This document shows, piece by piece, positions 1 through 64,000 of a stretch of DNA of 64,000 bases (the first letter of the stretch is position 1; each line of letters opens with the position of its first letter). Position numbers and translations under genes: made by a program. This stretch comes from a virus. The DNA lies in IMG/VR virus record IMGVR_UViG_3300030060_002841, positions 14,246-78,245 of that record. One strand, written 5' to 3'. The notes beneath the pieces were generated by a model, which saw nothing but the letters and a program-made list of their open reading frames with translations, was not told where the DNA came from and did no database searches.

Positions 1-2
1 CA

Positions 3-1394
3 AATATACCTGCTACATGGCGTACAGAATCTACAGAAATAAATCCTATATATGTGGGTATAAATGCAAGAAAGCCAGGTAGATTACAATTTCAATTCAA
101 AGGTGATAATTCTTTATATGGATGCAAGTTACCTATTGAGGGTAGAGTATTTTCAGATAGAAATACAAAGTCAACATCTTTAGTTGATTTAATGAAACCA
201 TATCAAATAGCTTATAATATGGTTAATAATCAAATAGCGGATATACTTGTAGATGAATTAGGTACTGTTATAATGTTTGATCAAAATTCATTACCAAGAC
301 ATTCAATGGGTGAGGATTGGGGTAAGAATAATTTAGCTAAAGCATATGTAGCAATGAAGGATTTTGGTATGATGCCATTAGATACTTCAATTACTAATAC
401 AGAAAATGCTACAAACTTTAATCATTATCAAACATTAAACTTGGAACAAACAGGTAGATTGATGTCAAGAATACAATTAGCTAATCATTTTAAGAACCAA
501 GCGTTTGAAGCTATTGGTGTTAATCAACAAAGATTGGGTCAAGAAATTTCCAGGCAAACGGCAACTGGTGTACAACAAGCAGTACAAGCTTCTTATTCAC
601 AAACAGAAACATATTTTATACAGCATTCAGATAATTTAATGCCTAGAGTACATAAAATGAGAACTGATCTTTCTCAATATTATCATAGTAATGTGCCTAG
701 TGTAAGATTAAATTATATATCAAGTAATGCTGAAAAAGTAAATTTCCAAATAAATGGTACAGATTTATTGATGAGAGATTTTAATATTTTCTGTACAACA
801 AGAACAAATCATAGAGCTATATTAGATCAATTAAAACAATTAGCAATGACTAATAACACATCAGGTGCTAGTATTTATGATCTTGGAAATATAATCAAAG
901 CAGATTCAATTGCAGAAGTATCTGATATACTTAAAGATTCTGAAGCTAAACAACAACAGCAACAACAAGCACAAATGCAATCTCAAGAGAAAATGCAACA
1001 AGAACAAATTGCAGCTCAAAAAGAACAGCAAGAAGCAGAAAGAGCATTTAGAGTAGAAGAAGCAGAGAAAGAAAGACAAAAAGATCTTATGGTTGCTGAG
1101 ATACGTGCAGCTGGCTATGGAGCACAAACAGATCTTGATCAAAATCAGATGAGTGACTTTAGAGATAGCATGAAAGAGATAAGACAAACTGAGCAATATA
1201 GAGAGCAAATGGACTTTAAAAAGGATGAATCTTTAAGAAGACAATCTTTAGATAATCAAAAAATGGAAATAGAAAGAGAAAAGATGATGAATCAAAGAGA
1301 TATTGCAAATACACAATTAGAAATTGCTAGGGAAAATAAAAATAAATATGATGATCCTAAACCAAAAGAAAGGAAAAAGGGAGGAGAAAAATAA
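3..1394 (+). CDS. Portal protein, C-terminal part (5' end outside window)
   Basis: The frame is open from position 3 (NIPATWRTESTEINPIYVG...), so the GTG at 54 is internal. KLPIEG...SLVDLMKPYQIAYNMVNNQIADILVDELG resembles crAss-like portals as I recall them. A long Q/E/K coiled-coil C-terminus fits a portal barrel, and it lies just upstream of scaffold and MCP. Confidence 0.8.
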   Translation, partial: NIPATWRTESTEINPIYVGINARKPGRLQFQFKGDNSLYGCKLPIEGRVFSDRNTKSTSLVDLMKPYQIAYNMVNNQIADILVDELGTVIMFDQNSLPRHSMGEDWGKNNLAKAYVAMKDFGMMPLDTSITNTENATNFNHYQTLNLEQTGRLMSRIQLANHFKNQAFEAIGVNQQRLGQEISRQTATGVQQAVQASYSQTETYFIQHSDNLMPRVHKMRTDLSQYYHSNVPSVRLNYISSNAEKVNFQINGTDLLMRDFNIFCTTRTNHRAILDQLKQLAMTNNTSGASIYDLGNIIKADSIAEVSDILKDSEAKQQQQQQAQMQSQEKMQQEQIAAQKEQQEAERAFRVEEAEKERQKDLMVAEIRAAGYGAQTDLDQNQMSDFRDSMKEIRQTEQYREQMDFKKDESLRRQSLDNQKMEIEREKMMNQRDIANTQLEIARENKNKYDDPKPKERKKGGEK

Positions 1395-1460
1395 ACTTAG
1401 CTATATACTAGCATAAATTTAAAATTTTAAAAAAATTTTTTAGGTTTATTAAAAATATTA

Positions 1461-1481
1461 TATTTATATTATATATGTATA
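1461..1481 (+). promoter_or_regulatory. Putative phage promoter (TATATTAT motif copy)
   Basis: tattTATATTATatatgtat, 30 nt upstream of ATG 1502; the same core recurs in 8 other intergenic gaps. Confidence 0.5.
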
Positions 1482-1501
1482 ACTATTAAAACCAATTTGT
1501 T

Positions 1502-2779
1502 ATGGCTGATAAAACCGTTGAAACCAAAGTTGAACAAGTAGATGTCAACATAGATGAAATATTTTCTGGAGCACCTGGAGGAGACTCTATAACACTACCA
1601 GAAGAAGAAAAGAAACCAAACATATTTAGCAGAAAGGAACCAGTAGATATGGGTTTTGTTGATGAACCTGCTAAAGAAGAAAAAGAAGAAGAAGTTAAGG
1701 AGGAAGTAGAAGAAGAAGTAGAGAGTAAAGAAGAAGCTCCTAAAGAAGAAAAAAAGATAGAACCTAAAGAAGAAGTTGATGTTGATGCGGTTTTAGGTTT
1801 AAAAGAAGAAACGGAAGAGGCTGAAACAAAAAAGCCTGGAAGAAAGAAAATAGAAGGAATAGCTGATGTATTTTCAAAGCTTATAAAAGAAGAAAAGATA
1901 TTAGGTTTTGATGATGAAAAAGATTTAAATGAATATTCGGCTAAAGATTGGGAAGAATTAATTCATGCTAATTTGCAAGAAAAAGCAAATCAAGCAAGAA
2001 GAGAAACTCCTCAAAAGTTCTTTGAAAGTTTGCCACAAGAGCTTCAGTTAGCAGCAAGATATGTTGCTGATGGAGGTACAGACCTTAAAGGTTTATTTAG
2101 AACTTTATCACAAGTTGAAGAAACTAAAGATTTAGATCCAAAAACTGAAAAGGGACAAGAAACAATAATTAGAGAATATCTAACTGCAACAGGTTATGGT
2201 GATGCTGAAGAGATAAATGAAGAAATAGAAGTTTGGAAAGATTTAGGAAAATTACAAAAACAAGCTAATAAGTTTAAACCTAAGTTAGATAAAATGCAAG
2301 AGAAGGTTGTTGAGAAGAAATTAAAGGAGCAAGAGTTAAAAAAGAAACAACAACAACAAGCATCTCAAAATTATATGAAAAACGTTTATGATACGTTAAA
2401 AGGTGGAAAGGTAGGAGAGACAAAGATAGATAGAAAAACACAATCTTTGTTATATAACGGTTTAGTTAATCCAGCATATCCATCTATAACAGGTCAAAAT
2501 ACAAACCTGTTAGGACACTTGTTAGAGAAGTACCAGTTTGTTGAACCAAACTATCCTTTAATAGCAGAAGCATTATGGTTGTTAGCAGATCCAAAAGGAT
2601 TTAAAAATAAATTAATGCAAAAGGGTGAGGTTAAAGCAGTAGAAAAAACAGTTAGAAAATTAAAGACTGCTCAAGCTCAAAAAGGAAATGCTTCAACAGG
2701 TATTGTAGAAAAAGAAAGCACACGGTCAGCTTCAAGAAAGAAGTTGCCGAGACAACAAAATATATTTAAGAGGTTTTAA
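1502..2779 (+). CDS. Putative capsid scaffolding/assembly protein
   Basis: Very acidic low-complexity N-terminus, helical/coiled-coil body, basic C-terminal tail (RKKLPRQQNIFKRF); lies between portal and MCP. Confidence 0.55.
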   Translation: MADKTVETKVEQVDVNIDEIFSGAPGGDSITLPEEEKKPNIFSRKEPVDMGFVDEPAKEEKEEEVKEEVEEEVESKEEAPKEEKKIEPKEEVDVDAVLGLKEETEEAETKKPGRKKIEGIADVFSKLIKEEKILGFDDEKDLNEYSAKDWEELIHANLQEKANQARRETPQKFFESLPQELQLAARYVADGGTDLKGLFRTLSQVEETKDLDPKTEKGQETIIREYLTATGYGDAEEINEEIEVWKDLGKLQKQANKFKPKLDKMQEKVVEKKLKEQELKKKQQQQASQNYMKNVYDTLKGGKVGETKIDRKTQSLLYNGLVNPAYPSITGQNTNLLGHLLEKYQFVEPNYPLIAEALWLLADPKGFKNKLMQKGEVKAVEKTVRKLKTAQAQKGNASTGIVEKESTRSASRKKLPRQQNIFKRF

Positions 2780-2823
2780 TATATTAATTAATTAGTAATA
2801 ACAAATAAAAATAAGTTTAAATT

Positions 2824-4443
2824 ATGGCAACTCCAGTTTTAAATAATGGCTTGTTTCTCAGGGATACAAACTATAATGCGAGTTCACATGTTGATTCTTA
2901 TCACTTAACTCAAATGCTTGGTTCTACTGAACCAATGGATATGGGTCCTATTGATATTTGGGCTATGGCTCAAAAGGTAGAAATGCCTTTATATCAATTA
3001 GCGTCATTTGGTGGAAAGAATACAATCATGGTGGATAACGCACGTGGTGAGTATAAATGGCAAACGGCTGTTAATCAAGATTTGCCCTACGTAGTAAAAG
3101 ATTTAGAATCTGGTGCTGTAGGTGCAGATGGTTTAAAGTTCACCATAATGTTCAACAAACGTGAGTTTGGACATGGTGATATAATTACTTATGACAAGTA
3201 CAATGGTGTAGAGCTTTACATTACTGCTGATGATATAGTACCAGCAGGTGATGGATTTATCTATACTGTTCAACTTGTTAATAATTCAAATACTGCTACG
3301 TTAGCTGCTAAATACCGAACTGTAGGTACTAAGTACTTCAGAAAAGGTTCAGCACGTGGTGAGTATGGTGAAAGATTCTCAGATCTTACAACTCAACATG
3401 GTTTTAGAGAATTCTATAACTTTGTTGGTGGAGCGGAAGCACATGTTCACTATTCTATTTCTTCTAGAGCAGACTTAATGCTTAAAGGAGGAATGAATGC
3501 TGATGGTACTGTTCCTGTTACAGAGATTTGGAGATCTTTTGATAAAAACATTGATCCTTCTGTTTCTTCATTAGAAAGTATGGTTGAGATTATGGGTAAA
3601 GACTATGTAAAGAGAGCATTTGATAATGGTAATCTTTCTAGAACTTTCCTTACTAATCTAGAAGCTTCACATCTTTCTAAGGTTGCTTCTGACATTGAGA
3701 CATACTTAATGTGGGGACATGGAGGTAGAGTGAAACAAGATGGACCGGATGACATTAGAATGTCTGTTGGTCTTTGGAAGCAATTAGATAATTCATACAA
3801 ACGTGTTTATAATAAAGGAAGCTTTAGCTTAGATATGTTTAAGAATGAGTTATATAATTTCTACCAAGGTAAAGTTGAATTAGAAGGACCAGATCCAAAG
3901 CGTACAATTGTTGTACAAACTGGTATTGGTGGTATGCAAATGGTTAACAAAGCTATCTCTTCTGATGTAACTAATTCACTTGGATCTAACTATGTTATTA
4001 ATGCTGAGCAGAACGGTATTGTTACAGGTTCTGGAATGGACTTAGGATATGGATTTGCGTTCACATCTTTTGTAATTCCATTCTTAGCAAACTGTCAGTT
4101 TGTTCTGAATCCTGCATTTGATAACTTACATACTAATGATATTGAGAATCCAATGGTAGACGGACGTCCATTAAGTTCTTATTCATTTATAATCTTTGAT
4201 GTAACTGATGAAGGTAATGACAATATTCACTTATTGAAACTTTCATGGGATAATCAATTAAAGTGGTTCTATCAAAATGGAACTATGGATTATATGGGAA
4301 GAACTCAAGGATTTGCTTCTTCTGGTAACTTCAATGGGTATAGAGTTTATATGACTCAAACCATGCCTGCTGTATGGGTAAAAGACCCGACTAAAGTCTT
4401 GAAGATTGTTATGAAGAATCCAGTTACTGGAGGTTCATTCTAA
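2824..4443 (+). CDS. Major capsid protein (crAss-like, HK97 fold)
   Basis: 539 aa; size, position, strong downstream terminator and codon usage suggesting high expression (ttc, aac, cgt). ETYLMWG..G, GLWKQL and the C-terminal VWVKDPT fit crAss-like MCPs. Confidence 0.85.
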   Translation: MATPVLNNGLFLRDTNYNASSHVDSYHLTQMLGSTEPMDMGPIDIWAMAQKVEMPLYQLASFGGKNTIMVDNARGEYKWQTAVNQDLPYVVKDLESGAVGADGLKFTIMFNKREFGHGDIITYDKYNGVELYITADDIVPAGDGFIYTVQLVNNSNTATLAAKYRTVGTKYFRKGSARGEYGERFSDLTTQHGFREFYNFVGGAEAHVHYSISSRADLMLKGGMNADGTVPVTEIWRSFDKNIDPSVSSLESMVEIMGKDYVKRAFDNGNLSRTFLTNLEASHLSKVASDIETYLMWGHGGRVKQDGPDDIRMSVGLWKQLDNSYKRVYNKGSFSLDMFKNELYNFYQGKVELEGPDPKRTIVVQTGIGGMQMVNKAISSDVTNSLGSNYVINAEQNGIVTGSGMDLGYGFAFTSFVIPFLANCQFVLNPAFDNLHTNDIENPMVDGRPLSSYSFIIFDVTDEGNDNIHLLKLSWDNQLKWFYQNGTMDYMGRTQGFASSGNFNGYRVYMTQTMPAVWVKDPTKVLKIVMKNPVTGGSF

Positions 4444-4454
4444 TATGTACTGAA

Positions 4455-4488
4455 TTTGAAAGGGGGATCTTAGTATCCCTCTTTTAAA
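4455..4488 (+). terminator. Rho-independent terminator after MCP
   Basis: Stem AAAGGGGGAT / ATCCCTCTTT (one G-U), loop CTTAGT, T-rich tail. Confidence 0.75.
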
Positions 4489-4524
4489 TTTTAATAAACT
4501 AATAATAATTAAAAACCTTTTAAA

Positions 4525-5637
4525 ATGGCAAAGAAAAAAACTAAAACTAAAGATGTAGAAGCTGTACAATCAATTGAAGAAGTTATAGAAACAGTTGAGC
4601 AAAAAGAAACAGTTGAACAAAAAGAAACAAGAGCTACAACTCTTATGGAAAAATATGGTTTGGATAAAGAACAAACCATTGCAATAAGACCTTATTTTGA
4701 TCCTAATTTTGAAAACATGGGATTAGAAAATTATGGGATGACACTACATGAAGGTGTTTATCACGTTGAAGAAATGTCTTGTTTAGAAATAAATGGAGTA
4801 AAGAGATACGTAACAGGTCTTAATGAGTTTGCTCCAGAAGTAAAAATGCTACCTCCTAAAGAAAGAGAAGCAAGAGTAGGACAGATAAGAGGTGCTGTAG
4901 CACAGTTAGAAGCTGAGTTAGCATCTAACATTATAGATCCAAAGGATCCTGATTTTTGGAATAATGTAAGATTACTTAAACCAGATAATGATACTCTTTG
5001 GAGTAAGATTACCTTAAAGTTAAGTAACGAACCTGTTTACTTAGATCCTAAAACAGATCCTTATGATTTAATAAAAATATTTAGTATTCAGGCTGGAGGT
5101 TTTTCAATGGTTGCTAAAAATTTAAATGAAGCAAAGACAGATGATAAAAAGAAATTTTATCTTGACAAAATTGAAGAAACTGCAAATACTAGAACTGAAG
5201 GTACTAAATTAAGAAATAGAGCACTAGCTGCATTACAAAACTTGTATGATACAAATCCTACAAAAATGTTTTATGTAGCTAAAGTTATAGATGTTGGTAG
5301 TACACAGTATGTTCATTCAACACCAAATGATATAATATATGAAAACATGGATGATTATATTATAGGACAAGGTCAAGAAAGAAATTCTGAGACAGCCGCT
5401 AAGAACTTTTTAAAAGTTTCTAGAGACAATTTGCAAACATTAAAAATTACAGCATTAGTTAAAGATGCTAATTTTTATAACTTTTTAACTAGTGAACAAG
5501 GCTTTATTAAGGATGCTATGAGTGGTACTAAGTTGGGTAGAACAACTGAACAAGTTATTGAATATTTAATGGATCCTTTAAATGAAGAGATATTAAATAA
5601 TTTATTAATGAAAGTTGAAAAATATTGGAATAGCTAA
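4525..5637 (+). CDS. Conserved crAss-like capsid-module protein following MCP, function unknown
   Basis: 370-aa ORF; position after MCP matches the conserved crAss gene block; contains the DFWNN...TLW motif. Confidence 0.5.
   Translation: MAKKKTKTKDVEAVQSIEEVIETVEQKETVEQKETRATTLMEKYGLDKEQTIAIRPYFDPNFENMGLENYGMTLHEGVYHVEEMSCLEINGVKRYVTGLNEFAPEVKMLPPKEREARVGQIRGAVAQLEAELASNIIDPKDPDFWNNVRLLKPDNDTLWSKITLKLSNEPVYLDPKTDPYDLIKIFSIQAGGFSMVAKNLNEAKTDDKKKFYLDKIEETANTRTEGTKLRNRALAALQNLYDTNPTKMFYVAKVIDVGSTQYVHSTPNDIIYENMDDYIIGQGQERNSETAAKNFLKVSRDNLQTLKITALVKDANFYNFLTSEQGFIKDAMSGTKLGRTTEQVIEYLMDPLNEEILNNLLMKVEKYWNS
4587..4629 (+). repeat. 18-bp in-frame tandem duplication (ETVEQK x2.4)
   Basis: agaaacagttgagcaaaa / agaaacagttgaacaaaa / agaaaca. 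Confidence 0.85.
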
Positions 5638-5954
5638 TGTTTATAAAAGTTGAAAAAAGTAATACAGAAATGTATATGCTAGATGTAGAAAGGCTATTAC
5701 AAATTAATAGTCTTTCTAGAACTAGTATAGATTTAATATTTAATGATGCTTCTACACCTGCAACAAATGCTGTTATAGTTATTCAATTAACAATAACAGC
5801 GGATACACGGGATGAAGTAATTAAATGTATAAATACAAATATTGTTAAATCTGCAAAAGAATTTGATTTTCAATATGCATTATGGGATTATAATGATGAT
5901 TCAAGTAGATGTCCTCATATAACAGATATAACTGTAAGTAAAAAATATAAATAA
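5637..5954 (+). CDS. Hypothetical protein
   Basis: 105 aa; TAATG stop/start overlaps with both neighbours suggest translational coupling. Confidence 0.7.
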   Translation: MFIKVEKSNTEMYMLDVERLLQINSLSRTSIDLIFNDASTPATNAVIVIQLTITADTRDEVIKCINTNIVKSAKEFDFQYALWDYNDDSSRCPHITDITVSKKYK

Positions 5955-6841
5955 TGGATAATAATACTTTACAACTTAAGATAAAACAACGTTTAAATAA
6001 GCTAGCTAGTTTTGATTTTGATAATTTAGAGTGTTGGCAAATGATTGAAGCTTTTAATAAAGCTCAAGTATCTTGGTGTAGAAGACAGTTACATGGTACT
6101 AATACACGTGGTGCTGGTGATGAAGCATCTAAAAGGAGAGTTGATGATCTAGAAATATTACTTGTTCATGAACAAATGAATGGTAATGATGTACAATATG
6201 TACCAGTTCCAGTTAATCCTGGAAATCCAAATGAAGGAACTACAAGTGAATTTGGATATTATGAAGTTGATATAGCAGAAATATATGATAATACTTATTT
6301 AGAGTTTAAAAGGATTAAGTGTGAAGCTTTTAATGATTGTTGTGGTAAAGGTTTACCTGTTAATGATGAACCAGAGGTTGATCGTCCACCACCACCACCT
6401 CCTCCTCCTCCTCATGAACTTTATGATCCTTCTACTAATCCAGAAGGAGTTTTAGGATATGCAGGAGATAGATCTATGACAGTATATTTAACAGAAGTTG
6501 CTAATATAGATTTAATACTTAGAGATCCATTGAAGAGACCTGATTTTGAATGGGGTGAAACTGTAGTAACATTACAAAATAAAAAGTTAAGAGTATGGAG
6601 AAGAGATTTTGAAATAGCTACTCCTATAACTTTTATATATTATAGAAAGCCTAGATATATTGAAATAGATGGTTGTATTGATCCTTATACTGGTGAACAA
6701 TCTTTAGAAAATATTGAATGTGAATTTAAGGATGATATTGTAGAAGTTTTAATTGATGACACTTGTGCTATAATAGCTGGTGATATTTCAGATGGAAATC
6801 AGTTTGCTAGAGGTGAAAATCAATCAGAGAAAAATAATTAA
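5954..6841 (+). CDS. Putative tail ring / head-tail connector protein with poly-Pro insertion
   Basis: N-terminal helix with AFNKAQ and C-terminal YYRKP...CEF...VEVLID, an architecture typical of crAss ring proteins; P9 tract at 6386-6412. Confidence 0.6.
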   Translation: MDNNTLQLKIKQRLNKLASFDFDNLECWQMIEAFNKAQVSWCRRQLHGTNTRGAGDEASKRRVDDLEILLVHEQMNGNDVQYVPVPVNPGNPNEGTTSEFGYYEVDIAEIYDNTYLEFKRIKCEAFNDCCGKGLPVNDEPEVDRPPPPPPPPPHELYDPSTNPEGVLGYAGDRSMTVYLTEVANIDLILRDPLKRPDFEWGETVVTLQNKKLRVWRRDFEIATPITFIYYRKPRYIEIDGCIDPYTGEQSLENIECEFKDDIVEVLIDDTCAIIAGDISDGNQFARGENQSEKNN

Positions 6842-6842
6842 T

Positions 6843-6968
6843 ATGCTAGAATTTATTAAGCATGCATTTGGATTATGTGGTGAACCACACCTAAATGTTA
6901 TAACTATTTTAATAAGTACACCTATTATAGGGTATTTTATTTATTATATAAAGAAGTTTATAGTTTGA
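6843..6968 (+). CDS. Small membrane protein (41 aa)
   Basis: MLEFIKHAFGLCGEPHLNVITILISTPIIGYFIYYIKKFIV; the ATG at 6843, 1 nt after the upstream stop, is more plausible than the track's 6780 start. One TM helix and an H-x3-CGExH motif. Confidence 0.55.
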   Translation: MLEFIKHAFGLCGEPHLNVITILISTPIIGYFIYYIKKFIV

Positions 6969-6971
6969 TAA

Positions 6972-6994
6972 TTTTTTGTATATTATATATATAG
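6972..6994 (+). promoter_or_regulatory. Putative phage promoter
   Basis: ttttttgTATATTATatatatag upstream of 7037. Confidence 0.6.
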
Positions 6995-7036
6995 AAACCA
7001 AATTGTTTTATTTATTAATTTTAAAAAATTTAAGTT

Positions 7037-8512
7037 ATGGGTTATTTTAATCACGCTTATCAAAAAGCGTTTTATATGGCAGACCATATAGTAGATAATA
7101 CTAAAGGTCCTGCTGACTTGACTACTGCAGGTGATCTTGCATTAATCAATGTTGATACTTATACTGACATATCTGCTGCTGCTACAATTGCTGCTTACAA
7201 ATGTATACCTGGTGCTACAGAAATATCTGAGTTAACAGGAGCATACATTGCTGCTGCTGATTTACCAGGTGGTGCAGATGAAAGTGGTTACTTTCAAGGA
7301 TCACCAAAGAAATTTTTAATTGCTCAAGGTTCATTTAGAAATGCATCTTCTGCAACAGTTAAAGATATTTTAGGTGGCAATCCTTTACACGGTGGTTATT
7401 TAGAGTCAGTTAAGTCTAAAGATATTCAGTTTAGACATATTAATATGATGAAAGAAATTAACGGTAATGTTGGTACTTCACAAGTTGCAGAAATTGTTGT
7501 AATGTCTGCTGCTAACAATACAAGTTGTTTTCCTTGTGGATCTAGTCCACAATTACGTATTGACATCAAAGGTGCTGATGCACTAAGATTGTTAGGGCAT
7601 AATGCTTACAGAAATGTAATGTTTAGTGCTAAATGTGATTGTTGTAATGCTGCAGGTGGTGGTACAGCTGCTAATGCTTACTTGGATGTTAAGAAAGTAG
7701 TTAATGAATGGGCAAAAGAAATTGCTAGAGATCCAATTTTATCAAAAATGATAGATACAACTCAAGCAGACTTTTTCTCAGTAACAACAAACACTGGTGG
7801 TGCTTGGACAGATTATGCAATTAGTACAGCTAATAATACAGCTACATCTGCATATGATTCTGTAGCATGTGAAACTGCTTGGGATGCAGCTGATGGTGCA
7901 AGACTAAAGTTATACATGGGTGTTGTAGATACTACATTTGGAACATGTTCATTTGATACTAGAGACTGGTCTAATGTTGAACCATTATTAGTACACGCTG
8001 ATATTCTTGATGATTCAGGAGATACTTGTGATATTTGTGAAAATGAAGAAATATTACTAACAGGTGATACTGTAAACAATGGTGTTGATCCAACTGCTAA
8101 TGGTAAACTATTATTTAGATATAATGGTACTGCTACTGGTGGTGATCCAGCTACTGAGTCTGTTGCTCCTGTTCAAGAAATGGGTAATGGTGTTAAAGCA
8201 TTGAATGACATTCTATTAACTGAAAATTATAGACAGAATCCATTTAGCCAAGGTGCTAGTAATTCTTCTAGAATTAGAGAGATAGAAGGTTCTAAAGATG
8301 TTTTAGACACATTTAGTTCAACTGCAAATTATTATCAGTTTAAACTACAGCACGTTGTGCCAAGGTTTAACAATCCTTCTGGTATGTTTGATAATGATCA
8401 ATATTTGTATACTATCTATGCATTAGATGGTAATGCTGCAGATATTGGAACATTATCTGACATGTTTGATAGGATTGCGTTGCACGCGGGTGTAACCAAT
8501 GAGACTGTATAA
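7037..8512 (+). CDS. Abundant virion structural protein (auxiliary capsid/decoration-like)
   Basis: 491 aa, Ala/Gly/Thr-rich, beta-rich; has its own promoter motif and terminator, consistent with high expression; position matches the crAss auxiliary capsid protein. Confidence 0.55.
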   Translation: MGYFNHAYQKAFYMADHIVDNTKGPADLTTAGDLALINVDTYTDISAAATIAAYKCIPGATEISELTGAYIAAADLPGGADESGYFQGSPKKFLIAQGSFRNASSATVKDILGGNPLHGGYLESVKSKDIQFRHINMMKEINGNVGTSQVAEIVVMSAANNTSCFPCGSSPQLRIDIKGADALRLLGHNAYRNVMFSAKCDCCNAAGGGTAANAYLDVKKVVNEWAKEIARDPILSKMIDTTQADFFSVTTNTGGAWTDYAISTANNTATSAYDSVACETAWDAADGARLKLYMGVVDTTFGTCSFDTRDWSNVEPLLVHADILDDSGDTCDICENEEILLTGDTVNNGVDPTANGKLLFRYNGTATGGDPATESVAPVQEMGNGVKALNDILLTENYRQNPFSQGASNSSRIREIEGSKDVLDTFSSTANYYQFKLQHVVPRFNNPSGMFDNDQYLYTIYALDGNAADIGTLSDMFDRIALHAGVTNETV

Positions 8513-8532
8513 TACTTAGTGTTCTTATACTT

Positions 8533-8565
8533 AAGAAGGGGTAGAGTAAATTCTACCCCTTTTTT
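8533..8565 (+). terminator. Rho-independent terminator
   Basis: AAGGGGTAGAG-taaa-TTCTACCCCTT followed by a T run. Confidence 0.85.
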
Positions 8566-8583
8566 ATTTCTATATAGTTAATA

Positions 8584-8606
8584 TTTTTTGTATATTATCT
8601 ATATAG
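8584..8606 (+). promoter_or_regulatory. Putative phage promoter
   Basis: ttttttgTATATTATctatatag upstream of 8629. Confidence 0.6.
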
Positions 8607-8628
8607 ATTTATATAAATAACAGATATA

Positions 8629-9180
8629 ATGGCCGCTGAACATATATTAAGCTTAGAAATTCCTTTAGTTGCAAACAAAAAAATATTTACTATTTCTGAT
8701 ACAAGTAGTTATGCAAGTGCTATGGGTGTTAATGATCCAGAGTTACTAATATTACCTCCTGGTTTTAGTTCTCCTGCATCAATCATGGTTGGTGCTGGTT
8801 TCAATATAAACTTTGATGCTTGTGATTTAGGATTACAAACTCAAAATTGTGATACACAACAAGATGATCTTCCTGATGGAATATATGTTGTTAGATATAG
8901 AGTACAACCACATGATAAAGCTTATGTTGAATATAATCATTTAAGAGTAAGTAATATTCTAGCTAAGTATTATGATAAGTTATGTCAGCTAGATATAACT
9001 CCTTGTGAACCTACATCTGATAAAAAGTTTATGATATCTGAATTAAAGTATGTTAGAACTATGATAGATGCAGCAATAGCAAAAGTAGAATATTGTCATA
9101 GTCCTATGGAAGGAATGAATCTATATAATTTTGCTTTAAAGAAATTAAATAAAATAACTTGTGATTCTTGTTGTAAATAA
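8629..9180 (+). CDS. Putative tail hub/structural protein
   Basis: 183 aa; Ig-like N-half (ISDTSSY...LPDGIYVVRY), helical C-half ending CDSCCK; position in the structural module. Confidence 0.5.
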   Translation: MAAEHILSLEIPLVANKKIFTISDTSSYASAMGVNDPELLILPPGFSSPASIMVGAGFNINFDACDLGLQTQNCDTQQDDLPDGIYVVRYRVQPHDKAYVEYNHLRVSNILAKYYDKLCQLDITPCEPTSDKKFMISELKYVRTMIDAAIAKVEYCHSPMEGMNLYNFALKKLNKITCDSCCK

Positions 9181-9182
9181 TA

Positions 9183-9362
9183 ATGGCTTCTACTGATCAA
9201 AATATAATAAAGAAAATAGAAATTAATCAAAAATTTGCTGATTACGTTTATAAAGATTTTTCTGCCAGAAGGTTTGGAATAACTTCTTGTTGTAGTTTGG
9301 ATCAATTAGAAAGTGCTATTATAAAAAAGGAACTGTGTGATTGGCAGGATCTCAAGGAGTAA
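9183..9362 (+). CDS. Small protein (59 aa) missed by the ORF track
   Basis: MASTDQNIIKKIEINQKFADYVYKDFSARRFGITSCCSLDQLESAIIKKELCDWQDLKE*; ATG 2 nt after the upstream stop, fills the gap on the coding strand, and has a CC motif like its neighbours. Confidence 0.75.
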   Translation: MASTDQNIIKKIEINQKFADYVYKDFSARRFGITSCCSLDQLESAIIKKELCDWQDLKE

Positions 9363-9367
9363 ACAAC

Positions 9368-9407
9368 TTGGTTGTTAATAAATAAAATTGTATATTATAG
9401 TATATAC
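9368..9407 (+). promoter_or_regulatory. Putative phage promoter with Bacteroidota-like spacing
   Basis: TTG (9368-9370), 20 nt, then TATATTAT (9391-9398), upstream of 9437. Confidence 0.6.
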
Positions 9408-9436
9408 TAAATTAAACTAGTTTAAAAGAAATAAGT

Positions 9437-12400
9437 ATGATACCTAGTAATACTGGATCAAATTCTAATAGTGGGTGTACGCCCATATCTTCAAATTGTG
9501 TAATTTGGCAAGGACCTAATATATCTTGTTTAGATCTTTGCACAGGTGATACCATTAGTGTAGTAATTGCAACATTAGCAGAGAAAATATGTGATATTAT
9601 ACAGGGTGCTGTTAATATAGAGATAGGTGATATAGATGGTCAATGTGTGGTTGATGATATTTTAAATCAAAATATTGACTTTGAAAATGGTGGTATAACT
9701 GCATGGATCCAAGGTATTATAAATGTTCTTTGTTCTCATGGTCCTCATGGGGGTGGAGGTGTAGATGAAGATCATGATCATCCTCATGAACATGATCCTG
9801 TATCATTACCTGTTCCTAAATGTATTCAATCTTATCTTCCTGGTGGTACAACTACAATGCCTCTTACAGGAGTTAGTATTGCATTACAGAACGGAGGTAA
9901 TGCAGCTTTTTTAGCTGCTTTAGATGGGACACCTTCTGATGGTGTAGTTACTGGTTGGGGTGAATTAATTGGAAATGCTATTTGTTATATACTTGACTTT
10001 TGTTGTCATAGTAGTGTATTACCTGATGGTATGGGTGGCGGAGGATTATCAAGTGGTAATGTAAGAGGTTTAGCTTCTAGAGTAAGAAAGTTAGAACAAC
10101 AACCTGCTACTGTATATGTACCACCTAAAGTTACTCCTAAATATGTAACTAATAATGTAGGTAAAGCTCAAGATATGAATGTAGTATTAACTGCATTAGA
10201 AAATGAGTTTGGTATATTAAGAAAAGCAACAGGTTTAGCGGGTGCTATAAGAGAAGCTATTAAGAGACAACCTATTGCATTAAACGTAGAAGGAAGATTA
10301 AATGGAACAGGAACCATGTCTGCATTACCTGGATGGTATACACAACCAGCTACATTAGGAGAGTCTTTATCAAATTTATGGCTTACTACTACAGACATGA
10401 GAAATGCTATTAAAGATTTACAAAAAAATTCAACTAAGACACATTGTAGTGATATTGTATTTGATTACAAAGCTTCTTTAGTTAAAAGTGGAGGTGGTAC
10501 TGTAACAGGTATTAAATTAGATTTTACAGGATTAAGTGTACCTTCTACTTTTTCAGATATAGGTACAGGTTCACTAATTACAATCAAAGATGCTTCTTTA
10601 AATTCTAAGACAACATATTTACAAACACACACTTACCAAAATACACAAGATGGATATACTATTGATATTGGAAATTTAAGTGTTACAGAAAATTATGAAA
10701 TAACGGTAGATTTTGCTTTTTCTGACGGGGCTTCAGAATGTGCTAAAAGTGTTGTAGTTGCATTAGCAAATAATGTAGCATTTCCTACTATTGCATTTAG
10801 TGATCAAACAACTTCTAGTTTTAGATATACAGCAAGTGGAATAAGCACTACTGCTGGTTATACAGTTCAAATAATAACAGAGTCACTTACAGGTGGTCAA
10901 GTTCAAGTTGATACTTATTCAAATCCTGGTGCTAGTGTAACAGCTGTAGTAAAAGGATTAGTAGCTGGTCAAACATATAATGTATTTAGTAGATTAACAG
11001 GATCAGGTTGTTCTGTAGCAAATGATTCTACAAAAAGTTCTGTTTCTACATTAACAGCAACATGTACAAGTGTTAAAGTAATATCTGCTGATTATAAGAC
11101 TGCAACTACAGATGTAAGATCTGGCGCATCAGTTTTAAGTTTATTATGTTATAATGATAGTGTAAATACAACATATACAGTTGCTACATTTGATGATGAT
11201 AATAATCCTATTGTTTATAAAGCAACAACAGTATTAAGTGGAATAACATGTGCTCCAGCATCTGGTGCTCAAACTGTTGGTGGTAATGCAATATCTATAG
11301 ATCCCACATACATGTTAACATGTGGATCAACAGTATATCCTGCAACTGGATTTAGCACAACTACACCTGGAGGTTGGAGATATGTAGATACAATACAAGG
11401 ACCTGATGCTGTATCTTATTATGTATATGCATTATATGATGAAACAAATAAAGAAATTGATGAAGTAGTATTTTGTTGTGATTGTTCAGGTTTAACTGCT
11501 ATACCAGCTTCTGAAGGGGACACAATATACTGTAAAACAGGAGGTTCAAGAACAACACAACTCGGATTAAGAGGTTATACAGGGGGTGCAACATCTCCAA
11601 CATGGACTAGAGTTTCAGAACCTTTATATGGAACATTAACATATAATTCAGCTCAAAGCACAAGTACTGATGGATCATGGACATATACAAATACACAAAC
11701 AGATGATACAGCTTGGACTGGAGATTCATTTACATTAAGAGCAACTAATGATTGTGGTACAACTGCTGATTATATTATATCAGTTCAAAAATCTGAAATA
11801 CTTCCATTTAGAGATACTAATATGTTTGTATTTGTAGATACAACTTCTTTTACATCTACAGAAGGTGATGCTATAAAAACACAGTTTGAGGCTGCTAAAA
11901 CACAATTAGCAATTAATTGTCCTACTTGGACTGGTACTATTTATTATATTCCAATTAATGGAAGTAATGCTGGAGACTATTTAAAAATACCAAAGGCATT
12001 AATTGATATGCATAATGGAGCTTCAGGTAGTGTGACAGTTGAAACACATGCTGATTGGAATTCATTTAAATCATTACCTCCTTATTGGGTTGCTGCTACA
12101 AAGTCTGATACACCATCTTCTGCAGTAACATGGGTATTTACTAATACAACTTCTTTAAATGGTAATTATGGTAATGCTTTATTATCAGATGGAACAACGT
12201 TTGCTCCTACATCAACTTATTTAGCTGATTACGAAGCATTGCAAGATATTAAGAATGCTACTACTAATTCAACATGGGGAGGTTCTAACATGCCAGGATT
12301 TAGACAATTTGGTACAACTACAGCTGCTGACTTTAATTATGTTCAAATTTTAGTTCCTAAACTTACAGGATCTACAAATGAAAGTGCAGCAACAGTATTA

Positions 12401-13000
12401 CAAATGGCAACTGCATTATTAGGTAAGAATGTATTACTTGCAGAATATAATGGTATAAAAGCAGGAAAAATAAAATTCCCAGTAAATCTTAAACCTTATA
12501 TACTTGATGGAACTGCACCTGCTATACAACCTTATTCAGGCAATACATCAGCAGGAACAGCAATAGTTGGTTTAACAACTTTAAAATTTACTACAAACTT
12601 TACATTTGAACAAGATGATTCATTTAGTTCTAATATGATTTTAGATATAATTGGTAATGGACCAAATCTATTTAACAATGGTTATGTATTAGATTGTCCT
12701 CCAGCTGATGCGCCTTGTAAAGTTATGACAAGTGATACAGGATCTACTGTATGGCGTTATAGTGCTTCAGGTGCTTCACATGCTTGTAGTAGTCCTAGTG
12801 CAACAATAGAGATATGGAACTCAACAGGTAATGTATTTGGAACAGGACTTGCATTTAAAAATCAAGGAGGATGTTGTACAAATACAGCAGCTCAAGAAAT
12901 AGATACAGGATATTATGCAGCTGATACTGGAGCTTCAGGTAAAACAGTAGCTTTATATACAAAAACAGTAGGATGGAGTGGAACAACAACTTGTCCTTAA
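9437..13000 (+). CDS. Large Cys/Thr-rich virion appendage (fibre/receptor-binding-like) protein
   Basis: 1187 aa; N-terminal CTPISSNCVIWQGP module, coiled segment, FN3-like repeat (GLVAGQTYNV), Ig/cadherin-like repeat (PLYGTL..WTYT..DSFT), possible vWA-like domain (FVFVDTTS). Confidence 0.55.
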   Translation: MIPSNTGSNSNSGCTPISSNCVIWQGPNISCLDLCTGDTISVVIATLAEKICDIIQGAVNIEIGDIDGQCVVDDILNQNIDFENGGITAWIQGIINVLCSHGPHGGGGVDEDHDHPHEHDPVSLPVPKCIQSYLPGGTTTMPLTGVSIALQNGGNAAFLAALDGTPSDGVVTGWGELIGNAICYILDFCCHSSVLPDGMGGGGLSSGNVRGLASRVRKLEQQPATVYVPPKVTPKYVTNNVGKAQDMNVVLTALENEFGILRKATGLAGAIREAIKRQPIALNVEGRLNGTGTMSALPGWYTQPATLGESLSNLWLTTTDMRNAIKDLQKNSTKTHCSDIVFDYKASLVKSGGGTVTGIKLDFTGLSVPSTFSDIGTGSLITIKDASLNSKTTYLQTHTYQNTQDGYTIDIGNLSVTENYEITVDFAFSDGASECAKSVVVALANNVAFPTIAFSDQTTSSFRYTASGISTTAGYTVQIITESLTGGQVQVDTYSNPGASVTAVVKGLVAGQTYNVFSRLTGSGCSVANDSTKSSVSTLTATCTSVKVISADYKTATTDVRSGASVLSLLCYNDSVNTTYTVATFDDDNNPIVYKATTVLSGITCAPASGAQTVGGNAISIDPTYMLTCGSTVYPATGFSTTTPGGWRYVDTIQGPDAVSYYVYALYDETNKEIDEVVFCCDCSGLTAIPASEGDTIYCKTGGSRTTQLGLRGYTGGATSPTWTRVSEPLYGTLTYNSAQSTSTDGSWTYTNTQTDDTAWTGDSFTLRATNDCGTTADYIISVQKSEILPFRDTNMFVFVDTTSFTSTEGDAIKTQFEAAKTQLAINCPTWTGTIYYIPINGSNAGDYLKIPKALIDMHNGASGSVTVETHADWNSFKSLPPYWVAATKSDTPSSAVTWVFTNTTSLNGNYGNALLSDGTTFAPTSTYLADYEALQDIKNATTNSTWGGSNMPGFRQFGTTTAADFNYVQILVPKLTGSTNESAATVLQMATALLGKNVLLAEYNGIKAGKIKFPVNLKPYILDGTAPAIQPYSGNTSAGTAIVGLTTLKFTTNFTFEQDDSFSSNMILDIIGNGPNLFNNGYVLDCPPADAPCKVMTSDTGSTVWRYSASGASHACSSPSATIEIWNSTGNVFGTGLAFKNQGGCCTNTAAQEIDTGYYAADTGASGKTVALYTKTVGWSGTTTCP

Positions 13001-13018
13001 TAATTAAATAATAAAGAA

Positions 13019-13651
13019 ATGGCACATTGTAATAATTGCAAAACACATATAACACCAGCTGGTTGCGGATGTAACACAGGCAGTTTAAGTATATCTCCAG
13101 AATATCTTAATAGTGCTCATCATTGTGATCTTCCAACTGATTGTTGTGAAGATGTGCAATGTTTAGAATGTGTTACAGATTGTCAATTAAGTAATCAATA
13201 TTCAGTTGATTATGCTAATTCTACATTTAGTGTATTTAAAGGAGAATCATTAGATAGTATAGTGCAAAAATTAATGTTATGGAGTAATCCTACTAATCAA
13301 GCACTATGGAATTATATGGTTCCTTTATTTTATTTAAAAGGTGTTACTAGTACAAGTGTTACTTTAAGATGGGGTAATTTATTAATTAATCCTGATTCTG
13401 AAGATGGTAATCCTTATATTGAAACTATAACTGTTCAATATAAAAATGCAGAAGGTGATCCACCTATTGACTGGACTCTTGTAAATGCAGATGCTTTAGA
13501 TGCAGCAACAGTTTCAGAATTTACAGTTACAAATGTAATGGTTACATTAAATCCAGGATCAACATATAAGTTTAGATTAATGGCTAACTATGCTGGGGAT
13601 AATCAAGATTCTGCATCAGTTGATTTATATGTGACAATACCTACAGAATAG
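13019..13651 (+). CDS. Cys-rich FN3-domain structural protein
   Basis: Cys-rich N-terminus; C-terminal FN3 signature (VTSTSVTLRW...LNPGSTYKFRL). Confidence 0.6.
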   Translation: MAHCNNCKTHITPAGCGCNTGSLSISPEYLNSAHHCDLPTDCCEDVQCLECVTDCQLSNQYSVDYANSTFSVFKGESLDSIVQKLMLWSNPTNQALWNYMVPLFYLKGVTSTSVTLRWGNLLINPDSEDGNPYIETITVQYKNAEGDPPIDWTLVNADALDAATVSEFTVTNVMVTLNPGSTYKFRLMANYAGDNQDSASVDLYVTIPTE

Positions 13652-13697
13652 CGAGAAGTGGAGGTTTTTTGTTGGTTTTAACTCTACCACACGCTTT

Positions 13698-13731
13698 GAA
13701 CCCTAGATATCAATCTGGGGTTCTTTTTTTT
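13698..13731 (+). terminator. Rho-independent terminator
   Basis: GAACCCTAGAT-atca-ATCTGGGGTTC (one G-U) followed by T8. Confidence 0.85.
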
Positions 13732-13739
13732 ATTAACAA

Positions 13740-13756
13740 TTTTTTATATATTAGCA
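13740..13756 (+). promoter_or_regulatory. Putative promoter (variant TATATTAG)
   Basis: ttttttaTATATTAGca between the terminator and ATG 13780. Confidence 0.45.
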
Positions 13757-13779
13757 ACACTAATTAATATAGCTATCTT

Positions 13780-14988
13780 ATGAATTTAAAACAAAAAGTG
13801 AAAAATGCACTTAAATGGAAAAAAAATACAGAGTATTGCGCAGAAAGATTAGGGATAACAGAAGAAGAGTTTGACAAAATAAAAAAAGAAATATATGCAG
13901 AAGAAAGAGAAAAAAGAAAAGAAGAAAGAGACATGGGATATGTTACAGATGATTGTACATCATCATATGACATTGAAAAAGGTCAAGGAAAAGTTACTGG
14001 AATATCACATACAGAACCTAAATCAGCAGAAGAAATTATACAACTATTAAATATTGATACAACAAAATGGAAGTTGTCACAATATTGGAATAAACAAATG
14101 TCAGATCACTGGCGAATATCAGCACTAATAACAAAGCTTAAAAATGATGATACAGCTCATATAGAGCAATTACTTGAGAATTGGCAACCTAAAACTTTTA
14201 AACCAGTTAAAAGAATTAAAAGCTCAAGTAAGAAAGATGTTTGTGCTATACTATCATTACAAGATATTCATTTTGGTAAGCAAGGTAATGAAACCATAGA
14301 TAAAGATTTTGAAGAAACTATTATGGATCTTGTAGAAAGAGCACACTCAGGTCATAACTTAAAAAAGATATTTTATATTGTAGGAGGTGATTTAATGAAT
14401 ATGGATACATGGGCAGGTACTACTACTAGTGGAACTCCATTAGATAATTGCTCAACAGCTACAGATGCATATATACAAGCTTTTAATGCTTTACATTGGA
14501 GTATTAATTTTATAAAACAATATTGTGATCAATTGCAAGTTGTATATATACCAGGTAATCATGATAGATTATCTTCATTTCATTTAGCCCATGCTTTATC
14601 TAAATCTATAAATGACTCTAATATACTTTGGGATACTACATATCTTGAAAGAAAAGTATATACTTGGGGTGATAACTTTTTTGCATTTGAACACGGAGAT
14701 GTAAATACTAAAAATTCACTTTTACTTTATGCTACGGAGTTTGCACAACAATGGGGTACTACAGCAAATAGAACTTTATTTACAGGTCATTTACATCATA
14801 AAAAGAAAGTAGAATATATAACTACAAATGAACGTACAGGTTTTATGTTAAAGATATTACCAAGCCTTTCTAGAACAGACTATTGGCACTATCATAACAA
14901 ATTTGTTGGATCTAAACGTTCAGGTGTTATAGAACTTCATGATTACACTAAAGGTAATATATGTGAATTAACATATTCACCAGATTAA
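13780..14988 (+). CDS. Calcineurin-like metallophosphoesterase with N-terminal HTH-like segment
   Basis: All five metallophos motifs are present: DIHFG, GGDL, PGNHD, EHGD, TGHLH; N-terminal CAERLGITEEEF is helix-turn-helix-like. Confidence 0.85.
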   Translation: MNLKQKVKNALKWKKNTEYCAERLGITEEEFDKIKKEIYAEEREKRKEERDMGYVTDDCTSSYDIEKGQGKVTGISHTEPKSAEEIIQLLNIDTTKWKLSQYWNKQMSDHWRISALITKLKNDDTAHIEQLLENWQPKTFKPVKRIKSSSKKDVCAILSLQDIHFGKQGNETIDKDFEETIMDLVERAHSGHNLKKIFYIVGGDLMNMDTWAGTTTSGTPLDNCSTATDAYIQAFNALHWSINFIKQYCDQLQVVYIPGNHDRLSSFHLAHALSKSINDSNILWDTTYLERKVYTWGDNFFAFEHGDVNTKNSLLLYATEFAQQWGTTANRTLFTGHLHHKKKVEYITTNERTGFMLKILPSLSRTDYWHYHNKFVGSKRSGVIELHDYTKGNICELTYSPD

Positions 14989-15020
14989 TCTATCTGTTAT
15001 AAAACTTTTATTAATCCTCT

Positions 15021-15045
15021 TTTTTTTGTAAATTATAATGTATAG
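15021..15045 (+). promoter_or_regulatory. Putative promoter (variant TAAATTAT)
   Basis: tttttttgTAAATTATaatgtatag; if real, the next gene more likely starts at ATG 15050. Confidence 0.45.
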
Positions 15046-15571
15046 TAATATGATAAGTAATTTTAAAGCTCCAGATTTAAACAAACCTAGATACAGAGAA
15101 AAAACTTTAAGTTTATTAAATGTGGATCTTATTAATGATTTTAAAGAAAAGTATCCTATATATAGAAATATAGATAATACAAAACTTAAAAATATTATTA
15201 AGTTATATAATGAGAAACTTTGGAAAGAGGTAATTAATAATAGGAATGGTGTAGAATTACCAGATTCTTTAGGTTATTTATTTATTGGTACTTGTCCATC
15301 TTCTAAAAGTGTTAATACAAATTATGCACTTTCAAAACAGTATGGTAAAGTATTACAAAATAAAAATTGGGAAACTGACGGGAAGATTGCTAAAATATTT
15401 TATACAAACTATTCTACTAAATATAGATTTAGGAATAGAGAATTATGGCAGTTTACTGCAGTTAGACAATTTAAAAGATCTGTAGCTCAAGAGTATCCGA
15501 AACAATGGAATAAGTACATTATTATGGAGAACAAAAAGAGAGTAGCAGAGATGTATAAAAATAAAAAATAA
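15038..15571 (+). CDS. IHF/HU-like DNA-binding protein (divergent)
   Basis: Basic 177 aa; helix-helix then GVELPDSLGYLFI (HU/IHF 'V.L.GFG.F'-like) and C-terminal FTAVRQFKRSV; crAss-like phages encode IHF-like genes at this position. The start may be 15050. Confidence 0.6.
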   Translation: MYSNMISNFKAPDLNKPRYREKTLSLLNVDLINDFKEKYPIYRNIDNTKLKNIIKLYNEKLWKEVINNRNGVELPDSLGYLFIGTCPSSKSVNTNYALSKQYGKVLQNKNWETDGKIAKIFYTNYSTKYRFRNRELWQFTAVRQFKRSVAQEYPKQWNKYIIMENKKRVAEMYKNKK

Positions 15572-15576
15572 ATAAT

Positions 15577-16248
15577 ATGACAACCATAGGTGATGTTGTA
15601 TCTAGAGTTAGAAATCAAGTAAAAGCAGAAATAGAAGATGCTTTTGTAACTGATAGATATTTATATAGTTTAATTCTAAAGTCAGCACAGGTTTTAATGA
15701 GAAGACAAGACAATGCTAATAAACTAATGAAATTTAATAGCATCTGGCAAACACTACCCTATGTAGAATTAGAGGAAGTAGATAAAATAGAAGCAGGTTG
15801 TAGTGGCATGAAAAGTGGTTGTACTATAATGAGAAGTAAACTTAAACTTCCAATATTTATGGAAGGTTATTGGGGACCGTTGATTAGAACAGTATCTTCT
15901 ATAGATGGTTCTATAGAGCTTAGTCCCACACAACCTGGTACATATACTTCTATGTCAAAAACTACATCATTTAAATATAATAAGACAAAATATTTTTGGT
16001 GGTTAAATGGATATATGTATCTGCCTAATGTAGATTGGGAAGCAATAAAAGTTGAAGGTGTATTTGAAGGTGATATATCAAAATGGAATTGTGAGGAAGA
16101 AGACAACTGTATGCCTAGGTATAAACAACAGTTTTATGTACCAGAATTTTTATTTGCAGAAATAGAACAGCAAGTAATTCAACAATTAATGATGACACTG
16201 AAAGTTCCTTCAGAGGATTCAGATAACAAACAAAATGTAAATAGATAA
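15577..16248 (+). CDS. Tail ring / tubular protein
   Basis: 223 aa; N-terminal TIGDVVSRVR helix, YFWWLNGYMY strand, C-terminal helix; upstream of the muzzle. Confidence 0.6.
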   Translation: MTTIGDVVSRVRNQVKAEIEDAFVTDRYLYSLILKSAQVLMRRQDNANKLMKFNSIWQTLPYVELEEVDKIEAGCSGMKSGCTIMRSKLKLPIFMEGYWGPLIRTVSSIDGSIELSPTQPGTYTSMSKTTSFKYNKTKYFWWLNGYMYLPNVDWEAIKVEGVFEGDISKWNCEEEDNCMPRYKQQFYVPEFLFAEIEQQVIQQLMMTLKVPSEDSDNKQNVNR

Positions 16249-17141
16249 TGGGAGATAGTGTATCACATAAATATAGAACTTTTAATCAACTACTGGAGGA
16301 TGTAAGTATTGATTTCCGTACATATGCTTTAGAAGGTATGATAGAACCTCAGCAATTAATTAAAGTTGCAACTAGAGTTAATTATGATCTTGGATTAAAA
16401 ATACATAGAACAAAAGAAGAAGTTATAGATGTTGATCATTTTAAATCTAAACTTCCAGATGATTTTGCATATTTAAACTATGCATGGGTTTGTGGAGAAT
16501 ATAAAGTATCTAATACACCACCATCTGGTACACATGTAGATACTACACATAAACAATATGTACCAAATCCTGATGGAGGTGATATAGGACCTTGTGATGA
16601 TCCTACATGTAAAGATGTGTGTACTGTACAAAAATGTGATAATCAAGATGGATATATGGTTATACAGTATACAGGTGGAGAACAATATAGAACATTTACA
16701 GAGTTTTTTCCATTAAGAATAAAACATAATAATTCTGTAGTTTGTGATTGTCCTAATTTAAGTGTACAGTCAGCAGATATAGCACAAGTTAAAGATGGCT
16801 ATTTATTAACTAATTTTGAATGTGGTAAAATTTATTTAAGTTATCAAGGAGCTATGGAAGATACAGAAGGTAATCTATTGGTATTAGATCATCCTTATTG
16901 TAATGAGTATTATGAATATGCACTAAAACAAAGAATTCTTGAAAACATGTTATTTAATGGTGAGCAAGTTTCTCAACAATTAGGATTAATTGAGCAAAAG
17001 CTTAGAGCTGCTAGGAATACTGCATTAGGTTTTGTTAATACTGGTAACTTTAAAGATTTCCAAAAGATTTGGGAAACAAATAGAAAAGCACAGTATCATA
17101 ATTATTATAATATGTTTAAAAGTCATCCAACACTAAGATAA
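16248..17141 (+). CDS. Tail ring/tubular protein (P22 gp4-like adaptor family)
   Basis: 297 aa; KLPDDF and GYLLTNFECGKIYLSYQG motifs; directly upstream of the muzzle as in crAss-like phages. Confidence 0.6.
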   Translation: MGDSVSHKYRTFNQLLEDVSIDFRTYALEGMIEPQQLIKVATRVNYDLGLKIHRTKEEVIDVDHFKSKLPDDFAYLNYAWVCGEYKVSNTPPSGTHVDTTHKQYVPNPDGGDIGPCDDPTCKDVCTVQKCDNQDGYMVIQYTGGEQYRTFTEFFPLRIKHNNSVVCDCPNLSVQSADIAQVKDGYLLTNFECGKIYLSYQGAMEDTEGNLLVLDHPYCNEYYEYALKQRILENMLFNGEQVSQQLGLIEQKLRAARNTALGFVNTGNFKDFQKIWETNRKAQYHNYYNMFKSHPTLR

Positions 17142-17147
17142 AGTATT

Positions 17148-20100
17148 ATGTCAAATAAACAGAAAGGCCATATACCAAAGCCCCCACAGTTTCAAAATAC
17201 TTCTAATAAAGATACAAGGATCTTTGTTAAAGGTATGCAGAAAGATTTGGACCCTACTGTTTTAGGTAAAGATGTTTGGACACATTGTATAAATTGCATT
17301 AATAATACAAAAGCTGGTGATGCGGGTACAGTTTCTAATGAACAAGGAAATAAAATATGTGCAGAAATTCCTTACACTGTAATAGGTGGTATTCATTTAT
17401 ATGGTGATAAATGGGTTATATATTCTACAGATGATGAAGCAAGTGAGATAGGTTTATTTGATGATAGTCAATGTACTTATGAAGCTATTGTAAATGATCC
17501 ATGTTTAAGTTTTGATAAACGTTATTTAATTACAGGAGCGTCTAAAGAGAATTTTGATTGTTCTTGGCAAGTATATTGGGATGATGGTTTAAATCCTTCT
17601 AGAACGCTTAATTTGGATAATATACCATACATGCAGCAGGTAGCTAATGAAGGAGAAGATTGTGTAGAGTATGAAAACATATTACCATTACAATTAGATT
17701 GTGAAAGAATTAGATTAGCACCTTTAATTGAAACACCAACCGTAGTATTAGAAAAATCTAAAACAGGTGGTAAACTTCCTAATGGTTCTTATCAAGCATT
17801 TATTGCTTATGCTGTAAATGAAAATAAAATTGGAGATTATTATACTTCTAATGTTCAAGCACTATTTGATCATGAGAGTCCATCTTCTGCTTTAAATATT
17901 AAACTTACAAATTTAGATACAAGATTTGAAGGTTTTAGATTAGTTATACTTTCAAATAATCAAGGTGTTCAAAAAGCTAAAGATATTGGGTATTATAGTA
18001 CAGAGCAAGATTTTATTACTATAGGTAACTTAGAAGATATTGGTATAACTGTACCAAAAGAACGTTTGCCAGAATATAACCCTGTTATAGAGAGATCTGA
18101 TAAGATGTTTGTAGTAAATGAATATTTAGTTAGAACAGGTCCTAGAGAAAATTTTAATTTTAATTATCAATGTTTAGCAAATAAAATAAAAACACGTTGG
18201 GTTTCTGTAGAATATCCTGCAGATTATTATAGACAAGGAGGTCATAATCCTACGTTTATGAGAGATGAGCAGTATGCATTTTTTATACGTTGGATATATA
18301 ATACAGGTGATAAATCAAGATCTTATCATATACCCGGACGTGAAGCTACAGAAGATGATCTTGTAGGTCCTCCAGCAAGTGAGGTATTGAATGCATATAC
18401 AGAAGATAGTTATTGGCAAGTTGCTAATACGGCTTATTACAATGCTGCACTTGATGTTGGTGGTATAGTATATGATGGTGGTATAGTTAGAGCAAAAGGT
18501 CAAATGGGATATTGGGAGTCTACAGAGTTATATCCCAATGATCCTGTTAGATGGTGTGATTTATGTAGTAAACCAATAAGACATCATAAAATGCCTGATG
18601 AGCAAACTATGATAAACCAACCGGAAAATTATACTGCAAGAAGTTCTGCAGATAATAAAAGAATATATGTTCTTGGTGTAGAGTTTGGTAATATTGCATG
18701 GCCTGTTGACAATGATGGTTTACCTATTCCTAATATTGTAGGTTATGAGATATTAACAGGAGACAGAACTGGATCAGAATCTATTGTATCAAAAGGTCTG
18801 ATAAGGAACATGCAAAAATACAGAATACCTGATAATGAAAGTAAGTCTGGTAAAACATCAGAATCACAAAGTGTAGAATCAGCTTTAGGAGTTCAAGGTT
18901 TATTTCCAAACTATCCTTATAATGATTTAGGAACAGATCCATATTTAAGTCAAACTGAAGTAGTAAAAGATAAAGATTTTGTTGGAATTAATGATTATTC
19001 TCATAAAATATTTACTTATCATTCTCCTGATACATCTTTTAATAGACCTTTTTTAGGAGCTCAGGAAATAAAACTATATGGACCAACAACTGGTTTTTCT
19101 CTTGGAAGATTTCAAACTTCTGAAGATCATCCTGGTCATAAGTTAATAAGAAATATTGGTGCTATTATAGCTCTTGTTATTGGGGCAGGTTATGCAATAA
19201 TGGAAATGCGTGGCCGTAAGAAGCAGATAATGAGAAATGCTACAGCTCTTTCTATTGGTCAAAATCCAGGTCCTTATGCTGATACAACATTTGATACAGA
19301 AGATAAATATGATCTTAACACTTCAAGTAGTTCTCTTAATCTTGGTCCTTTTGGTGGAGCTATTGGAGGCTCATCTACTTCTGGTGTTGTAGATACTACT
19401 GGTGAAACAACAGAAGACGTAGCAACAGATGGATCAGGAAATGCATTAGATGGTGCAGCTCCTGGTGCAGCTGCAGGTTCAGTTGCAGCAGATAATGCAG
19501 CAGCAAATGCACAAGCAATGGAAGATGGACAATCAAATGTTGAACAATCAGATGGTATTAGCATACCTCCAGCTCCTAATGTAAGTGCAGAACAGTTTCA
19601 AAATGTTTCTACTACTGGTGTTGTTATACCTGGTACTACACAAGATACAACAGATGATGTAAATACTGCAATGAATCCTGTAATATCTTCTGCAATAAAT
19701 GTTGATGGTAGTATACAAGCAGATCAAACAGCACAAGAAGAAGTTATTAAAAAAGTACCAGGTCATATTGGTCCTCAAAAACAAGTAGAATTTGAAGATA
19801 GTAGATATAAATCTTCACCTGGATTTATAGGTCAGGTATTTAAAATAATGTCATTTTTAAATTTAATGACTACAGGAGGTCAAGAAATTATTGACTTGAT
19901 ATATGAATTAATGAGTTTTCAAAATTATGCATTAAAATTTAACTCATATGGTTTATATGGAAATGAAGTACCAGTTGTTGGTAGATCAAGACATAGTTTA
20001 GTTCAAGCTAGATATTTAGCAAATAGTTTTCAAAACATGTCTGTAGGTGGTCAAAATTTTAGAATAAATAACTTACAAAGACCTAGAACTGTAGTAATTA

Positions 20101-23100
20101 ATAGTGAAACTAATTTACCAAATTTATCAGTAGCTGCTGTTTTACCTAACAATCTTCAAGATAATAGTAAATTTATTTTAAGTCAAATAGGTGATGCTTG
20201 GGTATCTAGTAATTTTACTGCTCCTATATCAAGTAGAATTGCAGCTCACTATGTTGGTTTAAAAGTAGATAATCCTAATCAATATGGTAAACTAGATGGT
20301 ATAAGGCAAGTTCCTTCAGGAAGACCTTTTATTCTTAAAAAAACAGATGAAGCTCTTACTGATGATGTAGCAGAAAAAATATATGAAACAGGAAAAATTA
20401 AAAAAGATGATACAACAGAAGTAATATTTGGAGGTGATTCTTATATTGCTAGATATAGTGAGAAAGTTATTATGCCTTTCTTTTGGGACTTTTTAATGGG
20501 CCAACCAGATGGTTACAACTTTAATTATTTTTATCATCAAAATGTACCTTATGTAAGATTTTGGTATAATAGTGATAGATATAATTTATCAGGTATAGTA
20601 CAACCAATTACATCTTTATCATTTACTTGGGCTAATGATCCTTCTAATGCTGGTGTACCTTCTGCGTTACATAATTTAGATAGAAACCAACTTACTGATC
20701 TTAGTGAAGATAATACAGCAACTGAAGATGATCCATTTGGTGGTGCACCTGCTTTTGGTGGTGGAACTACATATGATGGTCCACCTGCTGGTGATGGTTT
20801 ATTTACAATCAAACACCGTTACATGTACACTCATTGTAATGGTGCAAATGACTTTTTTGTAGAGACAAAAATAAATGTAGGTTATAGAGATTGGAGAGAT
20901 GAATTAGGTAAGAGACATTATGATACAGATGAGTTTGCAGATCTAACAGAATTATTTCATGCAAAAATAATAAAGAATGGAAACTTTTTTAGATATGATA
21001 ATTCACTACAAAAGGATCAAATGTTTACACAAAACATTTCTTATGGTTTTATACAGGATCCTACATATGATCCATTTATAGCAGAAGAATGCTGGGTTCA
21101 TTATCCTAAGAGACTTATATATTCAAGGCAAGCAATGCTTGATGCTACACAAGACATGTGGAGAATTTTCTTGCCACAAGATTATGTAGATTTTAAAAAT
21201 TCTATTAATACAATTAAACCTATTAATAAGACAGGAGCAATGATATTATTTCCACATTTAGCTCCAGTTATGTGGTCAGGTATAAATACTTTACAAGCTG
21301 GTCAAAGAGATATTATTTTAGGTGATGGAGGTCTATTTAATCAAAGACCTCAAAATGTAGTTAATGCTGATCTACCACATGAATATGGATCTTGTGAAAG
21401 TTCACGTAGTGCAATTAATACACCATCTGGTTTATATTTTATATCTCAGCAACAAGGTAAGATATTTCAATATACAAAAGGTTTAGTAAATATTGCTGAG
21501 CAAGGAATGAAGCAATGGTTTAATAAATATTTACCATCTAGACTATTAGCTGCATTTCCTGATATGGAAAATCACGTAGATGTTGATAATCCTATTGCAG
21601 GTGTAGGCTGTCAGTCTGTGTATGATCCTAATTATGATTTAGTATATTTTTGTAAAAAAGATTATGAAGTTATTAATGATGAGTGTTTAGAATATGATCC
21701 AGACACAGGAGTTGTTGTAAATGAAACAGAATGTTATGATGTAGAACCTATCTTATCATGTCCACCTGATTATGAATTAATAGATGGTGAATGTTGTATA
21801 GATATAGTTAGAGATCCTATTTGGACTTGTACTACTGTAAATTCAACACAAGAAGATCTTACTGTTATAAATCCTAATTTTGAAATTGATGAACAACCTC
21901 CTGGTCAGATAGGTACATTATCAGTAGCTTCAGGTCTTACTCCTGGTCCATGGGTCCAATGTAAAAGGGGTCCTGGAGTTGGTAATTATAATCCAAGTGG
22001 TTTGGGTACAGGTAATTCAGTTATTGATGCTCCTCCTTGCTTTCCGACCGCTACGCCAACCAATCAGCAAACACCAGATACATTACCTTTTGAAGATTGT
22101 AGTATTGGATTTCCTTTACCGGGTGACTCTGGATGGCTGCCAGCTTATCAAGGTAAAACTTATATTGGGATGACAATCCAAACAAATGGGATTGGACAGG
22201 TTACTACTTGGGGTCCTAATTATAATACATGGCAAGAAGGAGTATCACAAGAATTAAGTAGTCCAATGACAGTTGGGACTACTTATCAAATGACTTTAGC
22301 TCTTACTCAGGGGTGGGAAGACCAAACACCTGATATAGTTGTTAGTATATGGGGAGGATCAGATCAATGTCCTTGTGAAGATAATGGACCTATGTCTTCT
22401 ACTTATCTAGGATATGATAATAATACTCATAATAGTGAAATATTATGGACATCACCTGCATTGACACAATCTCCTCCACAATGGACTCTATATACTGCAA
22501 CATTTACACCTACAAGTCCACATTCTCATATACATTTTAGAGTAGGAAGACTTAGCGGTGGTCTCCATATGACACTTCCTTCTACTACTACTAATGGTTA
22601 TGTGTATATGGATGGTATAAGTACAATACAATCTACAACTGAAGTTCGTAAAACTTGTGAATGTCCTGAAGGAACTGATATGTATTGGACTGGCACAGAT
22701 ACACCAGCTACTGAAGAGGATTGTATAAACTGTATTAGCGGTGGATATAATGTTGATGAACCGTGTGTTTTTGCAGGATGTGTAGAATGTAGATTTGCAG
22801 AATGTATTCCGCCAGATGAAGAAGATGTGGTAACACCTATTGATTTAGATAATGAAGAATTTTTTAAGGATATATCTTGGACGGTAAGTTATGATCCTAA
22901 AATAAAAGCTTGGGTATCTTTCCATGACTGGCATCCAGAACTTACATTTCCAAGTTTAAATCATTTTTTAACTACAAAAACAAAACAGTTAGAAGTTCCA
23001 TATTGTCCACCTCCATACATATATAACCCAGAAACAGGGATGTGTGAAAATTATGAGTGTCCTGAAGGTTCAGTATATCAAGATGGTCAGTGTTGTACAG

Positions 23101-25658
23101 AAGATAGACAGGATGTTGATACTATACGTTGTGATGAACATGATAATGATTGGCCTGTAGATCCATCAGAAGCTATAACTTCTTTAGAAAGTGTTAGAAC
23201 GCGGCTTATAAATAATCAAAAATTAGATTTACTTACAAGATCAGATAATAGTAAATTAACTAAGGCTATAAATATAACACGTGATGAAAATGACATGGTA
23301 TATATTAAAATGGATCAATCTTTATATTCAAATATAAAAGATTTAAGACCTATTAAATTTAATATAGACCTACCTTTCTTGGATAATAAAACATTGTCTT
23401 TATCATATGAATATGCTAATAATAAAAAGAGAGGTCTTAAGTTACTTAGAAATACAGAAGATGGTATTATAGAAGAAAAATATGTACCAAAAGTACGTAC
23501 ATATAAATTAGTTGACAAAGAATATTCAGGGTTTTTAATGTTCTTAGAATCAAAAGACATACTGTATGGAATACTAAAAAAAGATGATAAAGTATATGAG
23601 TTTATACATTTAGAAGGTGATACTTATGGTATATATGATACACAAAAATCAATACATGACATGCCTTCTTTTGAATGTGCTAATGATAAGGATGCTGTTA
23701 ATGGTGTTATGGCTGCAGTTAAAAGTCAAAGATCTGGAAACTTAAGAATGAATGATGAGTTTTGTATTAATCTTGGTGTAGATGTAGATTATTTTACATA
23801 TTTAGATTTTGATCAAAATACATTTGCTGTTGCAGATTGGATTCAAACTATTATTGATTATACAAATGATGTATATTCAAATGATTTAAATTGTACAGTA
23901 GAAGTAACTGTTTTACATATTTGGGAACAAACAATTTATGATGTAGCTGGTTCGACAACAGCTGGTGGAGTTATTACAGACTATGGTGATTTTGCAGAGT
24001 ATAATTTTATTGCAGAAGGATTTTATGCTGGTCCACCTCATTGCGCAGATTATAATGTACAATGTCTTATAAATTGGAATGGTATTCCAGAATTAGCTGC
24101 AGAGTTAGTACCTGGGTTAAATTCAGTTGATATGCTTCATATGATAACTAGGAAACAAATAGGAGGTGGTATAGCTCATGGTATAGGGGGTTATTGTGAA
24201 TTAGAAAATAATATGGTTGATAATGAATTTATGTCAGGTGGTGCTAAATCAGTTGCAGTAAGTGGTAGTTTAATTCCACAGTTTCCTTCATTTGAATATG
24301 GGCAAGAAATAACAGGGGACAATATGGGTGGTTGGATATATCAAGCAGTAATTGTACCTCACGAAATGGGTCATGTTGTAGGTGCTTATCATTCACATAA
24401 TTGCTTTGCATATAATGCTGATCCAACTTATAATTATGCAGGAGGCGCTTTAGATAATTGTGTAATCACTGGTGAATCAGGACCTTGTAATGCTGGTAAT
24501 GGAGTTTGTCCTCCAGATAATAATACAACATTTTATAATACTAATTTAGGCTTTGGTACATTAATGAGTTATTGTCATGTTGGTAATGGTTGTAATGGTG
24601 ATGTTGCTGTTCAATTACAGTTCCATCCAGTTGTAAAAGAACAAAGAATAATACCTTTATTAGAAGATCATGCTACTCCAGAGTGTTCTGCGTGTGTACC
24701 ACCTCTTGGAGGATGTACTGATCCACTAGCAGAAAATTATAATCCTAATGCCACGTTTGATGATGGTTCATGTACGTATAGAGAAATTTGTGGATGTAAA
24801 TGTGATACTGGATATACAATGGTTTATGCTGGTACTACTAATCCAATACCTGAAGCAATATGTATTCAGTATGGTGGAACAAATACTGAATGTATATTAG
24901 TTGATTGTGAAGAATCACCATATGAACCTTTTCCACCTTCATATGAATTAGGGGGTATTTGGAGACATAATGATAGATGTGATTTATATACAAACTATTA
25001 TAATGAACAATATGGTTGGGAAATAGAATTTGTAGAATCACAAGGTCAAGTTGTAAATACATTAAGAAATGTAGAATATGAAATGGAAGCTTGGTTATAT
25101 AAAACTCCTGAAGATACTAATGGTAATCCTTTAGAAGGTTATTCAAGTTGTGAAAATAAATATCATGAATTAGATTTTAACTTTAATAAAGCTATTATTT
25201 ATAATACAGAACAAGTATCAGGTTTATTAAATTTAGTTTTAGCACAAAAAAATAATGCTTGGTTTAATAATCAATTTCCAAATACAAATGGTGCAGTTTA
25301 TAATATACTGTATAAAAAAGAAGAGCAGAAGTTTAGATTTAATCAATTTTGGGATACAACAAGAAATAGAGGTGAGATAGTATTTCCAAATGGTGACTTT
25401 GATAGTAATATATTTACAGTTAAGGAACCAATATGGCATACTGAATTAGATGGATATACAAGACAACTTAATCCACAAAATTTAAATTACTTTAAAGATC
25501 CATTAGAAAGAAAAAAGTTCAGACATTATTGGAACAAAATATTATTAAGAAGAGAGCCGCTATCAATGATAGGACCTGCTGGCCCAATGTTAGAACCAGA
25601 AACAAGGAACATGATATTTAAAGTAGAAAACTCAAATATTAATTTATCATTTAGGTAA
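17148..25658 (+). CDS. Muzzle / tail stabilization protein with two large payload insertions
   Basis: 2836 aa; beta-propeller-like N-terminus, F.RDEQYAFFIRW, YHSPD, FGGDSYI, HEYGSCES and WTVSYDPK..WVSFHDWHP motifs as recalled for crAss muzzle / P22 gp10-like proteins; position after the ring genes. Confidence 0.75.
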   Translation: MSNKQKGHIPKPPQFQNTSNKDTRIFVKGMQKDLDPTVLGKDVWTHCINCINNTKAGDAGTVSNEQGNKICAEIPYTVIGGIHLYGDKWVIYSTDDEASEIGLFDDSQCTYEAIVNDPCLSFDKRYLITGASKENFDCSWQVYWDDGLNPSRTLNLDNIPYMQQVANEGEDCVEYENILPLQLDCERIRLAPLIETPTVVLEKSKTGGKLPNGSYQAFIAYAVNENKIGDYYTSNVQALFDHESPSSALNIKLTNLDTRFEGFRLVILSNNQGVQKAKDIGYYSTEQDFITIGNLEDIGITVPKERLPEYNPVIERSDKMFVVNEYLVRTGPRENFNFNYQCLANKIKTRWVSVEYPADYYRQGGHNPTFMRDEQYAFFIRWIYNTGDKSRSYHIPGREATEDDLVGPPASEVLNAYTEDSYWQVANTAYYNAALDVGGIVYDGGIVRAKGQMGYWESTELYPNDPVRWCDLCSKPIRHHKMPDEQTMINQPENYTARSSADNKRIYVLGVEFGNIAWPVDNDGLPIPNIVGYEILTGDRTGSESIVSKGLIRNMQKYRIPDNESKSGKTSESQSVESALGVQGLFPNYPYNDLGTDPYLSQTEVVKDKDFVGINDYSHKIFTYHSPDTSFNRPFLGAQEIKLYGPTTGFSLGRFQTSEDHPGHKLIRNIGAIIALVIGAGYAIMEMRGRKKQIMRNATALSIGQNPGPYADTTFDTEDKYDLNTSSSSLNLGPFGGAIGGSSTSGVVDTTGETTEDVATDGSGNALDGAAPGAAAGSVAADNAAANAQAMEDGQSNVEQSDGISIPPAPNVSAEQFQNVSTTGVVIPGTTQDTTDDVNTAMNPVISSAINVDGSIQADQTAQEEVIKKVPGHIGPQKQVEFEDSRYKSSPGFIGQVFKIMSFLNLMTTGGQEIIDLIYELMSFQNYALKFNSYGLYGNEVPVVGRSRHSLVQARYLANSFQNMSVGGQNFRINNLQRPRTVVINSETNLPNLSVAAVLPNNLQDNSKFILSQIGDAWVSSNFTAPISSRIAAHYVGLKVDNPNQYGKLDGIRQVPSGRPFILKKTDEALTDDVAEKIYETGKIKKDDTTEVIFGGDSYIARYSEKVIMPFFWDFLMGQPDGYNFNYFYHQNVPYVRFWYNSDRYNLSGIVQPITSLSFTWANDPSNAGVPSALHNLDRNQLTDLSEDNTATEDDPFGGAPAFGGGTTYDGPPAGDGLFTIKHRYMYTHCNGANDFFVETKINVGYRDWRDELGKRHYDTDEFADLTELFHAKIIKNGNFFRYDNSLQKDQMFTQNISYGFIQDPTYDPFIAEECWVHYPKRLIYSRQAMLDATQDMWRIFLPQDYVDFKNSINTIKPINKTGAMILFPHLAPVMWSGINTLQAGQRDIILGDGGLFNQRPQNVVNADLPHEYGSCESSRSAINTPSGLYFISQQQGKIFQYTKGLVNIAEQGMKQWFNKYLPSRLLAAFPDMENHVDVDNPIAGVGCQSVYDPNYDLVYFCKKDYEVINDECLEYDPDTGVVVNETECYDVEPILSCPPDYELIDGECCIDIVRDPIWTCTTVNSTQEDLTVINPNFEIDEQPPGQIGTLSVASGLTPGPWVQCKRGPGVGNYNPSGLGTGNSVIDAPPCFPTATPTNQQTPDTLPFEDCSIGFPLPGDSGWLPAYQGKTYIGMTIQTNGIGQVTTWGPNYNTWQEGVSQELSSPMTVGTTYQMTLALTQGWEDQTPDIVVSIWGGSDQCPCEDNGPMSSTYLGYDNNTHNSEILWTSPALTQSPPQWTLYTATFTPTSPHSHIHFRVGRLSGGLHMTLPSTTTNGYVYMDGISTIQSTTEVRKTCECPEGTDMYWTGTDTPATEEDCINCISGGYNVDEPCVFAGCVECRFAECIPPDEEDVVTPIDLDNEEFFKDISWTVSYDPKIKAWVSFHDWHPELTFPSLNHFLTTKTKQLEVPYCPPPYIYNPETGMCENYECPEGSVYQDGQCCTEDRQDVDTIRCDEHDNDWPVDPSEAITSLESVRTRLINNQKLDLLTRSDNSKLTKAINITRDENDMVYIKMDQSLYSNIKDLRPIKFNIDLPFLDNKTLSLSYEYANNKKRGLKLLRNTEDGIIEEKYVPKVRTYKLVDKEYSGFLMFLESKDILYGILKKDDKVYEFIHLEGDTYGIYDTQKSIHDMPSFECANDKDAVNGVMAAVKSQRSGNLRMNDEFCINLGVDVDYFTYLDFDQNTFAVADWIQTIIDYTNDVYSNDLNCTVEVTVLHIWEQTIYDVAGSTTAGGVITDYGDFAEYNFIAEGFYAGPPHCADYNVQCLINWNGIPELAAELVPGLNSVDMLHMITRKQIGGGIAHGIGGYCELENNMVDNEFMSGGAKSVAVSGSLIPQFPSFEYGQEITGDNMGGWIYQAVIVPHEMGHVVGAYHSHNCFAYNADPTYNYAGGALDNCVITGESGPCNAGNGVCPPDNNTTFYNTNLGFGTLMSYCHVGNGCNGDVAVQLQFHPVVKEQRIIPLLEDHATPECSACVPPLGGCTDPLAENYNPNATFDDGSCTYREICGCKCDTGYTMVYAGTTNPIPEAICIQYGGTNTECILVDCEESPYEPFPPSYELGGIWRHNDRCDLYTNYYNEQYGWEIEFVESQGQVVNTLRNVEYEMEAWLYKTPEDTNGNPLEGYSSCENKYHELDFNFNKAIIYNTEQVSGLLNLVLAQKNNAWFNNQFPNTNGAVYNILYKKEEQKFRFNQFWDTTRNRGEIVFPNGDFDSNIFTVKEPIWHTELDGYTRQLNPQNLNYFKDPLERKKFRHYWNKILLRREPLSMIGPAGPMLEPETRNMIFKVENSNINLSFR
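21850..22640 (+). other. Inserted galactose-binding-like jelly-roll domain inside muzzle
   Basis: NPNFE...W...TPD...GKTYIGM...EGVSQELSSPMTVGTTY...WTLYTATFTP...YVYMDGI; this pattern resembles carbohydrate-binding-like domains of Bacteroidota secreted proteins. Confidence 0.6.
23150..24780 (+). other. Inserted M12B/reprolysin-like zinc metalloprotease (pro + catalytic + GCTD repeat) inside muzzle
   Basis: HEMGHVVGAYH (HExxHxxGxxH) at 24360-24392; Met-turn GTLMSYCH at about 24555-24578; putative cysteine switch SFECAND; C-terminal GCTDPLAENYNPNATFDDGSC repeat. Confidence 0.85.
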
Positions 25659-28600
25659 TGAAATTTAGTAAAGACGGATATAAGAAAAATAGTGAGGATA
25701 ATCAAAAACCTTTTTTATTTATACAAGGGGGTGAAGATGGTACATCTATAACTATGGAAGATGTTACAATTCCTGTAATGGGTATTGATAACTTAGGTTA
25801 CAGTGAATTAATGACACCAGGCGGTGAATATAAATTTCCTGGTAGTACTGTTTTAGAGCTTCCATTAAATAAAAAAGCATATGGTGGCCCAGGAGGTATG
25901 ACTACTGTTCTAAGAAATAGATTATATGATAGGAAGAGAGATAAGCAGTTTGCTGAAGAAGGAACAGAAGTAAGACCTACACCTATGATGCCAACACCTC
26001 CTATTATGGGTCCATATCAAGAATCTACTTTAACAGAGGATGAAATACAAATGATTACCAATTGGGTTAGTGAACTTAAAAAAGAAGAGGAAAGAAAAAA
26101 TAAAGATGTTGTTTCTTCAGATAATTTATCAGAAGATTTTGAAGCTATTGATAATGATTTAAATAATAGTGCTAATACTCAAGAAAATGAAACTAATATT
26201 TTAGATGCTAAAATAAAAAAAGATTTAGATCTTATAAAGAATGCTCCATCTAATTTAAAAAGTCATACTGACTTATTAAGTACAGATCTTCCTGATTATA
26301 ATGCAGGTAGTGATTTATATTTTGAAATAGATAGTACAGGAGGTTTAGGTCAGACTTTAAATATAACTGATAAATATGATAAGTTAAAAAATAAAACAGC
26401 ATTAGATTTAGAAATAGAAATAGAAAAATCTAGAGATCCAATTTCAGGTACAGATGTTTCTGAACTTAGTGATATAGTTGTTAAATCAAATGTACAAGAA
26501 AGATTACATCTTGATAATTTAACTAAGAATTTACAAATAAAAGAAAGAAAGAAAGCAAATGCTACAATAGATGATTTAGAAAAACAATATTATCAACAAT
26601 ATGTATCTAGTGATTACTCATTAGCAGATGCTGAGTCTGTAAGAAAAGTACAACAAGATGTTGTTGATGCTGGGTTAGGGCATTTACTAGGTAAGTTTGG
26701 CCCTAACAAAGATGGTATAGATGGTAAGTATGGACCTAAAACTAAAAATGCTGTAAGGCAAATGCTTGCAAATCAAATAAATTCATTGGGTACTGATTAT
26801 AACTTTACAGAATTTTGGAACCCTGTAGAAGATGGTTATATATTTAATAATAGTCAACAATGTACCTCTGAAGGTTGTGCTGATATGGTTATTAAAGATT
26901 TTCAAAATTCTGGAGTAGATGTAGAAAAAATTGGTATTTCAGGAAACAATGCTTGGAATATGTATGATGCTTTGACTCATAATAATGGTATAAGTAAATA
27001 TAACATTTTTGAAAATATGGAATCTCCAGCTAGTGTGGAGGATGTACGTAATAAAATGCATAATGCCATTAAAGAAGATCCAATATATGTTGGACCTAGA
27101 AAAGAAGATATTCAATCTCCACTTGAAAAAGGTGATGTTGTAGGTATATTTTTTCCTAACTCAACTTATCAAGAAGTAGCTATTAATGAGGCTGGTGGAC
27201 TTGGTGCTAGAGAAGGTTCTAATCCTACTTATAATAGTCATGTTGGTTATGTTATTGGACATGATGTAGATGGCACACCTTTAATAAAACATTCTTTTGT
27301 TCCTGATAATCCTGAAACAGAAGTAGTAGAAGGTAGATCTGTAATTACACGTGCTGATGAACTAAAAGTAGCAGGAGTTGATAGTTATATTACTTGGGCT
27401 GTAGAACCAGCTAAATTTCAGTTAAATAAAACATTTGATAGATCTAATATTGAACCTGTTATTGAACAAGATGAAATGGATCTTATGACAGATGAGTATC
27501 TTAAAAATTTAGAATTAAAGATAGAAAGGGAAATTACTGATCCTAATCATAAAGAAATGATAAAATTTCAATATGAAACTATAACTAATTCAATAGGAAC
27601 TATTGCTGACGAACTTGGTATAGTTGCACCTTATGATATTATTAGAGATGTACAATTAGGTATTCAAAATGTAGAAACAGGAATAGGAGGTACAAGTGTT
27701 AAGAATCAAAAGTTTATAGATATGCGTGGTGGTAAGGCTTCAATTGAAGATATAGTTAAGCTTTATCAAGATGGAAAAATTACAGACAAAGATTTACTAT
27801 TAAGTGGTGGTAATGAAGTAATTGATGTGGCTTTAAATAAAGGTATAATGGGTGGTGGCGGATTAAGTAAATTTAATTTTTTGTTTGGTAAAGATGATGA
27901 TTATGAAACACCTTTTGAAGCTACAAATAAATTTAGAGAACCAGAGGATATATCAAGAGGTTTATATAATACTAAATTAAGTCAAGCAAGTCCTTTATAT
28001 TTACACTATTATGGTTTAGATGAAAATAATATAGATAAAGTATATAATACGGATGGTAGTTTAAATAAAGAAAATGCTGAATCTGCAATAAATTTTCAAA
28101 CAAGTAGGTTATTAAGAAACTATGATTTGTTTAATTCTTTTAAGCAAAGATTTAATAATAAGTTTCCAAATGATCCTATGACAGAAGAAGATGTTATAAA
28201 TATGATGATAATGAGTCATAATCAAGGAACAGATATACTTTTAAATTTTACTCAAACAGGAAGAACACACGGTGCTAAAAATTCAGATGGAGATTATATA
28301 CACACTCCTAAACAATGGGAAATAGAACAAGGTTTAGTTGATGGATCACCATGGGATGTAGAAGATTATTTATTTGAGCTAAGAAGAATGTATAGAGGAA
28401 ATGTTAAAGATTATACTAGCACTGATTGGAAACATCTTGATTCTATTAATCCAGGTTTAGGTAAATGGTTTTATAATATAGATAGCCCAGATGGTCATGA
28501 ATCATATATTAGTAAAGTTAAAAGATACGTGGATAACAAAAATGTTCCATGGACAGCTTATGAACTCAATGAATATCTTTCAGATCTTGAAAGTAAAAGA

Positions 28601-29305
28601 GATGAAATAATATCTTTATCAACAGATCAACAAGATGGTAGATTAACAGAACTTTTAAATGAACAAGAGTTTGTTAATATGTATATAGACAAAAAAAGAC
28701 TTGAACAAGATTTACCAGAAGTTTTAAGTATGTCAACTGAGCGTCAATTAGAATTTGAGGCAAGAGAACAATATGCTAAAATAAATTCTATTACTGAGAA
28801 TATAGATCAAGTTAGTGCAATATTAAATGATTTAAAAAGTCAAGATAAATTAAATGAAAATCTCCTTACAGTGGATAACCCAGAAGATGATGATGAAGCA
28901 TTAGCATCAAGAAAAGAAGGAGGTGAAATTAATTCAGAAAAATTATTTCCTGAATGGGATGGCTTACAAAAAGATTTAGCAATGTATAGAGAGGGAAATG
29001 AAATATCAGATGAATCTAAAATGAAACTTGCAGATCTAGGGTTTGAACTTAAGCCACGTGATAAATATGAAAACTATCCAACTGATATGATAGTTAGTTT
29101 TATAGATCTAAAAAACTTTAAACCTGGTGGAGATATTACATTAGATAGACAAGTAGATATATATGAAGATTATATTAATGGTAGATTAAAAAGCAATAAA
29201 GCAACTAAGGTATATGATAAATTAAATAGATTTTATTATTATGCAGCAAAAGGTAAAGAAATGTCAATCTTAGATTACATGAAACACAAGTTGAAACAAT
29301 CATAG
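25658..29305 (+). CDS. Virion cargo protein: multidomain peptidoglycan hydrolase (PG-binding + NlpC/P60-CHAP + SLT-like)
   Basis: PG_binding_1-like VRKVQQ..DGIDGKYGPKTKNAV (about 26630-26770); Cys/His peptidase GCADMV...GNNAW...KGDVV...SHVG (26860-27420); lysozyme-like VETG...SRGL...SHNQG...SYISKV (27650-28520). Confidence 0.7.
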   Translation: MKFSKDGYKKNSEDNQKPFLFIQGGEDGTSITMEDVTIPVMGIDNLGYSELMTPGGEYKFPGSTVLELPLNKKAYGGPGGMTTVLRNRLYDRKRDKQFAEEGTEVRPTPMMPTPPIMGPYQESTLTEDEIQMITNWVSELKKEEERKNKDVVSSDNLSEDFEAIDNDLNNSANTQENETNILDAKIKKDLDLIKNAPSNLKSHTDLLSTDLPDYNAGSDLYFEIDSTGGLGQTLNITDKYDKLKNKTALDLEIEIEKSRDPISGTDVSELSDIVVKSNVQERLHLDNLTKNLQIKERKKANATIDDLEKQYYQQYVSSDYSLADAESVRKVQQDVVDAGLGHLLGKFGPNKDGIDGKYGPKTKNAVRQMLANQINSLGTDYNFTEFWNPVEDGYIFNNSQQCTSEGCADMVIKDFQNSGVDVEKIGISGNNAWNMYDALTHNNGISKYNIFENMESPASVEDVRNKMHNAIKEDPIYVGPRKEDIQSPLEKGDVVGIFFPNSTYQEVAINEAGGLGAREGSNPTYNSHVGYVIGHDVDGTPLIKHSFVPDNPETEVVEGRSVITRADELKVAGVDSYITWAVEPAKFQLNKTFDRSNIEPVIEQDEMDLMTDEYLKNLELKIEREITDPNHKEMIKFQYETITNSIGTIADELGIVAPYDIIRDVQLGIQNVETGIGGTSVKNQKFIDMRGGKASIEDIVKLYQDGKITDKDLLLSGGNEVIDVALNKGIMGGGGLSKFNFLFGKDDDYETPFEATNKFREPEDISRGLYNTKLSQASPLYLHYYGLDENNIDKVYNTDGSLNKENAESAINFQTSRLLRNYDLFNSFKQRFNNKFPNDPMTEEDVINMMIMSHNQGTDILLNFTQTGRTHGAKNSDGDYIHTPKQWEIEQGLVDGSPWDVEDYLFELRRMYRGNVKDYTSTDWKHLDSINPGLGKWFYNIDSPDGHESYISKVKRYVDNKNVPWTAYELNEYLSDLESKRDEIISLSTDQQDGRLTELLNEQEFVNMYIDKKRLEQDLPEVLSMSTERQLEFEAREQYAKINSITENIDQVSAILNDLKSQDKLNENLLTVDNPEDDDEALASRKEGGEINSEKLFPEWDGLQKDLAMYREGNEISDESKMKLADLGFELKPRDKYENYPTDMIVSFIDLKNFKPGGDITLDRQVDIYEDYINGRLKSNKATKVYDKLNRFYYYAAKGKEMSILDYMKHKLKQS

Positions 29306-29326
29306 CTATTAGATTATATGCTGATT

Positions 29327-29349
29327 ATTTAGTATATTATAATATATAG
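29327..29349 (+). promoter_or_regulatory. Putative phage promoter
   Basis: atttagTATATTATaatatatag upstream of 29362. Confidence 0.55.
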
Positions 29350-29361
29350 TGCACTTTTTTT

Positions 29362-32300
29362 ATGGGTTATAAAAACAAATACATATTAAACTATTTAAAA
29401 AACGGAGGTAGTCTACCAAAGTTTAATGGTGGTGGTATTCTTTCTGGTACAGATTTAGATTACTACGATCCTAATTTGGTAAAAAATAAGTTTCCAGATT
29501 ATGATGATAGTGATAATGTATATACTAAAATGAATGATCCAAAAAACAAACCAGGTAATAAAGCTGAAATGATATTTACCAATTTACAAAAAGCTGTAAA
29601 AGATGGTAGAATAAAACAATCACAATATGATGCTATATATTCTTCTTGGCAAGAATTAGGACAACCTGACGTAAGAAATACTGGCTCATCATTAATGAGT
29701 GCACTAGCTACATTGGTTGGAGAAGGTCAAATGAGCAGTGATGGTAGAGATAGACCTTATACTTTACTAACACATCCTAATACTATTTGGGTTGATATGG
29801 ATGCTGATCCTAATATGATTATAGATGATATGGCAGAAGAGTTTATGCATATAAATCAAGCTGATGAAAAAGGTTATCTTAAGTATGTTACACAAGGTGC
29901 TTTACTAGATGGAATTGCACAAAGACTTCCTGGTGCAGCTATTGGTGCTATATCAAGCATAACAGATTTTTTTGGTTTAGATTCTACTTCAGATTGGATT
30001 GATGAAAATATAGCACCTACATTTGATCCATATAATAAAACATGGACATTGGAAGGTGGTCATACTGTTGATGAGAATCCAAGCAATGAGTATTTAAAAA
30101 ATCTTAAAGAAGAAATAAATAAAACTCCTGTGGTAGAAGAGAAAAAAGATTTTTCAGGAAAGAATCCTCATGAGTATGGTACAGATGATTATTATGATTG
30201 GAACAAAAGAAAAAGACAAAATATGTTATATGGTAAGAGATACGGGGGAGCTTTACCTATAGCACAAATGGGTGGTAAAGATTTTTTATTTAATTATACA
30301 TCTGAAGGTTCTAGTTCTTCTGATAATACTTCTAATTTTGGACAACCTAATCTTAACTATATTGATCCAAAAGATGACTTAAGTTTTGGTGTAGATCCAA
30401 TGGGTGGTTTAGGACATTCTTTACAAAATCTTGCAGCTAATATTAAAATACCAGCTGGTTTTGGTCAATCTCCTACTGTTGAAGATCCTCCAGCTCCTAA
30501 TTCAGATCCTGATGGTGACGGTATACCTACAGGTATTGATGCAACTCCAGAAGGAGATAGTGGTTCTAACTTTAATCCTCAAGAAGCTAGTGATGGCTCT
30601 GGTGGTGGCTCTGGTGGTGGATCAGATGGTGGATCAGATGGTGGAGATAACTCAAATTCTAATGGTAATTCAGGAGGAGATGAAGTTGTTCCTGGTAGTG
30701 ACAATGATATTGATAATGACGGTATACAAGATGATAAGGAAGCAGCAGATGGTAAAATTGTTTGTCAACAATGTAATCCTGATGGATCAGGCCCAATAAG
30801 TAAAATGTTTGATGGCCCAGAGTGTCCTGCAGGATTTGAACCTGAAAGTGATATTAATCCTTGTGACGGAATGAAAAAGCAAGAAGATCCTTCTGCAGAA
30901 ACTGAAGATATTGAAAAAGTTAAACCGGGTTGGCATAGTCCTGATATTTATAGTATTCATCCTGGTTTAGATGAAACTGCATTAGGTGCATTAGCAGGAT
31001 GGGTTCACGGTGCTGGTGTTGATTTTGGATTATGGGATCCAGGATTTAAAAGTGGTAAAGAAAAAGAAGAAATAGAAAAAGAAGTAGAAGAAAAAGAATT
31101 AGAAAAAGAATCTAAAAATAATGAACTTAGTGATTTAGAAAATGTAGATGAAAATAATGAAGAAGAAAATTTAGAAGATAGTTCACAAGATGTAGATGAA
31201 AATGAAGTTATAGATGATGGAGAAGGTTCATTTAGTGAAGTATTTGCTAAAAAGAGAGAAGAGCTTGGTCCTGGTAAAACATTTACTTGGAATGGTAAAT
31301 CATATACAACTTGGTATGAAGGTGAAGAGGAAGCTAGCACAGGTAATGGAGATGGTAATGGAGATGGTGATGGAAATGGTGATAGCGTAACACCTTCAGA
31401 AAATTTACAAAACTATAACCAAGAAATGGAAGAGTTATGGAATGATCCAAATGGAGATTCTGTATTTTGGAGTGATGAACAAAGAGCAGAACATAAAAGC
31501 AGACATTTTAATGAAGATGGTACGCCTAAAACACAAGAACAAAAAGATGCTGAGGCAAAGCAAAGAGAAGAAGAATCTAAAAGTAAAATGTACTTTGATG
31601 AAGATACTGGTGAATACTATACTAATCATCCAAACATGTATGATGAAAATGATCAGTTATTGCCTCAATACCAAATGTTAGGTGGAGGTATACCAAAGTT
31701 TCAACCTGGAGGCGGAATACTATCTGGTCAAAGTGTAAAATATTCTTCAAATCCAAATAAAGCAAAAGAGTTAGATAAAGATGGTGATGGAATAATTGGT
31801 GTTGATGAATCTTTTAAACTATCTGAGGAAGATATGAAATTAAAAAAAGATGATGAGCAAACATGGTTAGAGTGGGCTGAGTCAGGATCACCTTTAAGAG
31901 AAGTAGGTTACCGTTCATTATCTAATTTTATAGATTTACTTACTATACCAGGTAAAGTTGTAGCAGAAACAACAGAAGCTATTACTGGAAAAGGTGATGG
32001 AGAATTTAATATTTTAGATGCTTTACCTTCAATGGAAGGAGAGTTTGGATTTAAAACTGCTGCAGGTAATCCATCAAAAACATTTTCATCAGTTGTTAAT
32101 CCAGAAGGAAGTTTTATAGCAAATTTAGGATTAGATATTTTAACAGATCCTTTGACGTGGACAGGTGTTGGTGCAGCTTCTAAAGTAAACAAATTAGATG
32201 ATTTAGCAAATATTACTTCAAAAGCAACTGTATTAGGAGATGATATAACAAAAACTGTTGTAACAGCATCATCAGATGATGTTTCAAATATATCAACTAA

Positions 32301-34827
32301 ATTACCAAATAAACCAAAAGTTGTATCTGCTGACGCTCAAAAGTACTCAGAAGAATTTTTATCTAAACAACCTAATTTTAAATCTGAAAGTCCTTACTTA
32401 GGAGGTCTTGATTTTGAAAAGCTACCTGATAAGTATAAAAAAATATTAGAGGATCAACGTGCTATAAATAGAACTGCTGTTAATAAAGAATATTCAACGG
32501 CTATAAATGATATAAGTAGTCCAGAGGGTATAAAAAGATTAAGTGATGATTTAACAGAACTATTAGTTAAAGGAGATAAAAAATCAGGTTGGGGAGGTTA
32601 TTATCCTAATGCTAGTCTAATTCCAGATGGCATGGTAGATGATGCAGTAAATAATTATTTAGAGTCTTTAAAGAAAATAAAAGTAACAAGCAAACAAAAG
32701 AAAAGTGCTGGTTCAGCATGGTGGGAATTAGGACAGGATACACAATATATAGATGAAGCTTATGGACCATTTGGAATGTTTACAAAACAAAAAGAAATTA
32801 CTGTACCTTTTTCTCAACCTAGGATAAATGTAAATCCAGATGTACATCCAACATCTTTAAAGTTATTAATAAATCATGAAATAGGACATCTTAATCAAGC
32901 TCTTCCTGCATTTTTAGATATGAAAAAATTTGATCCTAATAGATTTAAGAGTCTAAAAGCAATGAGTGATGAGCTTATGCAAACACCTCGTATGGATGAA
33001 TTTGGAAGATTAAAATTAGATGATGATTGGAACTTTGCACAAGCAATTCAAAGTCTTGGTAATAGAAATCCTACTTGGAATAATGCAGGATATAGAGCTG
33101 AAAGTGCAATTGATAGAAGATTGCTTGATGATTTAGAGTTGGATTATAATATTGGAGCAAGACAGGGTAATCCTAATATAGAAGATATGTTTGGGCCAGC
33201 AAGTGCATCTCCAACAGCTGATGTAAGAAATATGTATCAAACAGCTCCTTTTGGTTCTTACAAGTATTTTAGAGAAGGATCAGGAAGAGGAAAAGAAGCA
33301 GCTGCTTATCTATCAGAAATTAGATCTGATATGCTGCAAAGAGGTTTAATTAAAAATAGATATGATGAAATAACTCCAGAGATGATGAGAAACTATAGCA
33401 GAATTTATGATAGTCAAAGAGGCTTTACAGCATCAGCTCCTAATCCATATTTTCAAGATGTAAGGTTAATGAATCTTATGAGACCTGAGTTTCAATTTAG
33501 ATCTACGGATGAGTATATGAAAAATTTAAGTGTTCTATCTAAAAACTTAAATAAATTACCTGTTGCATTACCTTTTACTTTACCTTTGTTAAGTTTAGAT
33601 AAAGAACAAGATGGTACAGAGTTACGTAAAGCACAAAGTGGTATTGATAAGTCAGACTATAGTGAACAGATAAGATTAATGGAAATGCAAAACAGTCCTG
33701 ATAATCCTGTTATATCTAATTCTGTAGTAAATAGCAATAACCTTAAAGAAGAAAATTTATTTAAGGGAATGCAATTACCTATAATTATGGGATCAGAAGG
33801 TTCTTTAGATAATATTAACTTTGATAATACAGCTGCTAATAATACTAGTTTAAATGAATCACAAAATGTTACTGGTAGTGGGGATATATTTGGTGGATCT
33901 GGTGATGTTGATTTTGATCATTCAAATAGAAAAGAGCAATTTAGAGAGTTTACTGATCTATTTAGAAGAAAAGGAAATAAAAAAGCTTTAAAGAATCAAG
34001 AAGTTATTGAACCTAATAATGAGAGTGAAATACCATTTTTAGGTGCAGGGCCTTTTGATATTGTAGCAGAAAATGCAGGATTAGAATCTGACTTTAGTAG
34101 TATACCTTCTAGCCAAAGCACTAATGATATGAGTTTTAATTTAGGAGATATAGAAGATCCTTTAGCAGATGATGATGGAATAATGGAAGAGGAAGAAGAA
34201 ATAACTATATTAGATACTAATCAAAATAATAATCAGAACAATAATCAAAATAATAATCAAAATATTAATCAGATTGATAATCAAGGTGGTGATCAAGGTG
34301 GTGATCAAGAGCAAGGAAATCCTTTTAATACAGGAACAGGTGATGATGATCAAGTAGACTCTAGTTTTCCTGATGCGGATGGTGATGGTATACCTGATAC
34401 AATAGATGCAGATAGTGCAGCAGAACCTGAAGAAGCTACCGTAGAAGGATGCCCTTGTGAAGATGGAACAATGAAACCTGAATGTTGTGAAGAGGAGGAA
34501 GAAGAAGAAACTCAAGAAGAAGAGGAGGAAGAAAAGAAAAAGAAAGATGATGATGTACATAGAAATCCTTTTAGAGCTCTTGTACAAGCTGGACAGAAAG
34601 GTAAGTTTATAGCAAGACAACGTGCTGATAGAAAGTTTCAACAAGCACGTGTAAATAGAACAACATCAGATGCTTTATATGGTGATGATGCTACATATGC
34701 TACTAATCAAGGTGTAGGTAGACCTGATGGAAATGTAACAGAGTTTTATGGAAAGTATGGTGTAGAAGTTGATGATGATGTATTAGGTGAATTAATTGCT
34801 GCAGGTGCGGATATAGAAATTTTATAA
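29362..34827 (+). CDS. Polyvalent cargo protein with zincin-like domains and acidic Ca-binding repeats
   Basis: 1821 aa; EEFMH (29836-29850); HEIGH (32875-32889) with downstream EAAAYLSE; four DxDxDG motifs; long acidic low-complexity tracts; four copies of a GxxLPxAQxG(G)-type motif at domain boundaries. Confidence 0.6.
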   Translation: MGYKNKYILNYLKNGGSLPKFNGGGILSGTDLDYYDPNLVKNKFPDYDDSDNVYTKMNDPKNKPGNKAEMIFTNLQKAVKDGRIKQSQYDAIYSSWQELGQPDVRNTGSSLMSALATLVGEGQMSSDGRDRPYTLLTHPNTIWVDMDADPNMIIDDMAEEFMHINQADEKGYLKYVTQGALLDGIAQRLPGAAIGAISSITDFFGLDSTSDWIDENIAPTFDPYNKTWTLEGGHTVDENPSNEYLKNLKEEINKTPVVEEKKDFSGKNPHEYGTDDYYDWNKRKRQNMLYGKRYGGALPIAQMGGKDFLFNYTSEGSSSSDNTSNFGQPNLNYIDPKDDLSFGVDPMGGLGHSLQNLAANIKIPAGFGQSPTVEDPPAPNSDPDGDGIPTGIDATPEGDSGSNFNPQEASDGSGGGSGGGSDGGSDGGDNSNSNGNSGGDEVVPGSDNDIDNDGIQDDKEAADGKIVCQQCNPDGSGPISKMFDGPECPAGFEPESDINPCDGMKKQEDPSAETEDIEKVKPGWHSPDIYSIHPGLDETALGALAGWVHGAGVDFGLWDPGFKSGKEKEEIEKEVEEKELEKESKNNELSDLENVDENNEEENLEDSSQDVDENEVIDDGEGSFSEVFAKKREELGPGKTFTWNGKSYTTWYEGEEEASTGNGDGNGDGDGNGDSVTPSENLQNYNQEMEELWNDPNGDSVFWSDEQRAEHKSRHFNEDGTPKTQEQKDAEAKQREEESKSKMYFDEDTGEYYTNHPNMYDENDQLLPQYQMLGGGIPKFQPGGGILSGQSVKYSSNPNKAKELDKDGDGIIGVDESFKLSEEDMKLKKDDEQTWLEWAESGSPLREVGYRSLSNFIDLLTIPGKVVAETTEAITGKGDGEFNILDALPSMEGEFGFKTAAGNPSKTFSSVVNPEGSFIANLGLDILTDPLTWTGVGAASKVNKLDDLANITSKATVLGDDITKTVVTASSDDVSNISTKLPNKPKVVSADAQKYSEEFLSKQPNFKSESPYLGGLDFEKLPDKYKKILEDQRAINRTAVNKEYSTAINDISSPEGIKRLSDDLTELLVKGDKKSGWGGYYPNASLIPDGMVDDAVNNYLESLKKIKVTSKQKKSAGSAWWELGQDTQYIDEAYGPFGMFTKQKEITVPFSQPRINVNPDVHPTSLKLLINHEIGHLNQALPAFLDMKKFDPNRFKSLKAMSDELMQTPRMDEFGRLKLDDDWNFAQAIQSLGNRNPTWNNAGYRAESAIDRRLLDDLELDYNIGARQGNPNIEDMFGPASASPTADVRNMYQTAPFGSYKYFREGSGRGKEAAAYLSEIRSDMLQRGLIKNRYDEITPEMMRNYSRIYDSQRGFTASAPNPYFQDVRLMNLMRPEFQFRSTDEYMKNLSVLSKNLNKLPVALPFTLPLLSLDKEQDGTELRKAQSGIDKSDYSEQIRLMEMQNSPDNPVISNSVVNSNNLKEENLFKGMQLPIIMGSEGSLDNINFDNTAANNTSLNESQNVTGSGDIFGGSGDVDFDHSNRKEQFREFTDLFRRKGNKKALKNQEVIEPNNESEIPFLGAGPFDIVAENAGLESDFSSIPSSQSTNDMSFNLGDIEDPLADDDGIMEEEEEITILDTNQNNNQNNNQNNNQNINQIDNQGGDQGGDQEQGNPFNTGTGDDDQVDSSFPDADGDGIPDTIDADSAAEPEEATVEGCPCEDGTMKPECCEEEEEEETQEEEEEEKKKKDDDVHRNPFRALVQAGQKGKFIARQRADRKFQQARVNRTTSDALYGDDATYATNQGVGRPDGNVTEFYGKYGVEVDDDVLGELIAAGADIEIL
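34215..34310 (+). repeat. In-frame 12-bp microrepeats (NQNN x3-4; DQGG x2)
   Basis: aatcaaaataat/aatcagaacaat/aatcaaaataat/aatcaaaatatt and gatcaaggtggt-type units. Confidence 0.8.
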
Positions 34828-34829
34828 TT

Positions 34830-35078
34830 ATGACAGAAGTAAATTTAAATACAGAAAAAATAGTAGTAGTTCAAATGATTGGTTTACCAGAAAATGAAAC
34901 TATTTTAAATTATGTTGATCAAGTAGATAGAGATAAAGTTACAATATATAGAACTCTTGGAGGTAAAGTGCAAGGATATTTAGTAAGACAAGATGCTATA
35001 GATGAATTAGAAAATAATGGAGTGCAGGTTATATTACCTAGAGAGTATTATCAGATAGTGGAAAACGGAACAAGTTAA
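34830..35078 (+). CDS. Hypothetical protein
   Basis: 82-aa ORF tightly packed between cargo genes on the coding strand. Confidence 0.65.
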   Translation: MTEVNLNTEKIVVVQMIGLPENETILNYVDQVDRDKVTIYRTLGGKVQGYLVRQDAIDELENNGVQVILPREYYQIVENGTS

Positions 35079-35090
35079 ATAATTATAATT

Positions 35091-37661
35091 ATGGCTAAAA
35101 TAAATTTAAAGAAAGGTTTACCAAAAGGTTTTAAAATGGAAGGCAATAAGATTGTTAAAGATACTAGATTTGCTCATGGTGGTAATACTGGTATTAGTAC
35201 AGGTCAACAACGTGGCTATTCCATGGTTACTAATCCTTTTGGGTATGATGCAATAGATGAGTCATCTTATGATTCTCCATATAATAAAGTTAATACTTCT
35301 ATAAAATCTGTTCCTAGATCCCAGGCTAATATAGAAGCAGAAGGTGGAGAAACAATACTTACAGATACTAATAATGATGGTGTATTTGAATTTTATGACA
35401 TAGTTGGTAAAAGACACCATAAGGGTGGTGTACCTTTAGATGTTCCAGAACAATCATTTGTTTTTTCTGATACAGGTAAAATGAAATTGAATAAAGGTGA
35501 GATGGAAGAGATGAATATTCAATCTGATAAAAAATTAACACCTGCTAAAATATCTAAAAACTATAAACTAAATGAACATATAGCAACTCTTGATAATCCT
35601 TTGTCTGATAAAATATCAATAGATACTGCAGAATATATGTTAGATAAAAATAAAAAGAAGCTTTCTCAATTAGCTTTTTTACAAGAAGCAAAAAAAGGTT
35701 TTGAAGAAGGTGTACCTTTAGCTTCATATCCTTACTTAAAGGATAAAGGTATTGATCCTATTCAGTATTCAGCTGAGATACAAAATATATCTGAGCAAGA
35801 GGCAGCTGCTCAAGACATTGCACAAAGACCTGTTGATCAACGAGAGATGATAGAAAAGTTATCACAGTTTATACAGCAAGCTGAAACTCAACAACCACAA
35901 ATGGAACAAGGTCCAAATCAAATGGGAGCTCCAAGTGAAATGCAAGATCCAAATATGATGGCGCAAGGAATGCCACCTCAAGGTCAAATGGCTCCTCCTG
36001 CAATGGGGCAAGATCCTTTTGCTCAAAATCCTTTACAATCATTTATGCCTGGGCAACCATTACCACAAGCACAAGAAGGATTTTCAGAAGAGCAAATTGC
36101 TGATCTTAAAGCTAAAGGTATTGAATGGAATGCAGAAACAAGCTCATGGAATGCACCTGCAGGAAACTATAATGAAGGTCAAGCAGCAGCTTTAGCAAAT
36201 CAAGTTAAACAAGGTAATACAGTTCTTACAACGCAAGGTCTTGGAGATGTTGGTATTGGAGATCAAAAAGGTAGACAAACTAAACAAACTGATGAGTTTG
36301 GTAATGTTTATTACTTACAAGGTGAAGGTCAATTTGATAAAGAAGATTTTTGGAGTAGACAAGGTACGCTTATTGAAGGTATTAAAGATCCAGAAGGTAA
36401 TCAGGTATATACAAAAGATAACTTTGATATGTACAATAAAGATCATATTGGTGCTTTTCAAAAAGAAAAAAATGCATACTTAGATAGATTATCTGAATCA
36501 GATGCTGATATAAAAGCTAAATATACTGTAGATGGTGTATTTGATAAAGATGCTTATTATAATGATTATCATGGATATTTTGGTGAAGCAGGAAAAACTT
36601 ATACTGCACAAGATAATATGCTTGGTGAGTATACTTATAGTGATCCAGGAATAATAGCTGCAGAACAAACTTTAACACCAGAAGTAGTTATTAATGAACC
36701 TATTGAAGAGATAGAAGCACCAGAAGTTCCAGACTTTGAACCAGATATGGAAATGCCTGAGCCAGAGTTTTGGATACAAGATCAATTAAAAATGATGAAT
36801 TTGATGGGAGCTAAAATGAATCTACAAAAACGTAGACCATGGGAGGCAACTAATCAAGCATATACATTAGATAAGCAAGTTGTTGATCCACGAGGTGAGA
36901 TACAAGATGTGCAAGAGCAAGCTAGAATGGCTGGTGATACAACTGCATGGGCAGGATCAAAAAGGAATATGGCTGCTAAGTTAAGAGCTCAGGGTGTGGC
37001 TGGTAAACAGATATCACAAATAATGGATAAGTCTAATGAGGCTAATTTAAAGGCAGCTATACAAACTGGTAATATGAATGCTACTATTCAAAATCAAGTT
37101 AATCAAAAAAATAATGCAATACATTCTAGATTACATGATAAGAATATAGCAGTAGAACAAAATTTTGATAATGCTATGGCGGAGTTAAATACTTTGTTAA
37201 CAGATCAGTTAGCTAATTCATATACTAATATGGCAAATACATATAATATGAATACGCTATATCCTCAGTTTAATATTGATCCTAGTACAGGAGGTATGAT
37301 TACAGATACTAATTTACAAAAGTTGTATCCTAAACCTCAAGTACCAGAGCAAAGTAAAACAGATAGATTTATTGCTAGCATGGATGAATTAAAAAAGAGA
37401 GGTATAGATCCAGAAAAAATGCCAGCAGGTACTATAAATCAACTTGCAGGATTATCAGCTGAAGATGCAGATGCTGATGCTGCAAATCAAAACCCTTATG
37501 CACAAGCAAGTCCTTTTGCTAATACAATTGGTAATATTGGATATGGAGCACAGCAAAGTAAATTTGGAACGGAGAAGGCTAGAAAAAGATTTAGAATAGC
37601 TAGAAAAGGAGCAGAATTAAGAAAATGGTTCTCACCTTTACAGGGAAAATTTGCAAATTAA
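35091..37661 (+). CDS. Putative cargo/ejection protein
   Basis: 856 aa; ANIEAEGGE...GKRHHKGGVP...FVFSD domain, Q/P/M-rich linker, Asn/Gln-rich coiled C-terminal region; position in the cargo block. Confidence 0.55.
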   Translation: MAKINLKKGLPKGFKMEGNKIVKDTRFAHGGNTGISTGQQRGYSMVTNPFGYDAIDESSYDSPYNKVNTSIKSVPRSQANIEAEGGETILTDTNNDGVFEFYDIVGKRHHKGGVPLDVPEQSFVFSDTGKMKLNKGEMEEMNIQSDKKLTPAKISKNYKLNEHIATLDNPLSDKISIDTAEYMLDKNKKKLSQLAFLQEAKKGFEEGVPLASYPYLKDKGIDPIQYSAEIQNISEQEAAAQDIAQRPVDQREMIEKLSQFIQQAETQQPQMEQGPNQMGAPSEMQDPNMMAQGMPPQGQMAPPAMGQDPFAQNPLQSFMPGQPLPQAQEGFSEEQIADLKAKGIEWNAETSSWNAPAGNYNEGQAAALANQVKQGNTVLTTQGLGDVGIGDQKGRQTKQTDEFGNVYYLQGEGQFDKEDFWSRQGTLIEGIKDPEGNQVYTKDNFDMYNKDHIGAFQKEKNAYLDRLSESDADIKAKYTVDGVFDKDAYYNDYHGYFGEAGKTYTAQDNMLGEYTYSDPGIIAAEQTLTPEVVINEPIEEIEAPEVPDFEPDMEMPEPEFWIQDQLKMMNLMGAKMNLQKRRPWEATNQAYTLDKQVVDPRGEIQDVQEQARMAGDTTAWAGSKRNMAAKLRAQGVAGKQISQIMDKSNEANLKAAIQTGNMNATIQNQVNQKNNAIHSRLHDKNIAVEQNFDNAMAELNTLLTDQLANSYTNMANTYNMNTLYPQFNIDPSTGGMITDTNLQKLYPKPQVPEQSKTDRFIASMDELKKRGIDPEKMPAGTINQLAGLSAEDADADAANQNPYAQASPFANTIGNIGYGAQQSKFGTEKARKRFRIARKGAELRKWFSPLQGKFAN

Positions 37662-37702
37662 ACTTAAAAAGTGTATTATGATAAATATGACAAACTATAA
37701 AA

Positions 37703-37720
37703 ATTTAGTATCTTAGTATT
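37703..37720 (+). promoter_or_regulatory. Putative promoter (variant TATCTTAG), near-leaderless
   Basis: atttagTATCTTAGtatt immediately before ATG 37721. Confidence 0.4.
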
Positions 37721-40700
37721 ATGGCAACTTACTTACCAGGGATTAAACAATATATACCTCAGCTAAAGACATTTACGCCTGATTATAAATTTTTGCAAGA
37801 TGTTTTACAAAAGAGACAAGATAGGTATACTACAAACTATAATGAATTAAATGATTTATATGGTAAAGTAGTGTATGCTGATTTGTCTAGAAAGGATAAT
37901 CAACAAGTTAGAGATCAATACGCAAATCAATTAACTGAAAAGTTAGAACAAGTAAGCGGTACAGATCTTTCTTTACAAGGTAATGTAGATGCTGCTAAAG
38001 CATTGTTTAGACCTTTTTATGAAGATAAGCATATAGTAAAAGATATATTATTTACTAAGACTTATCAAGATCAACAAAGATATGCACAATCTTTAATGAA
38101 CTCTCCAGATCCTAAAGTAAGAAAAAAATATTGGGACTATGGTATGGAAGGTTTACAAATGGATATGGAAAAGTTTCAAAATTCTAAAAGAGAAGAAACA
38201 TTAAATTTAGCAAATCCTACATATGTTGAAAATGTAGATTTAGTTAATAGAGGGATTGAAGCTTTAAAAGAATCAGATATGTCAATTACAAAAACTACTC
38301 CTGTAGGTAATTGGCTTGTAACAGTTAAGAATGGACCAAACTTAACTAGTCAAGTAGTTGGATATGAAGAAGGTCCAGATGGCAAACCTGATAAATCTAA
38401 ACCTATTACTAATTCACCTGCTATGGATTATTTACAGCAGACATTATTAGAAGATCCTTTAGTTATTAGAGCTTATGCATTAAAAGCAAAAGTTGATGGT
38501 AATAGATTTGGTAAAGCAAATGCTGATAAGTTTGGTAGTTATGATGCTGCTGTAAAAGAATGGGCTAAAGCTACATTAGATAAATACAAAAAACAAGATG
38601 AAAAACTTTTAACTAAAGTTCAAGCTGATTTGGTTGGAGCAACTGCAGACAATAATTCTTGGGAAAGGTATAAACAAAAAATGGGTATAGTACCTGGCAG
38701 TAAACAAGAAGAGCAATTATTAAGAAAGCAATACAACAAAAGGCTTCTTAATCAAACAATGAATATGAAAGTTAAAAATCATAAAGAACTTTCACAACCA
38801 TCTACTAATTTACAGAACTATTTAAATTTAGCATACAAAGCACAGATGATGGGTGAACTAGGAGGTGATATGGCTTCAGCTGCTATAGCTTATAGTAATA
38901 TAGATTATGAAGAAACTTTTGAAGCTAATCCTTTTATTGTTAAGCAGCATGAGCATTTATATAGAATGAAAGAGAAAAAATATGCTCATGACCTTGCTAT
39001 GATAAAACAAGCTGATAAGTATGCAAGAGAAGCTATTCTTAAAGATCAAGAAGAACAGAAAGCAAAAAATGGTGATGGTGTAATATTTGGTGAAAATGGA
39101 GTTACATATGGTGAAGATGACATGAGTGTAGAACTATCACAAATGAACTGGTTTGATCAACAAATGGAAACTAAGAAGGGGGCTTATGATAAACTAAACA
39201 AAATGAATGTTGATTTTATCAAGACAATGTATGATGGTTCACAAAGTTTTTCTGATATAGTAAGAGATGGTAATCCTCCTGGTATGATTACTTATAATAA
39301 AGCAATTACAGATGACTTTGGTAACATATTAAGAAATGAGGAAGTAACTGGTAACTTTGAACAGTTTGCTCAAGATATGATGAAGTTTGAAAACAAAACT
39401 GAATTAGACAGAATATACCAGCATGCATATAAATTATATAATGCAGTAGATGAAGCCAATGATGGTACTAGTGTAAGAGCTAATGCTGACCGTTTATTAG
39501 ATCCTCAATTTCAAAAGTCAGCTAATCAGCAAATAAGAGCTATTGATGCGTTTAAACAAAGAATGAATGTTGCAGATGAAACTCTTAACTCATCTGTTTA
39601 TCAACAATACAGATTACTTACAGATGCAGAAGATCAAACAAATCAAGTTGGTGGTAATAAAGGTGGTTATGCTGGTAAATTTAAAGAGAAAGGTATAGGC
39701 TCAAGAGATAGTTGGCATTTGTTTGGAAGAGGGGAAGGTGTTTTACAAGAAGCCTGGGGTATGCATCCTATAGTATTACCAGACAAAATGGTTGATGAGA
39801 TGATGAATGGTATGTTATATAATGACATAAAAGGAAACTATAAGTATGATAAGTACAAAGATGGTAAAGATTTAGTAATGTTATCAGAAGATCAATATGT
39901 ACAATCATTTATTAATTCTGTAGCTGGTCAACTTGATAAAGTAAAAACTGTTTCTGATAATCCAGATAACTATAATCTATGGGGATTTAAAGAGCAGAAG
40001 TCAGATTTAATGTCTAATACTAATCCACAATTTTTAGATTGGGATAGTCAAAAGAGTTATGGACAAAGAGGGCAACCTACTATATTAGGAAAGTTTTGGG
40101 ATTATGATAGTAAAAAAGGATGGTCATTTGATAAAGAAGCTGCAGATTATTATGCTAGAGAGTATTACAGACAACAAAAAGGTTGGATGAGTGATAGAAT
40201 GACAGCTGCAAATACAGGTGAAGGAGGTATGCCTACTGGTAACTATTATGCATTATTAAATGGTTTACCAGGAGGAGATACTGCAGGTGATGCAACCTTT
40301 AGAGGTAACTATGGTTTTTCTTATGATCATAAAACAAATCAAAGTGAAGCATCTCAATTAGCACTGCAAGAGTTAAACAATATGGTGCGTATAAATAATA
40401 TGACAGATGATCTTTATACTTTTGATATAGGTAAGAAAGGTACAGATTTACCATTTGGAGAACCATTTAAAGGTGATGATGATCAAGGAAAGAATTTAGG
40501 TAAATGGCAAAAGAATGGTGCTAAAGATATAGAGTTTTCACAATTGGTGTTTGATTATATGGTGCAAGAAATGGGTAGGCAAAATAAAACACAAGGTGCT
40601 CCGCAAGTTGACATAACACGTAGAGAAAATGTAATTGATGGTGGTGGCGAATGGGGTAGTTATGAAATGACACTTGGACGTGATTTTGCAAATAATTTTA

Positions 40701-41140
40701 TAAAAGGTAGAAAGGAAGAATTAAAGCAAGAATATAAAGAACAAATGCAAGCATTTATAAATGATCCATCTATTACTTATTACTTTAAAAGAGAAGTTGA
40801 TGGATCTCCATATAAAACATCTGAAATAGAATATTCTGATATTAAGATGTTAATTGATGTAGATGGTGTTTACCATGATACTTATGATAAAGCTGGTAAT
40901 TATAGTATAACTAGAAATAATTATGGACAATATGAAATTATTAGTAACCAGTTAAGGTTTGATAATCAAACTGGTACATTAGTTCCAGGTCCTACAATAA
41001 ATAAAGTATTAGATCCTAAGACTATGAATTTAGATATGGTTGTTCAAAACATGGATATTTATTTTGAAACTATACATAAACATAATTTAGCCAATGAAGT
41101 TAAATATAATAAAGCTAATGGTATAATACCTGAAGTATAA
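37721..41140 (+). CDS. Putative cargo/ejection protein
   Basis: 1139 aa, mostly helical; N-terminal FTPDYKFL...DLS motif; directly upstream of the RNAP polyprotein as in crAss-like phages. Confidence 0.55.
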   Translation: MATYLPGIKQYIPQLKTFTPDYKFLQDVLQKRQDRYTTNYNELNDLYGKVVYADLSRKDNQQVRDQYANQLTEKLEQVSGTDLSLQGNVDAAKALFRPFYEDKHIVKDILFTKTYQDQQRYAQSLMNSPDPKVRKKYWDYGMEGLQMDMEKFQNSKREETLNLANPTYVENVDLVNRGIEALKESDMSITKTTPVGNWLVTVKNGPNLTSQVVGYEEGPDGKPDKSKPITNSPAMDYLQQTLLEDPLVIRAYALKAKVDGNRFGKANADKFGSYDAAVKEWAKATLDKYKKQDEKLLTKVQADLVGATADNNSWERYKQKMGIVPGSKQEEQLLRKQYNKRLLNQTMNMKVKNHKELSQPSTNLQNYLNLAYKAQMMGELGGDMASAAIAYSNIDYEETFEANPFIVKQHEHLYRMKEKKYAHDLAMIKQADKYAREAILKDQEEQKAKNGDGVIFGENGVTYGEDDMSVELSQMNWFDQQMETKKGAYDKLNKMNVDFIKTMYDGSQSFSDIVRDGNPPGMITYNKAITDDFGNILRNEEVTGNFEQFAQDMMKFENKTELDRIYQHAYKLYNAVDEANDGTSVRANADRLLDPQFQKSANQQIRAIDAFKQRMNVADETLNSSVYQQYRLLTDAEDQTNQVGGNKGGYAGKFKEKGIGSRDSWHLFGRGEGVLQEAWGMHPIVLPDKMVDEMMNGMLYNDIKGNYKYDKYKDGKDLVMLSEDQYVQSFINSVAGQLDKVKTVSDNPDNYNLWGFKEQKSDLMSNTNPQFLDWDSQKSYGQRGQPTILGKFWDYDSKKGWSFDKEAADYYAREYYRQQKGWMSDRMTAANTGEGGMPTGNYYALLNGLPGGDTAGDATFRGNYGFSYDHKTNQSEASQLALQELNNMVRINNMTDDLYTFDIGKKGTDLPFGEPFKGDDDQGKNLGKWQKNGAKDIEFSQLVFDYMVQEMGRQNKTQGAPQVDITRRENVIDGGGEWGSYEMTLGRDFANNFIKGRKEELKQEYKEQMQAFINDPSITYYFKREVDGSPYKTSEIEYSDIKMLIDVDGVYHDTYDKAGNYSITRNNYGQYEIISNQLRFDNQTGTLVPGPTINKVLDPKTMNLDMVVQNMDIYFETIHKHNLANEVKYNKANGIIPEV

Positions 41141-41150
41141 AAACCTGAAC

Positions 41151-44100
41151 ATGGCAGAAGAAAATGTTAATATAAATAATGAAGAGTTAACAAATTCTAA
41201 TTTGGATTTAAAAGACTCTGATCCAGTTGTTAATCCGACTAGTACACAGGAGCCAATAAATCCATTATTGAATTTACCTAATGATGCTATTGTAAATAAT
41301 CAGCCTGTTATAAATTCTGCTGATTTACCTACTGCAACAAGAGAAGCAAAAGATTTTACACTACCTAATTTAGATGTTCCATCTACAACAGATTATGCAT
41401 ATCCGCAGCTTACTCAATCTTCTTTACAAGATGCTATAAGCGAGATGGAAACAGATGGTTATTTTCAAAATGCTTATGGTACAGGTCAAATAACTCCTGC
41501 AACACTACAAGCTATACAAGAAGTTGAAGCTCCTATAAATCAATATCTTTATTCAGATTATGCAAATACAAGTAGCCCTAGACCTAGTAGAGGTTATATA
41601 GATGATGATCCATATGGTCAAATGACTGGAGATTATGATTATGATTCTGATCTAGGTTTAGCTCAAGGTTTTGAAAATGCATTGTATCAAAGTATTTTAG
41701 ATACTCCAAAAGAAAAGGCTCCAGGTCTTAAACCTCCTGTTGTATTTGGGGCAAGAGCTTATAATCTAGATAGATATATGGCTCATCCTAAATTTAGTGA
41801 TTTAGGTTTTCATCCTTTTAGAGATAATGAAGAATATTATAATGATGGAAGAACTACTAGATTTCAAAATGGTAGAAGAACATTTAATGCATTTTGGGAT
41901 ATGTTTTTTACTTCTGCAGGTGGTAACTATAGATCTGCAAAAGACGTAGCTGGTGGAGACTTTTTAGGAAGTGACATGATAGGTGCTCAATCTATGGAAG
42001 ATGCTATGAGAATTGCTTCTTCTACAAGAGGTGGTTTAGGCGGTTGGATAAATGACTTTATGTTAAACTCAGCATATACATTTGGAACAATAGCAAGTAT
42101 AGTAGCAGAAGAAGCAGCATTAGCTGCAGCTTTATATGGAACTAAATCACCTGCTGTTGCTAAGACAGCTGCAGTTAGAACTGGTGTTAATCTTAGGAGA
42201 TTAATGAAAGCTTTACCTGCAATGTTTGATATGAGAAAAGCTGCTGCTGCATCACAAAAGATATTAAATCAAATGAAGAACATCAATCTAGCAAAAGATT
42301 GGCGTAAAGCAGCAATGCTAACTGGAACAGGTGCTATCAATGGCTTTAAAAGGGTTGGTGGTTTTTTAGCTCCACAAACATCATTGGCAATGAAGAGATG
42401 GGCTACTGCAGCAAATACTGGAGAAAATATTTCATCATTAGCTAAAGGTGCAGATCACGTTGCAGCATTTTATAGAGATCTTAGAATGATAAATCTTGCA
42501 CTTGCTGAAGGTAAGATGGAAGGTGGTATGGTAGAGATGAGAGTTAGAGAGGATTTATATAATGCATTTGAAGAGAAGTATGGTGTAGCACCTACAGAAG
42601 ATCAAATGAATTTTATAAATAATCAAGCTGTTACTGCTGCTGCAAATACTACATTATTTAATACTCCAGTTATATTTGCTTCTAATGCTATTGTATTAAG
42701 AAATATGTTTGGTGGCTTTAGACCATTGAATGAGTTATTAGAAGAAACAGCACAGGGTGCAGGTAGAAGAATATATAGAAATCCTAACTTTAAACCTGGT
42801 AAAAAAGTTTTAAACAAAGAGGGTAAAGAAATAGGAGAAGATGCTTGGTTTTATTCTGATAGCTTTTTTGGCCACATGAATCAACTGCGTAAGATGGGAT
42901 TCAAAAAGGGTTGGGGTAAACATTTAGGTGCTGCTGCATTAAGATATACAGGAGCAAACTGGATGGAAGGTTTTCAAGAAGTGTATCAAGAAGCTGTTGC
43001 TGCTGGTATGGAACAGTATTATGCAGGTATGTATGAAGATCCTATTGCAACTGGTTTAGATATAACAGCAGCTGGTATTTTAGAACCACAAATAGGTGGT
43101 AAAGCAGCAATAAGAGATGCTGCAATGAAAGGTATAAGTTCACAAATGAGTGGGCAAGGGGCTAGTGTTTTTATGTCTGGTTTTTTAATGGGGGGATTAT
43201 TGGGACCTACTACAAAGTTTTTATTTCAAGGTATACCTAATGGATTTAAATACATTACTGACCGTGATGCATATAAACAATATCAAGCTGATAAGAAACA
43301 ATATATACAAGATGTTGTAAAAACATTAAATGATATTTATGCTGATCCTGAGTTTTATACTAATCCTACAAAGTTAAATGCTATTATACAAAAGCAATTA
43401 AGCCATAGGATGGCAACTTCTACTATAGCAAATGATACTCAAGAGTTTCAAGATGCAAGACATCAATCAATGTATAATGATATATACACTGCTATTAGTT
43501 TAGGGAAGTTTAAAGATATGAAAGAATATTTTCAAGACTTTGCTAAAATGTCTGATGAAGATATTAAAGGTGCTTTTGCTGATTCTAAAAAATCTCCAGA
43601 GAAAATTAGACAAGGGTTTGAAAAAGGTATAAAAAAGTTAGAAGAGGTTAAAGAGCAGTATGATAAATTTGATGATAAATATAGAAATCCTTTTGATCCA
43701 AGTAAATATAAAAAGGGAACAAGAGTTTATCAAGAAGAAGTTATAAGACAAAACGCATATCATCAAGCTAAGATGCTTTTATTATTCCAAAAGGATGCTA
43801 TGAAAGATGCAACTACGAGAATGAATCAAATTCAAAATGAGTTGATATCTGGAAATGGAGCTCTTGCAAATGTTAAACATAATGATATTTTTGTTTTAAC
43901 AAGTAGGAAAAGAATGACATCTGAAATAGATAGACTTTCAAAGTTAATAGAGTTTACTAAGGCTGATACACCTGAATTAAAAGCACAAAAAGAAGGGTAT
44001 AAAAAAAGATTAAAACATTTAGAAGATATTTATAAAGTTTTATTTGATCCTAAAAATCAAGTTAGATCTGCAGGAGCAATGAAAGATTTTGTACTTCAAG

Positions 44101-47100
44101 ATGAAAATGGAAAACCTATATTAGGTGAAGATGGTAATCCTATAAAGATAAAAGATCCAAACTCTCCAACAGGATTTAGACAAGTACCAGAAAATCAAAG
44201 AGATTTTATATTAGGTGGATATAATAAGCGTCCTGCTTATATGGCAAAACTTAAAGTACCCGTATTATCCTATTTAAGATTTTTAGCTGAACAAAATAAT
44301 GAGACTTTAGAAAATGATAACATAGATGATACTTTAAAAAAGTTAGTTGACTATGGACACTTAGGAAGTAGAGTTGGAGATTATTATATGGCTACAGAGA
44401 TTTTATCTGATCCTAATACATTATTAATGACATCTTATAAGATTGCTGAAGTAATGAATAAGCAATATAATAGATATAAGAATTCTCACTATAGAAGAGT
44501 AAAGCAATTTGTAAGTACACAAGAAAGACATGAGTTTTTAAAAGATTTAGCTAGAATAGGTGTATATCCAGATCCAGAACAAGTAAAAAACTTTTTATCT
44601 AAAAAGCAAGAAGATCTTACTATAGATGATATTCCAGATATGTTCTATACTGAAGAGGGTTTAATTACAATGGAAGAAGATCCTGCAATGTTTGCAGAAG
44701 TAAGACAGATTGTTAAAAAGATGGAGCTAATTATAGAACCAGAACAAAAACCTAAAAAAGAAGATACACAGAAAGAAGAAACTGATCCTGAAAAACAAGT
44801 TGTTAATGTAAATCCAATCAATACTGAAACACCAGAAGAAGAAAAAGAGGTTAAAGAAACTCTTGTTAAGCTTGATGAATTTAAAAAAAATGATAAAGGA
44901 ACTAAAATAATTTTAGATAGAGAATGGGAAAAAGTAAGACAACAGAAGTTTAGAGAAACAGGAGAGTTTCCAACTGAAAGTGATAAGAAACAATGGTTAG
45001 CCGATGGTAGTAAACAAGGGGGTTTAAGATATTTAGATGCTAGATGGAGAGCATTTAAATTATATGAAAGCTCTCCTATGGAAGAGAAGCTTGGACCAGA
45101 TAAAAAATTATTAAGTTTTGATGAATGGTTAGAACAAAATATTAGAGACAATAGAATTGCTAGAGACATATCATCTAAATTAGGCTTAGGTGTTTATGAT
45201 ATACTTCCTAGAATAGTAACAGATCAAAAAACAAAATTAAACAACCTAGAAATAGATGGAGCTAAAATTATAAAAGCTTTTCCAAATCTTAATATGTATA
45301 TTGTTGAGGTTCCAGGTAGACTTAATGAAGATGGTCCTGATGCAATAAAGAACTACCAACTTGTAGATATAGATAATAACTTTATAACAAGAAAGTATTC
45401 TGCAATAAGAATGCAACATCCTGATTTAAACTGGCGTGCTTCTTATCCTAATGCTGCTGAAGCTATTTCTGCTGCAAAAGATATAGCAAAGGTATTACCT
45501 AGTTCTGAGGTTTTTAACTTTGATAATCAAGAATATAAGACTGGTGATATTGTTGTTGATACTAATGGCAACAGGTGGTATATAGCATCTAATATAGCAC
45601 AGGTTGATTCTGATGGTTATATTACTATAAAGGCAGTTGATTCAAAGAAAAGCAATAACAATAAGTTATTTAGTAAAATATTACCGGGAGATTGGGTAAA
45701 TAAAAAATGGAAAAAAGAAAATATAAAAGAGGATAGATGGGATTTTGATTTGATTGAAGGTAACATATCAAAGTTATCTAGAACAGAACCTTTAAACTTT
45801 TTTACTAATCCTAACTACAATAGGAAGATGCTTACAAAAAAGCAACTTCAAAAAATGTTAAATAAGCTATCAGCAAAAGATAAAGCTAAATTAAAAGTTC
45901 AAGTTAGTCTTAATCCTGCTTATGCTTCAGATAGTAAATTGAAGATAGAAGAGCGTGTTAATGCTTTTGCTAGATCAACAAACCAAACAGACATTAAAAC
46001 TAATAAGTTATTAAAAAAGGCTGAACCAAAATATATTATTAGAATGGTTATGCCTGATGGTAGCTTTATACAATTGCAAGGAATAGATACTAAATTTGTA
46101 GATCCTAATAATGAAAAGGTTGAAATCACTCCTTTATCAATGAGTAGAGATCAATACTTAAAATATTTTTATCCACCTAAACCAACAACTAATCAATCAT
46201 TAGATGAAGCATATTTAGATACATTAAGAAGTTACGCAGCAACACAATTAATATATCAAGCTTTAGGTGATGCAATGGCATTTCTTAAACCAACTGATTC
46301 ACAAATAACTTTAAATTTATTTGATAAAGAAAAGTTAGCTAAACAAGTTGAAAGTCAATATAGAGATCCAGAAGGTAATCTTAAGAAAGATCAGCTATCT
46401 TTAAATTTATTAAAAAGACTTAATAAAATTCAAGGTATACTACGTCCTGGTGGAATGGATTGGTATAAACCAAATGGTGAAAAGTATGAAACTCCTTTTG
46501 ATAAGCTTGAACAAAAGTATATAACTGAGATTAATGGAGAGGGTAAGTATTATATTATTGATAATAATAAAGGCACTGTAATACATAATTTTGATTTAAC
46601 TGTACCAGAAGAAAAAACTGCGCTTACTGAGTTTCAACAATCATTTCAAAAAAGTAAATATAAAAATGCTTTAGATAATTTAGGAAGGTATGTTCTTGTT
46701 ATTCAACAAGCTAATGGTATAATAAGTTTAGCTGAATTAAAAGCAAGTGAGCTTGTTTATGAGGATCAAGAATCTATATTAGCTGATCTTATAGCTTTAC
46801 AACAAAAGACAAATAAATCACAAAAAGAAGGTGGTAATATTAAATATGTAAAGGGTAAAAAGACTGCAGTAGATCCATCATTTAATTTTAGAGAAAATGA
46901 TAACTTAAATAGTAGATTTTATATTTCTGGAAAAAGTGGTGATATACTTAATATAAATGTAGGACCACTAGGAGGTATAATAGTAAAATATACAAGAGAT
47001 AAAGGTCTTGATACAGAAAGAACTGACATAGTTAGTATTACAGAAGAGCAATTAAAAGAAAGTAAGATAACTTATTTTTCAGACTTTTTAAGTCTTGTTA

Positions 47101-50100
47101 ATAGTAAATGGAGTGAGAAACAGCAGAAAAAACAAGAGCAAGACAAAGATTATAAACCATTACAATTAATAGATGAAAAAGGTTTAACCACAGATAAGTT
47201 TCGTACTGGTATACCAATGTATGCAGATGAAACTATAGTAGACAAAACAGTTGCTAAGATTTCTCCAGATTTAAGAAAACCTTCACTTGGTTTAAATTGG
47301 AGTGATATAGAAGGTTTAGATTTACTTATACAACAAGCACAAGAAATAAATGAACCTAATAATGTAGACCAATCTGATAATCAAAGACAAGAGGTAGAGC
47401 AAGATACAGTTCTTATTGATGCTGCATATGTTGATAAATATACAGACAAATGGCAGACAGTACCTAAACGAGATCTAGAACTACTAGCTGCAAAAGGTGG
47501 TGCAAATCCTGCAGATAATTTAACTGATTTAGAAAAAATTGTTTATGATAATACAGGAATAGCTCAAAAAATAAAAGATGGTGAAATTGTTATAACAGAG
47601 CAGTTTAACATTAACAATGATACTATAACGCAAACTGAAGGAGATGCTTTACAGATTGAAGATAAAATACAACGTAAGACATCTGAGATTAATAACTATA
47701 AAAGAAATAAATCTCAACAGATAGCAGATGATATACAAAAGAAAAGTACTTATACAGATGTAAATGGTACATCAATTAATCTTGATGGTATGGATCAAGC
47801 AAGTAAGTCTTTGTTGATGGTTAATGAGTTAAATGCATTTGAGCAAAGAGGTGATGCTACATTAAATAATTTACAAGCAGAGTTAAATGAATTAAAGAAA
47901 GAAGCTAAAAGAGTTGCAAAAGATGATCCACAATTTTCTGTTGTAGATCCTAAACAGTTAGATGAAAAACAAGTAGAAGATATAGATAAATTTATATCAT
48001 TTATAAAGAGAGTTTTTCCTCCTGGTGTAATAACTGTATCAGATATAAATGATTTAAAGGCTAGTTTAAAAAATAATGGAGTAACATTAGGAGCTTTTGT
48101 TATGTCATTAGAACAGTTAGCTGGTGGTATAAAACAGTATCAAGGAAAAATATATACATCTGAAACTTCTCCTGATAAGTATCATGAAGCTTTTCATGCA
48201 GTATTTAGATTGTTATTACCTGATGCACAAATAACAGAACTATTAAATATTGCAAGGAGAGATGTTAGAAAAGAACTTAGACAACAAGGTATAAGTTTGA
48301 AAGAAGCTTTAGCTAAGTTTCAATTAAAGTCTCCTATATATGCACAATTAAAAGGTAAAGAGTTAGAAGAAAGATTTTATGAAGAGTGGTTAGCTGATAA
48401 GTTTGAAGACTTTAAGATGAATCCTGGAGCTACTAAAGTACCTTCTGTAGCTAAAAGTTTTTTCCAAAAGATTATAGACTTTATAGTAGAGTTATTTACT
48501 AGAGCTGACAGAAATCAATTAGTAAATATATTTGAAGACATTGATGCTGGTAAGTTTAGCACTACTCCTGGTGTTAACAGTAATACTTTTACAAGAAGGT
48601 TGGATCAAAAATTAGCTAGAGGAGAAGGTGTTGCATTTGATCAGGGTGTTAGTGTATCAGATGATATAACTTTTAGTATACAATTAAAAACAGGAGAGGT
48701 AGCATTATATGAAAATTATTATGATGATCAAAAACAAGGATGGAAAAAAAGACTAGTTGATAAAGATGTTTATATGAATGCTGCTGATGTTAATACATTA
48801 ATCAATAACATAGGTGCTTTATATTTAGATAGATTTATGAGAGTTAAGGGTGAGTTTTTTCCACCTGCAATGATTAGAGCAACAGTTACAGATTATATAG
48901 AGATGTATAATCCTAGAAGAAAGTTTTATGCAGATGATCCTAATGTAGCAAACTATGTAGTAAAACTTAATACAAAGTATAATAGTTTATTGCAAAACCA
49001 GTCTGAGATAGAAGATGGTGTTACTAAGTATTTAGAGCTGTTTGATATGAAGATTAACATGGAAGATCTTGATATTAATGCTGATTATCAAAATGAATAT
49101 GATGATTTATTTGATCAAAATGGAATACCAAAAGAAGGTAATTGGGAAGCAGAACCCCAAGGTATTGGAGGTTTTAGATCTTTAAGTAAAGCATTGCGTA
49201 TATTTATTGCAACAACAACTTTACCTGATACAGATTCATTTCAAAATCCTAATGAGATACCAACTAATATTTACATAAATGATGATATGCAAGAAAGGCA
49301 TATGGTTAGTGTTAACTATGTAGATGCTTATAATGGGTTATTAAGAGCTGTTAAGAATTCTAAGAGTGAAATGGAGATGTTGCAAAAAATGGTAATGTTT
49401 AAAGATACTAGCACTCATGCTGCTGCTGTTATAGATAAGTTCTTTAGAAAGATGGGTATAGCTGATCCTCAAGCATTATTACAAGAAGAAGCTGATTTTC
49501 CAATAGCAGAAGTTGAGGCTACTGATCCAGTATTTTTTAACCAAGTAATAAAAGGATTAAATCAATATGTGGTAGACTATCTGTTTATAGAAAAGTCTGG
49601 TAAAGGAAGTGACACACAACAAGGTACAATAAGCATATATGAAGCTAATACTAAAGATGACGCTCATGAGCAAATTAAAAGATGGCAAAATGTTTATTTA
49701 ACTAAAGCTCAAAACTTAAGAGATCCTTTAAATTCAAAAGATAGAATTGAAGCTGCTACAGTTATTAATGAATTTAAAAGTTATTTAAGCACAACTAGAA
49801 AAGCTATTAATGATAATGATACCTACTCTAATGGAGAAGTATCAAAGATTGGTGTTGATACTATTTCAAAAAATTTATCATTAGATATATTTAAACATAC
49901 AGGTATAAAGCTTAGTGCTGGTTATATAAGATTTAGCATTATAAATAATATTAATGAAAACTTAATAAGAACAGGTTCAAATAAAAAATTATCTAACAAG
50001 CAAAGATTAATACTTGCTAGTAATGAAACGTCAGAGCCAATAACACTTGCAGATTTAGAAAACTTTGAAGGTTCTATAAGTAAAGGAGAAGATTTATTTG

Positions 50101-53100
50101 CTAGAATAAATAATGACACAGCAGACCAAATTACTGCTAAAGAAGATATACCTTTAAATAGAGCACAAAGAAAAGTGGTTAAACCAGAGAATGTAGGTAT
50201 TGAAGCAAGATTAAAGAAGTTTGCAAGAGGTAATGCTTTATTTGATGAAACTGTTGGAACTACAGTATTTAGAGATCCAGAAGGTAATCTTATATACTCT
50301 CACCAAATGCCAACCTTTCATTTAGAAAAAGTTGCAGAATTAAATAGTGAAGAAAAAATAAATGGGTTATTAGAAGATGGATACTTGAGCAAGAATGCGT
50401 TATTAAATGACCCTAGGTTTTTAGCTTTATCTAGATCTGGTAATCTTAGAGTACTTAGATTATCAGGATCAAAAGAATCAGCAGTAAAGAAAGATGAGGT
50501 TAGTGGTAAGTTTTATGGTTCAGGTAAAGGTGCTGGTGTAACATATGGTGACTCAACACCATCTGATTTTATTTCTTCTTTGATTAATTTATATCTGCAT
50601 GATTATAATCCTATAAATGGAAAGGTTTCTAAAAGAACTTATATAGATGAAAATAATGATGTTCAGGATTTTGTTACCGCACCTTCATTGTTAAGAGTAA
50701 TTGAGGCTGCTAATACAGGAGACTTTGTTGCATTACCAGTACGTAAGACTGTTGAGTATAATGCTTCTGATAAAACATCTAAGATTACAGATGAAACATT
50801 AGAATACTTTATAGAAGAGTTAAGAACATCTTATGACACTATAAGACAAAATGTTGCAGAGCTAAATAACCCAAGTGATGCAAGTAGAACTAGTACAGTA
50901 TATAACGGATATAATGATATTATTTCATTAGATGAAATCCAAGATTATGAATTAAAAGAAGATGGAACAAAAGATCTTACTAAGCCAATTGAAGATAAAC
51001 AAAGAGGTTTTAAATTAGGATCTGCTGGTAGATATATTATTGTAGACAAACAACTTGAAGATGGAAGTATAGAAAAAAATAGATTAGTTCACGATAAATT
51101 ACAAGACTTAGCTAGACAAGGTGACGTTTCATTTGACAATGCAATAAAACAAGTATTTAAAAACACTGATGTACTTAAAACTGCTATAGAGAGAAGATTA
51201 GAAGCTGATTTTACAGAGTTTAATGATATATTGTTTGATTTAGGTGTGTTAAATATAGCGGAAAAAGGAGGAGCTATAGAAGTGTCAATGATAAGTACTG
51301 GTTTTCAAAGTGGTTTAGTAGATGTTAATGGACAATCTACAGAAGATGTTAAAGCCTCAATGGTTGCTTTAAATCTTGAAAGCAATTTAAATCACAATTT
51401 AAAACAAGTATTTTTAAATGATCTTATAAATACAAGATCTATTAATCAAGTTTTATTAGGCAATCAAGCTATTAGTTTAAAAAATGCTATTGATGCTATT
51501 AAAAGAGCTAAAGGTCAAAATGGTGCAGGCCCTTCAGTTAAAAGTATAATAGGCTGGAAGAAGTATGGTATAAATGCATTTAGTGAGTTAGATGGATTCT
51601 TTCATGATGATCCTACACATTTATCAGAGTTTACAGTAGGCACAAAATTATTAGGTGAAGAAATAACAGAAGATACTATAAATCAAATTACAATGCAACC
51701 TGATAATGTAGCTAAAATACTTTCAGGAGAAAAAACTACTACATTAAGAAGAAAAAAATTTCCAAGTGGAGTGTATAATATTGGTGGACAATTATTTAGT
51801 TTATCTAATAGAGGAAACTTAACAGTAGAAGAAGCAGGTGGTGTAGAAGCTATAACTAAATCAGAAGCATTTGCAGAAACAGGTCCTAAATTTTCATCAA
51901 CAAAAAAATGGCTTAAAGGAGAAGGAAAACTATATGTGTATGATATTGCACCTGTTAGTAAAACTATTACTGAAGCTGGTCAAGAAATAGATCCTAATGA
52001 TACTCAAGACTCTATGGATGCCATGGTGCATATAACATTAAATGGCTTTAAGCATACTGAGTTTGGTATAGGACAATTAAATGAATCACAAGCAGATATG
52101 ATTCAAACAATGGAGGGTGAGGGTGCTGCTGTTAACTATAGAGGTGGTAGAGATTCAACTAATAATGAATGGTTTGGTGATCCAAACTTTAATACTAGAG
52201 GGCAGAAGGATAGGGATGCTGCAATTAATTCTAGAAAGTATGTATATTTTGATGGTAAGACAATGGGTAAAATGTCTGTTGTAACATTAATACCTTCTTA
52301 TACATCTTTAAGAAACCCTGATACTGGTGAATATGATAGACCAAGACCGGGTCATGAAAAGTTACATAACTTAAGAATAAAATTAGAAGCTCATGAAGCA
52401 AAGACTGGAAGAATAGCAATGTCATTTCCAAAGTCAGCTTCTAAGATGATGAATATGTTTTTAGCTAATGCTGAAACAGCTTTTGATAGTACACCAATAA
52501 CCTCAGAGAATGGTACACAAAATTGGAGACCTAGAGTTTTAGATGCGAGTATGTTAAGGCTACAACAGGTTACACCTTCAGGAAAAACTGTAGTTGTAGA
52601 TCCTAGACAAATAAAAATGCTCATAACCAGTGAGCAAAATTTAAATGCTGAGGTAACAATACCTTGGTTAAATGGAGGTAAGCCAACAAGAATAGGAGAT
52701 GTTATATCTGAATATGACAAACTAGTTGGTGGTAGAATGGCAAGAAAGTTTGCAGATAAAAGAAACTTATTATTTGAGTTTAAAGAAAAGTTTGGAAAGC
52801 AGACATATGCAAGCATGCTATTGCGTAAAGTAGAAAAATTAAAAGCTGAAGATATAAATGTTGATATGACAACATTCTTAAAGTATGCTGTTGCTGGTTT
52901 AGAAGCAGGTAAAACAAAAGATCAATTAACTGCATTCTTTAAGCCAGATGCTAATGGTAAGGCAAGAAATTTAAATAATCCGCTTACATTTAAACAGTTT
53001 CAAACATTATACTTTTCATATTGGAAAGATGTATTAGGTGAAAGACAACCCGGTGTATCTTTAACACTAAGATCATCTGTTGGAACTAAACAACTTAAAC

Positions 53101-56100
53101 GTGCTGGTAAAATTGATAAAGAAACAGGTCAGCCTATACCAGGACTAGCTAGTGTAATAACATATGCTGAGCAAGATCAAATGCAAAAAAATGGAGAGCT
53201 GTCTGCTATCCTTAACAATATGACAGATGATCAAAAACAATATGTAGATAAAACTGGTAATCAAGAGTTTTTACAAGAGAACGGTAGAGTTAATCCTATA
53301 TATGACAGTAGAGATCAATTGTTTAGAAAAGGCTCTATAAAAGAAGGGGATTACTACTATGATGATTTAAGATATGATATAGATGAATATAAAGACGGAA
53401 AGAAAACAGGCCAAACTTATTCTGAGTTTATGATGCCACCTCACTTTCAATCTATATTGGAAAACTGGAAACCTGGTACACCAATACCTGATGCTATTGC
53501 TAAAGCTTTTGGTATACGTATTCCTACACAAGATAAGCATTCAGCTATTAATTTAAAAGTTGTAAACTTTATGCCTTTGGTTTTAGGATCACAAGGTATA
53601 TTTCCAAGACAACTTATTGAAGTATCTGGAGCTGACTTTGATATTGATACATTATATACTCAAATTAAAGAGCACTTTGTACAAAAAAGAGTTATAAAAA
53701 CTGCAGAACAAATAGAAGCAGAGTTTCAAGAGTGGGCAAGCACAGAGTCATATTCACCTGAAGTAGAGAGAGCTACAAACGGTGAGAGAACTACATTAAA
53801 TAGAATGGAAACATTTGGAGAAAAGTTTGATGAACACAGAGCAAGAGCTGAGTTTGCTGCCATAGAAGAGAATAACTATCCTATAAAAGTAAGAAAGAAA
53901 CAAGTTGTTACTGAAGCTACAGTGGATAAATCAAAGAGTCTATCAGATTTAAAAGATATGATAGATAGAAAAGAAACGCAAGTTGAGGTTCAATTTAAAG
54001 ATTTGACTGAAGGTACAATAAAAGAATACGGAGATGCTAGTACAATAGAAGAAGAATATTCTCAGTATTTAAGATACATGTTAAAAGAAGCATCTACACC
54101 AGGTTCAGCTATGAGTTTGTCAATAGATAAATTTTTAGATAAGAATTTACAATACCTTAAAGGTGATGGTACTATTTCTAAAGAAGAGTTTAGAAAACAA
54201 CAGTTTGATTTTGTTAAACAACAAAGAGATTTATTATCATTAGTAAATCAAAATTCTTTAGTATCAGAAATTAATGATTTATATAGTGTAAGTAAAATTT
54301 TAAATGCAGCATTAGAACAATTAAAGCTACCAACAACACTTAAAGAATATAAGGAATGGAAGACGGATCAGAATGGTAATGACAATGTTGGAGGTAATAC
54401 ACCATTTAGTGCACCATACAGCAATAAACTTTTAGATGTTAAGTTTGCAATGCTTGGTAATAATGGAATGAAAGATATTAAAAATGAGCCAGCTGTAACA
54501 ACACCACTAGAAGAATATTTATCTGATATAGAAAAAGAACTACCTGAGTTTTATGAATTAATAAAAGAAGCGGGTGTTGATGTAGATAGCTTGTTTGGTA
54601 AAACTGTTTCATTCAAAGCCAATAAAGAAGGTGCAAGAAATATTGGAGGTGTGGTTGTAAAAAATAGTGCTGTTAGTTTCTTATCTCAACATAATGTAAG
54701 TTTAAGAGTTGTAAAAAAACCTAACGGTGAAGTAGTTGTTGATCATAGAATAGTGTTTAATGATCAAACATTCTCTGAGTTTAATCAAAATTTAACAACT
54801 AAAGGTGTAAGAACTCAATATGTTATATCAGCTTTAATTACTGCAATGACAGATAATGCTAAATTAAGATTAGCAGATAAACTTGGTTTAAATAGAAATG
54901 CGCTAGGTGTAGTAACCTCAATGATAGCATTAGGTATGGATACACGTACAGCACTTGATACAATTAATCAACCTCTTGTAAAAGAAATATATAAAGATGT
55001 TGCTGCAGGTGCACCTCTTAGTATAACTTTAGGACAGTATATAATGGATATGAGCTTAGCTATACAAGAGAAAAAAGAAAACTTAGCTTCAAGAACATCT
55101 CCAGAAGCAGCTGATAAAGCTGAAAAAGAGTTAATGATTAATTTAAAAACAAAAGGTTTAAGTCCTGAAAGCTTAAGAAAAAATCTAGAAGTATTTAGTA
55201 AAGCAGATAAAAAAATTAATTCACCTATACAACCTGAATTCTTAGAAACTTTAACTCTAGATGAGACTGTAAATGCTTATGGTGGTCTTATATTATTTTC
55301 TAAGGGTTACAATGTATCTAAATATATTGGTAACATGGCATCCTTAACAACATTGTTAGAAGGTTTTGGTAGAGACTTGACGGATCTAGAGGATAGAGAT
55401 ATTTCTTTTGGTAAGTTGGGTTTATTAGATGCTTTAGATAAAAATGCTCCTTTTGATATAAGACATTTAATACTAAACAAAAAAGATTTTGATGAGGCTA
55501 AGTTGCAGTATGGTTCAATACAGAAACAAAAAGAAACAATATTAAGCCATTATTATTATGCAAACAAAGAGTTTAAACAACTTTTACCTAAAGTATTCTT
55601 AGCCTATACAGCACCTTTTAATTTAATTAATAGACATATACTTAGGAATTATACAAATAGCTCTTTTGTTATGGATGGTGCAGAGTTACAAAAGATTAAT
55701 ACTGAGACAATTAGTTATTTAATGTTAAAGGCTTATCAGCATCAGTTGTCTAATGACGTAAGAATAGCAGGATCATTAAGTAATGGTATAATGTATGATC
55801 AGGTAGAAGGAAAAGAATTAACTAAATATGTTAAAGAATTAAAAGATATTCTTGAAAAGAAAAATAAAAGAAATAACTTTATTGATGATTTCTTGTATGT
55901 TATGGATACAAAAAATTCAGAAAATAAGAAAGGATATGTCAGAGGTATTTCTAATACATGGATTACAGTAGGAGAAATGCAGCAGATATTTAATCAAAAT
56001 AGTTTCTTAGAATTATTTAGTGATGATGACACAAGACACTATGCTTATGATTTAATGCATTACTTATTAGTAAAAGATGGAATGCAGTGGCAAGTTGATA

Positions 56101-57563
56101 CATTTATAGATTCTATACCTGTTCAAATTTTTGATGGTCCATTAGCAGCTGTAAATAAAGTACATGAAGTATTTGCTGAAATAAATAGTTATGAAGATTT
56201 ACAAAATGCAGATGATAAAATAAAAAGTATTTTTGGTGTAGATTTTAAAACTTTAGTTACAGATATGGAATCATCTTTTATAGCATCAAGAGGTAATTAT
56301 AGATTAGTTAAATTAAAAAAACCAAAAGCTAAAAATATTAAAGCACCTACTGCAATTAAAGACAATAGAATGGTTATTAATCTACTTGCTGGTGTTGCAC
56401 CATTACAAGAGTATACTGATTTAGAAGGAGAAGTTGTTAGAAAAGTTAAGTCAGATCAAAAAATTAGTACTGATATATTAGAAGAAACAGGTGAAATTGC
56501 TGAAAAATTTAAAGCTAATATAAATTATATTTCTAATATGGGATTAAAATATAATCCTGCAAAAGTTGTAGAAAAATCAGGTGCAAGATCTGTAGTAAAA
56601 GAATATCCAATGTATGATTTTCCTATTATTGTAAAGAGGTCTATAAAAAGTTATAATCCGCAGTTAGGAAAAAACACATACAAAGAAAAGATATACTATT
56701 TAGAGAAAGTATATAATCCATTTTTAGAAAGTAACTCTAATGATCTTTATGATTTAGCTTCTAGTGATGCTAATGTATCTACAACAAGGGGTGTTAGAGC
56801 TGATTATGTAGAATTACAAAGTGGACTTTTAGGGACACCTGATCAGTTTGTACATGGTCATATGTTTGGTCCTCAAGTAGCTGAGAAAGATTTAAGAACA
56901 AATAAAAAATCTGTTAGCTCTAGTACACCAAATAATGAAATGTCTGAAGCTGAAAGAAAAAGCTATGAAGAATCTCTTAAGAAACAGGTAGAAGAAATGG
57001 ATGCAAGAGAAAGATCACAATACAATCCAGACTCAATGCAGAAAATAAATATTACAGATGGTGGTCCAAATAATACTGATGTAAACGTTACTAACTCAGA
57101 AGGTAAAACAGATAATCCAGCAAATATGACTTTAGAACAAAAAGGATTTAGACAAGAAGGTACTAAGCAAGAAGAATATATTCCAGAAGCAGAAGAAGCA
57201 GATAGGTTAGCTAATGAAAAATTAGGAGAGCAGGCAGAAGAGAAAGGTGGTGGAGCAATCAACATCTTTGATGCTCTTAAAGATGATGAATCAACTACTA
57301 TAAGTAATGAATTGAATGAAACTAAAAAAGGTAAGGTTGATTATTGGACAAAAGGTGCTAGAGTTATAGCTGAATGGTGGGATACATTAACAGAAAAACA
57401 AAAAATAAAAGTTGTTGAGAAAGGTAACTTTAAGTCAGGACATCAAAGTTTCTTTAAATTTTATGATGAGGTGTACAATGATTTAAAGGGTGGTCCGTTA
57501 GAAGGTTTAAATACAAAACAATCAGGTGAAGCAGTTGTAAAACAATTAACATGCTTACTTTAA
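41151..57563 (+). CDS. Giant virion-packaged DNA-dependent RNA polymerase polyprotein (crAss-type), with zincin and ASCH domains
   Basis: 5470 aa; catalytic GIRIPTQDKHS...SGADFDID (DFDID at 53634-53648) as in phi14:2 gp66-type RNAPs; AMTDNAK motif at about 54843; zincin HEAFH...EEWLAD (48183-48398); ASCH GEKTTTLR (about 51726-51749); hydrophobic N-terminal segments. Confidence 0.9.
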   Translation: MAEENVNINNEELTNSNLDLKDSDPVVNPTSTQEPINPLLNLPNDAIVNNQPVINSADLPTATREAKDFTLPNLDVPSTTDYAYPQLTQSSLQDAISEMETDGYFQNAYGTGQITPATLQAIQEVEAPINQYLYSDYANTSSPRPSRGYIDDDPYGQMTGDYDYDSDLGLAQGFENALYQSILDTPKEKAPGLKPPVVFGARAYNLDRYMAHPKFSDLGFHPFRDNEEYYNDGRTTRFQNGRRTFNAFWDMFFTSAGGNYRSAKDVAGGDFLGSDMIGAQSMEDAMRIASSTRGGLGGWINDFMLNSAYTFGTIASIVAEEAALAAALYGTKSPAVAKTAAVRTGVNLRRLMKALPAMFDMRKAAAASQKILNQMKNINLAKDWRKAAMLTGTGAINGFKRVGGFLAPQTSLAMKRWATAANTGENISSLAKGADHVAAFYRDLRMINLALAEGKMEGGMVEMRVREDLYNAFEEKYGVAPTEDQMNFINNQAVTAAANTTLFNTPVIFASNAIVLRNMFGGFRPLNELLEETAQGAGRRIYRNPNFKPGKKVLNKEGKEIGEDAWFYSDSFFGHMNQLRKMGFKKGWGKHLGAAALRYTGANWMEGFQEVYQEAVAAGMEQYYAGMYEDPIATGLDITAAGILEPQIGGKAAIRDAAMKGISSQMSGQGASVFMSGFLMGGLLGPTTKFLFQGIPNGFKYITDRDAYKQYQADKKQYIQDVVKTLNDIYADPEFYTNPTKLNAIIQKQLSHRMATSTIANDTQEFQDARHQSMYNDIYTAISLGKFKDMKEYFQDFAKMSDEDIKGAFADSKKSPEKIRQGFEKGIKKLEEVKEQYDKFDDKYRNPFDPSKYKKGTRVYQEEVIRQNAYHQAKMLLLFQKDAMKDATTRMNQIQNELISGNGALANVKHNDIFVLTSRKRMTSEIDRLSKLIEFTKADTPELKAQKEGYKKRLKHLEDIYKVLFDPKNQVRSAGAMKDFVLQDENGKPILGEDGNPIKIKDPNSPTGFRQVPENQRDFILGGYNKRPAYMAKLKVPVLSYLRFLAEQNNETLENDNIDDTLKKLVDYGHLGSRVGDYYMATEILSDPNTLLMTSYKIAEVMNKQYNRYKNSHYRRVKQFVSTQERHEFLKDLARIGVYPDPEQVKNFLSKKQEDLTIDDIPDMFYTEEGLITMEEDPAMFAEVRQIVKKMELIIEPEQKPKKEDTQKEETDPEKQVVNVNPINTETPEEEKEVKETLVKLDEFKKNDKGTKIILDREWEKVRQQKFRETGEFPTESDKKQWLADGSKQGGLRYLDARWRAFKLYESSPMEEKLGPDKKLLSFDEWLEQNIRDNRIARDISSKLGLGVYDILPRIVTDQKTKLNNLEIDGAKIIKAFPNLNMYIVEVPGRLNEDGPDAIKNYQLVDIDNNFITRKYSAIRMQHPDLNWRASYPNAAEAISAAKDIAKVLPSSEVFNFDNQEYKTGDIVVDTNGNRWYIASNIAQVDSDGYITIKAVDSKKSNNNKLFSKILPGDWVNKKWKKENIKEDRWDFDLIEGNISKLSRTEPLNFFTNPNYNRKMLTKKQLQKMLNKLSAKDKAKLKVQVSLNPAYASDSKLKIEERVNAFARSTNQTDIKTNKLLKKAEPKYIIRMVMPDGSFIQLQGIDTKFVDPNNEKVEITPLSMSRDQYLKYFYPPKPTTNQSLDEAYLDTLRSYAATQLIYQALGDAMAFLKPTDSQITLNLFDKEKLAKQVESQYRDPEGNLKKDQLSLNLLKRLNKIQGILRPGGMDWYKPNGEKYETPFDKLEQKYITEINGEGKYYIIDNNKGTVIHNFDLTVPEEKTALTEFQQSFQKSKYKNALDNLGRYVLVIQQANGIISLAELKASELVYEDQESILADLIALQQKTNKSQKEGGNIKYVKGKKTAVDPSFNFRENDNLNSRFYISGKSGDILNINVGPLGGIIVKYTRDKGLDTERTDIVSITEEQLKESKITYFSDFLSLVNSKWSEKQQKKQEQDKDYKPLQLIDEKGLTTDKFRTGIPMYADETIVDKTVAKISPDLRKPSLGLNWSDIEGLDLLIQQAQEINEPNNVDQSDNQRQEVEQDTVLIDAAYVDKYTDKWQTVPKRDLELLAAKGGANPADNLTDLEKIVYDNTGIAQKIKDGEIVITEQFNINNDTITQTEGDALQIEDKIQRKTSEINNYKRNKSQQIADDIQKKSTYTDVNGTSINLDGMDQASKSLLMVNELNAFEQRGDATLNNLQAELNELKKEAKRVAKDDPQFSVVDPKQLDEKQVEDIDKFISFIKRVFPPGVITVSDINDLKASLKNNGVTLGAFVMSLEQLAGGIKQYQGKIYTSETSPDKYHEAFHAVFRLLLPDAQITELLNIARRDVRKELRQQGISLKEALAKFQLKSPIYAQLKGKELEERFYEEWLADKFEDFKMNPGATKVPSVAKSFFQKIIDFIVELFTRADRNQLVNIFEDIDAGKFSTTPGVNSNTFTRRLDQKLARGEGVAFDQGVSVSDDITFSIQLKTGEVALYENYYDDQKQGWKKRLVDKDVYMNAADVNTLINNIGALYLDRFMRVKGEFFPPAMIRATVTDYIEMYNPRRKFYADDPNVANYVVKLNTKYNSLLQNQSEIEDGVTKYLELFDMKINMEDLDINADYQNEYDDLFDQNGIPKEGNWEAEPQGIGGFRSLSKALRIFIATTTLPDTDSFQNPNEIPTNIYINDDMQERHMVSVNYVDAYNGLLRAVKNSKSEMEMLQKMVMFKDTSTHAAAVIDKFFRKMGIADPQALLQEEADFPIAEVEATDPVFFNQVIKGLNQYVVDYLFIEKSGKGSDTQQGTISIYEANTKDDAHEQIKRWQNVYLTKAQNLRDPLNSKDRIEAATVINEFKSYLSTTRKAINDNDTYSNGEVSKIGVDTISKNLSLDIFKHTGIKLSAGYIRFSIINNINENLIRTGSNKKLSNKQRLILASNETSEPITLADLENFEGSISKGEDLFARINNDTADQITAKEDIPLNRAQRKVVKPENVGIEARLKKFARGNALFDETVGTTVFRDPEGNLIYSHQMPTFHLEKVAELNSEEKINGLLEDGYLSKNALLNDPRFLALSRSGNLRVLRLSGSKESAVKKDEVSGKFYGSGKGAGVTYGDSTPSDFISSLINLYLHDYNPINGKVSKRTYIDENNDVQDFVTAPSLLRVIEAANTGDFVALPVRKTVEYNASDKTSKITDETLEYFIEELRTSYDTIRQNVAELNNPSDASRTSTVYNGYNDIISLDEIQDYELKEDGTKDLTKPIEDKQRGFKLGSAGRYIIVDKQLEDGSIEKNRLVHDKLQDLARQGDVSFDNAIKQVFKNTDVLKTAIERRLEADFTEFNDILFDLGVLNIAEKGGAIEVSMISTGFQSGLVDVNGQSTEDVKASMVALNLESNLNHNLKQVFLNDLINTRSINQVLLGNQAISLKNAIDAIKRAKGQNGAGPSVKSIIGWKKYGINAFSELDGFFHDDPTHLSEFTVGTKLLGEEITEDTINQITMQPDNVAKILSGEKTTTLRRKKFPSGVYNIGGQLFSLSNRGNLTVEEAGGVEAITKSEAFAETGPKFSSTKKWLKGEGKLYVYDIAPVSKTITEAGQEIDPNDTQDSMDAMVHITLNGFKHTEFGIGQLNESQADMIQTMEGEGAAVNYRGGRDSTNNEWFGDPNFNTRGQKDRDAAINSRKYVYFDGKTMGKMSVVTLIPSYTSLRNPDTGEYDRPRPGHEKLHNLRIKLEAHEAKTGRIAMSFPKSASKMMNMFLANAETAFDSTPITSENGTQNWRPRVLDASMLRLQQVTPSGKTVVVDPRQIKMLITSEQNLNAEVTIPWLNGGKPTRIGDVISEYDKLVGGRMARKFADKRNLLFEFKEKFGKQTYASMLLRKVEKLKAEDINVDMTTFLKYAVAGLEAGKTKDQLTAFFKPDANGKARNLNNPLTFKQFQTLYFSYWKDVLGERQPGVSLTLRSSVGTKQLKRAGKIDKETGQPIPGLASVITYAEQDQMQKNGELSAILNNMTDDQKQYVDKTGNQEFLQENGRVNPIYDSRDQLFRKGSIKEGDYYYDDLRYDIDEYKDGKKTGQTYSEFMMPPHFQSILENWKPGTPIPDAIAKAFGIRIPTQDKHSAINLKVVNFMPLVLGSQGIFPRQLIEVSGADFDIDTLYTQIKEHFVQKRVIKTAEQIEAEFQEWASTESYSPEVERATNGERTTLNRMETFGEKFDEHRARAEFAAIEENNYPIKVRKKQVVTEATVDKSKSLSDLKDMIDRKETQVEVQFKDLTEGTIKEYGDASTIEEEYSQYLRYMLKEASTPGSAMSLSIDKFLDKNLQYLKGDGTISKEEFRKQQFDFVKQQRDLLSLVNQNSLVSEINDLYSVSKILNAALEQLKLPTTLKEYKEWKTDQNGNDNVGGNTPFSAPYSNKLLDVKFAMLGNNGMKDIKNEPAVTTPLEEYLSDIEKELPEFYELIKEAGVDVDSLFGKTVSFKANKEGARNIGGVVVKNSAVSFLSQHNVSLRVVKKPNGEVVVDHRIVFNDQTFSEFNQNLTTKGVRTQYVISALITAMTDNAKLRLADKLGLNRNALGVVTSMIALGMDTRTALDTINQPLVKEIYKDVAAGAPLSITLGQYIMDMSLAIQEKKENLASRTSPEAADKAEKELMINLKTKGLSPESLRKNLEVFSKADKKINSPIQPEFLETLTLDETVNAYGGLILFSKGYNVSKYIGNMASLTTLLEGFGRDLTDLEDRDISFGKLGLLDALDKNAPFDIRHLILNKKDFDEAKLQYGSIQKQKETILSHYYYANKEFKQLLPKVFLAYTAPFNLINRHILRNYTNSSFVMDGAELQKINTETISYLMLKAYQHQLSNDVRIAGSLSNGIMYDQVEGKELTKYVKELKDILEKKNKRNNFIDDFLYVMDTKNSENKKGYVRGISNTWITVGEMQQIFNQNSFLELFSDDDTRHYAYDLMHYLLVKDGMQWQVDTFIDSIPVQIFDGPLAAVNKVHEVFAEINSYEDLQNADDKIKSIFGVDFKTLVTDMESSFIASRGNYRLVKLKKPKAKNIKAPTAIKDNRMVINLLAGVAPLQEYTDLEGEVVRKVKSDQKISTDILEETGEIAEKFKANINYISNMGLKYNPAKVVEKSGARSVVKEYPMYDFPIIVKRSIKSYNPQLGKNTYKEKIYYLEKVYNPFLESNSNDLYDLASSDANVSTTRGVRADYVELQSGLLGTPDQFVHGHMFGPQVAEKDLRTNKKSVSSSTPNNEMSEAERKSYEESLKKQVEEMDARERSQYNPDSMQKINITDGGPNNTDVNVTNSEGKTDNPANMTLEQKGFRQEGTKQEEYIPEAEEADRLANEKLGEQAEEKGGGAINIFDALKDDESTTISNELNETKKGKVDYWTKGARVIAEWWDTLTEKQKIKVVEKGNFKSGHQSFFKFYDEVYNDLKGGPLEGLNTKQSGEAVVKQLTCLL

Positions 57564-57573
57564 AAACTAAAAT

Positions 57574-60500
57574 ATGAGTTGTTATAATAAAAATACAAAT
57601 GAATATAAAGCATTAAGAGACGCTTTAAAGAGTGATATTGCTGTAGATGTAACTATAGATGCTTGGCAAAAGATGAATAATTCAGATATTATTCCTAGTG
57701 TAGATCAAGTAAATCTTATGAAAGAAAGAATGAATCAACAGTTTTCTCTTGAGACTAAGGAGTTTGCAGATATACTCATGGCAAATTTATCTAGATCTAA
57801 AATTATTAATAAATATAAAAATACTTATTGGGTTAATAGTAGTGCTAAAAAAGGGTTTGCTTGGGCTAAGTATGATGAAAGAGTTTTAAATGACAACATA
57901 AAAAGATTACAGTCAAGATTAAATATGTGGGGTATACCACAGAATGCTGTTACGTTTAAACAAGTTCAAAAATATAATAAAGAAGAAAATCAGTTTCAAA
58001 CTTTGGTTACTGTTCAGTTTAACAGAAATGCAATTGGACCAAATGATTTACTATTAAAAGATAGAGATAAGGACATGACTCACATTGGTCCTATACTAGA
58101 TCACCTAAAGTCTGTTTTTCCACAGGTTAAGGTAACGGTTATGGATGTTGCTAGTGCAAAGAATTTACATGATAGATTAACAGCAGGATATAAAAAAAGA
58201 CCTGCATTTAAAGATGTAAAGAGTTTTTATTATAACGGACAAGCTGTATTAATAAAAGGTAGAGTTACATCTGAAACTGCAATAGAAGAAGTATTGCACC
58301 CTTTTATTAACCATCTTGCAGCTGATAAACCCCAGCTGTATGATAAATTAGCAAATGAAGCTGCAAGAAACTTTCCATTATTAACACAACAGATAAATGA
58401 TGCTTATAGTGATAGAAGAGGTTTTAATAATGAAGACAGAAAATTAGAACTTGTAACACAATCATTAAGTAGACATTTTAAGAGAGAGTATGAATCTACT
58501 CCAACACAAAGTTGGAAAGACAGTGTAATGAATTTATTAAAGTGGCTTTCAGAATATATTAAAGATATATACAACTACATAACTAATGGTCAATTGACCT
58601 TATCACCAGGTATGATTAATGACAGAGCAACATTAACAGATATTGCTAAGCTGTTGAATACAGGTGATATGTCATTTAAGTTAAATCTTGATCCATCACT
58701 TAATACTAATAAGATACAATACAAACTAAGTGATGACAAACAAGCTCTTATAAATAAAATATTAAAGAAAGGTACAGCAGAACAAAAAGCTGTTGTAGCA
58801 AGATTGACAAATGATATTGTAAAAGATAGTAAAACATATGATGAGATATCAGCTAATCCTTTTGATCCAGATATTAAAACAGGTTTGGTATATATAAATT
58901 CTGAAACACATACTTATGCAGATGCTAAGGGTAGACCTTATGCTTCTACTACAGAAAAAATAAAAGGTAAGTTAGATTCAAACGAGTTTCAGTTTAATAT
59001 AGATATAGGTAATGATTTTGATGCTGTATTAGAAGAGGTTGTCTTAGGTAAAACTTGGGAGCAGTCTAAAGATGTATATAATTATGATCGTATATCAGAA
59101 GAACAAATGAAATACATACACACAGGTTTAGCTGCTTATACTTCAGCATTAATAGCAGATGGCTCTATTCTTTTACCGCAAGTAATAGTAAGTGATCCTG
59201 ATACTATGATTGCAGGAACAATTGATCTATTGCTTATAAGAAAGGATGGATCTGTTCAAGTTATAGATTTAAAGACTAGTAAGAATAGTGTTCTTAGACC
59301 TTATTATTTTGGTAAAGGTAAAGGTAGTTCAAAAAAAGCACAAGGATTATTTCCGGTGAAAGAAGGAAGTGTATTTTATGATCCTAATAAACCATACTAT
59401 ATGTCTACTGCTACTCAACACAGTATGCAAGTTAATGTATATAGAAGAATGTTGTATAACATGGGTTATACATTAGACTCTACCAGTGATGCAGATAATA
59501 CACCATTTACAATACATTTAAAAGTAGATATAAAAGAAAAAGATGGTAAGAAAATATATATGGGATTTACATATGAAAAAATGCAACCCCATCCTATTAG
59601 TGCTAATAAAGAAAAAGTTGATAAGGTTGTTCCTTATAGTGTTGATGTAGAGGCAAAAAATAAACTTAAAGAAAAATTTAAAAAGGGATCTAATTATAGT
59701 TATGTAAATGATCCTGAGTTTACAGAAGCAGCTGAATCATTACCGGAGTCAGAATTAATACAAACAAGAACTTATGAGAATATTTATGATTCACTAACTG
59801 AGTTTGTTTCTAAGTTACTTACTAGAAGACAAGCAATTGAAAGGATGAAAAATTCTGCTAAGCTTATTAATAGTAAAGAAGAAGTTTTACAAAATATAGA
59901 TTATACTATCTCTGCAATAAACACTGCATTAAGAAGTGGGCAGGCTGATATTGTTTTTACAGAGGTTTTACAAAAAACACTAGAAGATATAGAAGAGTTT
60001 GAAGCTTATATTAATGATGATGCAAATGCATCTAAACCAGAATACATATCTAAAATAAATAATTTTCAAGGTTTAGTTGATTCAATGAGAGGTTTAGCAG
60101 GATTAAAAGAAACAGAAGGTTTAAGTCCTAGACAAAATAAACTTATAGTTAAGCTACAAGGTAAACTAAACGATCTTAACGGTGTTACAACTGAAGGTGG
60201 TTCTTTGGTTAAGCCTGGTATAATTAGTGATAAAATAAATTTATATGTTGCCAAGTTAGTTCAAAATGAATCTAATAGAAATTTTACAATGGATGATCTA
60301 ATAGGTGAGGATGGATTATTAAAGTTTGGAAAAGATATAGGTTATATTGCTAGCTATGGTATGGATCTAGCAACACAGTCTGATACTCTTTTACAGTTAA
60401 TGGATAAGATATATAAAAGACAAAGGCAAATTTTATTTGATAAAGTAGATGAAAGGAACAGAGAAATAAGAAGGGTTACAACTAAACTTGCCTATCTATC

Positions 60501-63303
60501 TAAAGATAAAAATAAAATTGATTATTCTTTTATGTTGGTATATAAGAATGGAAATTTTACAGGCAGGTATGTGCAAAGAACTGGGGCTAATTATTATAAT
60601 AAAATAGATGAACTAAGAGAACCTTTATATGATGAGGAAGGTGTATGGAAAGAGTATATATATAATGCAAACGGTAGATATACTGATACAGAGATAAAAT
60701 ATAATAAAGAATTGTTTGAAGCTAGAAAAGAATATAGAACATACTTGCAAGCAGAAAAATACAATGTAGATACAGGTCAGTTAGATAGTGGTGAGTTTCA
60801 TGAATATGATCAAGAATATATAGATGCTAGAGATACGCATGAAGTTTTTGTACCATTTGCTAATGGAAAAGGTGGTAGATGGCAAAAGAAAGACACAATA
60901 ACTGATCAAGAATATGAAAGATTTCTAGTAAAGTATAAAGAGGTTAAAGATTATAAGCAAGCTTTATATGATAACAATAATGAGTTTAGTGGTAGAGTTG
61001 AGCCTCAGTCAGACTTTTTTGTAAAGAGAAAGTATGTTAGGGTTAAGAATCAATCTACTAGTGGTGTTGATTTAGTTGATCCTAAGTATAGAGCTTTGAT
61101 GATGAAAGATACAGCACAAATGACAGAGTTAGAAAAAGCTCAAAAAGAATTTTATGAAATGTATATTAAGTTTTTTGAGAATGATCTTCTTAAAAAATTA
61201 CCTCCAGGTATAATGGATGCTATGCAAGGAAGAGTGCCTGTTATAAGAGATACAATGACTAGTTCTTTAAAGCAACAAGGTTCTATTTTTACAAAGCTTT
61301 ATGGTAAAATGAAGAACAATTTGAGTCAGTGGTGGCACAATACAGCTGCAGTAAAAAGAGTTTTGACTGATGAAAATGGTGAAATAATTAACACTATGCC
61401 TATACACATGGTAGGTAAACCACGAACACAAAAGGCAGTTGATGATTTAGAAGCTAAAATAGCAGAGTTAGATAGAGAGTTTAATCAAGAACAAAATGTA
61501 ACTCCTGCAAAGCAAAAAAAATATGATGATAGAAAACAGGAGCTTGAACAATCATTAAGAGTATTGTTAGGGCAGCCAGAGGCATATGAGATAAGTCAAG
61601 ACATAGGAGATAGTTTATTAAGATTTTCTATGATGGCAGAGCATTATGAAACAATGGATGCTGTTGGTGATACATTAAATGCAATGTTAAAAGTTATAGA
61701 GGGAAGACAATATCAAAAAGCTTCTGGTCAAAAACTAGTTTCAAGAGTTGGTGGTGTATTAAAAAAAGTTGGTATAAAAAGTAAAACTGGATTAGATGAA
61801 CCTAGAATTGTATCAAGAGCTAGGAGGTGGATGAAAATGGTTTACTATGATAATGATCAAGAAATAAAAGGTAAGTTTGATAAACTTGCTGATGGACTTC
61901 TTAATTTAACATCTTTAACATATGTAGGTTTTAACCCTTTTGGTAACTTTAATAACTACATGGTTGGTAGATTAAGTAATGCTATTGAGGTAGTGGGTGG
62001 TAGATATTTTGAACCTGCTGCTTACCGTAGGGCTATGATAGAATTTAACAAAAGAGCAGTGCCAGATATGATCAAAAGAGCCGGTGAAAAATCTGCTTTG
62101 GCTGATAGAATCAGAATGGGTAAAGCAAGTATAGAAGACTATAAAGCTACTAGTAAGTATGAGTCTATGGTAGAATTTTTTAGAATGATGGATGCAAAGT
62201 CTGATATACGTGAGGCAACTAGATCACAAACAGGTAAAGAGTCAGGATTTAAAAAGGTATTAGAATGGGGTTATTTATTACAAGATGCTGCTGAATATAA
62301 TGTTCAAACTAAAACTGGAACAGCTATTCTTATGTCATTAATGGTAAAGAATGATCAAGGAGATACAATGTCTTTGTATGATGCATTAGAGTTTAATACA
62401 GAGACAGGAGAGTCTACAATTGCAGAAGGTTATAATAAAGTTCAAAAGGTTTTTTCTAATAGAACACCTGATATACAAAATGAAGCAGACTGGGTTGATT
62501 GGAATCAAAAGTCAAGATTTGATATAAGAAATTATATTAGAGAAGTTAATAAAATAATTCATGGTAACTATGCGTATGAAGATAGAACAGTTTTACAAAG
62601 CAATGCTGTTGGTAGATTAGTGATGCAGTTTCACAAATGGATCATACCAACATACAGTGCGAGACTAAGGTATACATATTATGATGAAAACTTAGGGTGG
62701 GTTCAAGGTAGATATTGGACTGCTATTGAGTTTTTTAAATATTTTGCTAAGAACTTAAAAGACTTTGGAAATATAACAACAAACTTTAAAGAATCCCAAG
62801 GTGAAAAAGGTCAAATGAAAATAGACAATTTAAAAAGAAATTTAGCAGAAGCAGGTGTAATAGGTATGTCATTTCTTGTCAGATTAATAATGCTTAGTCT
62901 TATTGATGATGAAGATGAAGACAAAGCACTTTGGAGAAAACAAGCAGAAAATATTATCCTGTATCAACTAGATAGACAACGAAGAGAATTCAGTCAGTTT
63001 ATAAATGTTGGTGACTTTTTAGAAATGACAAAGTCTCCTTATGCAGCACATAGGGCAGCAGAAAATATATACAAAGCAATAACGCTAACAGGTAGTACAT
63101 TTACACAGGGTGTTGTTCCTATGATATGGGGAGGTGGTTTATTGTCTGAAGACTTTATGAATAATGCTGATCTTGTATATCAAAGAACAAACAGAAAAGG
63201 CCAGCTTAAAGTAAAGAAAGCATGGTTAAATGTTATACCAGCTCTTTATACATTAGAAAAACTTAGAAAGTATGAAACAATGAGAGACTTCTATATTAAA
63301 TAG
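57574..63303 (+). CDS. Large ejection/cargo protein with zincin-like and PD-(D/E)xK nuclease domains
   Basis: 1909 aa; EEVLH (58285-58299); IAGTIDLL...VIDLKTS...QVNVY nuclease motifs (about 59200-59445); helical C-terminal region with hydrophobic segments (GVIGMSFLVRLIMLSLI). Confidence 0.7.
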   Translation: MSCYNKNTNEYKALRDALKSDIAVDVTIDAWQKMNNSDIIPSVDQVNLMKERMNQQFSLETKEFADILMANLSRSKIINKYKNTYWVNSSAKKGFAWAKYDERVLNDNIKRLQSRLNMWGIPQNAVTFKQVQKYNKEENQFQTLVTVQFNRNAIGPNDLLLKDRDKDMTHIGPILDHLKSVFPQVKVTVMDVASAKNLHDRLTAGYKKRPAFKDVKSFYYNGQAVLIKGRVTSETAIEEVLHPFINHLAADKPQLYDKLANEAARNFPLLTQQINDAYSDRRGFNNEDRKLELVTQSLSRHFKREYESTPTQSWKDSVMNLLKWLSEYIKDIYNYITNGQLTLSPGMINDRATLTDIAKLLNTGDMSFKLNLDPSLNTNKIQYKLSDDKQALINKILKKGTAEQKAVVARLTNDIVKDSKTYDEISANPFDPDIKTGLVYINSETHTYADAKGRPYASTTEKIKGKLDSNEFQFNIDIGNDFDAVLEEVVLGKTWEQSKDVYNYDRISEEQMKYIHTGLAAYTSALIADGSILLPQVIVSDPDTMIAGTIDLLLIRKDGSVQVIDLKTSKNSVLRPYYFGKGKGSSKKAQGLFPVKEGSVFYDPNKPYYMSTATQHSMQVNVYRRMLYNMGYTLDSTSDADNTPFTIHLKVDIKEKDGKKIYMGFTYEKMQPHPISANKEKVDKVVPYSVDVEAKNKLKEKFKKGSNYSYVNDPEFTEAAESLPESELIQTRTYENIYDSLTEFVSKLLTRRQAIERMKNSAKLINSKEEVLQNIDYTISAINTALRSGQADIVFTEVLQKTLEDIEEFEAYINDDANASKPEYISKINNFQGLVDSMRGLAGLKETEGLSPRQNKLIVKLQGKLNDLNGVTTEGGSLVKPGIISDKINLYVAKLVQNESNRNFTMDDLIGEDGLLKFGKDIGYIASYGMDLATQSDTLLQLMDKIYKRQRQILFDKVDERNREIRRVTTKLAYLSKDKNKIDYSFMLVYKNGNFTGRYVQRTGANYYNKIDELREPLYDEEGVWKEYIYNANGRYTDTEIKYNKELFEARKEYRTYLQAEKYNVDTGQLDSGEFHEYDQEYIDARDTHEVFVPFANGKGGRWQKKDTITDQEYERFLVKYKEVKDYKQALYDNNNEFSGRVEPQSDFFVKRKYVRVKNQSTSGVDLVDPKYRALMMKDTAQMTELEKAQKEFYEMYIKFFENDLLKKLPPGIMDAMQGRVPVIRDTMTSSLKQQGSIFTKLYGKMKNNLSQWWHNTAAVKRVLTDENGEIINTMPIHMVGKPRTQKAVDDLEAKIAELDREFNQEQNVTPAKQKKYDDRKQELEQSLRVLLGQPEAYEISQDIGDSLLRFSMMAEHYETMDAVGDTLNAMLKVIEGRQYQKASGQKLVSRVGGVLKKVGIKSKTGLDEPRIVSRARRWMKMVYYDNDQEIKGKFDKLADGLLNLTSLTYVGFNPFGNFNNYMVGRLSNAIEVVGGRYFEPAAYRRAMIEFNKRAVPDMIKRAGEKSALADRIRMGKASIEDYKATSKYESMVEFFRMMDAKSDIREATRSQTGKESGFKKVLEWGYLLQDAAEYNVQTKTGTAILMSLMVKNDQGDTMSLYDALEFNTETGESTIAEGYNKVQKVFSNRTPDIQNEADWVDWNQKSRFDIRNYIREVNKIIHGNYAYEDRTVLQSNAVGRLVMQFHKWIIPTYSARLRYTYYDENLGWVQGRYWTAIEFFKYFAKNLKDFGNITTNFKESQGEKGQMKIDNLKRNLAEAGVIGMSFLVRLIMLSLIDDEDEDKALWRKQAENIILYQLDRQRREFSQFINVGDFLEMTKSPYAAHRAAENIYKAITLTGSTFTQGVVPMIWGGGLLSEDFMNNADLVYQRTNRKGQLKVKKAWLNVIPALYTLEKLRKYETMRDFYIK

Positions 63304-63347
63304 TTTAAAGTTTTCTTAACAGTTCTTTAACGTTAGCTTAATATTAG

Positions 63348-63364
63348 ATTTGTATATTATTTAT
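63348..63364 (+). promoter_or_regulatory. Putative phage promoter
   Basis: atttgTATATTATttat immediately before ATG 63365. Confidence 0.45.
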
Positions 63365-63439
63365 ATGAGGATAAATGTTACTAACTATATATACGTAATG
63401 ATAATTATTACTGCTTTTGCTTTGGGTCTTGTACTTTAA
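63365..63439 (+). CDS. Possible 24-aa hydrophobic peptide
   Basis: MRINVTNYIYVMIIITAFALGLVL*; single TM-like helix directly after a promoter-motif copy; overlaps the 3' end of the minus-strand gene. Confidence 0.3.
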   Translation: MRINVTNYIYVMIIITAFALGLVL

Positions 63440-63548
63440 AAGGACAATGCCTGCAGCCACTACCGCAACAATACCCCCTTTTACGGTGGTATGATGCGGT
63501 AAAGACTATTTTTCCTTTTTCATAATAGAATAGCTTATTTGACTTCAC
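63408..63548 (-). CDS. Small Cys-rich DUF5522-like protein (missed by ORF track)
   Basis: GTG start overlapping the RNR 3' end: MKSNKLFYYEKGKIVFTASYHRKRGYCCGSGCRHCPFKVQDPKQKQ*; the FT..YH.KRGYCCGSGCRHCP signature matches DUF5522. An alternative GTG lies at 63563. Confidence 0.8.
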   Translation of the reverse strand: MKSNKLFYYEKGKIVFTASYHRKRGYCCGSGCRHCPFKVQDPKQKQ

Positions 63549-63999
63549 AAGATCCTCCAGCACATGCTAGCTCTCCAGTTAGATTAGTCTCATCATCTTG
63601 TTCAACTATTTTAGATAGATCAATATCCATTAATGATTTAACCATTTCATTATACTTCTTTTTAGTAATGTCTTCAAATGGGGCTTGAGTATAAGTACCA
63701 CCATCATATGGAAGCACAGCTAGACCATTATAGTGATCTCTATTTTTCCACATCCAATCACCTGCTAGTTCCCAGTCTTCATCTTTTAAACTAATAGTAG
63801 CAGAAACATTGTGACTATTGGATCCTGTCCTATGACCAGGCTTTACCCATTCAGTTGCAACTTTCTTTACTCTTTCTAATAATTGAAAAGCAGATTCAGT
63901 TCTTAAGATAGATCCTTCTGGTGCTTTTTGAGGTATGCTTATTACAGCAGTATCATGACTACGGAAGACACAGTCTTCTACAAGATCAGGATGGTTCTT
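63535..63999 (-). CDS. nrdJ: Class II (adenosylcobalamin-dependent) ribonucleotide reductase, C-terminal part
   Basis: The frame is open to the window edge: ...WVKPGHRTGSNSHNVSATISL...GLAVLPYDGGTYTQAPFEDI...GELACAGGSCEVK; HNVSAT, YxQAPFE and the C-terminal redox Cys pair are typical of monomeric-type NrdJ. Confidence 0.88.
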   Translation of the reverse strand, partial: KNHPDLVEDCVFRSHDTAVISIPQKAPEGSILRTESAFQLLERVKKVATEWVKPGHRTGSNSHNVSATISLKDEDWELAGDWMWKNRDHYNGLAVLPYDGGTYTQAPFEDITKKKYNEMVKSLMDIDLSKIVEQDDETNLTGELACAGGSCEVK

Positions 64000-64000
64000 A

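What the first reader, a model, noticed from the sequence alone, without database searches (positions are those of the whole stretch)
21759..24908. Modular stalk-and-payload display cassettes in the muzzle: one split Cys scaffold frames two different host-like domains
Seen: two insertions interrupt the muzzle and share homologous flanks. Left arms: CPPDYELIDGECCIDIVRDPIWTC (21759-21830) and CPEGSVYQDGQCCTEDRQDVDTIRC (23058-23132), consensus CPx6DGxCCx5Dx4-5C. Right arms: CECPEGTDMYWTGTDTPATEEDCI..GG..VECRFAEC (22656-22805) and CKCDTGYTMVYAGTTNPIPEAICI..GG..TECILVDC (24795-24908), consensus CxCxxGxxMxxxGTxxPxxExxCI...ECx4C. Between the arms sit unrelated payloads: a ~270-aa jelly-roll sugar-binding-like domain and a ~550-aa M12B protease. 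The two cassettes are separated by only a short stretch of core muzzle (WTVSYDPK...HFLTT). Inference: the arms pair into a disulfide-locked out-and-back stalk that displays an exchangeable domain at the tail tip, a plug-in system for capturing host surface-protein domains. I do not know of this being described.
Basis: partly seen in the sequence, partly recalled or inferred. Interest (0 to 1): 0.85.

Follow-up and report, generated by a model that had tools for sequence, protein, structure and literature searches.

The report
Swappable domain cassettes in phage muzzle
The tail-end "muzzle" protein of this uncultured marine crAss-like phage has two loops where related phages swap folded domains in and out (here a sugar-binding-like module and a metalloprotease), each held between small cysteine-rich entry and exit pieces, so it looks like an exchangeable host-contact kit.

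Summary
The four "arms" are at the stated coordinates in one 2836-aa Crassvirales muzzle ORF (17148-25658). The right arms are clearly homologous (0/2000 shuffles); the left arms less clearly (4-11/2000).

Comparison of 79 distinct related muzzles shows that the same two sites, 48 conserved residues apart, are independent insertion hot spots:
- Each site can be empty, hold arms only, or carry a payload.
- Payloads are vWA, CBM-like jelly roll, M12B metzincin, or one of at least 5 unnamed domain clusters.
- CBM-like and M12B payloads occur at both sites.
- Close sisters (83-94% nt identity in the core) carry different cassettes.
- The vWA payload was precisely deleted twice, leaving the arms.

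Exchangeable cassettes are therefore well supported. Left-right arm pairing through disulfides has only indirect or weak support: Cys parity (3 left, 5 right), an ESMFold2 arm-arm score of 0.32 against 0.01 for controls, a confident all-beta model of an arms-only insert, and weak covariation.

The sites appear to lie in C-terminal beta-propeller loops of the muzzle, not in the distal "crass" domain, so "tail tip" is approximate. "Host capture" is only loosely supported.

The scan found the same architecture before on other DNA (e1-6076155, e1-5970675). I rate it a new variant of a known kind, modular phage host-contact proteins.

The parts
17148..25658 (+). Muzzle protein ORF, 2836 aa (P0001)
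   Evidence: Pfam crAss_MUZ scores 82.6 bits against a 27-bit cut-off at aa 21-267. The ORF follows the CrAss_Ring_2 and CrAss_Ring_1 genes, and a Crass_capsid gene lies upstream.
21672..22838 (+). Site-1 insert (cassette 1), aa 1509-1897. The equivalent loop in insert-free muzzles is 22-49 aa.
   Evidence: Anchor mapping on 79 relatives.
21684..21734 (+). Core-proximal Cys-stapled hairpin at the site-1 entry, aa 1513-1529 (C...YDPDTG...C)
   Evidence: It aligns with the hairpin present in short muzzles and with CIxFDPxxGFVxNxTxC in long ones.
21759..21830 (+). Left arm 1, aa 1538-1561 (CPx..GxCC unit)
   Evidence: 'CC' is invariant in 13/13 CBM/M12B-type cassettes.
21846..22649 (+). Payload 1: CBM-like beta-jelly roll, aa ~1567-1834
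   Evidence: The AF2 model m007e05eb1c5e has mean pLDDT 62.6, with core strands at 80-92. Foldseek and VIA hit CBM4/16/22, MAM, gingipain adhesin and HpiC1, Z 10-12 over model residues 68-335. The Atlas neighbours are Bacteroidota hypothetical or CBM-cenC clusters.
22656..22805 (+). Right arm 1, aa 1837-1886 (CxCPEG...P...C...C...C plus an extra Cys-rich extension)
22839..22982 (+). Conserved core between the two sites, aa 1898-1945 (propeller strands WTVSYDPK...HFLTTK)
   Evidence: 55-73% identical to insert-free muzzles. It lies within the beta-propeller-like part of the L074 model.
22983..24953 (+). Site-2 insert (cassette 2), aa 1946-2602. The equivalent loop in insert-free muzzles is 1-10 aa.
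23004..23045 (+). Left arm 2, unit a, aa 1953-1966 (CPPxYxYNPxTGxC). This unit is conserved at the entry of nearly all site-2 inserts.
23058..23132 (+). Left arm 2, unit b, aa 1971-1995 (CPEG...GQCC)
23133..23762 (+). N-terminal, prodomain-like part of payload 2, aa 1996-2205. Its function was not tested.
   Evidence: Conserved with L036, L041, L039 and L044. No Pfam hit.
23763..24593 (+). M12B reprolysin-like metzincin catalytic domain, aa ~2206-2482. HEMGHVVGAYH is at 24360-24392 and the Met-turn LMSY at 24561-24575.
   Evidence: Pfam Reprolysin_5 26.6 bits and Reprolysin_3 21.4 bits, both just below cut-off. Homologous payloads in L036 (57.9 bits), L039 (46.3) and L041 (39.9) are above cut-off. 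Atlas score 0.97 to a Bacteroidota M12B cluster. HExxHxxGxxH is kept in all 5 M12B payloads.
24714..24773 (+). Small two-Cys motif CTDPxAxNYNPxAxxDDGSC between the protease and the right arm, aa 2523-2542
   Evidence: The same motif occurs twice in the marine protein P0008.
24795..24908 (+). Right arm 2, aa 2550-2587 (CxCxxGYxMVYAG..P...C...C....C)
   Evidence: Five Cys are invariant in 13/13 arms.

Best explanation
The gene encodes the tail muzzle protein of an uncultured marine crAss-like podophage; its host is probably a member of the Flavobacteriia/Bacteroidota.

Two surface loops, 48 residues apart in the C-terminal beta-propeller part of the protein, are insertion hot spots. In this phage each loop holds a cassette with three parts:
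- an outgoing limb of one or two Cys-stapled CPxG(Y/F)...C hairpins, ending in 'CC';
- a folded payload;
- a returning limb that starts with CxCxxG and carries three more conserved Cys.

Payload 1 is a CBM-like jelly roll, probably a glycan or surface binder. Payload 2 is an M12B metzincin with an intact zinc site, probably a protease acting on a host surface layer or protein.

Six copies of each payload would ring the hexameric muzzle and make or clear the first contacts with the cell envelope.

Across the lineage the cassettes behave as modules:
- Whole inserts are replaced or moved between the two sites by recombination, with breakpoints in the conserved core.
- Payloads can be deleted, leaving an arms-only stalk.

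Shown: the hot spots, the common frame, payload diversity, exchange and loss.

Inferred: that the limbs pack side by side and are clasped by at least one left-right disulfide at the payload base, that the payloads are exposed, and their biochemical roles.
For: Identity and context:
- crAss_MUZ, ring and capsid Pfam hits.
- The model of a relative's C-terminal 697 aa matches phicrAss001 gp44 residues 1066-1371 (Foldseek E 1e-7; VIA Z 10.3, 259 aligned but rmsd 16 A) and T7 gp12 propeller residues 358-554 (Z 7.3, rmsd 3.7 A).

Hot spots:
- In 79 distinct muzzles, site 1 is 22-49 aa or 85-1788 aa, and site 2 is 1-10 aa or 51-816 aa. All four combinations of empty and filled occur.

Payload types:
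- vWA with DxSxS.
- CBM-like.
- M12B above the Pfam cut-off in L036, L039, L041 and L044.
- At least 5 unnamed clusters.
- CBM-like payloads occur at site 1 (window, L013, L041) and at site 2 (L009, L010, L011, L013).
- M12B occurs at site 2 (window, L036, L041) and at site 1 (L039, L044).

Exchange:
- On a core tree, at least 12 (site 1) and at least 20 (site 2) state changes are needed.
- Sisters L011 and L041 are 83-94% nt identical in the core but have non-alignable cassettes. L011's site-2 CBM matches L041's site-1 CBM at 66-79% nt identity.
- There are two independent, precise vWA deletions, with junctions 'ICNC' and 'CLC', in genes 85-91% nt identical to vWA-bearing sisters. They leave 138-141-aa arms-only inserts.

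Frame:
- 13/13 CBM/M12B cassettes have 'CC' immediately before the payload and 'CxC' immediately after it.
- Conserved Cys are three in the last left unit (CC invariant, its CP Cys in at least 90% of arms) and five invariant in the right arm. If all are oxidised, at least one bond must be left-right.
- In vWA cassettes, the Cys just before and just after the payload are lost together with it.

Arm pairing:
- ESMFold2 with the two arms of cassette 2 as separate chains scored ipSAE 0.32; the best of 3 controls scored 0.01.
- That mark was reached by 58 of 80 solved complexes and 2 of 110 mismatched pairs. At 0.60 or under it was reached by only 7 of those 80 and by both mismatches, so this is a weak pass.
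- The runs agree in at least 93% of contacts, and partner pLDDT is at least 71. My own alignments were used.
- The arms-only insert of L074 models as all-beta with pLDDT about 84.
- The top MI-APC pair and 8 long-range pairs link the first left strands to the last right strands (patch clustering P about 0.02, Neff about 30).

Disulfide plausibility:
- External tail proteins in this window have 1.5-4.8% Cys, whereas cargo and RNAP proteins have 0-0.4%.
- phicrAss001 tail parts are disulfide-stabilised (PMC10172136).

Protease integrity:
- HExxHxxGxxH is kept in five payloads that are only 22-28% identical to one another.
Against: - No coordinates or contact maps could be read, so arm pairing and disulfide topology are not shown.
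- The arm-arm prediction is only a weak pass.
- In the cassette-1 model the arms have pLDDT of only 48-71.
- Total Cys counts of many inserts are odd (52 of 95), so not every Cys can be in an intra-insert disulfide.
- vWA-type stalks have even Cys counts in each limb, so the parity argument does not extend to them.
- Arm similarity (about 30-34%) tracks neither site nor payload. This gives no direct proof that payloads were swapped inside a fixed pair of arms.
- The clearest recent swap carried the arms along with the payload.
- vWA payloads form largely site-specific lineages.
- Placement in the propeller rests on a model of a relative and on a global alignment with poor rmsd. The direction in which the inserts point is unknown.
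- The window's M12B Pfam score is just below the cut-off.
- No function has been tested.
Confidence: 0.72

Rival explanations
1. The arms are ordinary tandem EGF-like or CPxGY mini-modules. Each is closed by its own disulfides and acts as a flexible spacer on either side of inserted domains. There is no specific left-right scaffold; the limbs run side by side only because both ends of an insert must return to the same loop.
For: - The number of left units varies from 1 to 3.
- There are weak, sub-threshold Pfam hits of arm segments to cEGF, CC and CBM_14.
- The CxCxxG(Y/F) pattern resembles the EGF signature; this rests on my own knowledge of the PROSITE EGF patterns.
- The arm-arm prediction is only a weak pass.
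- vWA-type limbs have even Cys counts.
Against: - The conserved Cys counts are odd, 3 on the left and 5 on the right, in all 13 CBM/M12B cassettes.
- Arms-only inserts are retained after payload loss and model as one confident beta structure.
- Long-range covariation links the first and last strands.
- Controls in the arm-arm prediction scored 0.00-0.01.
Confidence: 0.22
2. The similarity of the two cassettes in this gene is only an internal duplication followed by divergence. The payload differences among relatives reflect slow vertical divergence and loss rather than exchange.
For: - The two vWA payload families are largely site-specific (12 at site 1; 52 of 53 at site 2), as expected for vertical descent.
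- Arm identity is uniformly low.
Against: - Sister genes 83-94% nt identical in the core carry unrelated cassettes at both sites, and a CBM module 66-79% nt identical sits at different sites in the two.
- A tight clade (L013, L036, L044) has CBM/CBM, other/M12B and M12B/vWA.
- M12B and CBM payloads occur at both sites.
Confidence: 0.04
3. The inserts are assembly artefacts or selfish elements (inteins, homing elements) and are not part of the mature protein.
For: None found. The only basis is the large size and the patchy distribution.
Against: - The ORF is uninterrupted.
- A contig from an independent metagenome is 95-99% identical across the region (L001). Independent fragments are 87-88% identical (P0002, P0003).
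- No intein or endonuclease families were hit.
- The payloads are adhesin or enzyme folds with conserved active-site motifs.
Confidence: 0.02

Closest known systems
Muzzle protein gp44 of Bacteroides phage phicrAss001 (PDB 7QOK/7QOL; Pfam PF25731; Bayfield et al. 2023, PMC10172136)
   Same: - Same protein family and gene position.
- N-terminal Pfam match.
- The C-terminal propeller part of a relative's model aligns to gp44 residues 1066-1371.
- The paper notes that muzzle length varies through insertions that can change surface properties.
   Different: - gp44 is about 1360 residues with no such cassettes. The paper places its insertions in the crass and IG2 domains.
- Here two specific loops, apparently in the C-terminal propeller part, carry Cys-framed modules with vWA, CBM-like, M12B or unnamed payloads.
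- Sequence identity is too low for HMM detection in the PDB.
Integrin alpha-I domain (a vWA domain inserted in a loop of the alpha-subunit beta-propeller), and the nested PSI/hybrid/beta-I domains of integrin beta with a long-range disulfide (from my own knowledge, not tested here)
   Same: - A vWA or other domain with adjacent N and C termini is plugged into a beta-propeller loop.
- A split, disulfide-linked frame surrounds an inserted domain.
- The role is adhesion.
   Different: - No homology is claimed.
- Here the payload is exchangeable among relatives and sits on a Cys-rich hairpin stalk.
- The window itself carries no vWA domain.
Modular exchange of receptor-binding or depolymerase domains in phage tail fibres and tailspikes (conserved N-terminal adapter plus a swappable distal domain; e.g. 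PMC12692247, PMC9603124)
   Same: - Host-contact modules are swapped by recombination at conserved junctions.
- Enzymatic and binding payloads are both used.
   Different: - There the exchange is at a chain end, on separate fibre proteins.
- Here domains are nested inside loops of the central gatekeeper protein, at two sites, between an outgoing and a returning limb. An 'empty socket' form exists.
EGF-like / cEGF modules (PF12662 and relatives)
   Same: Small disulfide-stapled beta hairpins, with CxCxxG(Y/F) followed by a closing Cys.
   Different: - Only sub-threshold hits were found (17-19 bits against a 26.6-bit cut-off).
- The 'CC' spacing is not that of EGF.
- The putative module would be split by a payload of hundreds of residues.

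Membership tests
Crassvirales muzzle protein (PF25731) | Match to the family profile above its curated cut-off | tested here: met
   82.6 bits against 27, aa 21-267.
Crassvirales muzzle protein (PF25731) | Gene position after the tail ring genes in a crassvirus structural block | tested here: met
   CrAss_Ring_2 (15577-16248) and CrAss_Ring_1 (16248-17141) lie directly upstream, and Crass_capsid is at 2824-4443.
Crassvirales muzzle protein (PF25731) | C-terminal beta-propeller fold like gp44 and the T7 nozzle | tested here: met
   Tested on relative L074, not on the window protein. gp44 1066-1371: Z 10.3, 259 aligned, rmsd 16 A. T7 gp12: Z 7.3, rmsd 3.7 A.
M12B reprolysin-like metzincin (payload 2) | HExxHxxGxxH zinc site and a Met-turn | tested here: met
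   HEMGHVVGAYH at aa 2405-2415 and LMSY at aa 2472. The motif is kept in all five M12B payloads.
M12B reprolysin-like metzincin (payload 2) | Pfam Reprolysin_* match above cut-off | tested here: inconclusive
   Window: Reprolysin_5 26.6 against 27, Reprolysin_3 21.4 against 22.4. Homologous payloads in L036 (57.9), L039 (46.3), L041 (39.9) and L044 (28.2) pass and align to the window payload at E 1e-54 to 1e-58.
M12B reprolysin-like metzincin (payload 2) | Proteolytic activity; zymogen with a removable prodomain | not testable with these tools
   The region aa 1996-2205 is conserved among M12B cassettes but unassigned.
CBM4/16/22-like (galactose-binding-like) jelly roll (payload 1) | Beta-jelly-roll fold | tested here: met
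   Z 10-12 over model residues 68-335, rmsd 2.7-4.2 A. Foldseek E about 2e-5. Mean pLDDT of the model is only 62.6.
CBM4/16/22-like (galactose-binding-like) jelly roll (payload 1) | Carbohydrate binding | not testable with these tools
   No Pfam CBM match. The same fold also serves as an adhesin (gingipain), MAM domain or cyclase (HpiC1).
EGF-like domain (arms) | Six-Cys pattern and profile match | tested here: inconclusive
   Only sub-threshold cEGF, CC and CBM_14 hits on arm segments of relatives, and none in the window.
   13/13 CBM/M12B cassettes have CC...payload...CxC. Nearly all inserts have a CPxG entry and a CxC exit. Arms-only forms exist.
   Weak pass at 0.32 against 0.01 for controls; parity inference; weak covariation. 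No coordinates were available.

The most novel reading that the evidence does not exclude
The Cys-rich arms form a universal, self-folding 'socket' on the crassvirus muzzle propeller. It tolerates any domain with adjacent termini, so marine crAss-like phages re-tool their first host contact (adhesin, lectin, protease) by plug-in exchange at two sockets. This would be a natural nested-domain display platform, distinct from end-on fibre swapping, and usable for phage engineering.
Probability: 0.4. Interest if true: 0.75.

Novelty: new variant of a known kind. Interest (0 to 1): 0.62.

Why it matters
Crassviruses are among the most abundant phages, and how they recognise hosts is poorly understood. 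The muzzle was described as a conserved gatekeeper.

This result shows that in a marine branch the gatekeeper itself carries two sockets with interchangeable adhesin, lectin-like and protease modules. The modules include 'empty' and multi-domain forms (up to 1788 aa), and swaps have occurred between near-identical cores.

That gives:
- a concrete, testable handle on host-range evolution in uncultured crAss-like phages;
- a possible natural scaffold for displaying foreign domains in a phage tail protein;
- a rare case of a metzincin built into a virion tail.

Tried and rejected
- PDB sequence searches found nothing, either with the whole protein or with a profile of 8 short muzzles. gp44 could be reached only by fold.
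- Mapping the C-terminal half onto the Pfam crAss_MUZ profile failed.
- The word-based homologue search with the M12B payload returned only one 88%-identical fragment.
- The exhaustive HMMER search with cassette 1 returned 14 proteins, mostly muzzle fragments. No close cellular donor of either payload was found.
Alignment was needed.
- Self-BLAST of the protein showed no internal repeat at default sensitivity.
- Arm identity was compared by site and by payload to ask whether arms travel with payloads. The result was uninformative, about 30-34% in every class.
- Structure prediction returns no coordinates, so inter-arm contacts could not be read from either model.
- Two Atlas calls failed on length and were re-sent by reference.
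- Literature searches for Crassvirales with vWA, for muzzle insertions, and for a tail metalloprotease found nothing specific.
Full report
**What is there**

The finding lies in a single 2836-aa ORF (17148-25658, +).
- Its N-terminus matches Pfam crAss_MUZ (82.6 bits).
- It follows the crassvirus ring-2 and ring-1 genes, and a crassvirus capsid gene lies upstream.
- The nearest deposited phages are Cellulophaga phi17:2/phi4:1 and the Flavobacterium FpV phages, at no more than 26% identity.
- Related contigs and proteins come from aquatic or marine metagenomes, including TARA.
- The phage is therefore an uncultured marine crAss-like podophage.

**The observation**

All four arm peptides are in frame at the stated coordinates.
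- Against 2000 shuffles, the right arms score z 7.4-7.7 (0/2000) and the left arms z 3.4-4.1 (4-11/2000). Left-versus-right controls are at chance.
- The arm motifs occur only at these four places in the muzzle. The only other matches among the window's large ORFs are two loose single hits in the 1821-aa protein.

**Two insertion hot spots**

I collected 96 related loci from IMG/VR, giving 79 distinct muzzle proteins. Three conserved anchors were mapped on each.
- The shortest muzzles (about 1680-1850 aa) have 26-46 aa at site 1 and 1-10 aa at site 2.
- In the window these positions hold 389 aa and 657 aa. They are separated by 48 residues that are 55-73% identical to the insert-free proteins.
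- All four combinations occur: none/none, none/insert (the commonest), insert/small, and both. Site 1 reaches 1788 aa in L039.

**Payloads**

- Most relatives carry vWA domains with a DxSxS motif.
- A second group carries the window's payload-1 domain. It models as a CBM4/16/22-, MAM- or gingipain-adhesin-like jelly roll.
- A third group carries an M12B metzincin, above the Pfam cut-off in L036, L039, L041 and L044. These payloads align to the window's at E 1e-54 to 1e-58.
- At least five further clusters have no Pfam name.
- CBM-like and M12B payloads each occur at both sites.
- The HExxHxxGxxH site is intact in all five M12B payloads, although they are only 22-28% identical to one another. 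This argues for an active enzyme.
- The window's own Pfam score is just under the cut-off (26.6 against 27).

**Exchange**

- On a tree of the core alone (78 rows, quick LG+G4), payload states need at least 12 changes at site 1 and at least 20 at site 2.
- Sisters L011 and L041 are 83%, 88% and 94% nt identical in the three core segments, yet their inserts cannot be aligned in place.
- L011's site-2 CBM module matches L041's site-1 module at 66-79% nt identity. Whole inserts, arms included, are therefore replaced or moved, with breakpoints at the core junctions.
- Separately, L074/L075 and L069 lost the vWA domain by two independent precise deletions, with junctions ICNC and CLC. Their genes are 85-91% nt identical to vWA-bearing sisters. 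The deletions leave 138-141-aa arms-only inserts. L079 has a third arms-only form, with CPPGY..GECC and CECPDGY.

**The frame**

- Nearly every insert begins with a CPxG hairpin and ends with a segment containing CxC.
- In all 13 CBM/M12B-type cassettes, the payload is preceded directly by 'CC' and followed directly by 'CxC'.
- The last left unit has three conserved Cys, and the right arm has five invariant Cys (A4, A5). If all are oxidised and none bonds into the payload, at least one disulfide must join left and right. This is an inference.
- In vWA cassettes, the Cys just before and just after the vWA domain disappear together with it, as expected for a clasp across the payload base. The vWA limbs otherwise have even Cys counts.

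**Other indications of pairing**

- ESMFold2, given the two arms of cassette 2 as separate chains, scored 0.32; the best of three controls scored 0.01.
  - That mark was reached by 58 of 80 solved complexes and 2 of 110 mismatches. At 0.60 or under it was reached by only 7 of the 80 and by both mismatches, so the pass is weak.
  - The runs agree in at least 93% of contacts, and partner pLDDT is at least 71. My own alignments were used.
- The arms-only insert of L074 is predicted as all-beta with pLDDT about 84, inside a model whose flanks are much poorer.
- MI-APC on 38 stalks (Neff about 30) puts a left-right pair first. It groups 8 long-range pairs between the first left strands and the last right strands (clustering P about 0.02).
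- No tool returned coordinates, so the disulfide topology is not shown.
- Disulfides are plausible here. Outer tail proteins in this window have 1.5-4.8% Cys and cargo proteins 0-0.4%. The phicrAss001 tail is disulfide-stabilised (PMC10172136).

**Position in the muzzle**

- The L074 model's residues 127-694 align to gp44 residues 1066-1371 (Z 10.3, but rmsd 16 A).
- Residues about 112-345 align to many beta-propellers, including the T7 nozzle (Z 7.3, rmsd 3.7 A).
- Bayfield et al. place IG2 and the crass domain at gp44 residues 318-1021. The two sites therefore appear to be loops of the C-terminal propeller blades, not the distal crass domain.
- This location is not mentioned in that paper's sentence on insertions. 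The direction in which the stalks point is unknown, so 'at the tail tip' is only approximate.

**Host-like origin**

- The nearest Atlas clusters for both payloads are Bacteroidota proteins: 0.97 for M12B and 0.91-0.94 for the jelly roll.
- Free-standing homologues of payload 1 (26-35% identity) carry a signal-peptide-like start or sub-threshold SprB, PKD or MAM hits.
- No close donor exists in 1.8 billion representatives or in the word-based search. Capture from hosts is plausible but old or indirect.

**Known and new**

- Swapping of host-contact modules in phage tail proteins is a well-known theme, and PMC10172136 notes muzzle length variation by insertions.
- I found no description of the following in the searchable literature:
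  - the two defined sockets in the propeller part;
  - the shared Cys-rich entry and exit frame;
  - the arms-only state;
  - the payload catalogue, including a metzincin;
  - the documented swaps.
- The scan itself had already noted and followed up the same architecture on other genomes, with the same conclusions.

**Verdict**

Modular exchange is well supported. The paired, disulfide-locked stalk is plausible but unproven. I rate it a new variant of a known kind.

Noticed in passing
window 24714-24773: A 20-residue two-Cys motif, CTDPxAxNYNPxAxxDDGSC, sits between the protease and the right arm. Near-copies occur twice in an unrelated marine (TARA) protein, P0008, next to payload-1-like domains. 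It has no Pfam family.
   Followed up: partly
window 5954-17141 versus 25658-63303: There is a sharp Cys dichotomy. Outer tail and structural ORFs have 1.5-4.8% Cys, while cargo, RNAP and large internal proteins have 0-0.4%. This fits disulfide stabilisation of exposed virion parts only.
   Followed up: partly
window ~19220-19790 (muzzle aa ~692-880): A Gly/Ala/Ser/Thr-rich, low-complexity stretch inside the muzzle does not align with relatives (BLAST gaps at q692-871). It is a further variable region, unrelated to the two cassettes.
   Followed up: no
L027 aa ~1403-1749 (locus L027): This muzzle has no insert at sites 1 or 2, but carries about 345 extra residues at a third position, equivalent to window aa ~1381. 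This may be a third insertion hot spot.
   Followed up: no
L037 and L039 (IMGVR_UViG_3300030098_004828, 245,646 bp): One contig holds two different muzzle genes about 130 kb apart. One is 2728 aa (vWA/CBM). The other is 4217 aa, with a 1788-aa site-1 insert containing an M12B and several CBM-like domains. The contig is either two crass-like genomes joined in assembly or an unusually large genome.
   Followed up: no
window 23133-23762: About 210 residues between the left arm and the M12B catalytic domain are conserved among all M12B cassettes but match no family. This could be a prodomain. The same stretch is the subject of another first-reader note (e1-6088524).
   Followed up: no

Follow-up and report, generated by a model that had tools for sequence, protein, structure and literature searches.

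Why do the big proteins of an uncultured, marine crAss-like phage repeat the same short peptide? In the window, the whole stretch of 64,000 nucleotides that was analyzed, an earlier note had singled out a doublet, G..[LI][PR].[AF][QN].G, in three cargo proteins and read it as a cleavage or capsid-packaging signal. We found all five copies where the note had placed them and none elsewhere in the 20,695 amino acids of window proteins. The full motif is, however, confined to two of the three proteins: the pattern starts at nucleotides 29404, 30244, 31681, and 33613 (residues 15, 295, 774, and 1418) of an 1821-amino-acid protein and at nucleotide 36051 (residue 321) of an 856-amino-acid protein. 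On the contig, the tail proteins, MCP, and RNAP indeed lacked the doublet, as did the muzzle. Residue shuffles gave 0.0095 expected matches per proteome, with a maximum of 1 in 2000 shuffles. Because the pattern had been fitted post hoc, recovery of the motif outside the window provides the stronger support.

A DNA pattern for GGxLPKAQxG matched at least 120 viral contigs, and the motif was in frame in 117 ORFs of these outside contigs, many of them 500 to 2700 amino acids long and often with two to three copies each. The outside copies showed extra conservation that was not forced by the search, at positions -3 to -1 and +2, with unconserved flanks, and yielded the consensus [FY]-[KQR]-x-GG-x-LPKAQ-x-G. 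Synonymous codon choice within the motif tracked background usage; synonymous codons are thus free to vary, and the peptide is what selection acts on. When applied to 596 Gb of cellular genomes, the DNA pattern returned mostly high-GC matches without the consensus flanks, many of which were out of frame in every ORF of at least 30 amino acids, and about five looked genuine. We found no description of the motif in the literature. The junction peptide is real, widespread, and apparently undescribed. In full it reads [FY]-[KQR]-x-G-G-x-Φ-P-K-A-Q-x-G, with the core Φ-P-[KM]-[AF]-[QKN]-x-G. The di-glycine, which had been regarded as the key feature, did not hold up in this role, because the copy that occurs most often, the one closing an N-terminal domain, is devoid of GG; the core is rather Φ-P-[KM]-A-Q-x-G.

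An HMM trained on the outside copies alone scored window copy 1 at 9.6 bits and copy 2 at 4.7 bits, while copies 3, 4, and 5 fell in the noise. Together with the post hoc fit, this is what could make the window copies a chance or compositional artifact of Gly-rich proteins. We regard that as having a negligible probability, given five observed matches against the shuffled expectation, at least 120 viral loci and an unbiased sample of the family from which the motif was independently recovered, and canonical copies at orthologous positions. For copies 1 to 3, a chance origin was refuted. The window copies are graded: three are clear members of the motif, and two are degenerate but backed by orthologues or by a variant class.

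The 1821-amino-acid protein, P0002 (ORF with translation, 29362..34827, + strand, as for all features below), carries motif copies between its four units. It had no Pfam or PHROG match, and, the motif aside, no internal duplication was found in it. Copy 1, YLKNGGSLPKFNGGGILSG (29389..29448, residues 10 to 29), lies 14 amino acids past the start codon, and copy 2, KRYGGALPIAQMGG (30229..30276, residues 290 to 305), is a hybrid at a module-indel breakpoint. Copy 3, MLGGGIPKFQPGGGILSG (31666..31728, residues 769 to 789), assigned by translation and pattern, is a twin of copy 1; its IPKFQPGGGILSG is nearly identical, and the DNA differs at several synonymous sites. The degenerate copy 4, QDGTELRKAQSG (33598..33642, residues 1413 to 1427), matched the pattern with an HMM score of -0.5, which is noise. 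It is retained in the close relative L001 and fits the variant class DG-x-E-L-x-KAQ-x-G, also written [DY]G-x-E-[LI]PKAQ-x-G.

Comparison with L001, which is 92% identical to the window, revealed how such joints behave. L001 has an extra 277-amino-acid module between two motif copies: at the copy 2 site it reads RYGGALPKLQNG, 277 amino acids, and IKPLPIAQMG, where the window has the one hybrid copy. The crossover falls inside TTA CCT A, that is, in the Leu-Pro codons of the motif. In other loci, the motif joins at least seven left-flank clusters to right flanks that are unrelated, and likewise at least five right-flank clusters to unrelated left flanks, amounting to at least 12 swaps through the motif. 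This showed that the motif is a standard joint for module gain, loss, and swap, in frame throughout and with one copy left intact each time. The big proteins are thus swappable modules strung together, as the earlier note had proposed, and joined by one short conserved peptide; exchange breakpoints fall inside this motif, which is predicted to lie in a flexible linker adjoining folded domains. They are probably packed in the particle and then injected. Motif copies lay within 40 amino acids of the N terminus in 9 of 114 cases, some of them 4 to 9 residues from the Met, and within 80 amino acids of the C terminus in 0 of 107. This N-terminal but not C-terminal placement suggests that the motif belongs to the downstream module.

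Breakpoints within a Gly/Pro-rich, predicted disordered sequence are also what one would see if the motif had no reader and were a favored, helix-breaker-rich flexible linker, persisting through in-frame microhomology and inheritance by recombinants. We consider this improbable. Synonymous sites are unconserved, so most copies share little DNA homology, and a passive sequence would not hold L, P, A, Q, and G near-invariant across thousands of diverged clusters.

The breadth of the family is evident from P0001, the first cargo-type protein (ORF, 1215 amino acids, 25658..29305), encoded directly 3' of the muzzle gene and with weak matches to PG_binding_1 and endolysin. Its N-terminal 70 amino acids, conserved across 53 ORFs from related loci, align with relatives as a small β-barrel domain (25658..25867) that in those relatives closes with E-x-P-[MKL]-A-[QK]-x-G. 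This family of about 70-residue domains comprised 4716 clusters at E<=1e-3 and 3807 at E<=1e-10, without a Pfam match. In an unbiased sample of the best 150 family representatives, P-x-[AFY]-[QKN]-x-G ended 111 of 151 N-domains, and 27 of the 99 proteins of at least 600 amino acids had extra strict copies. In P0001 itself, the junction behind the domain is degenerate (LELPLNKKAYGGPGG, 25853..25897, HMM -2.0), in the columns of the relatives' PMAQxG. It includes KKAYGG, which, along with RFAHGG in the 856-amino-acid protein, stood among the "single versions" proposed earlier, the former by its N-domain junction position and the latter by conservation in orthologues. Most others were noise: FAEEGTE, RKEGGE, FKPGGD, GKYGVE, SKFGTE, and the portal RKKGGEK found no support in a position test, and RKGAELRK is instead part of a separate conserved C-terminal tail. 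A possible degenerate internal copy in P0001 (GGGGLSKFNFLFG, 27839..27889, residues 728 to 744) is indicated by a weak local BLASTP match between its region and the beginning of P0002 (42% over 38 amino acids, E=0.1).

What, then, might hold the peptide constant? In a relative of P0001, AF2 gave a pLDDT of about 90 at residues 1 to 68 that dropped below 50 from the motif onward, predicting a disordered motif with a folded N-domain upstream. The motif would thus sit in a flexible linker, right behind a folded domain and ahead of the next module. Our leading, still tentative reading, to which we give slightly less than even chances, is that it represents, in this phage, a junction peptide that is widespread, conserved as protein sequence, and read by a putative shared partner for docking or handling. 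A copy would be retained because this partner reads it, most likely through contact within the particle by which each module is positioned or threaded, and the modular chain would remain uncut in the virion.

The model for such docking is the crAss001 cargo protein C1 (gp45). Its probable counterpart is the 856-amino-acid protein, P0003 (ORF, 35091..37661, orthologues in 33 loci), although the match is not above background. The P0003 half motif RFAHGG (35166..35183, residues 26 to 31), kept by orthologues as [MR]-x-[DYH]-GG, opens a disordered linker (pLDDT <50 at residues 29 to 65) that leads into a confident domain. This domain (35274..35789, residues 62 to 233, pLDDT >90) resembles C1's portal-bound domain (PDB 7qog chain M; Bayfield et al. 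2023, PMC10172136), which aligned with it most extensively and outranked all other non-helical structural matches (VIA-align Z 5.8, 100 of 126 residues, 19% identity; not above background). A local hhalign match at FVFSD…TPAK had E=0.05, and a profile search of PDB sequences with P0003 missed C1, so that homology is statistically insecure. Degenerate copy 5 (MPGQPLPQAQEG, 36036..36080, residues 316 to 330; pattern match, HMM -2.6) is canonical at the corresponding position in orthologues (…DGYELPKAQLG, …DGVELPKAQLG, and …YGSELPKAQDG). The gp45 neighborhood is alike, after the muzzle and before the RNAP genes, and six aromatic-x-GG half motifs flank the two docked segments of C1. According to the published structure (PMC10172136), AYGG(209-210) lies 4 amino acids ahead of helix 214-245, docked on rings R1/R2, and FGGWL(426-430) starts the portal-bound domain, 425-552, the whole of which is resolved; FAYGG(562) follows 10 amino acids past it. 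These GG-flanked segments, seated on tail rings and portal, would be the precedent for the proposed contact. In contrast to our proteins, gp45 has neither the LPKAQ half nor the N-terminal β-barrel domain; with the aromatic-GG half alone, the structural analogy is indirect.

Alternatively, the motif may be a putative proteolytic processing site at which a phage protease cuts each joint, either while the particle assembles or once its contents have been ejected, to free the modules and trim short N-terminal leaders; the cutter would most plausibly be the zincin modules that these proteins themselves contain, or else a different protease of head or tail maturation. We hold this possible but doubtful, and docking or handling more likely than cutting; that joints are cut at some stage is a minority prospect. 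The placement at all module boundaries and some N-termini, never close to C-termini, is that of T4 and phiKZ cargo processing, and a docking tag has no evident reason to shun C-termini, which a processing site has. Where a long viral protein has a conserved peptide at each boundary between its modules, the peptide is classically a site for a protease, and this too weighs against docking, as does the enrichment of zincin modules among carriers. HExxH occurred at 0.32 per 1000 amino acids in motif carriers versus 0.07, a 4.4-fold enrichment, and HEIGH (32875..32889, residues 1172 to 1176) makes the third unit of P0002 a candidate protease, albeit without Pfam recognition; together they keep the protease idea alive. 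Some genes stop exactly at …GGWLDKY(N), where fused versions run on into GG-x-LPKAQ. In a 728-amino-acid tape measure protein, the copy lies 105 amino acids short of the C terminus, and in lambda and T5 the tape measure protein undergoes cleavage close to its own. However, HExxH was absent from the same chain in 72% of carriers, Pfam recognized no protease in the cargo proteins, and the K and Q positions accept M, I, Q, E, and K, so that no residue qualifies as a fixed P1. The sequence is also unlike the established specificities ΦxGG↓, L/IxE↓, and Q↓G.

Known systems offer partial likenesses. Cleavage at xxGG by adenovirus, ASFV pS273R, and ubiquitin-like proteases, invoked in the earlier note, shares Gly-Gly after a partly conserved residue, but here GG is dispensable, K/Q/R rather than M/I/L stands four residues before the would-be cut, and Pfam found no cysteine protease, C5, C48, and C63 types included, among the window proteins scanned. 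T4 capsid-targeting sequences (gp21 sites) and phiKZ inner-body proteins (gp175) likewise have a short conserved peptide near N-termini or between parts, never required close to the C terminus. In those systems, an identified prohead protease cuts at (L/I)-x-E or (S/A/G)-x-E; our motif is unrelated in sequence, the window showed no prohead protease of the T4/phiKZ type, and the carriers extend to a tail-tube protein. MARTX toxins, bacterial and secreted, have swappable effector modules on one chain, freed at short, recognizable inter-domain linkers by an internal, InsP6-activated cysteine protease, itself a module, that cuts after Leu; they are related to our proteins in neither sequence nor fold, and cutting of the phage joints is putative. 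Polyvalent proteins (Iyer, Burroughs, Anand, de Souza, and Aravind 2017; PMC5512222), very long proteins of phages and conjugative elements, are delivered with DNA, combine many unrelated, rapidly shuffled effector domains, and often include a zincin whose predicted role is to process the chain, a prediction that favors cutting here, as one motif carrier has an ART-PolyVal domain. According to the same paper, N4 vRNAP and several polyvalent proteins are delivered uncut, and term searches of it revealed no conserved junction peptide, unlike the one defined 10- to 13-residue motif at our joints within which modules are exchanged. The crAss001 paper (PMC10172136) does not mention cargo processing.

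Beyond the crAss-like cargo encoded 3' of the muzzle gene, sequence annotation places the motif in a siphovirus tape measure protein, a polyvalent ART protein, and virion peptidoglycan hydrolases with LysM/SLT; carriers are probably virion proteins that exit via the tail. The capsid-packaging reading is weakened because the tape measure protein resides in the tail tube, and the RNAP cargo proteins are free of the motif, which is therefore not a general loading signal. That virion types as unrelated as those of podovirus-like cargo and a siphovirus tape measure protein have the motif in common would be more readily accounted for by a host factor as the reader. The motif would then be a short linear motif that, once ejected, meets a putative reader in the host envelope, for example a periplasmic chaperone, a protease, or a membrane protein, and would aid module refolding, anchoring, or envelope crossing. 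We consider this unlikely: the annotatable carriers include envelope-acting proteins, but the cytoplasm would be the site of action for an ART module, and flank properties followed no general rule. In favor of a host reader, the closest cultured relatives have Flavobacteriia as hosts, and right flanks were strongly basic in 17 of 152 cases. The cultured relatives Fpv1 and Cellulophaga phi17:2 lack the motif in canonical form, which counts against the docking reading. LysM domains begin 4 to 10 amino acids past some copies, in keeping with a linker position.

The window covers the late-gene block of an uncultured crAss-like phage on a 78-kb contig with a GC content of ~31%. A Crassvirales-type virion module is present, as Pfam identified, in a single co-oriented block, the genes for the crAss major capsid protein (2824-4443; Crass_capsid, 8.5e-28), a tail ring protein (16248-17141; CrAss_Ring_1, 5.5e-10), and a muzzle protein fused to a reprolysin-like zincin (17148-25658; crAss_MUZ, 2.6e-23). 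By BLASTP, window proteins matched gp44, gp47, gp49, and gp50 of Bacteroides phage crAss001. The muzzle gene is followed by those of P0001 (1215 aa; 25658..29305, +) and P0002 (1821 aa; 29362..34827, +), an 82-aa ORF, P0003 (856 aa; 35091..37661, +), and ORFs of 1139, 5470, and 1909 aa. The 5470-aa protein resembles crAss001 gp47/gp50 and the 1909-aa protein gp49, which are RNAP-associated. The crAss001 cargo proteins are likewise encoded between the muzzle and RNAP genes (PMC10172136), and the place of a C1-type gene (C1 being cargo protein gp45 of crAss001, PDB 7qog chain M), after the muzzle and before the RNAP-associated genes, is filled in the window. Because of this gene position, we regard P0001 to P0003 as counterparts of the crAss001 cargo proteins; the position, together with crAss001 proteomics of these counterparts, suggests that they would be packaged and delivered into the cell. 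The 82-aa ORF (34830-35078) has no Pfam or PHROG match and no obvious crAss001 counterpart at this place.

A junction peptide with the full form [FY]-[KQR]-x-GG-x-LPKAQ-x-G and the core Φ-P-[KM]-[AF]-[QKN]-x-G recurs in these proteins. The doublet pattern proposed in the earlier note was found at the positions given there, four times in P0002 (copies 1 to 4), once in P0003 (copy 5), and nowhere else in the 20,695 aa of window proteins, as compared to 0.0095 copies expected from shuffled proteins. Its reported absence from tail proteins, MCP, and RNAP also held, with 0 copies in the RNAP cargo, capsid, portal, ring, and muzzle proteins of this contig. Since the pattern had been written to fit the copies, independent support was sought. 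A back-translated GGxLPKAQxG pattern matched at least 120 loci in the viral collection, and among the matches listed the motif lay in frame in 117 ORFs, many of them 500-2700 aa long and often carrying two or three copies each. Across 115 nonredundant copies, the positions left unfixed by the pattern were conserved as well (F/Y/K at -3, K/Q/R at -2, Y/E/D at -1, and S at +2), while the sequence beyond them was random, as is typical of a short linear motif. In 596 Gb of cellular genomes, this DNA pattern gave essentially chance matches, mostly of high GC and devoid of the consensus flanks. About 40 of these were out of frame in every ORF of at least 30 aa; only ~5, of low GC and in large ORFs, looked genuine, and they are probably phage contigs binned into MAGs. 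We found no published description of the motif, and "LPKAQ" was absent from phage papers.

An HMM built exclusively from copies outside the window scored copy 1 at 9.6 bits and copy 2 at 4.7 bits; copies 3 to 5 did not stand out. Copies 1 and 3 are twins, copy 4 is a member of a recurrent DG-x-E-L-x-KAQ variant, and copy 5 aligned with canonical copies of its orthologues. After the core, copies 1 and 3 (29422-29448 and 31702-31728) carry an extra GGGILSG, which persists although synonymous sites differ and is missing from the general consensus. Among the "single versions" collected in the earlier note, only KKAYGG and RFAHGG proved positionally meaningful; RKGAELRK belongs to a different conserved C-terminal tail. 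Such a basic tail is common to C1-like proteins (…KKG-x-E-[LI]-[RK]-K-…-P-F-Y-x-G-K-M-G, or …WFSPLQG; 37557-37661 in the window, and orthologues). The C termini of crAss001 gp45 and of gp041 of Cellulophaga phage phi17:2 are also Lys-rich GG tails.

P0001, which has weak PG_binding and endolysin matches, begins with a ~70-aa domain (N-domain; 25658-25867) that is conserved across 53 ORFs from the retrieved loci. The domain ends in V-x-E-x-P-[MKL]-A-[QK]-x-G, and similarity in the alignment ceases right after it. This end shares the core of the junction motif minus the GG; the di-glycine lies outside the conserved core. A profile of the N-domain matched 4,716 clusters (50% identity), 3,807 of them at E ≤ 1e-10, among 1.84 billion representatives. 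The domain is mostly N-terminal, occurs in proteins of up to 2,300 aa, and the family has no Pfam match. In the best 150 family representatives, a sample not selected for the motif, P-x-[AFY]-[QKN]-x-G ended 111 of 151 N-domains, and 27 of 99 long proteins of the same sample contained further strict copies. AlphaFold predicted a confident six-stranded barrel (pLDDT ~90), for which comparison yielded no convincing fold relative, the matches (Z ≤ 5.7) being to generic folds of small beta-sandwich or cupin-like type. Immediately downstream of the barrel, the canonical motif was modeled at pLDDT <50; a passive linker is one reading of such a stretch, and we consider it improbable.

Crass-type markers are shared with the window by 73 of the 120 listed loci. 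The motif was also carried by a siphovirus tape measure protein, 105 aa before the end of its 728 aa, by an ART-PolyVal domain protein, and by LysM-SLT virion hydrolases. The annotatable carriers are thus proteins whose expected exit route is the tail. The capsid-packaging tag suggested in the earlier note needs widening, because a tail-tube protein also carries the motif. The right flanks followed no general rule (basic helix, 17/152; LysM, 4/152), and PHROGs offered no useful names for short ORFs with the motif in another phage type (L087 and L128). Copies lie as near as 4-9 aa to a start codon and none within 80 aa of a C terminus; the peptide thus behaves like the start of the next module. 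The motif is often preceded by a companion element, GGWLDKY, and several genes (in L109, L113, L127, and L021) stop exactly at …FTNYN-x3-GGWLDKY(N). The gene after such a stop has a conserved M-K-A-E-I-L-K-I-A-G-V-K-S-E-K-E-F-Y-K-K-Y-P start, then degenerate KKAQ-x-G cores. These features form a second family of linker elements.

The motif proved to be a site of module exchange, which is new in this analysis. L001, a 92%-identical relative, encodes a 2090-aa orthologue of P0002, whose sole large difference is a 277-aa insertion at copy 2. On its two sides, the extra module has RYGGALPKLQNG and IKPLPIAQMG; the window instead carries one hybrid copy, RYGGALP|IAQMGG, whose DNA matches the left copy of L001 through TTA CCT A and the right copy thereafter. 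Across loci, flanks were swapped at the motif in both directions: unrelated right flanks followed it for each of at least seven near-identical left flanks, and unrelated left flanks preceded it for each of at least five right flanks (for example, in L066, L098, L050, and L095). Modules are thus acquired, dropped, and recombined, with the breakpoints falling within the 10-residue peptide and a single intact copy left every time. This directly documents the earlier proposal of interchangeable modules strung together. At the invariant residues, third-codon positions followed the background codon usage of the carriers, and six synonymous sites differ between window copies 1 and 3; the conserved entity is therefore not a DNA-level repeat or recombination box, which the codon analysis rules out. 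By BLASTP, P0002 consists of four units without mutual similarity, and an all-versus-all search of the window proteins revealed no internal duplication beyond the motif. The 277-aa module of the relative (L001:6700-7560) contains His-rich strings, HIEQH and HIHGSMEHGAH, that resemble a metal site.

Polyvalent proteins of phages and conjugative elements combine at least two unrelated effector or enzymatic domains in one chain. P0002, with four dissimilar units and a HEIGH, is a candidate for such a protein, but neither Pfam nor PHROGs named a domain in it; other motif carriers contain ART-PolyVal, SLT, and LysM domains. Zincin processing of polyvalent proteins has been predicted (PMC5512222), and a cleavage site would agree with the location of the motif at module boundaries, its N-terminal yet never C-terminal placement, and the 4.4-fold higher frequency of HExxH in carriers, among them P0002 with its HEIGH at aa 1172. 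However, 72% of the carriers have no HExxH, most have no zincin in the chain, the motif sequence matches no known specificity, its K and Q positions are replaceable, and the cargo proteins contain no Pfam-recognised protease. We regard cleavage at the motif as less likely than not. The HEIGH lies in a typical hydrophobic context without a Pfam match, the homologues of its unit are six partial matches covering ~20%, and Pfam detected no protease in either half of the 5470-aa protein.

The xxGG protease analogy fits poorly. Sites of adenain/ULP proteases all have a hydrophobic P4 and Gly-Gly at P2-P1, whereas the motif has K/Q/R two residues before the GG in 77 of 115 copies and its N-domain copies have no GG. 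No Pfam family of this cysteine protease clan was found in 19 window proteins, drawn from the part of the incomplete contig beyond its first 14 kb. The motif also differs from the T4-type (L/I)-x-E cut site in having no conserved Glu, and the single ORF lying between those for the portal and the MCP (425 aa), where an S80/assemblin-type prohead protease was sought, had no Pfam match. K-Q cross-linking was abandoned as an idea, since M/I/Q/E frequently replace K and K at times replaces Q. Overall, the observation is real and its modular reading is right; the analogy to di-glycine sites and their proteases found no support.

No evidence of cutting at the motif was found; cleavage of cargo is unmentioned in the crAss001 paper (PMC10172136), and we found no newer literature on cargo processing. 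C1, the only solved relative, points to docking. Its aromatic-GG half motifs flank a ring-docked helix (214-245) and the portal-bound domain (425-552), and an FGGWL joint (426-430) falls within the latter stretch, reported as resolved (PMC10172136). An AlphaFold2 model of P0003 (aa 62-233) matched 7qog_M with Z 5.8 and an rmsd of 4.5 over 100/126 residues at 19% identity; this was the most extensive match but ranked 10th amid helical matches of similar Z, not above background. The sequence evidence for a relation of P0003 to the portal-bound domain is weak (hhalign E 0.05); Foldseek found nothing, and a PDB profile search missed C1. Over cleavage, we tentatively favor the motif as a standard joint between modules, which a shared partner would read as a tag for docking or handling.

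That the peptide is a motif for a host factor seems quite unlikely to us. In a bolder reading, one peptide may serve both as an in-frame recombination joint for swapping injected effector modules and as a signal for a phage protease or gatekeeper that cuts or releases modules in order while the particle assembles or ejects its contents. Such a plug-and-play cargo system, analogous to exon shuffling without introns, would extend from crAss-like podoviruses to at least one siphovirus. The host encounters injected virion proteins before any other phage molecule. A conserved joint in thousands of protein clusters offers a handle on how crAss-like phages load, order, and release several megadaltons of injected proteins. 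It marks module borders in otherwise unannotatable giant ORFs, explains the reshuffling of effector repertoires among close relatives, and makes the question "cut or docked?" directly testable, as there is a single peptide to mutate, pull down, and search for neo-termini. If a reader or protease were found, the joint could be used in laboratory phage-host systems as a tag to load foreign proteins into phage particles.

The muzzle and N-domain led to cultured relatives, namely Flavobacterium phage Fpv1 and Cellulophaga phages phi17:2 and phi4:1, in which the canonical motif is absent, as it is from crAss001; no cultured carrier was found. P0003 had 0 matches in 50,697 phage records, and a literature search for Cellulophaga virion peptide data returned none. 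The phi17:2/phi4:1 protein gp041/gp40 has an N-domain ending LEVPNFQAGG, GG half motifs, and a C1-like domain. The 896-aa phi17:2 gp041, a virion protein (NC_021798.1, 37463-40150), joins the N-domain to a C1-like EAEGGE…H-x-x-GG domain, and the window counterparts of the two are split over P0001 and P0003. In many relatives (L005:1005-1090, L008, L069, L003, and others), the frame is open for ~25 codons upstream of the N-domain and encodes a conserved peptide (…GGPNE[FM]…). This extension lacks an ATG and overlaps the muzzle gene at its end, which suggests a possible non-ATG start of the N-domain gene or its coupling to the muzzle gene.
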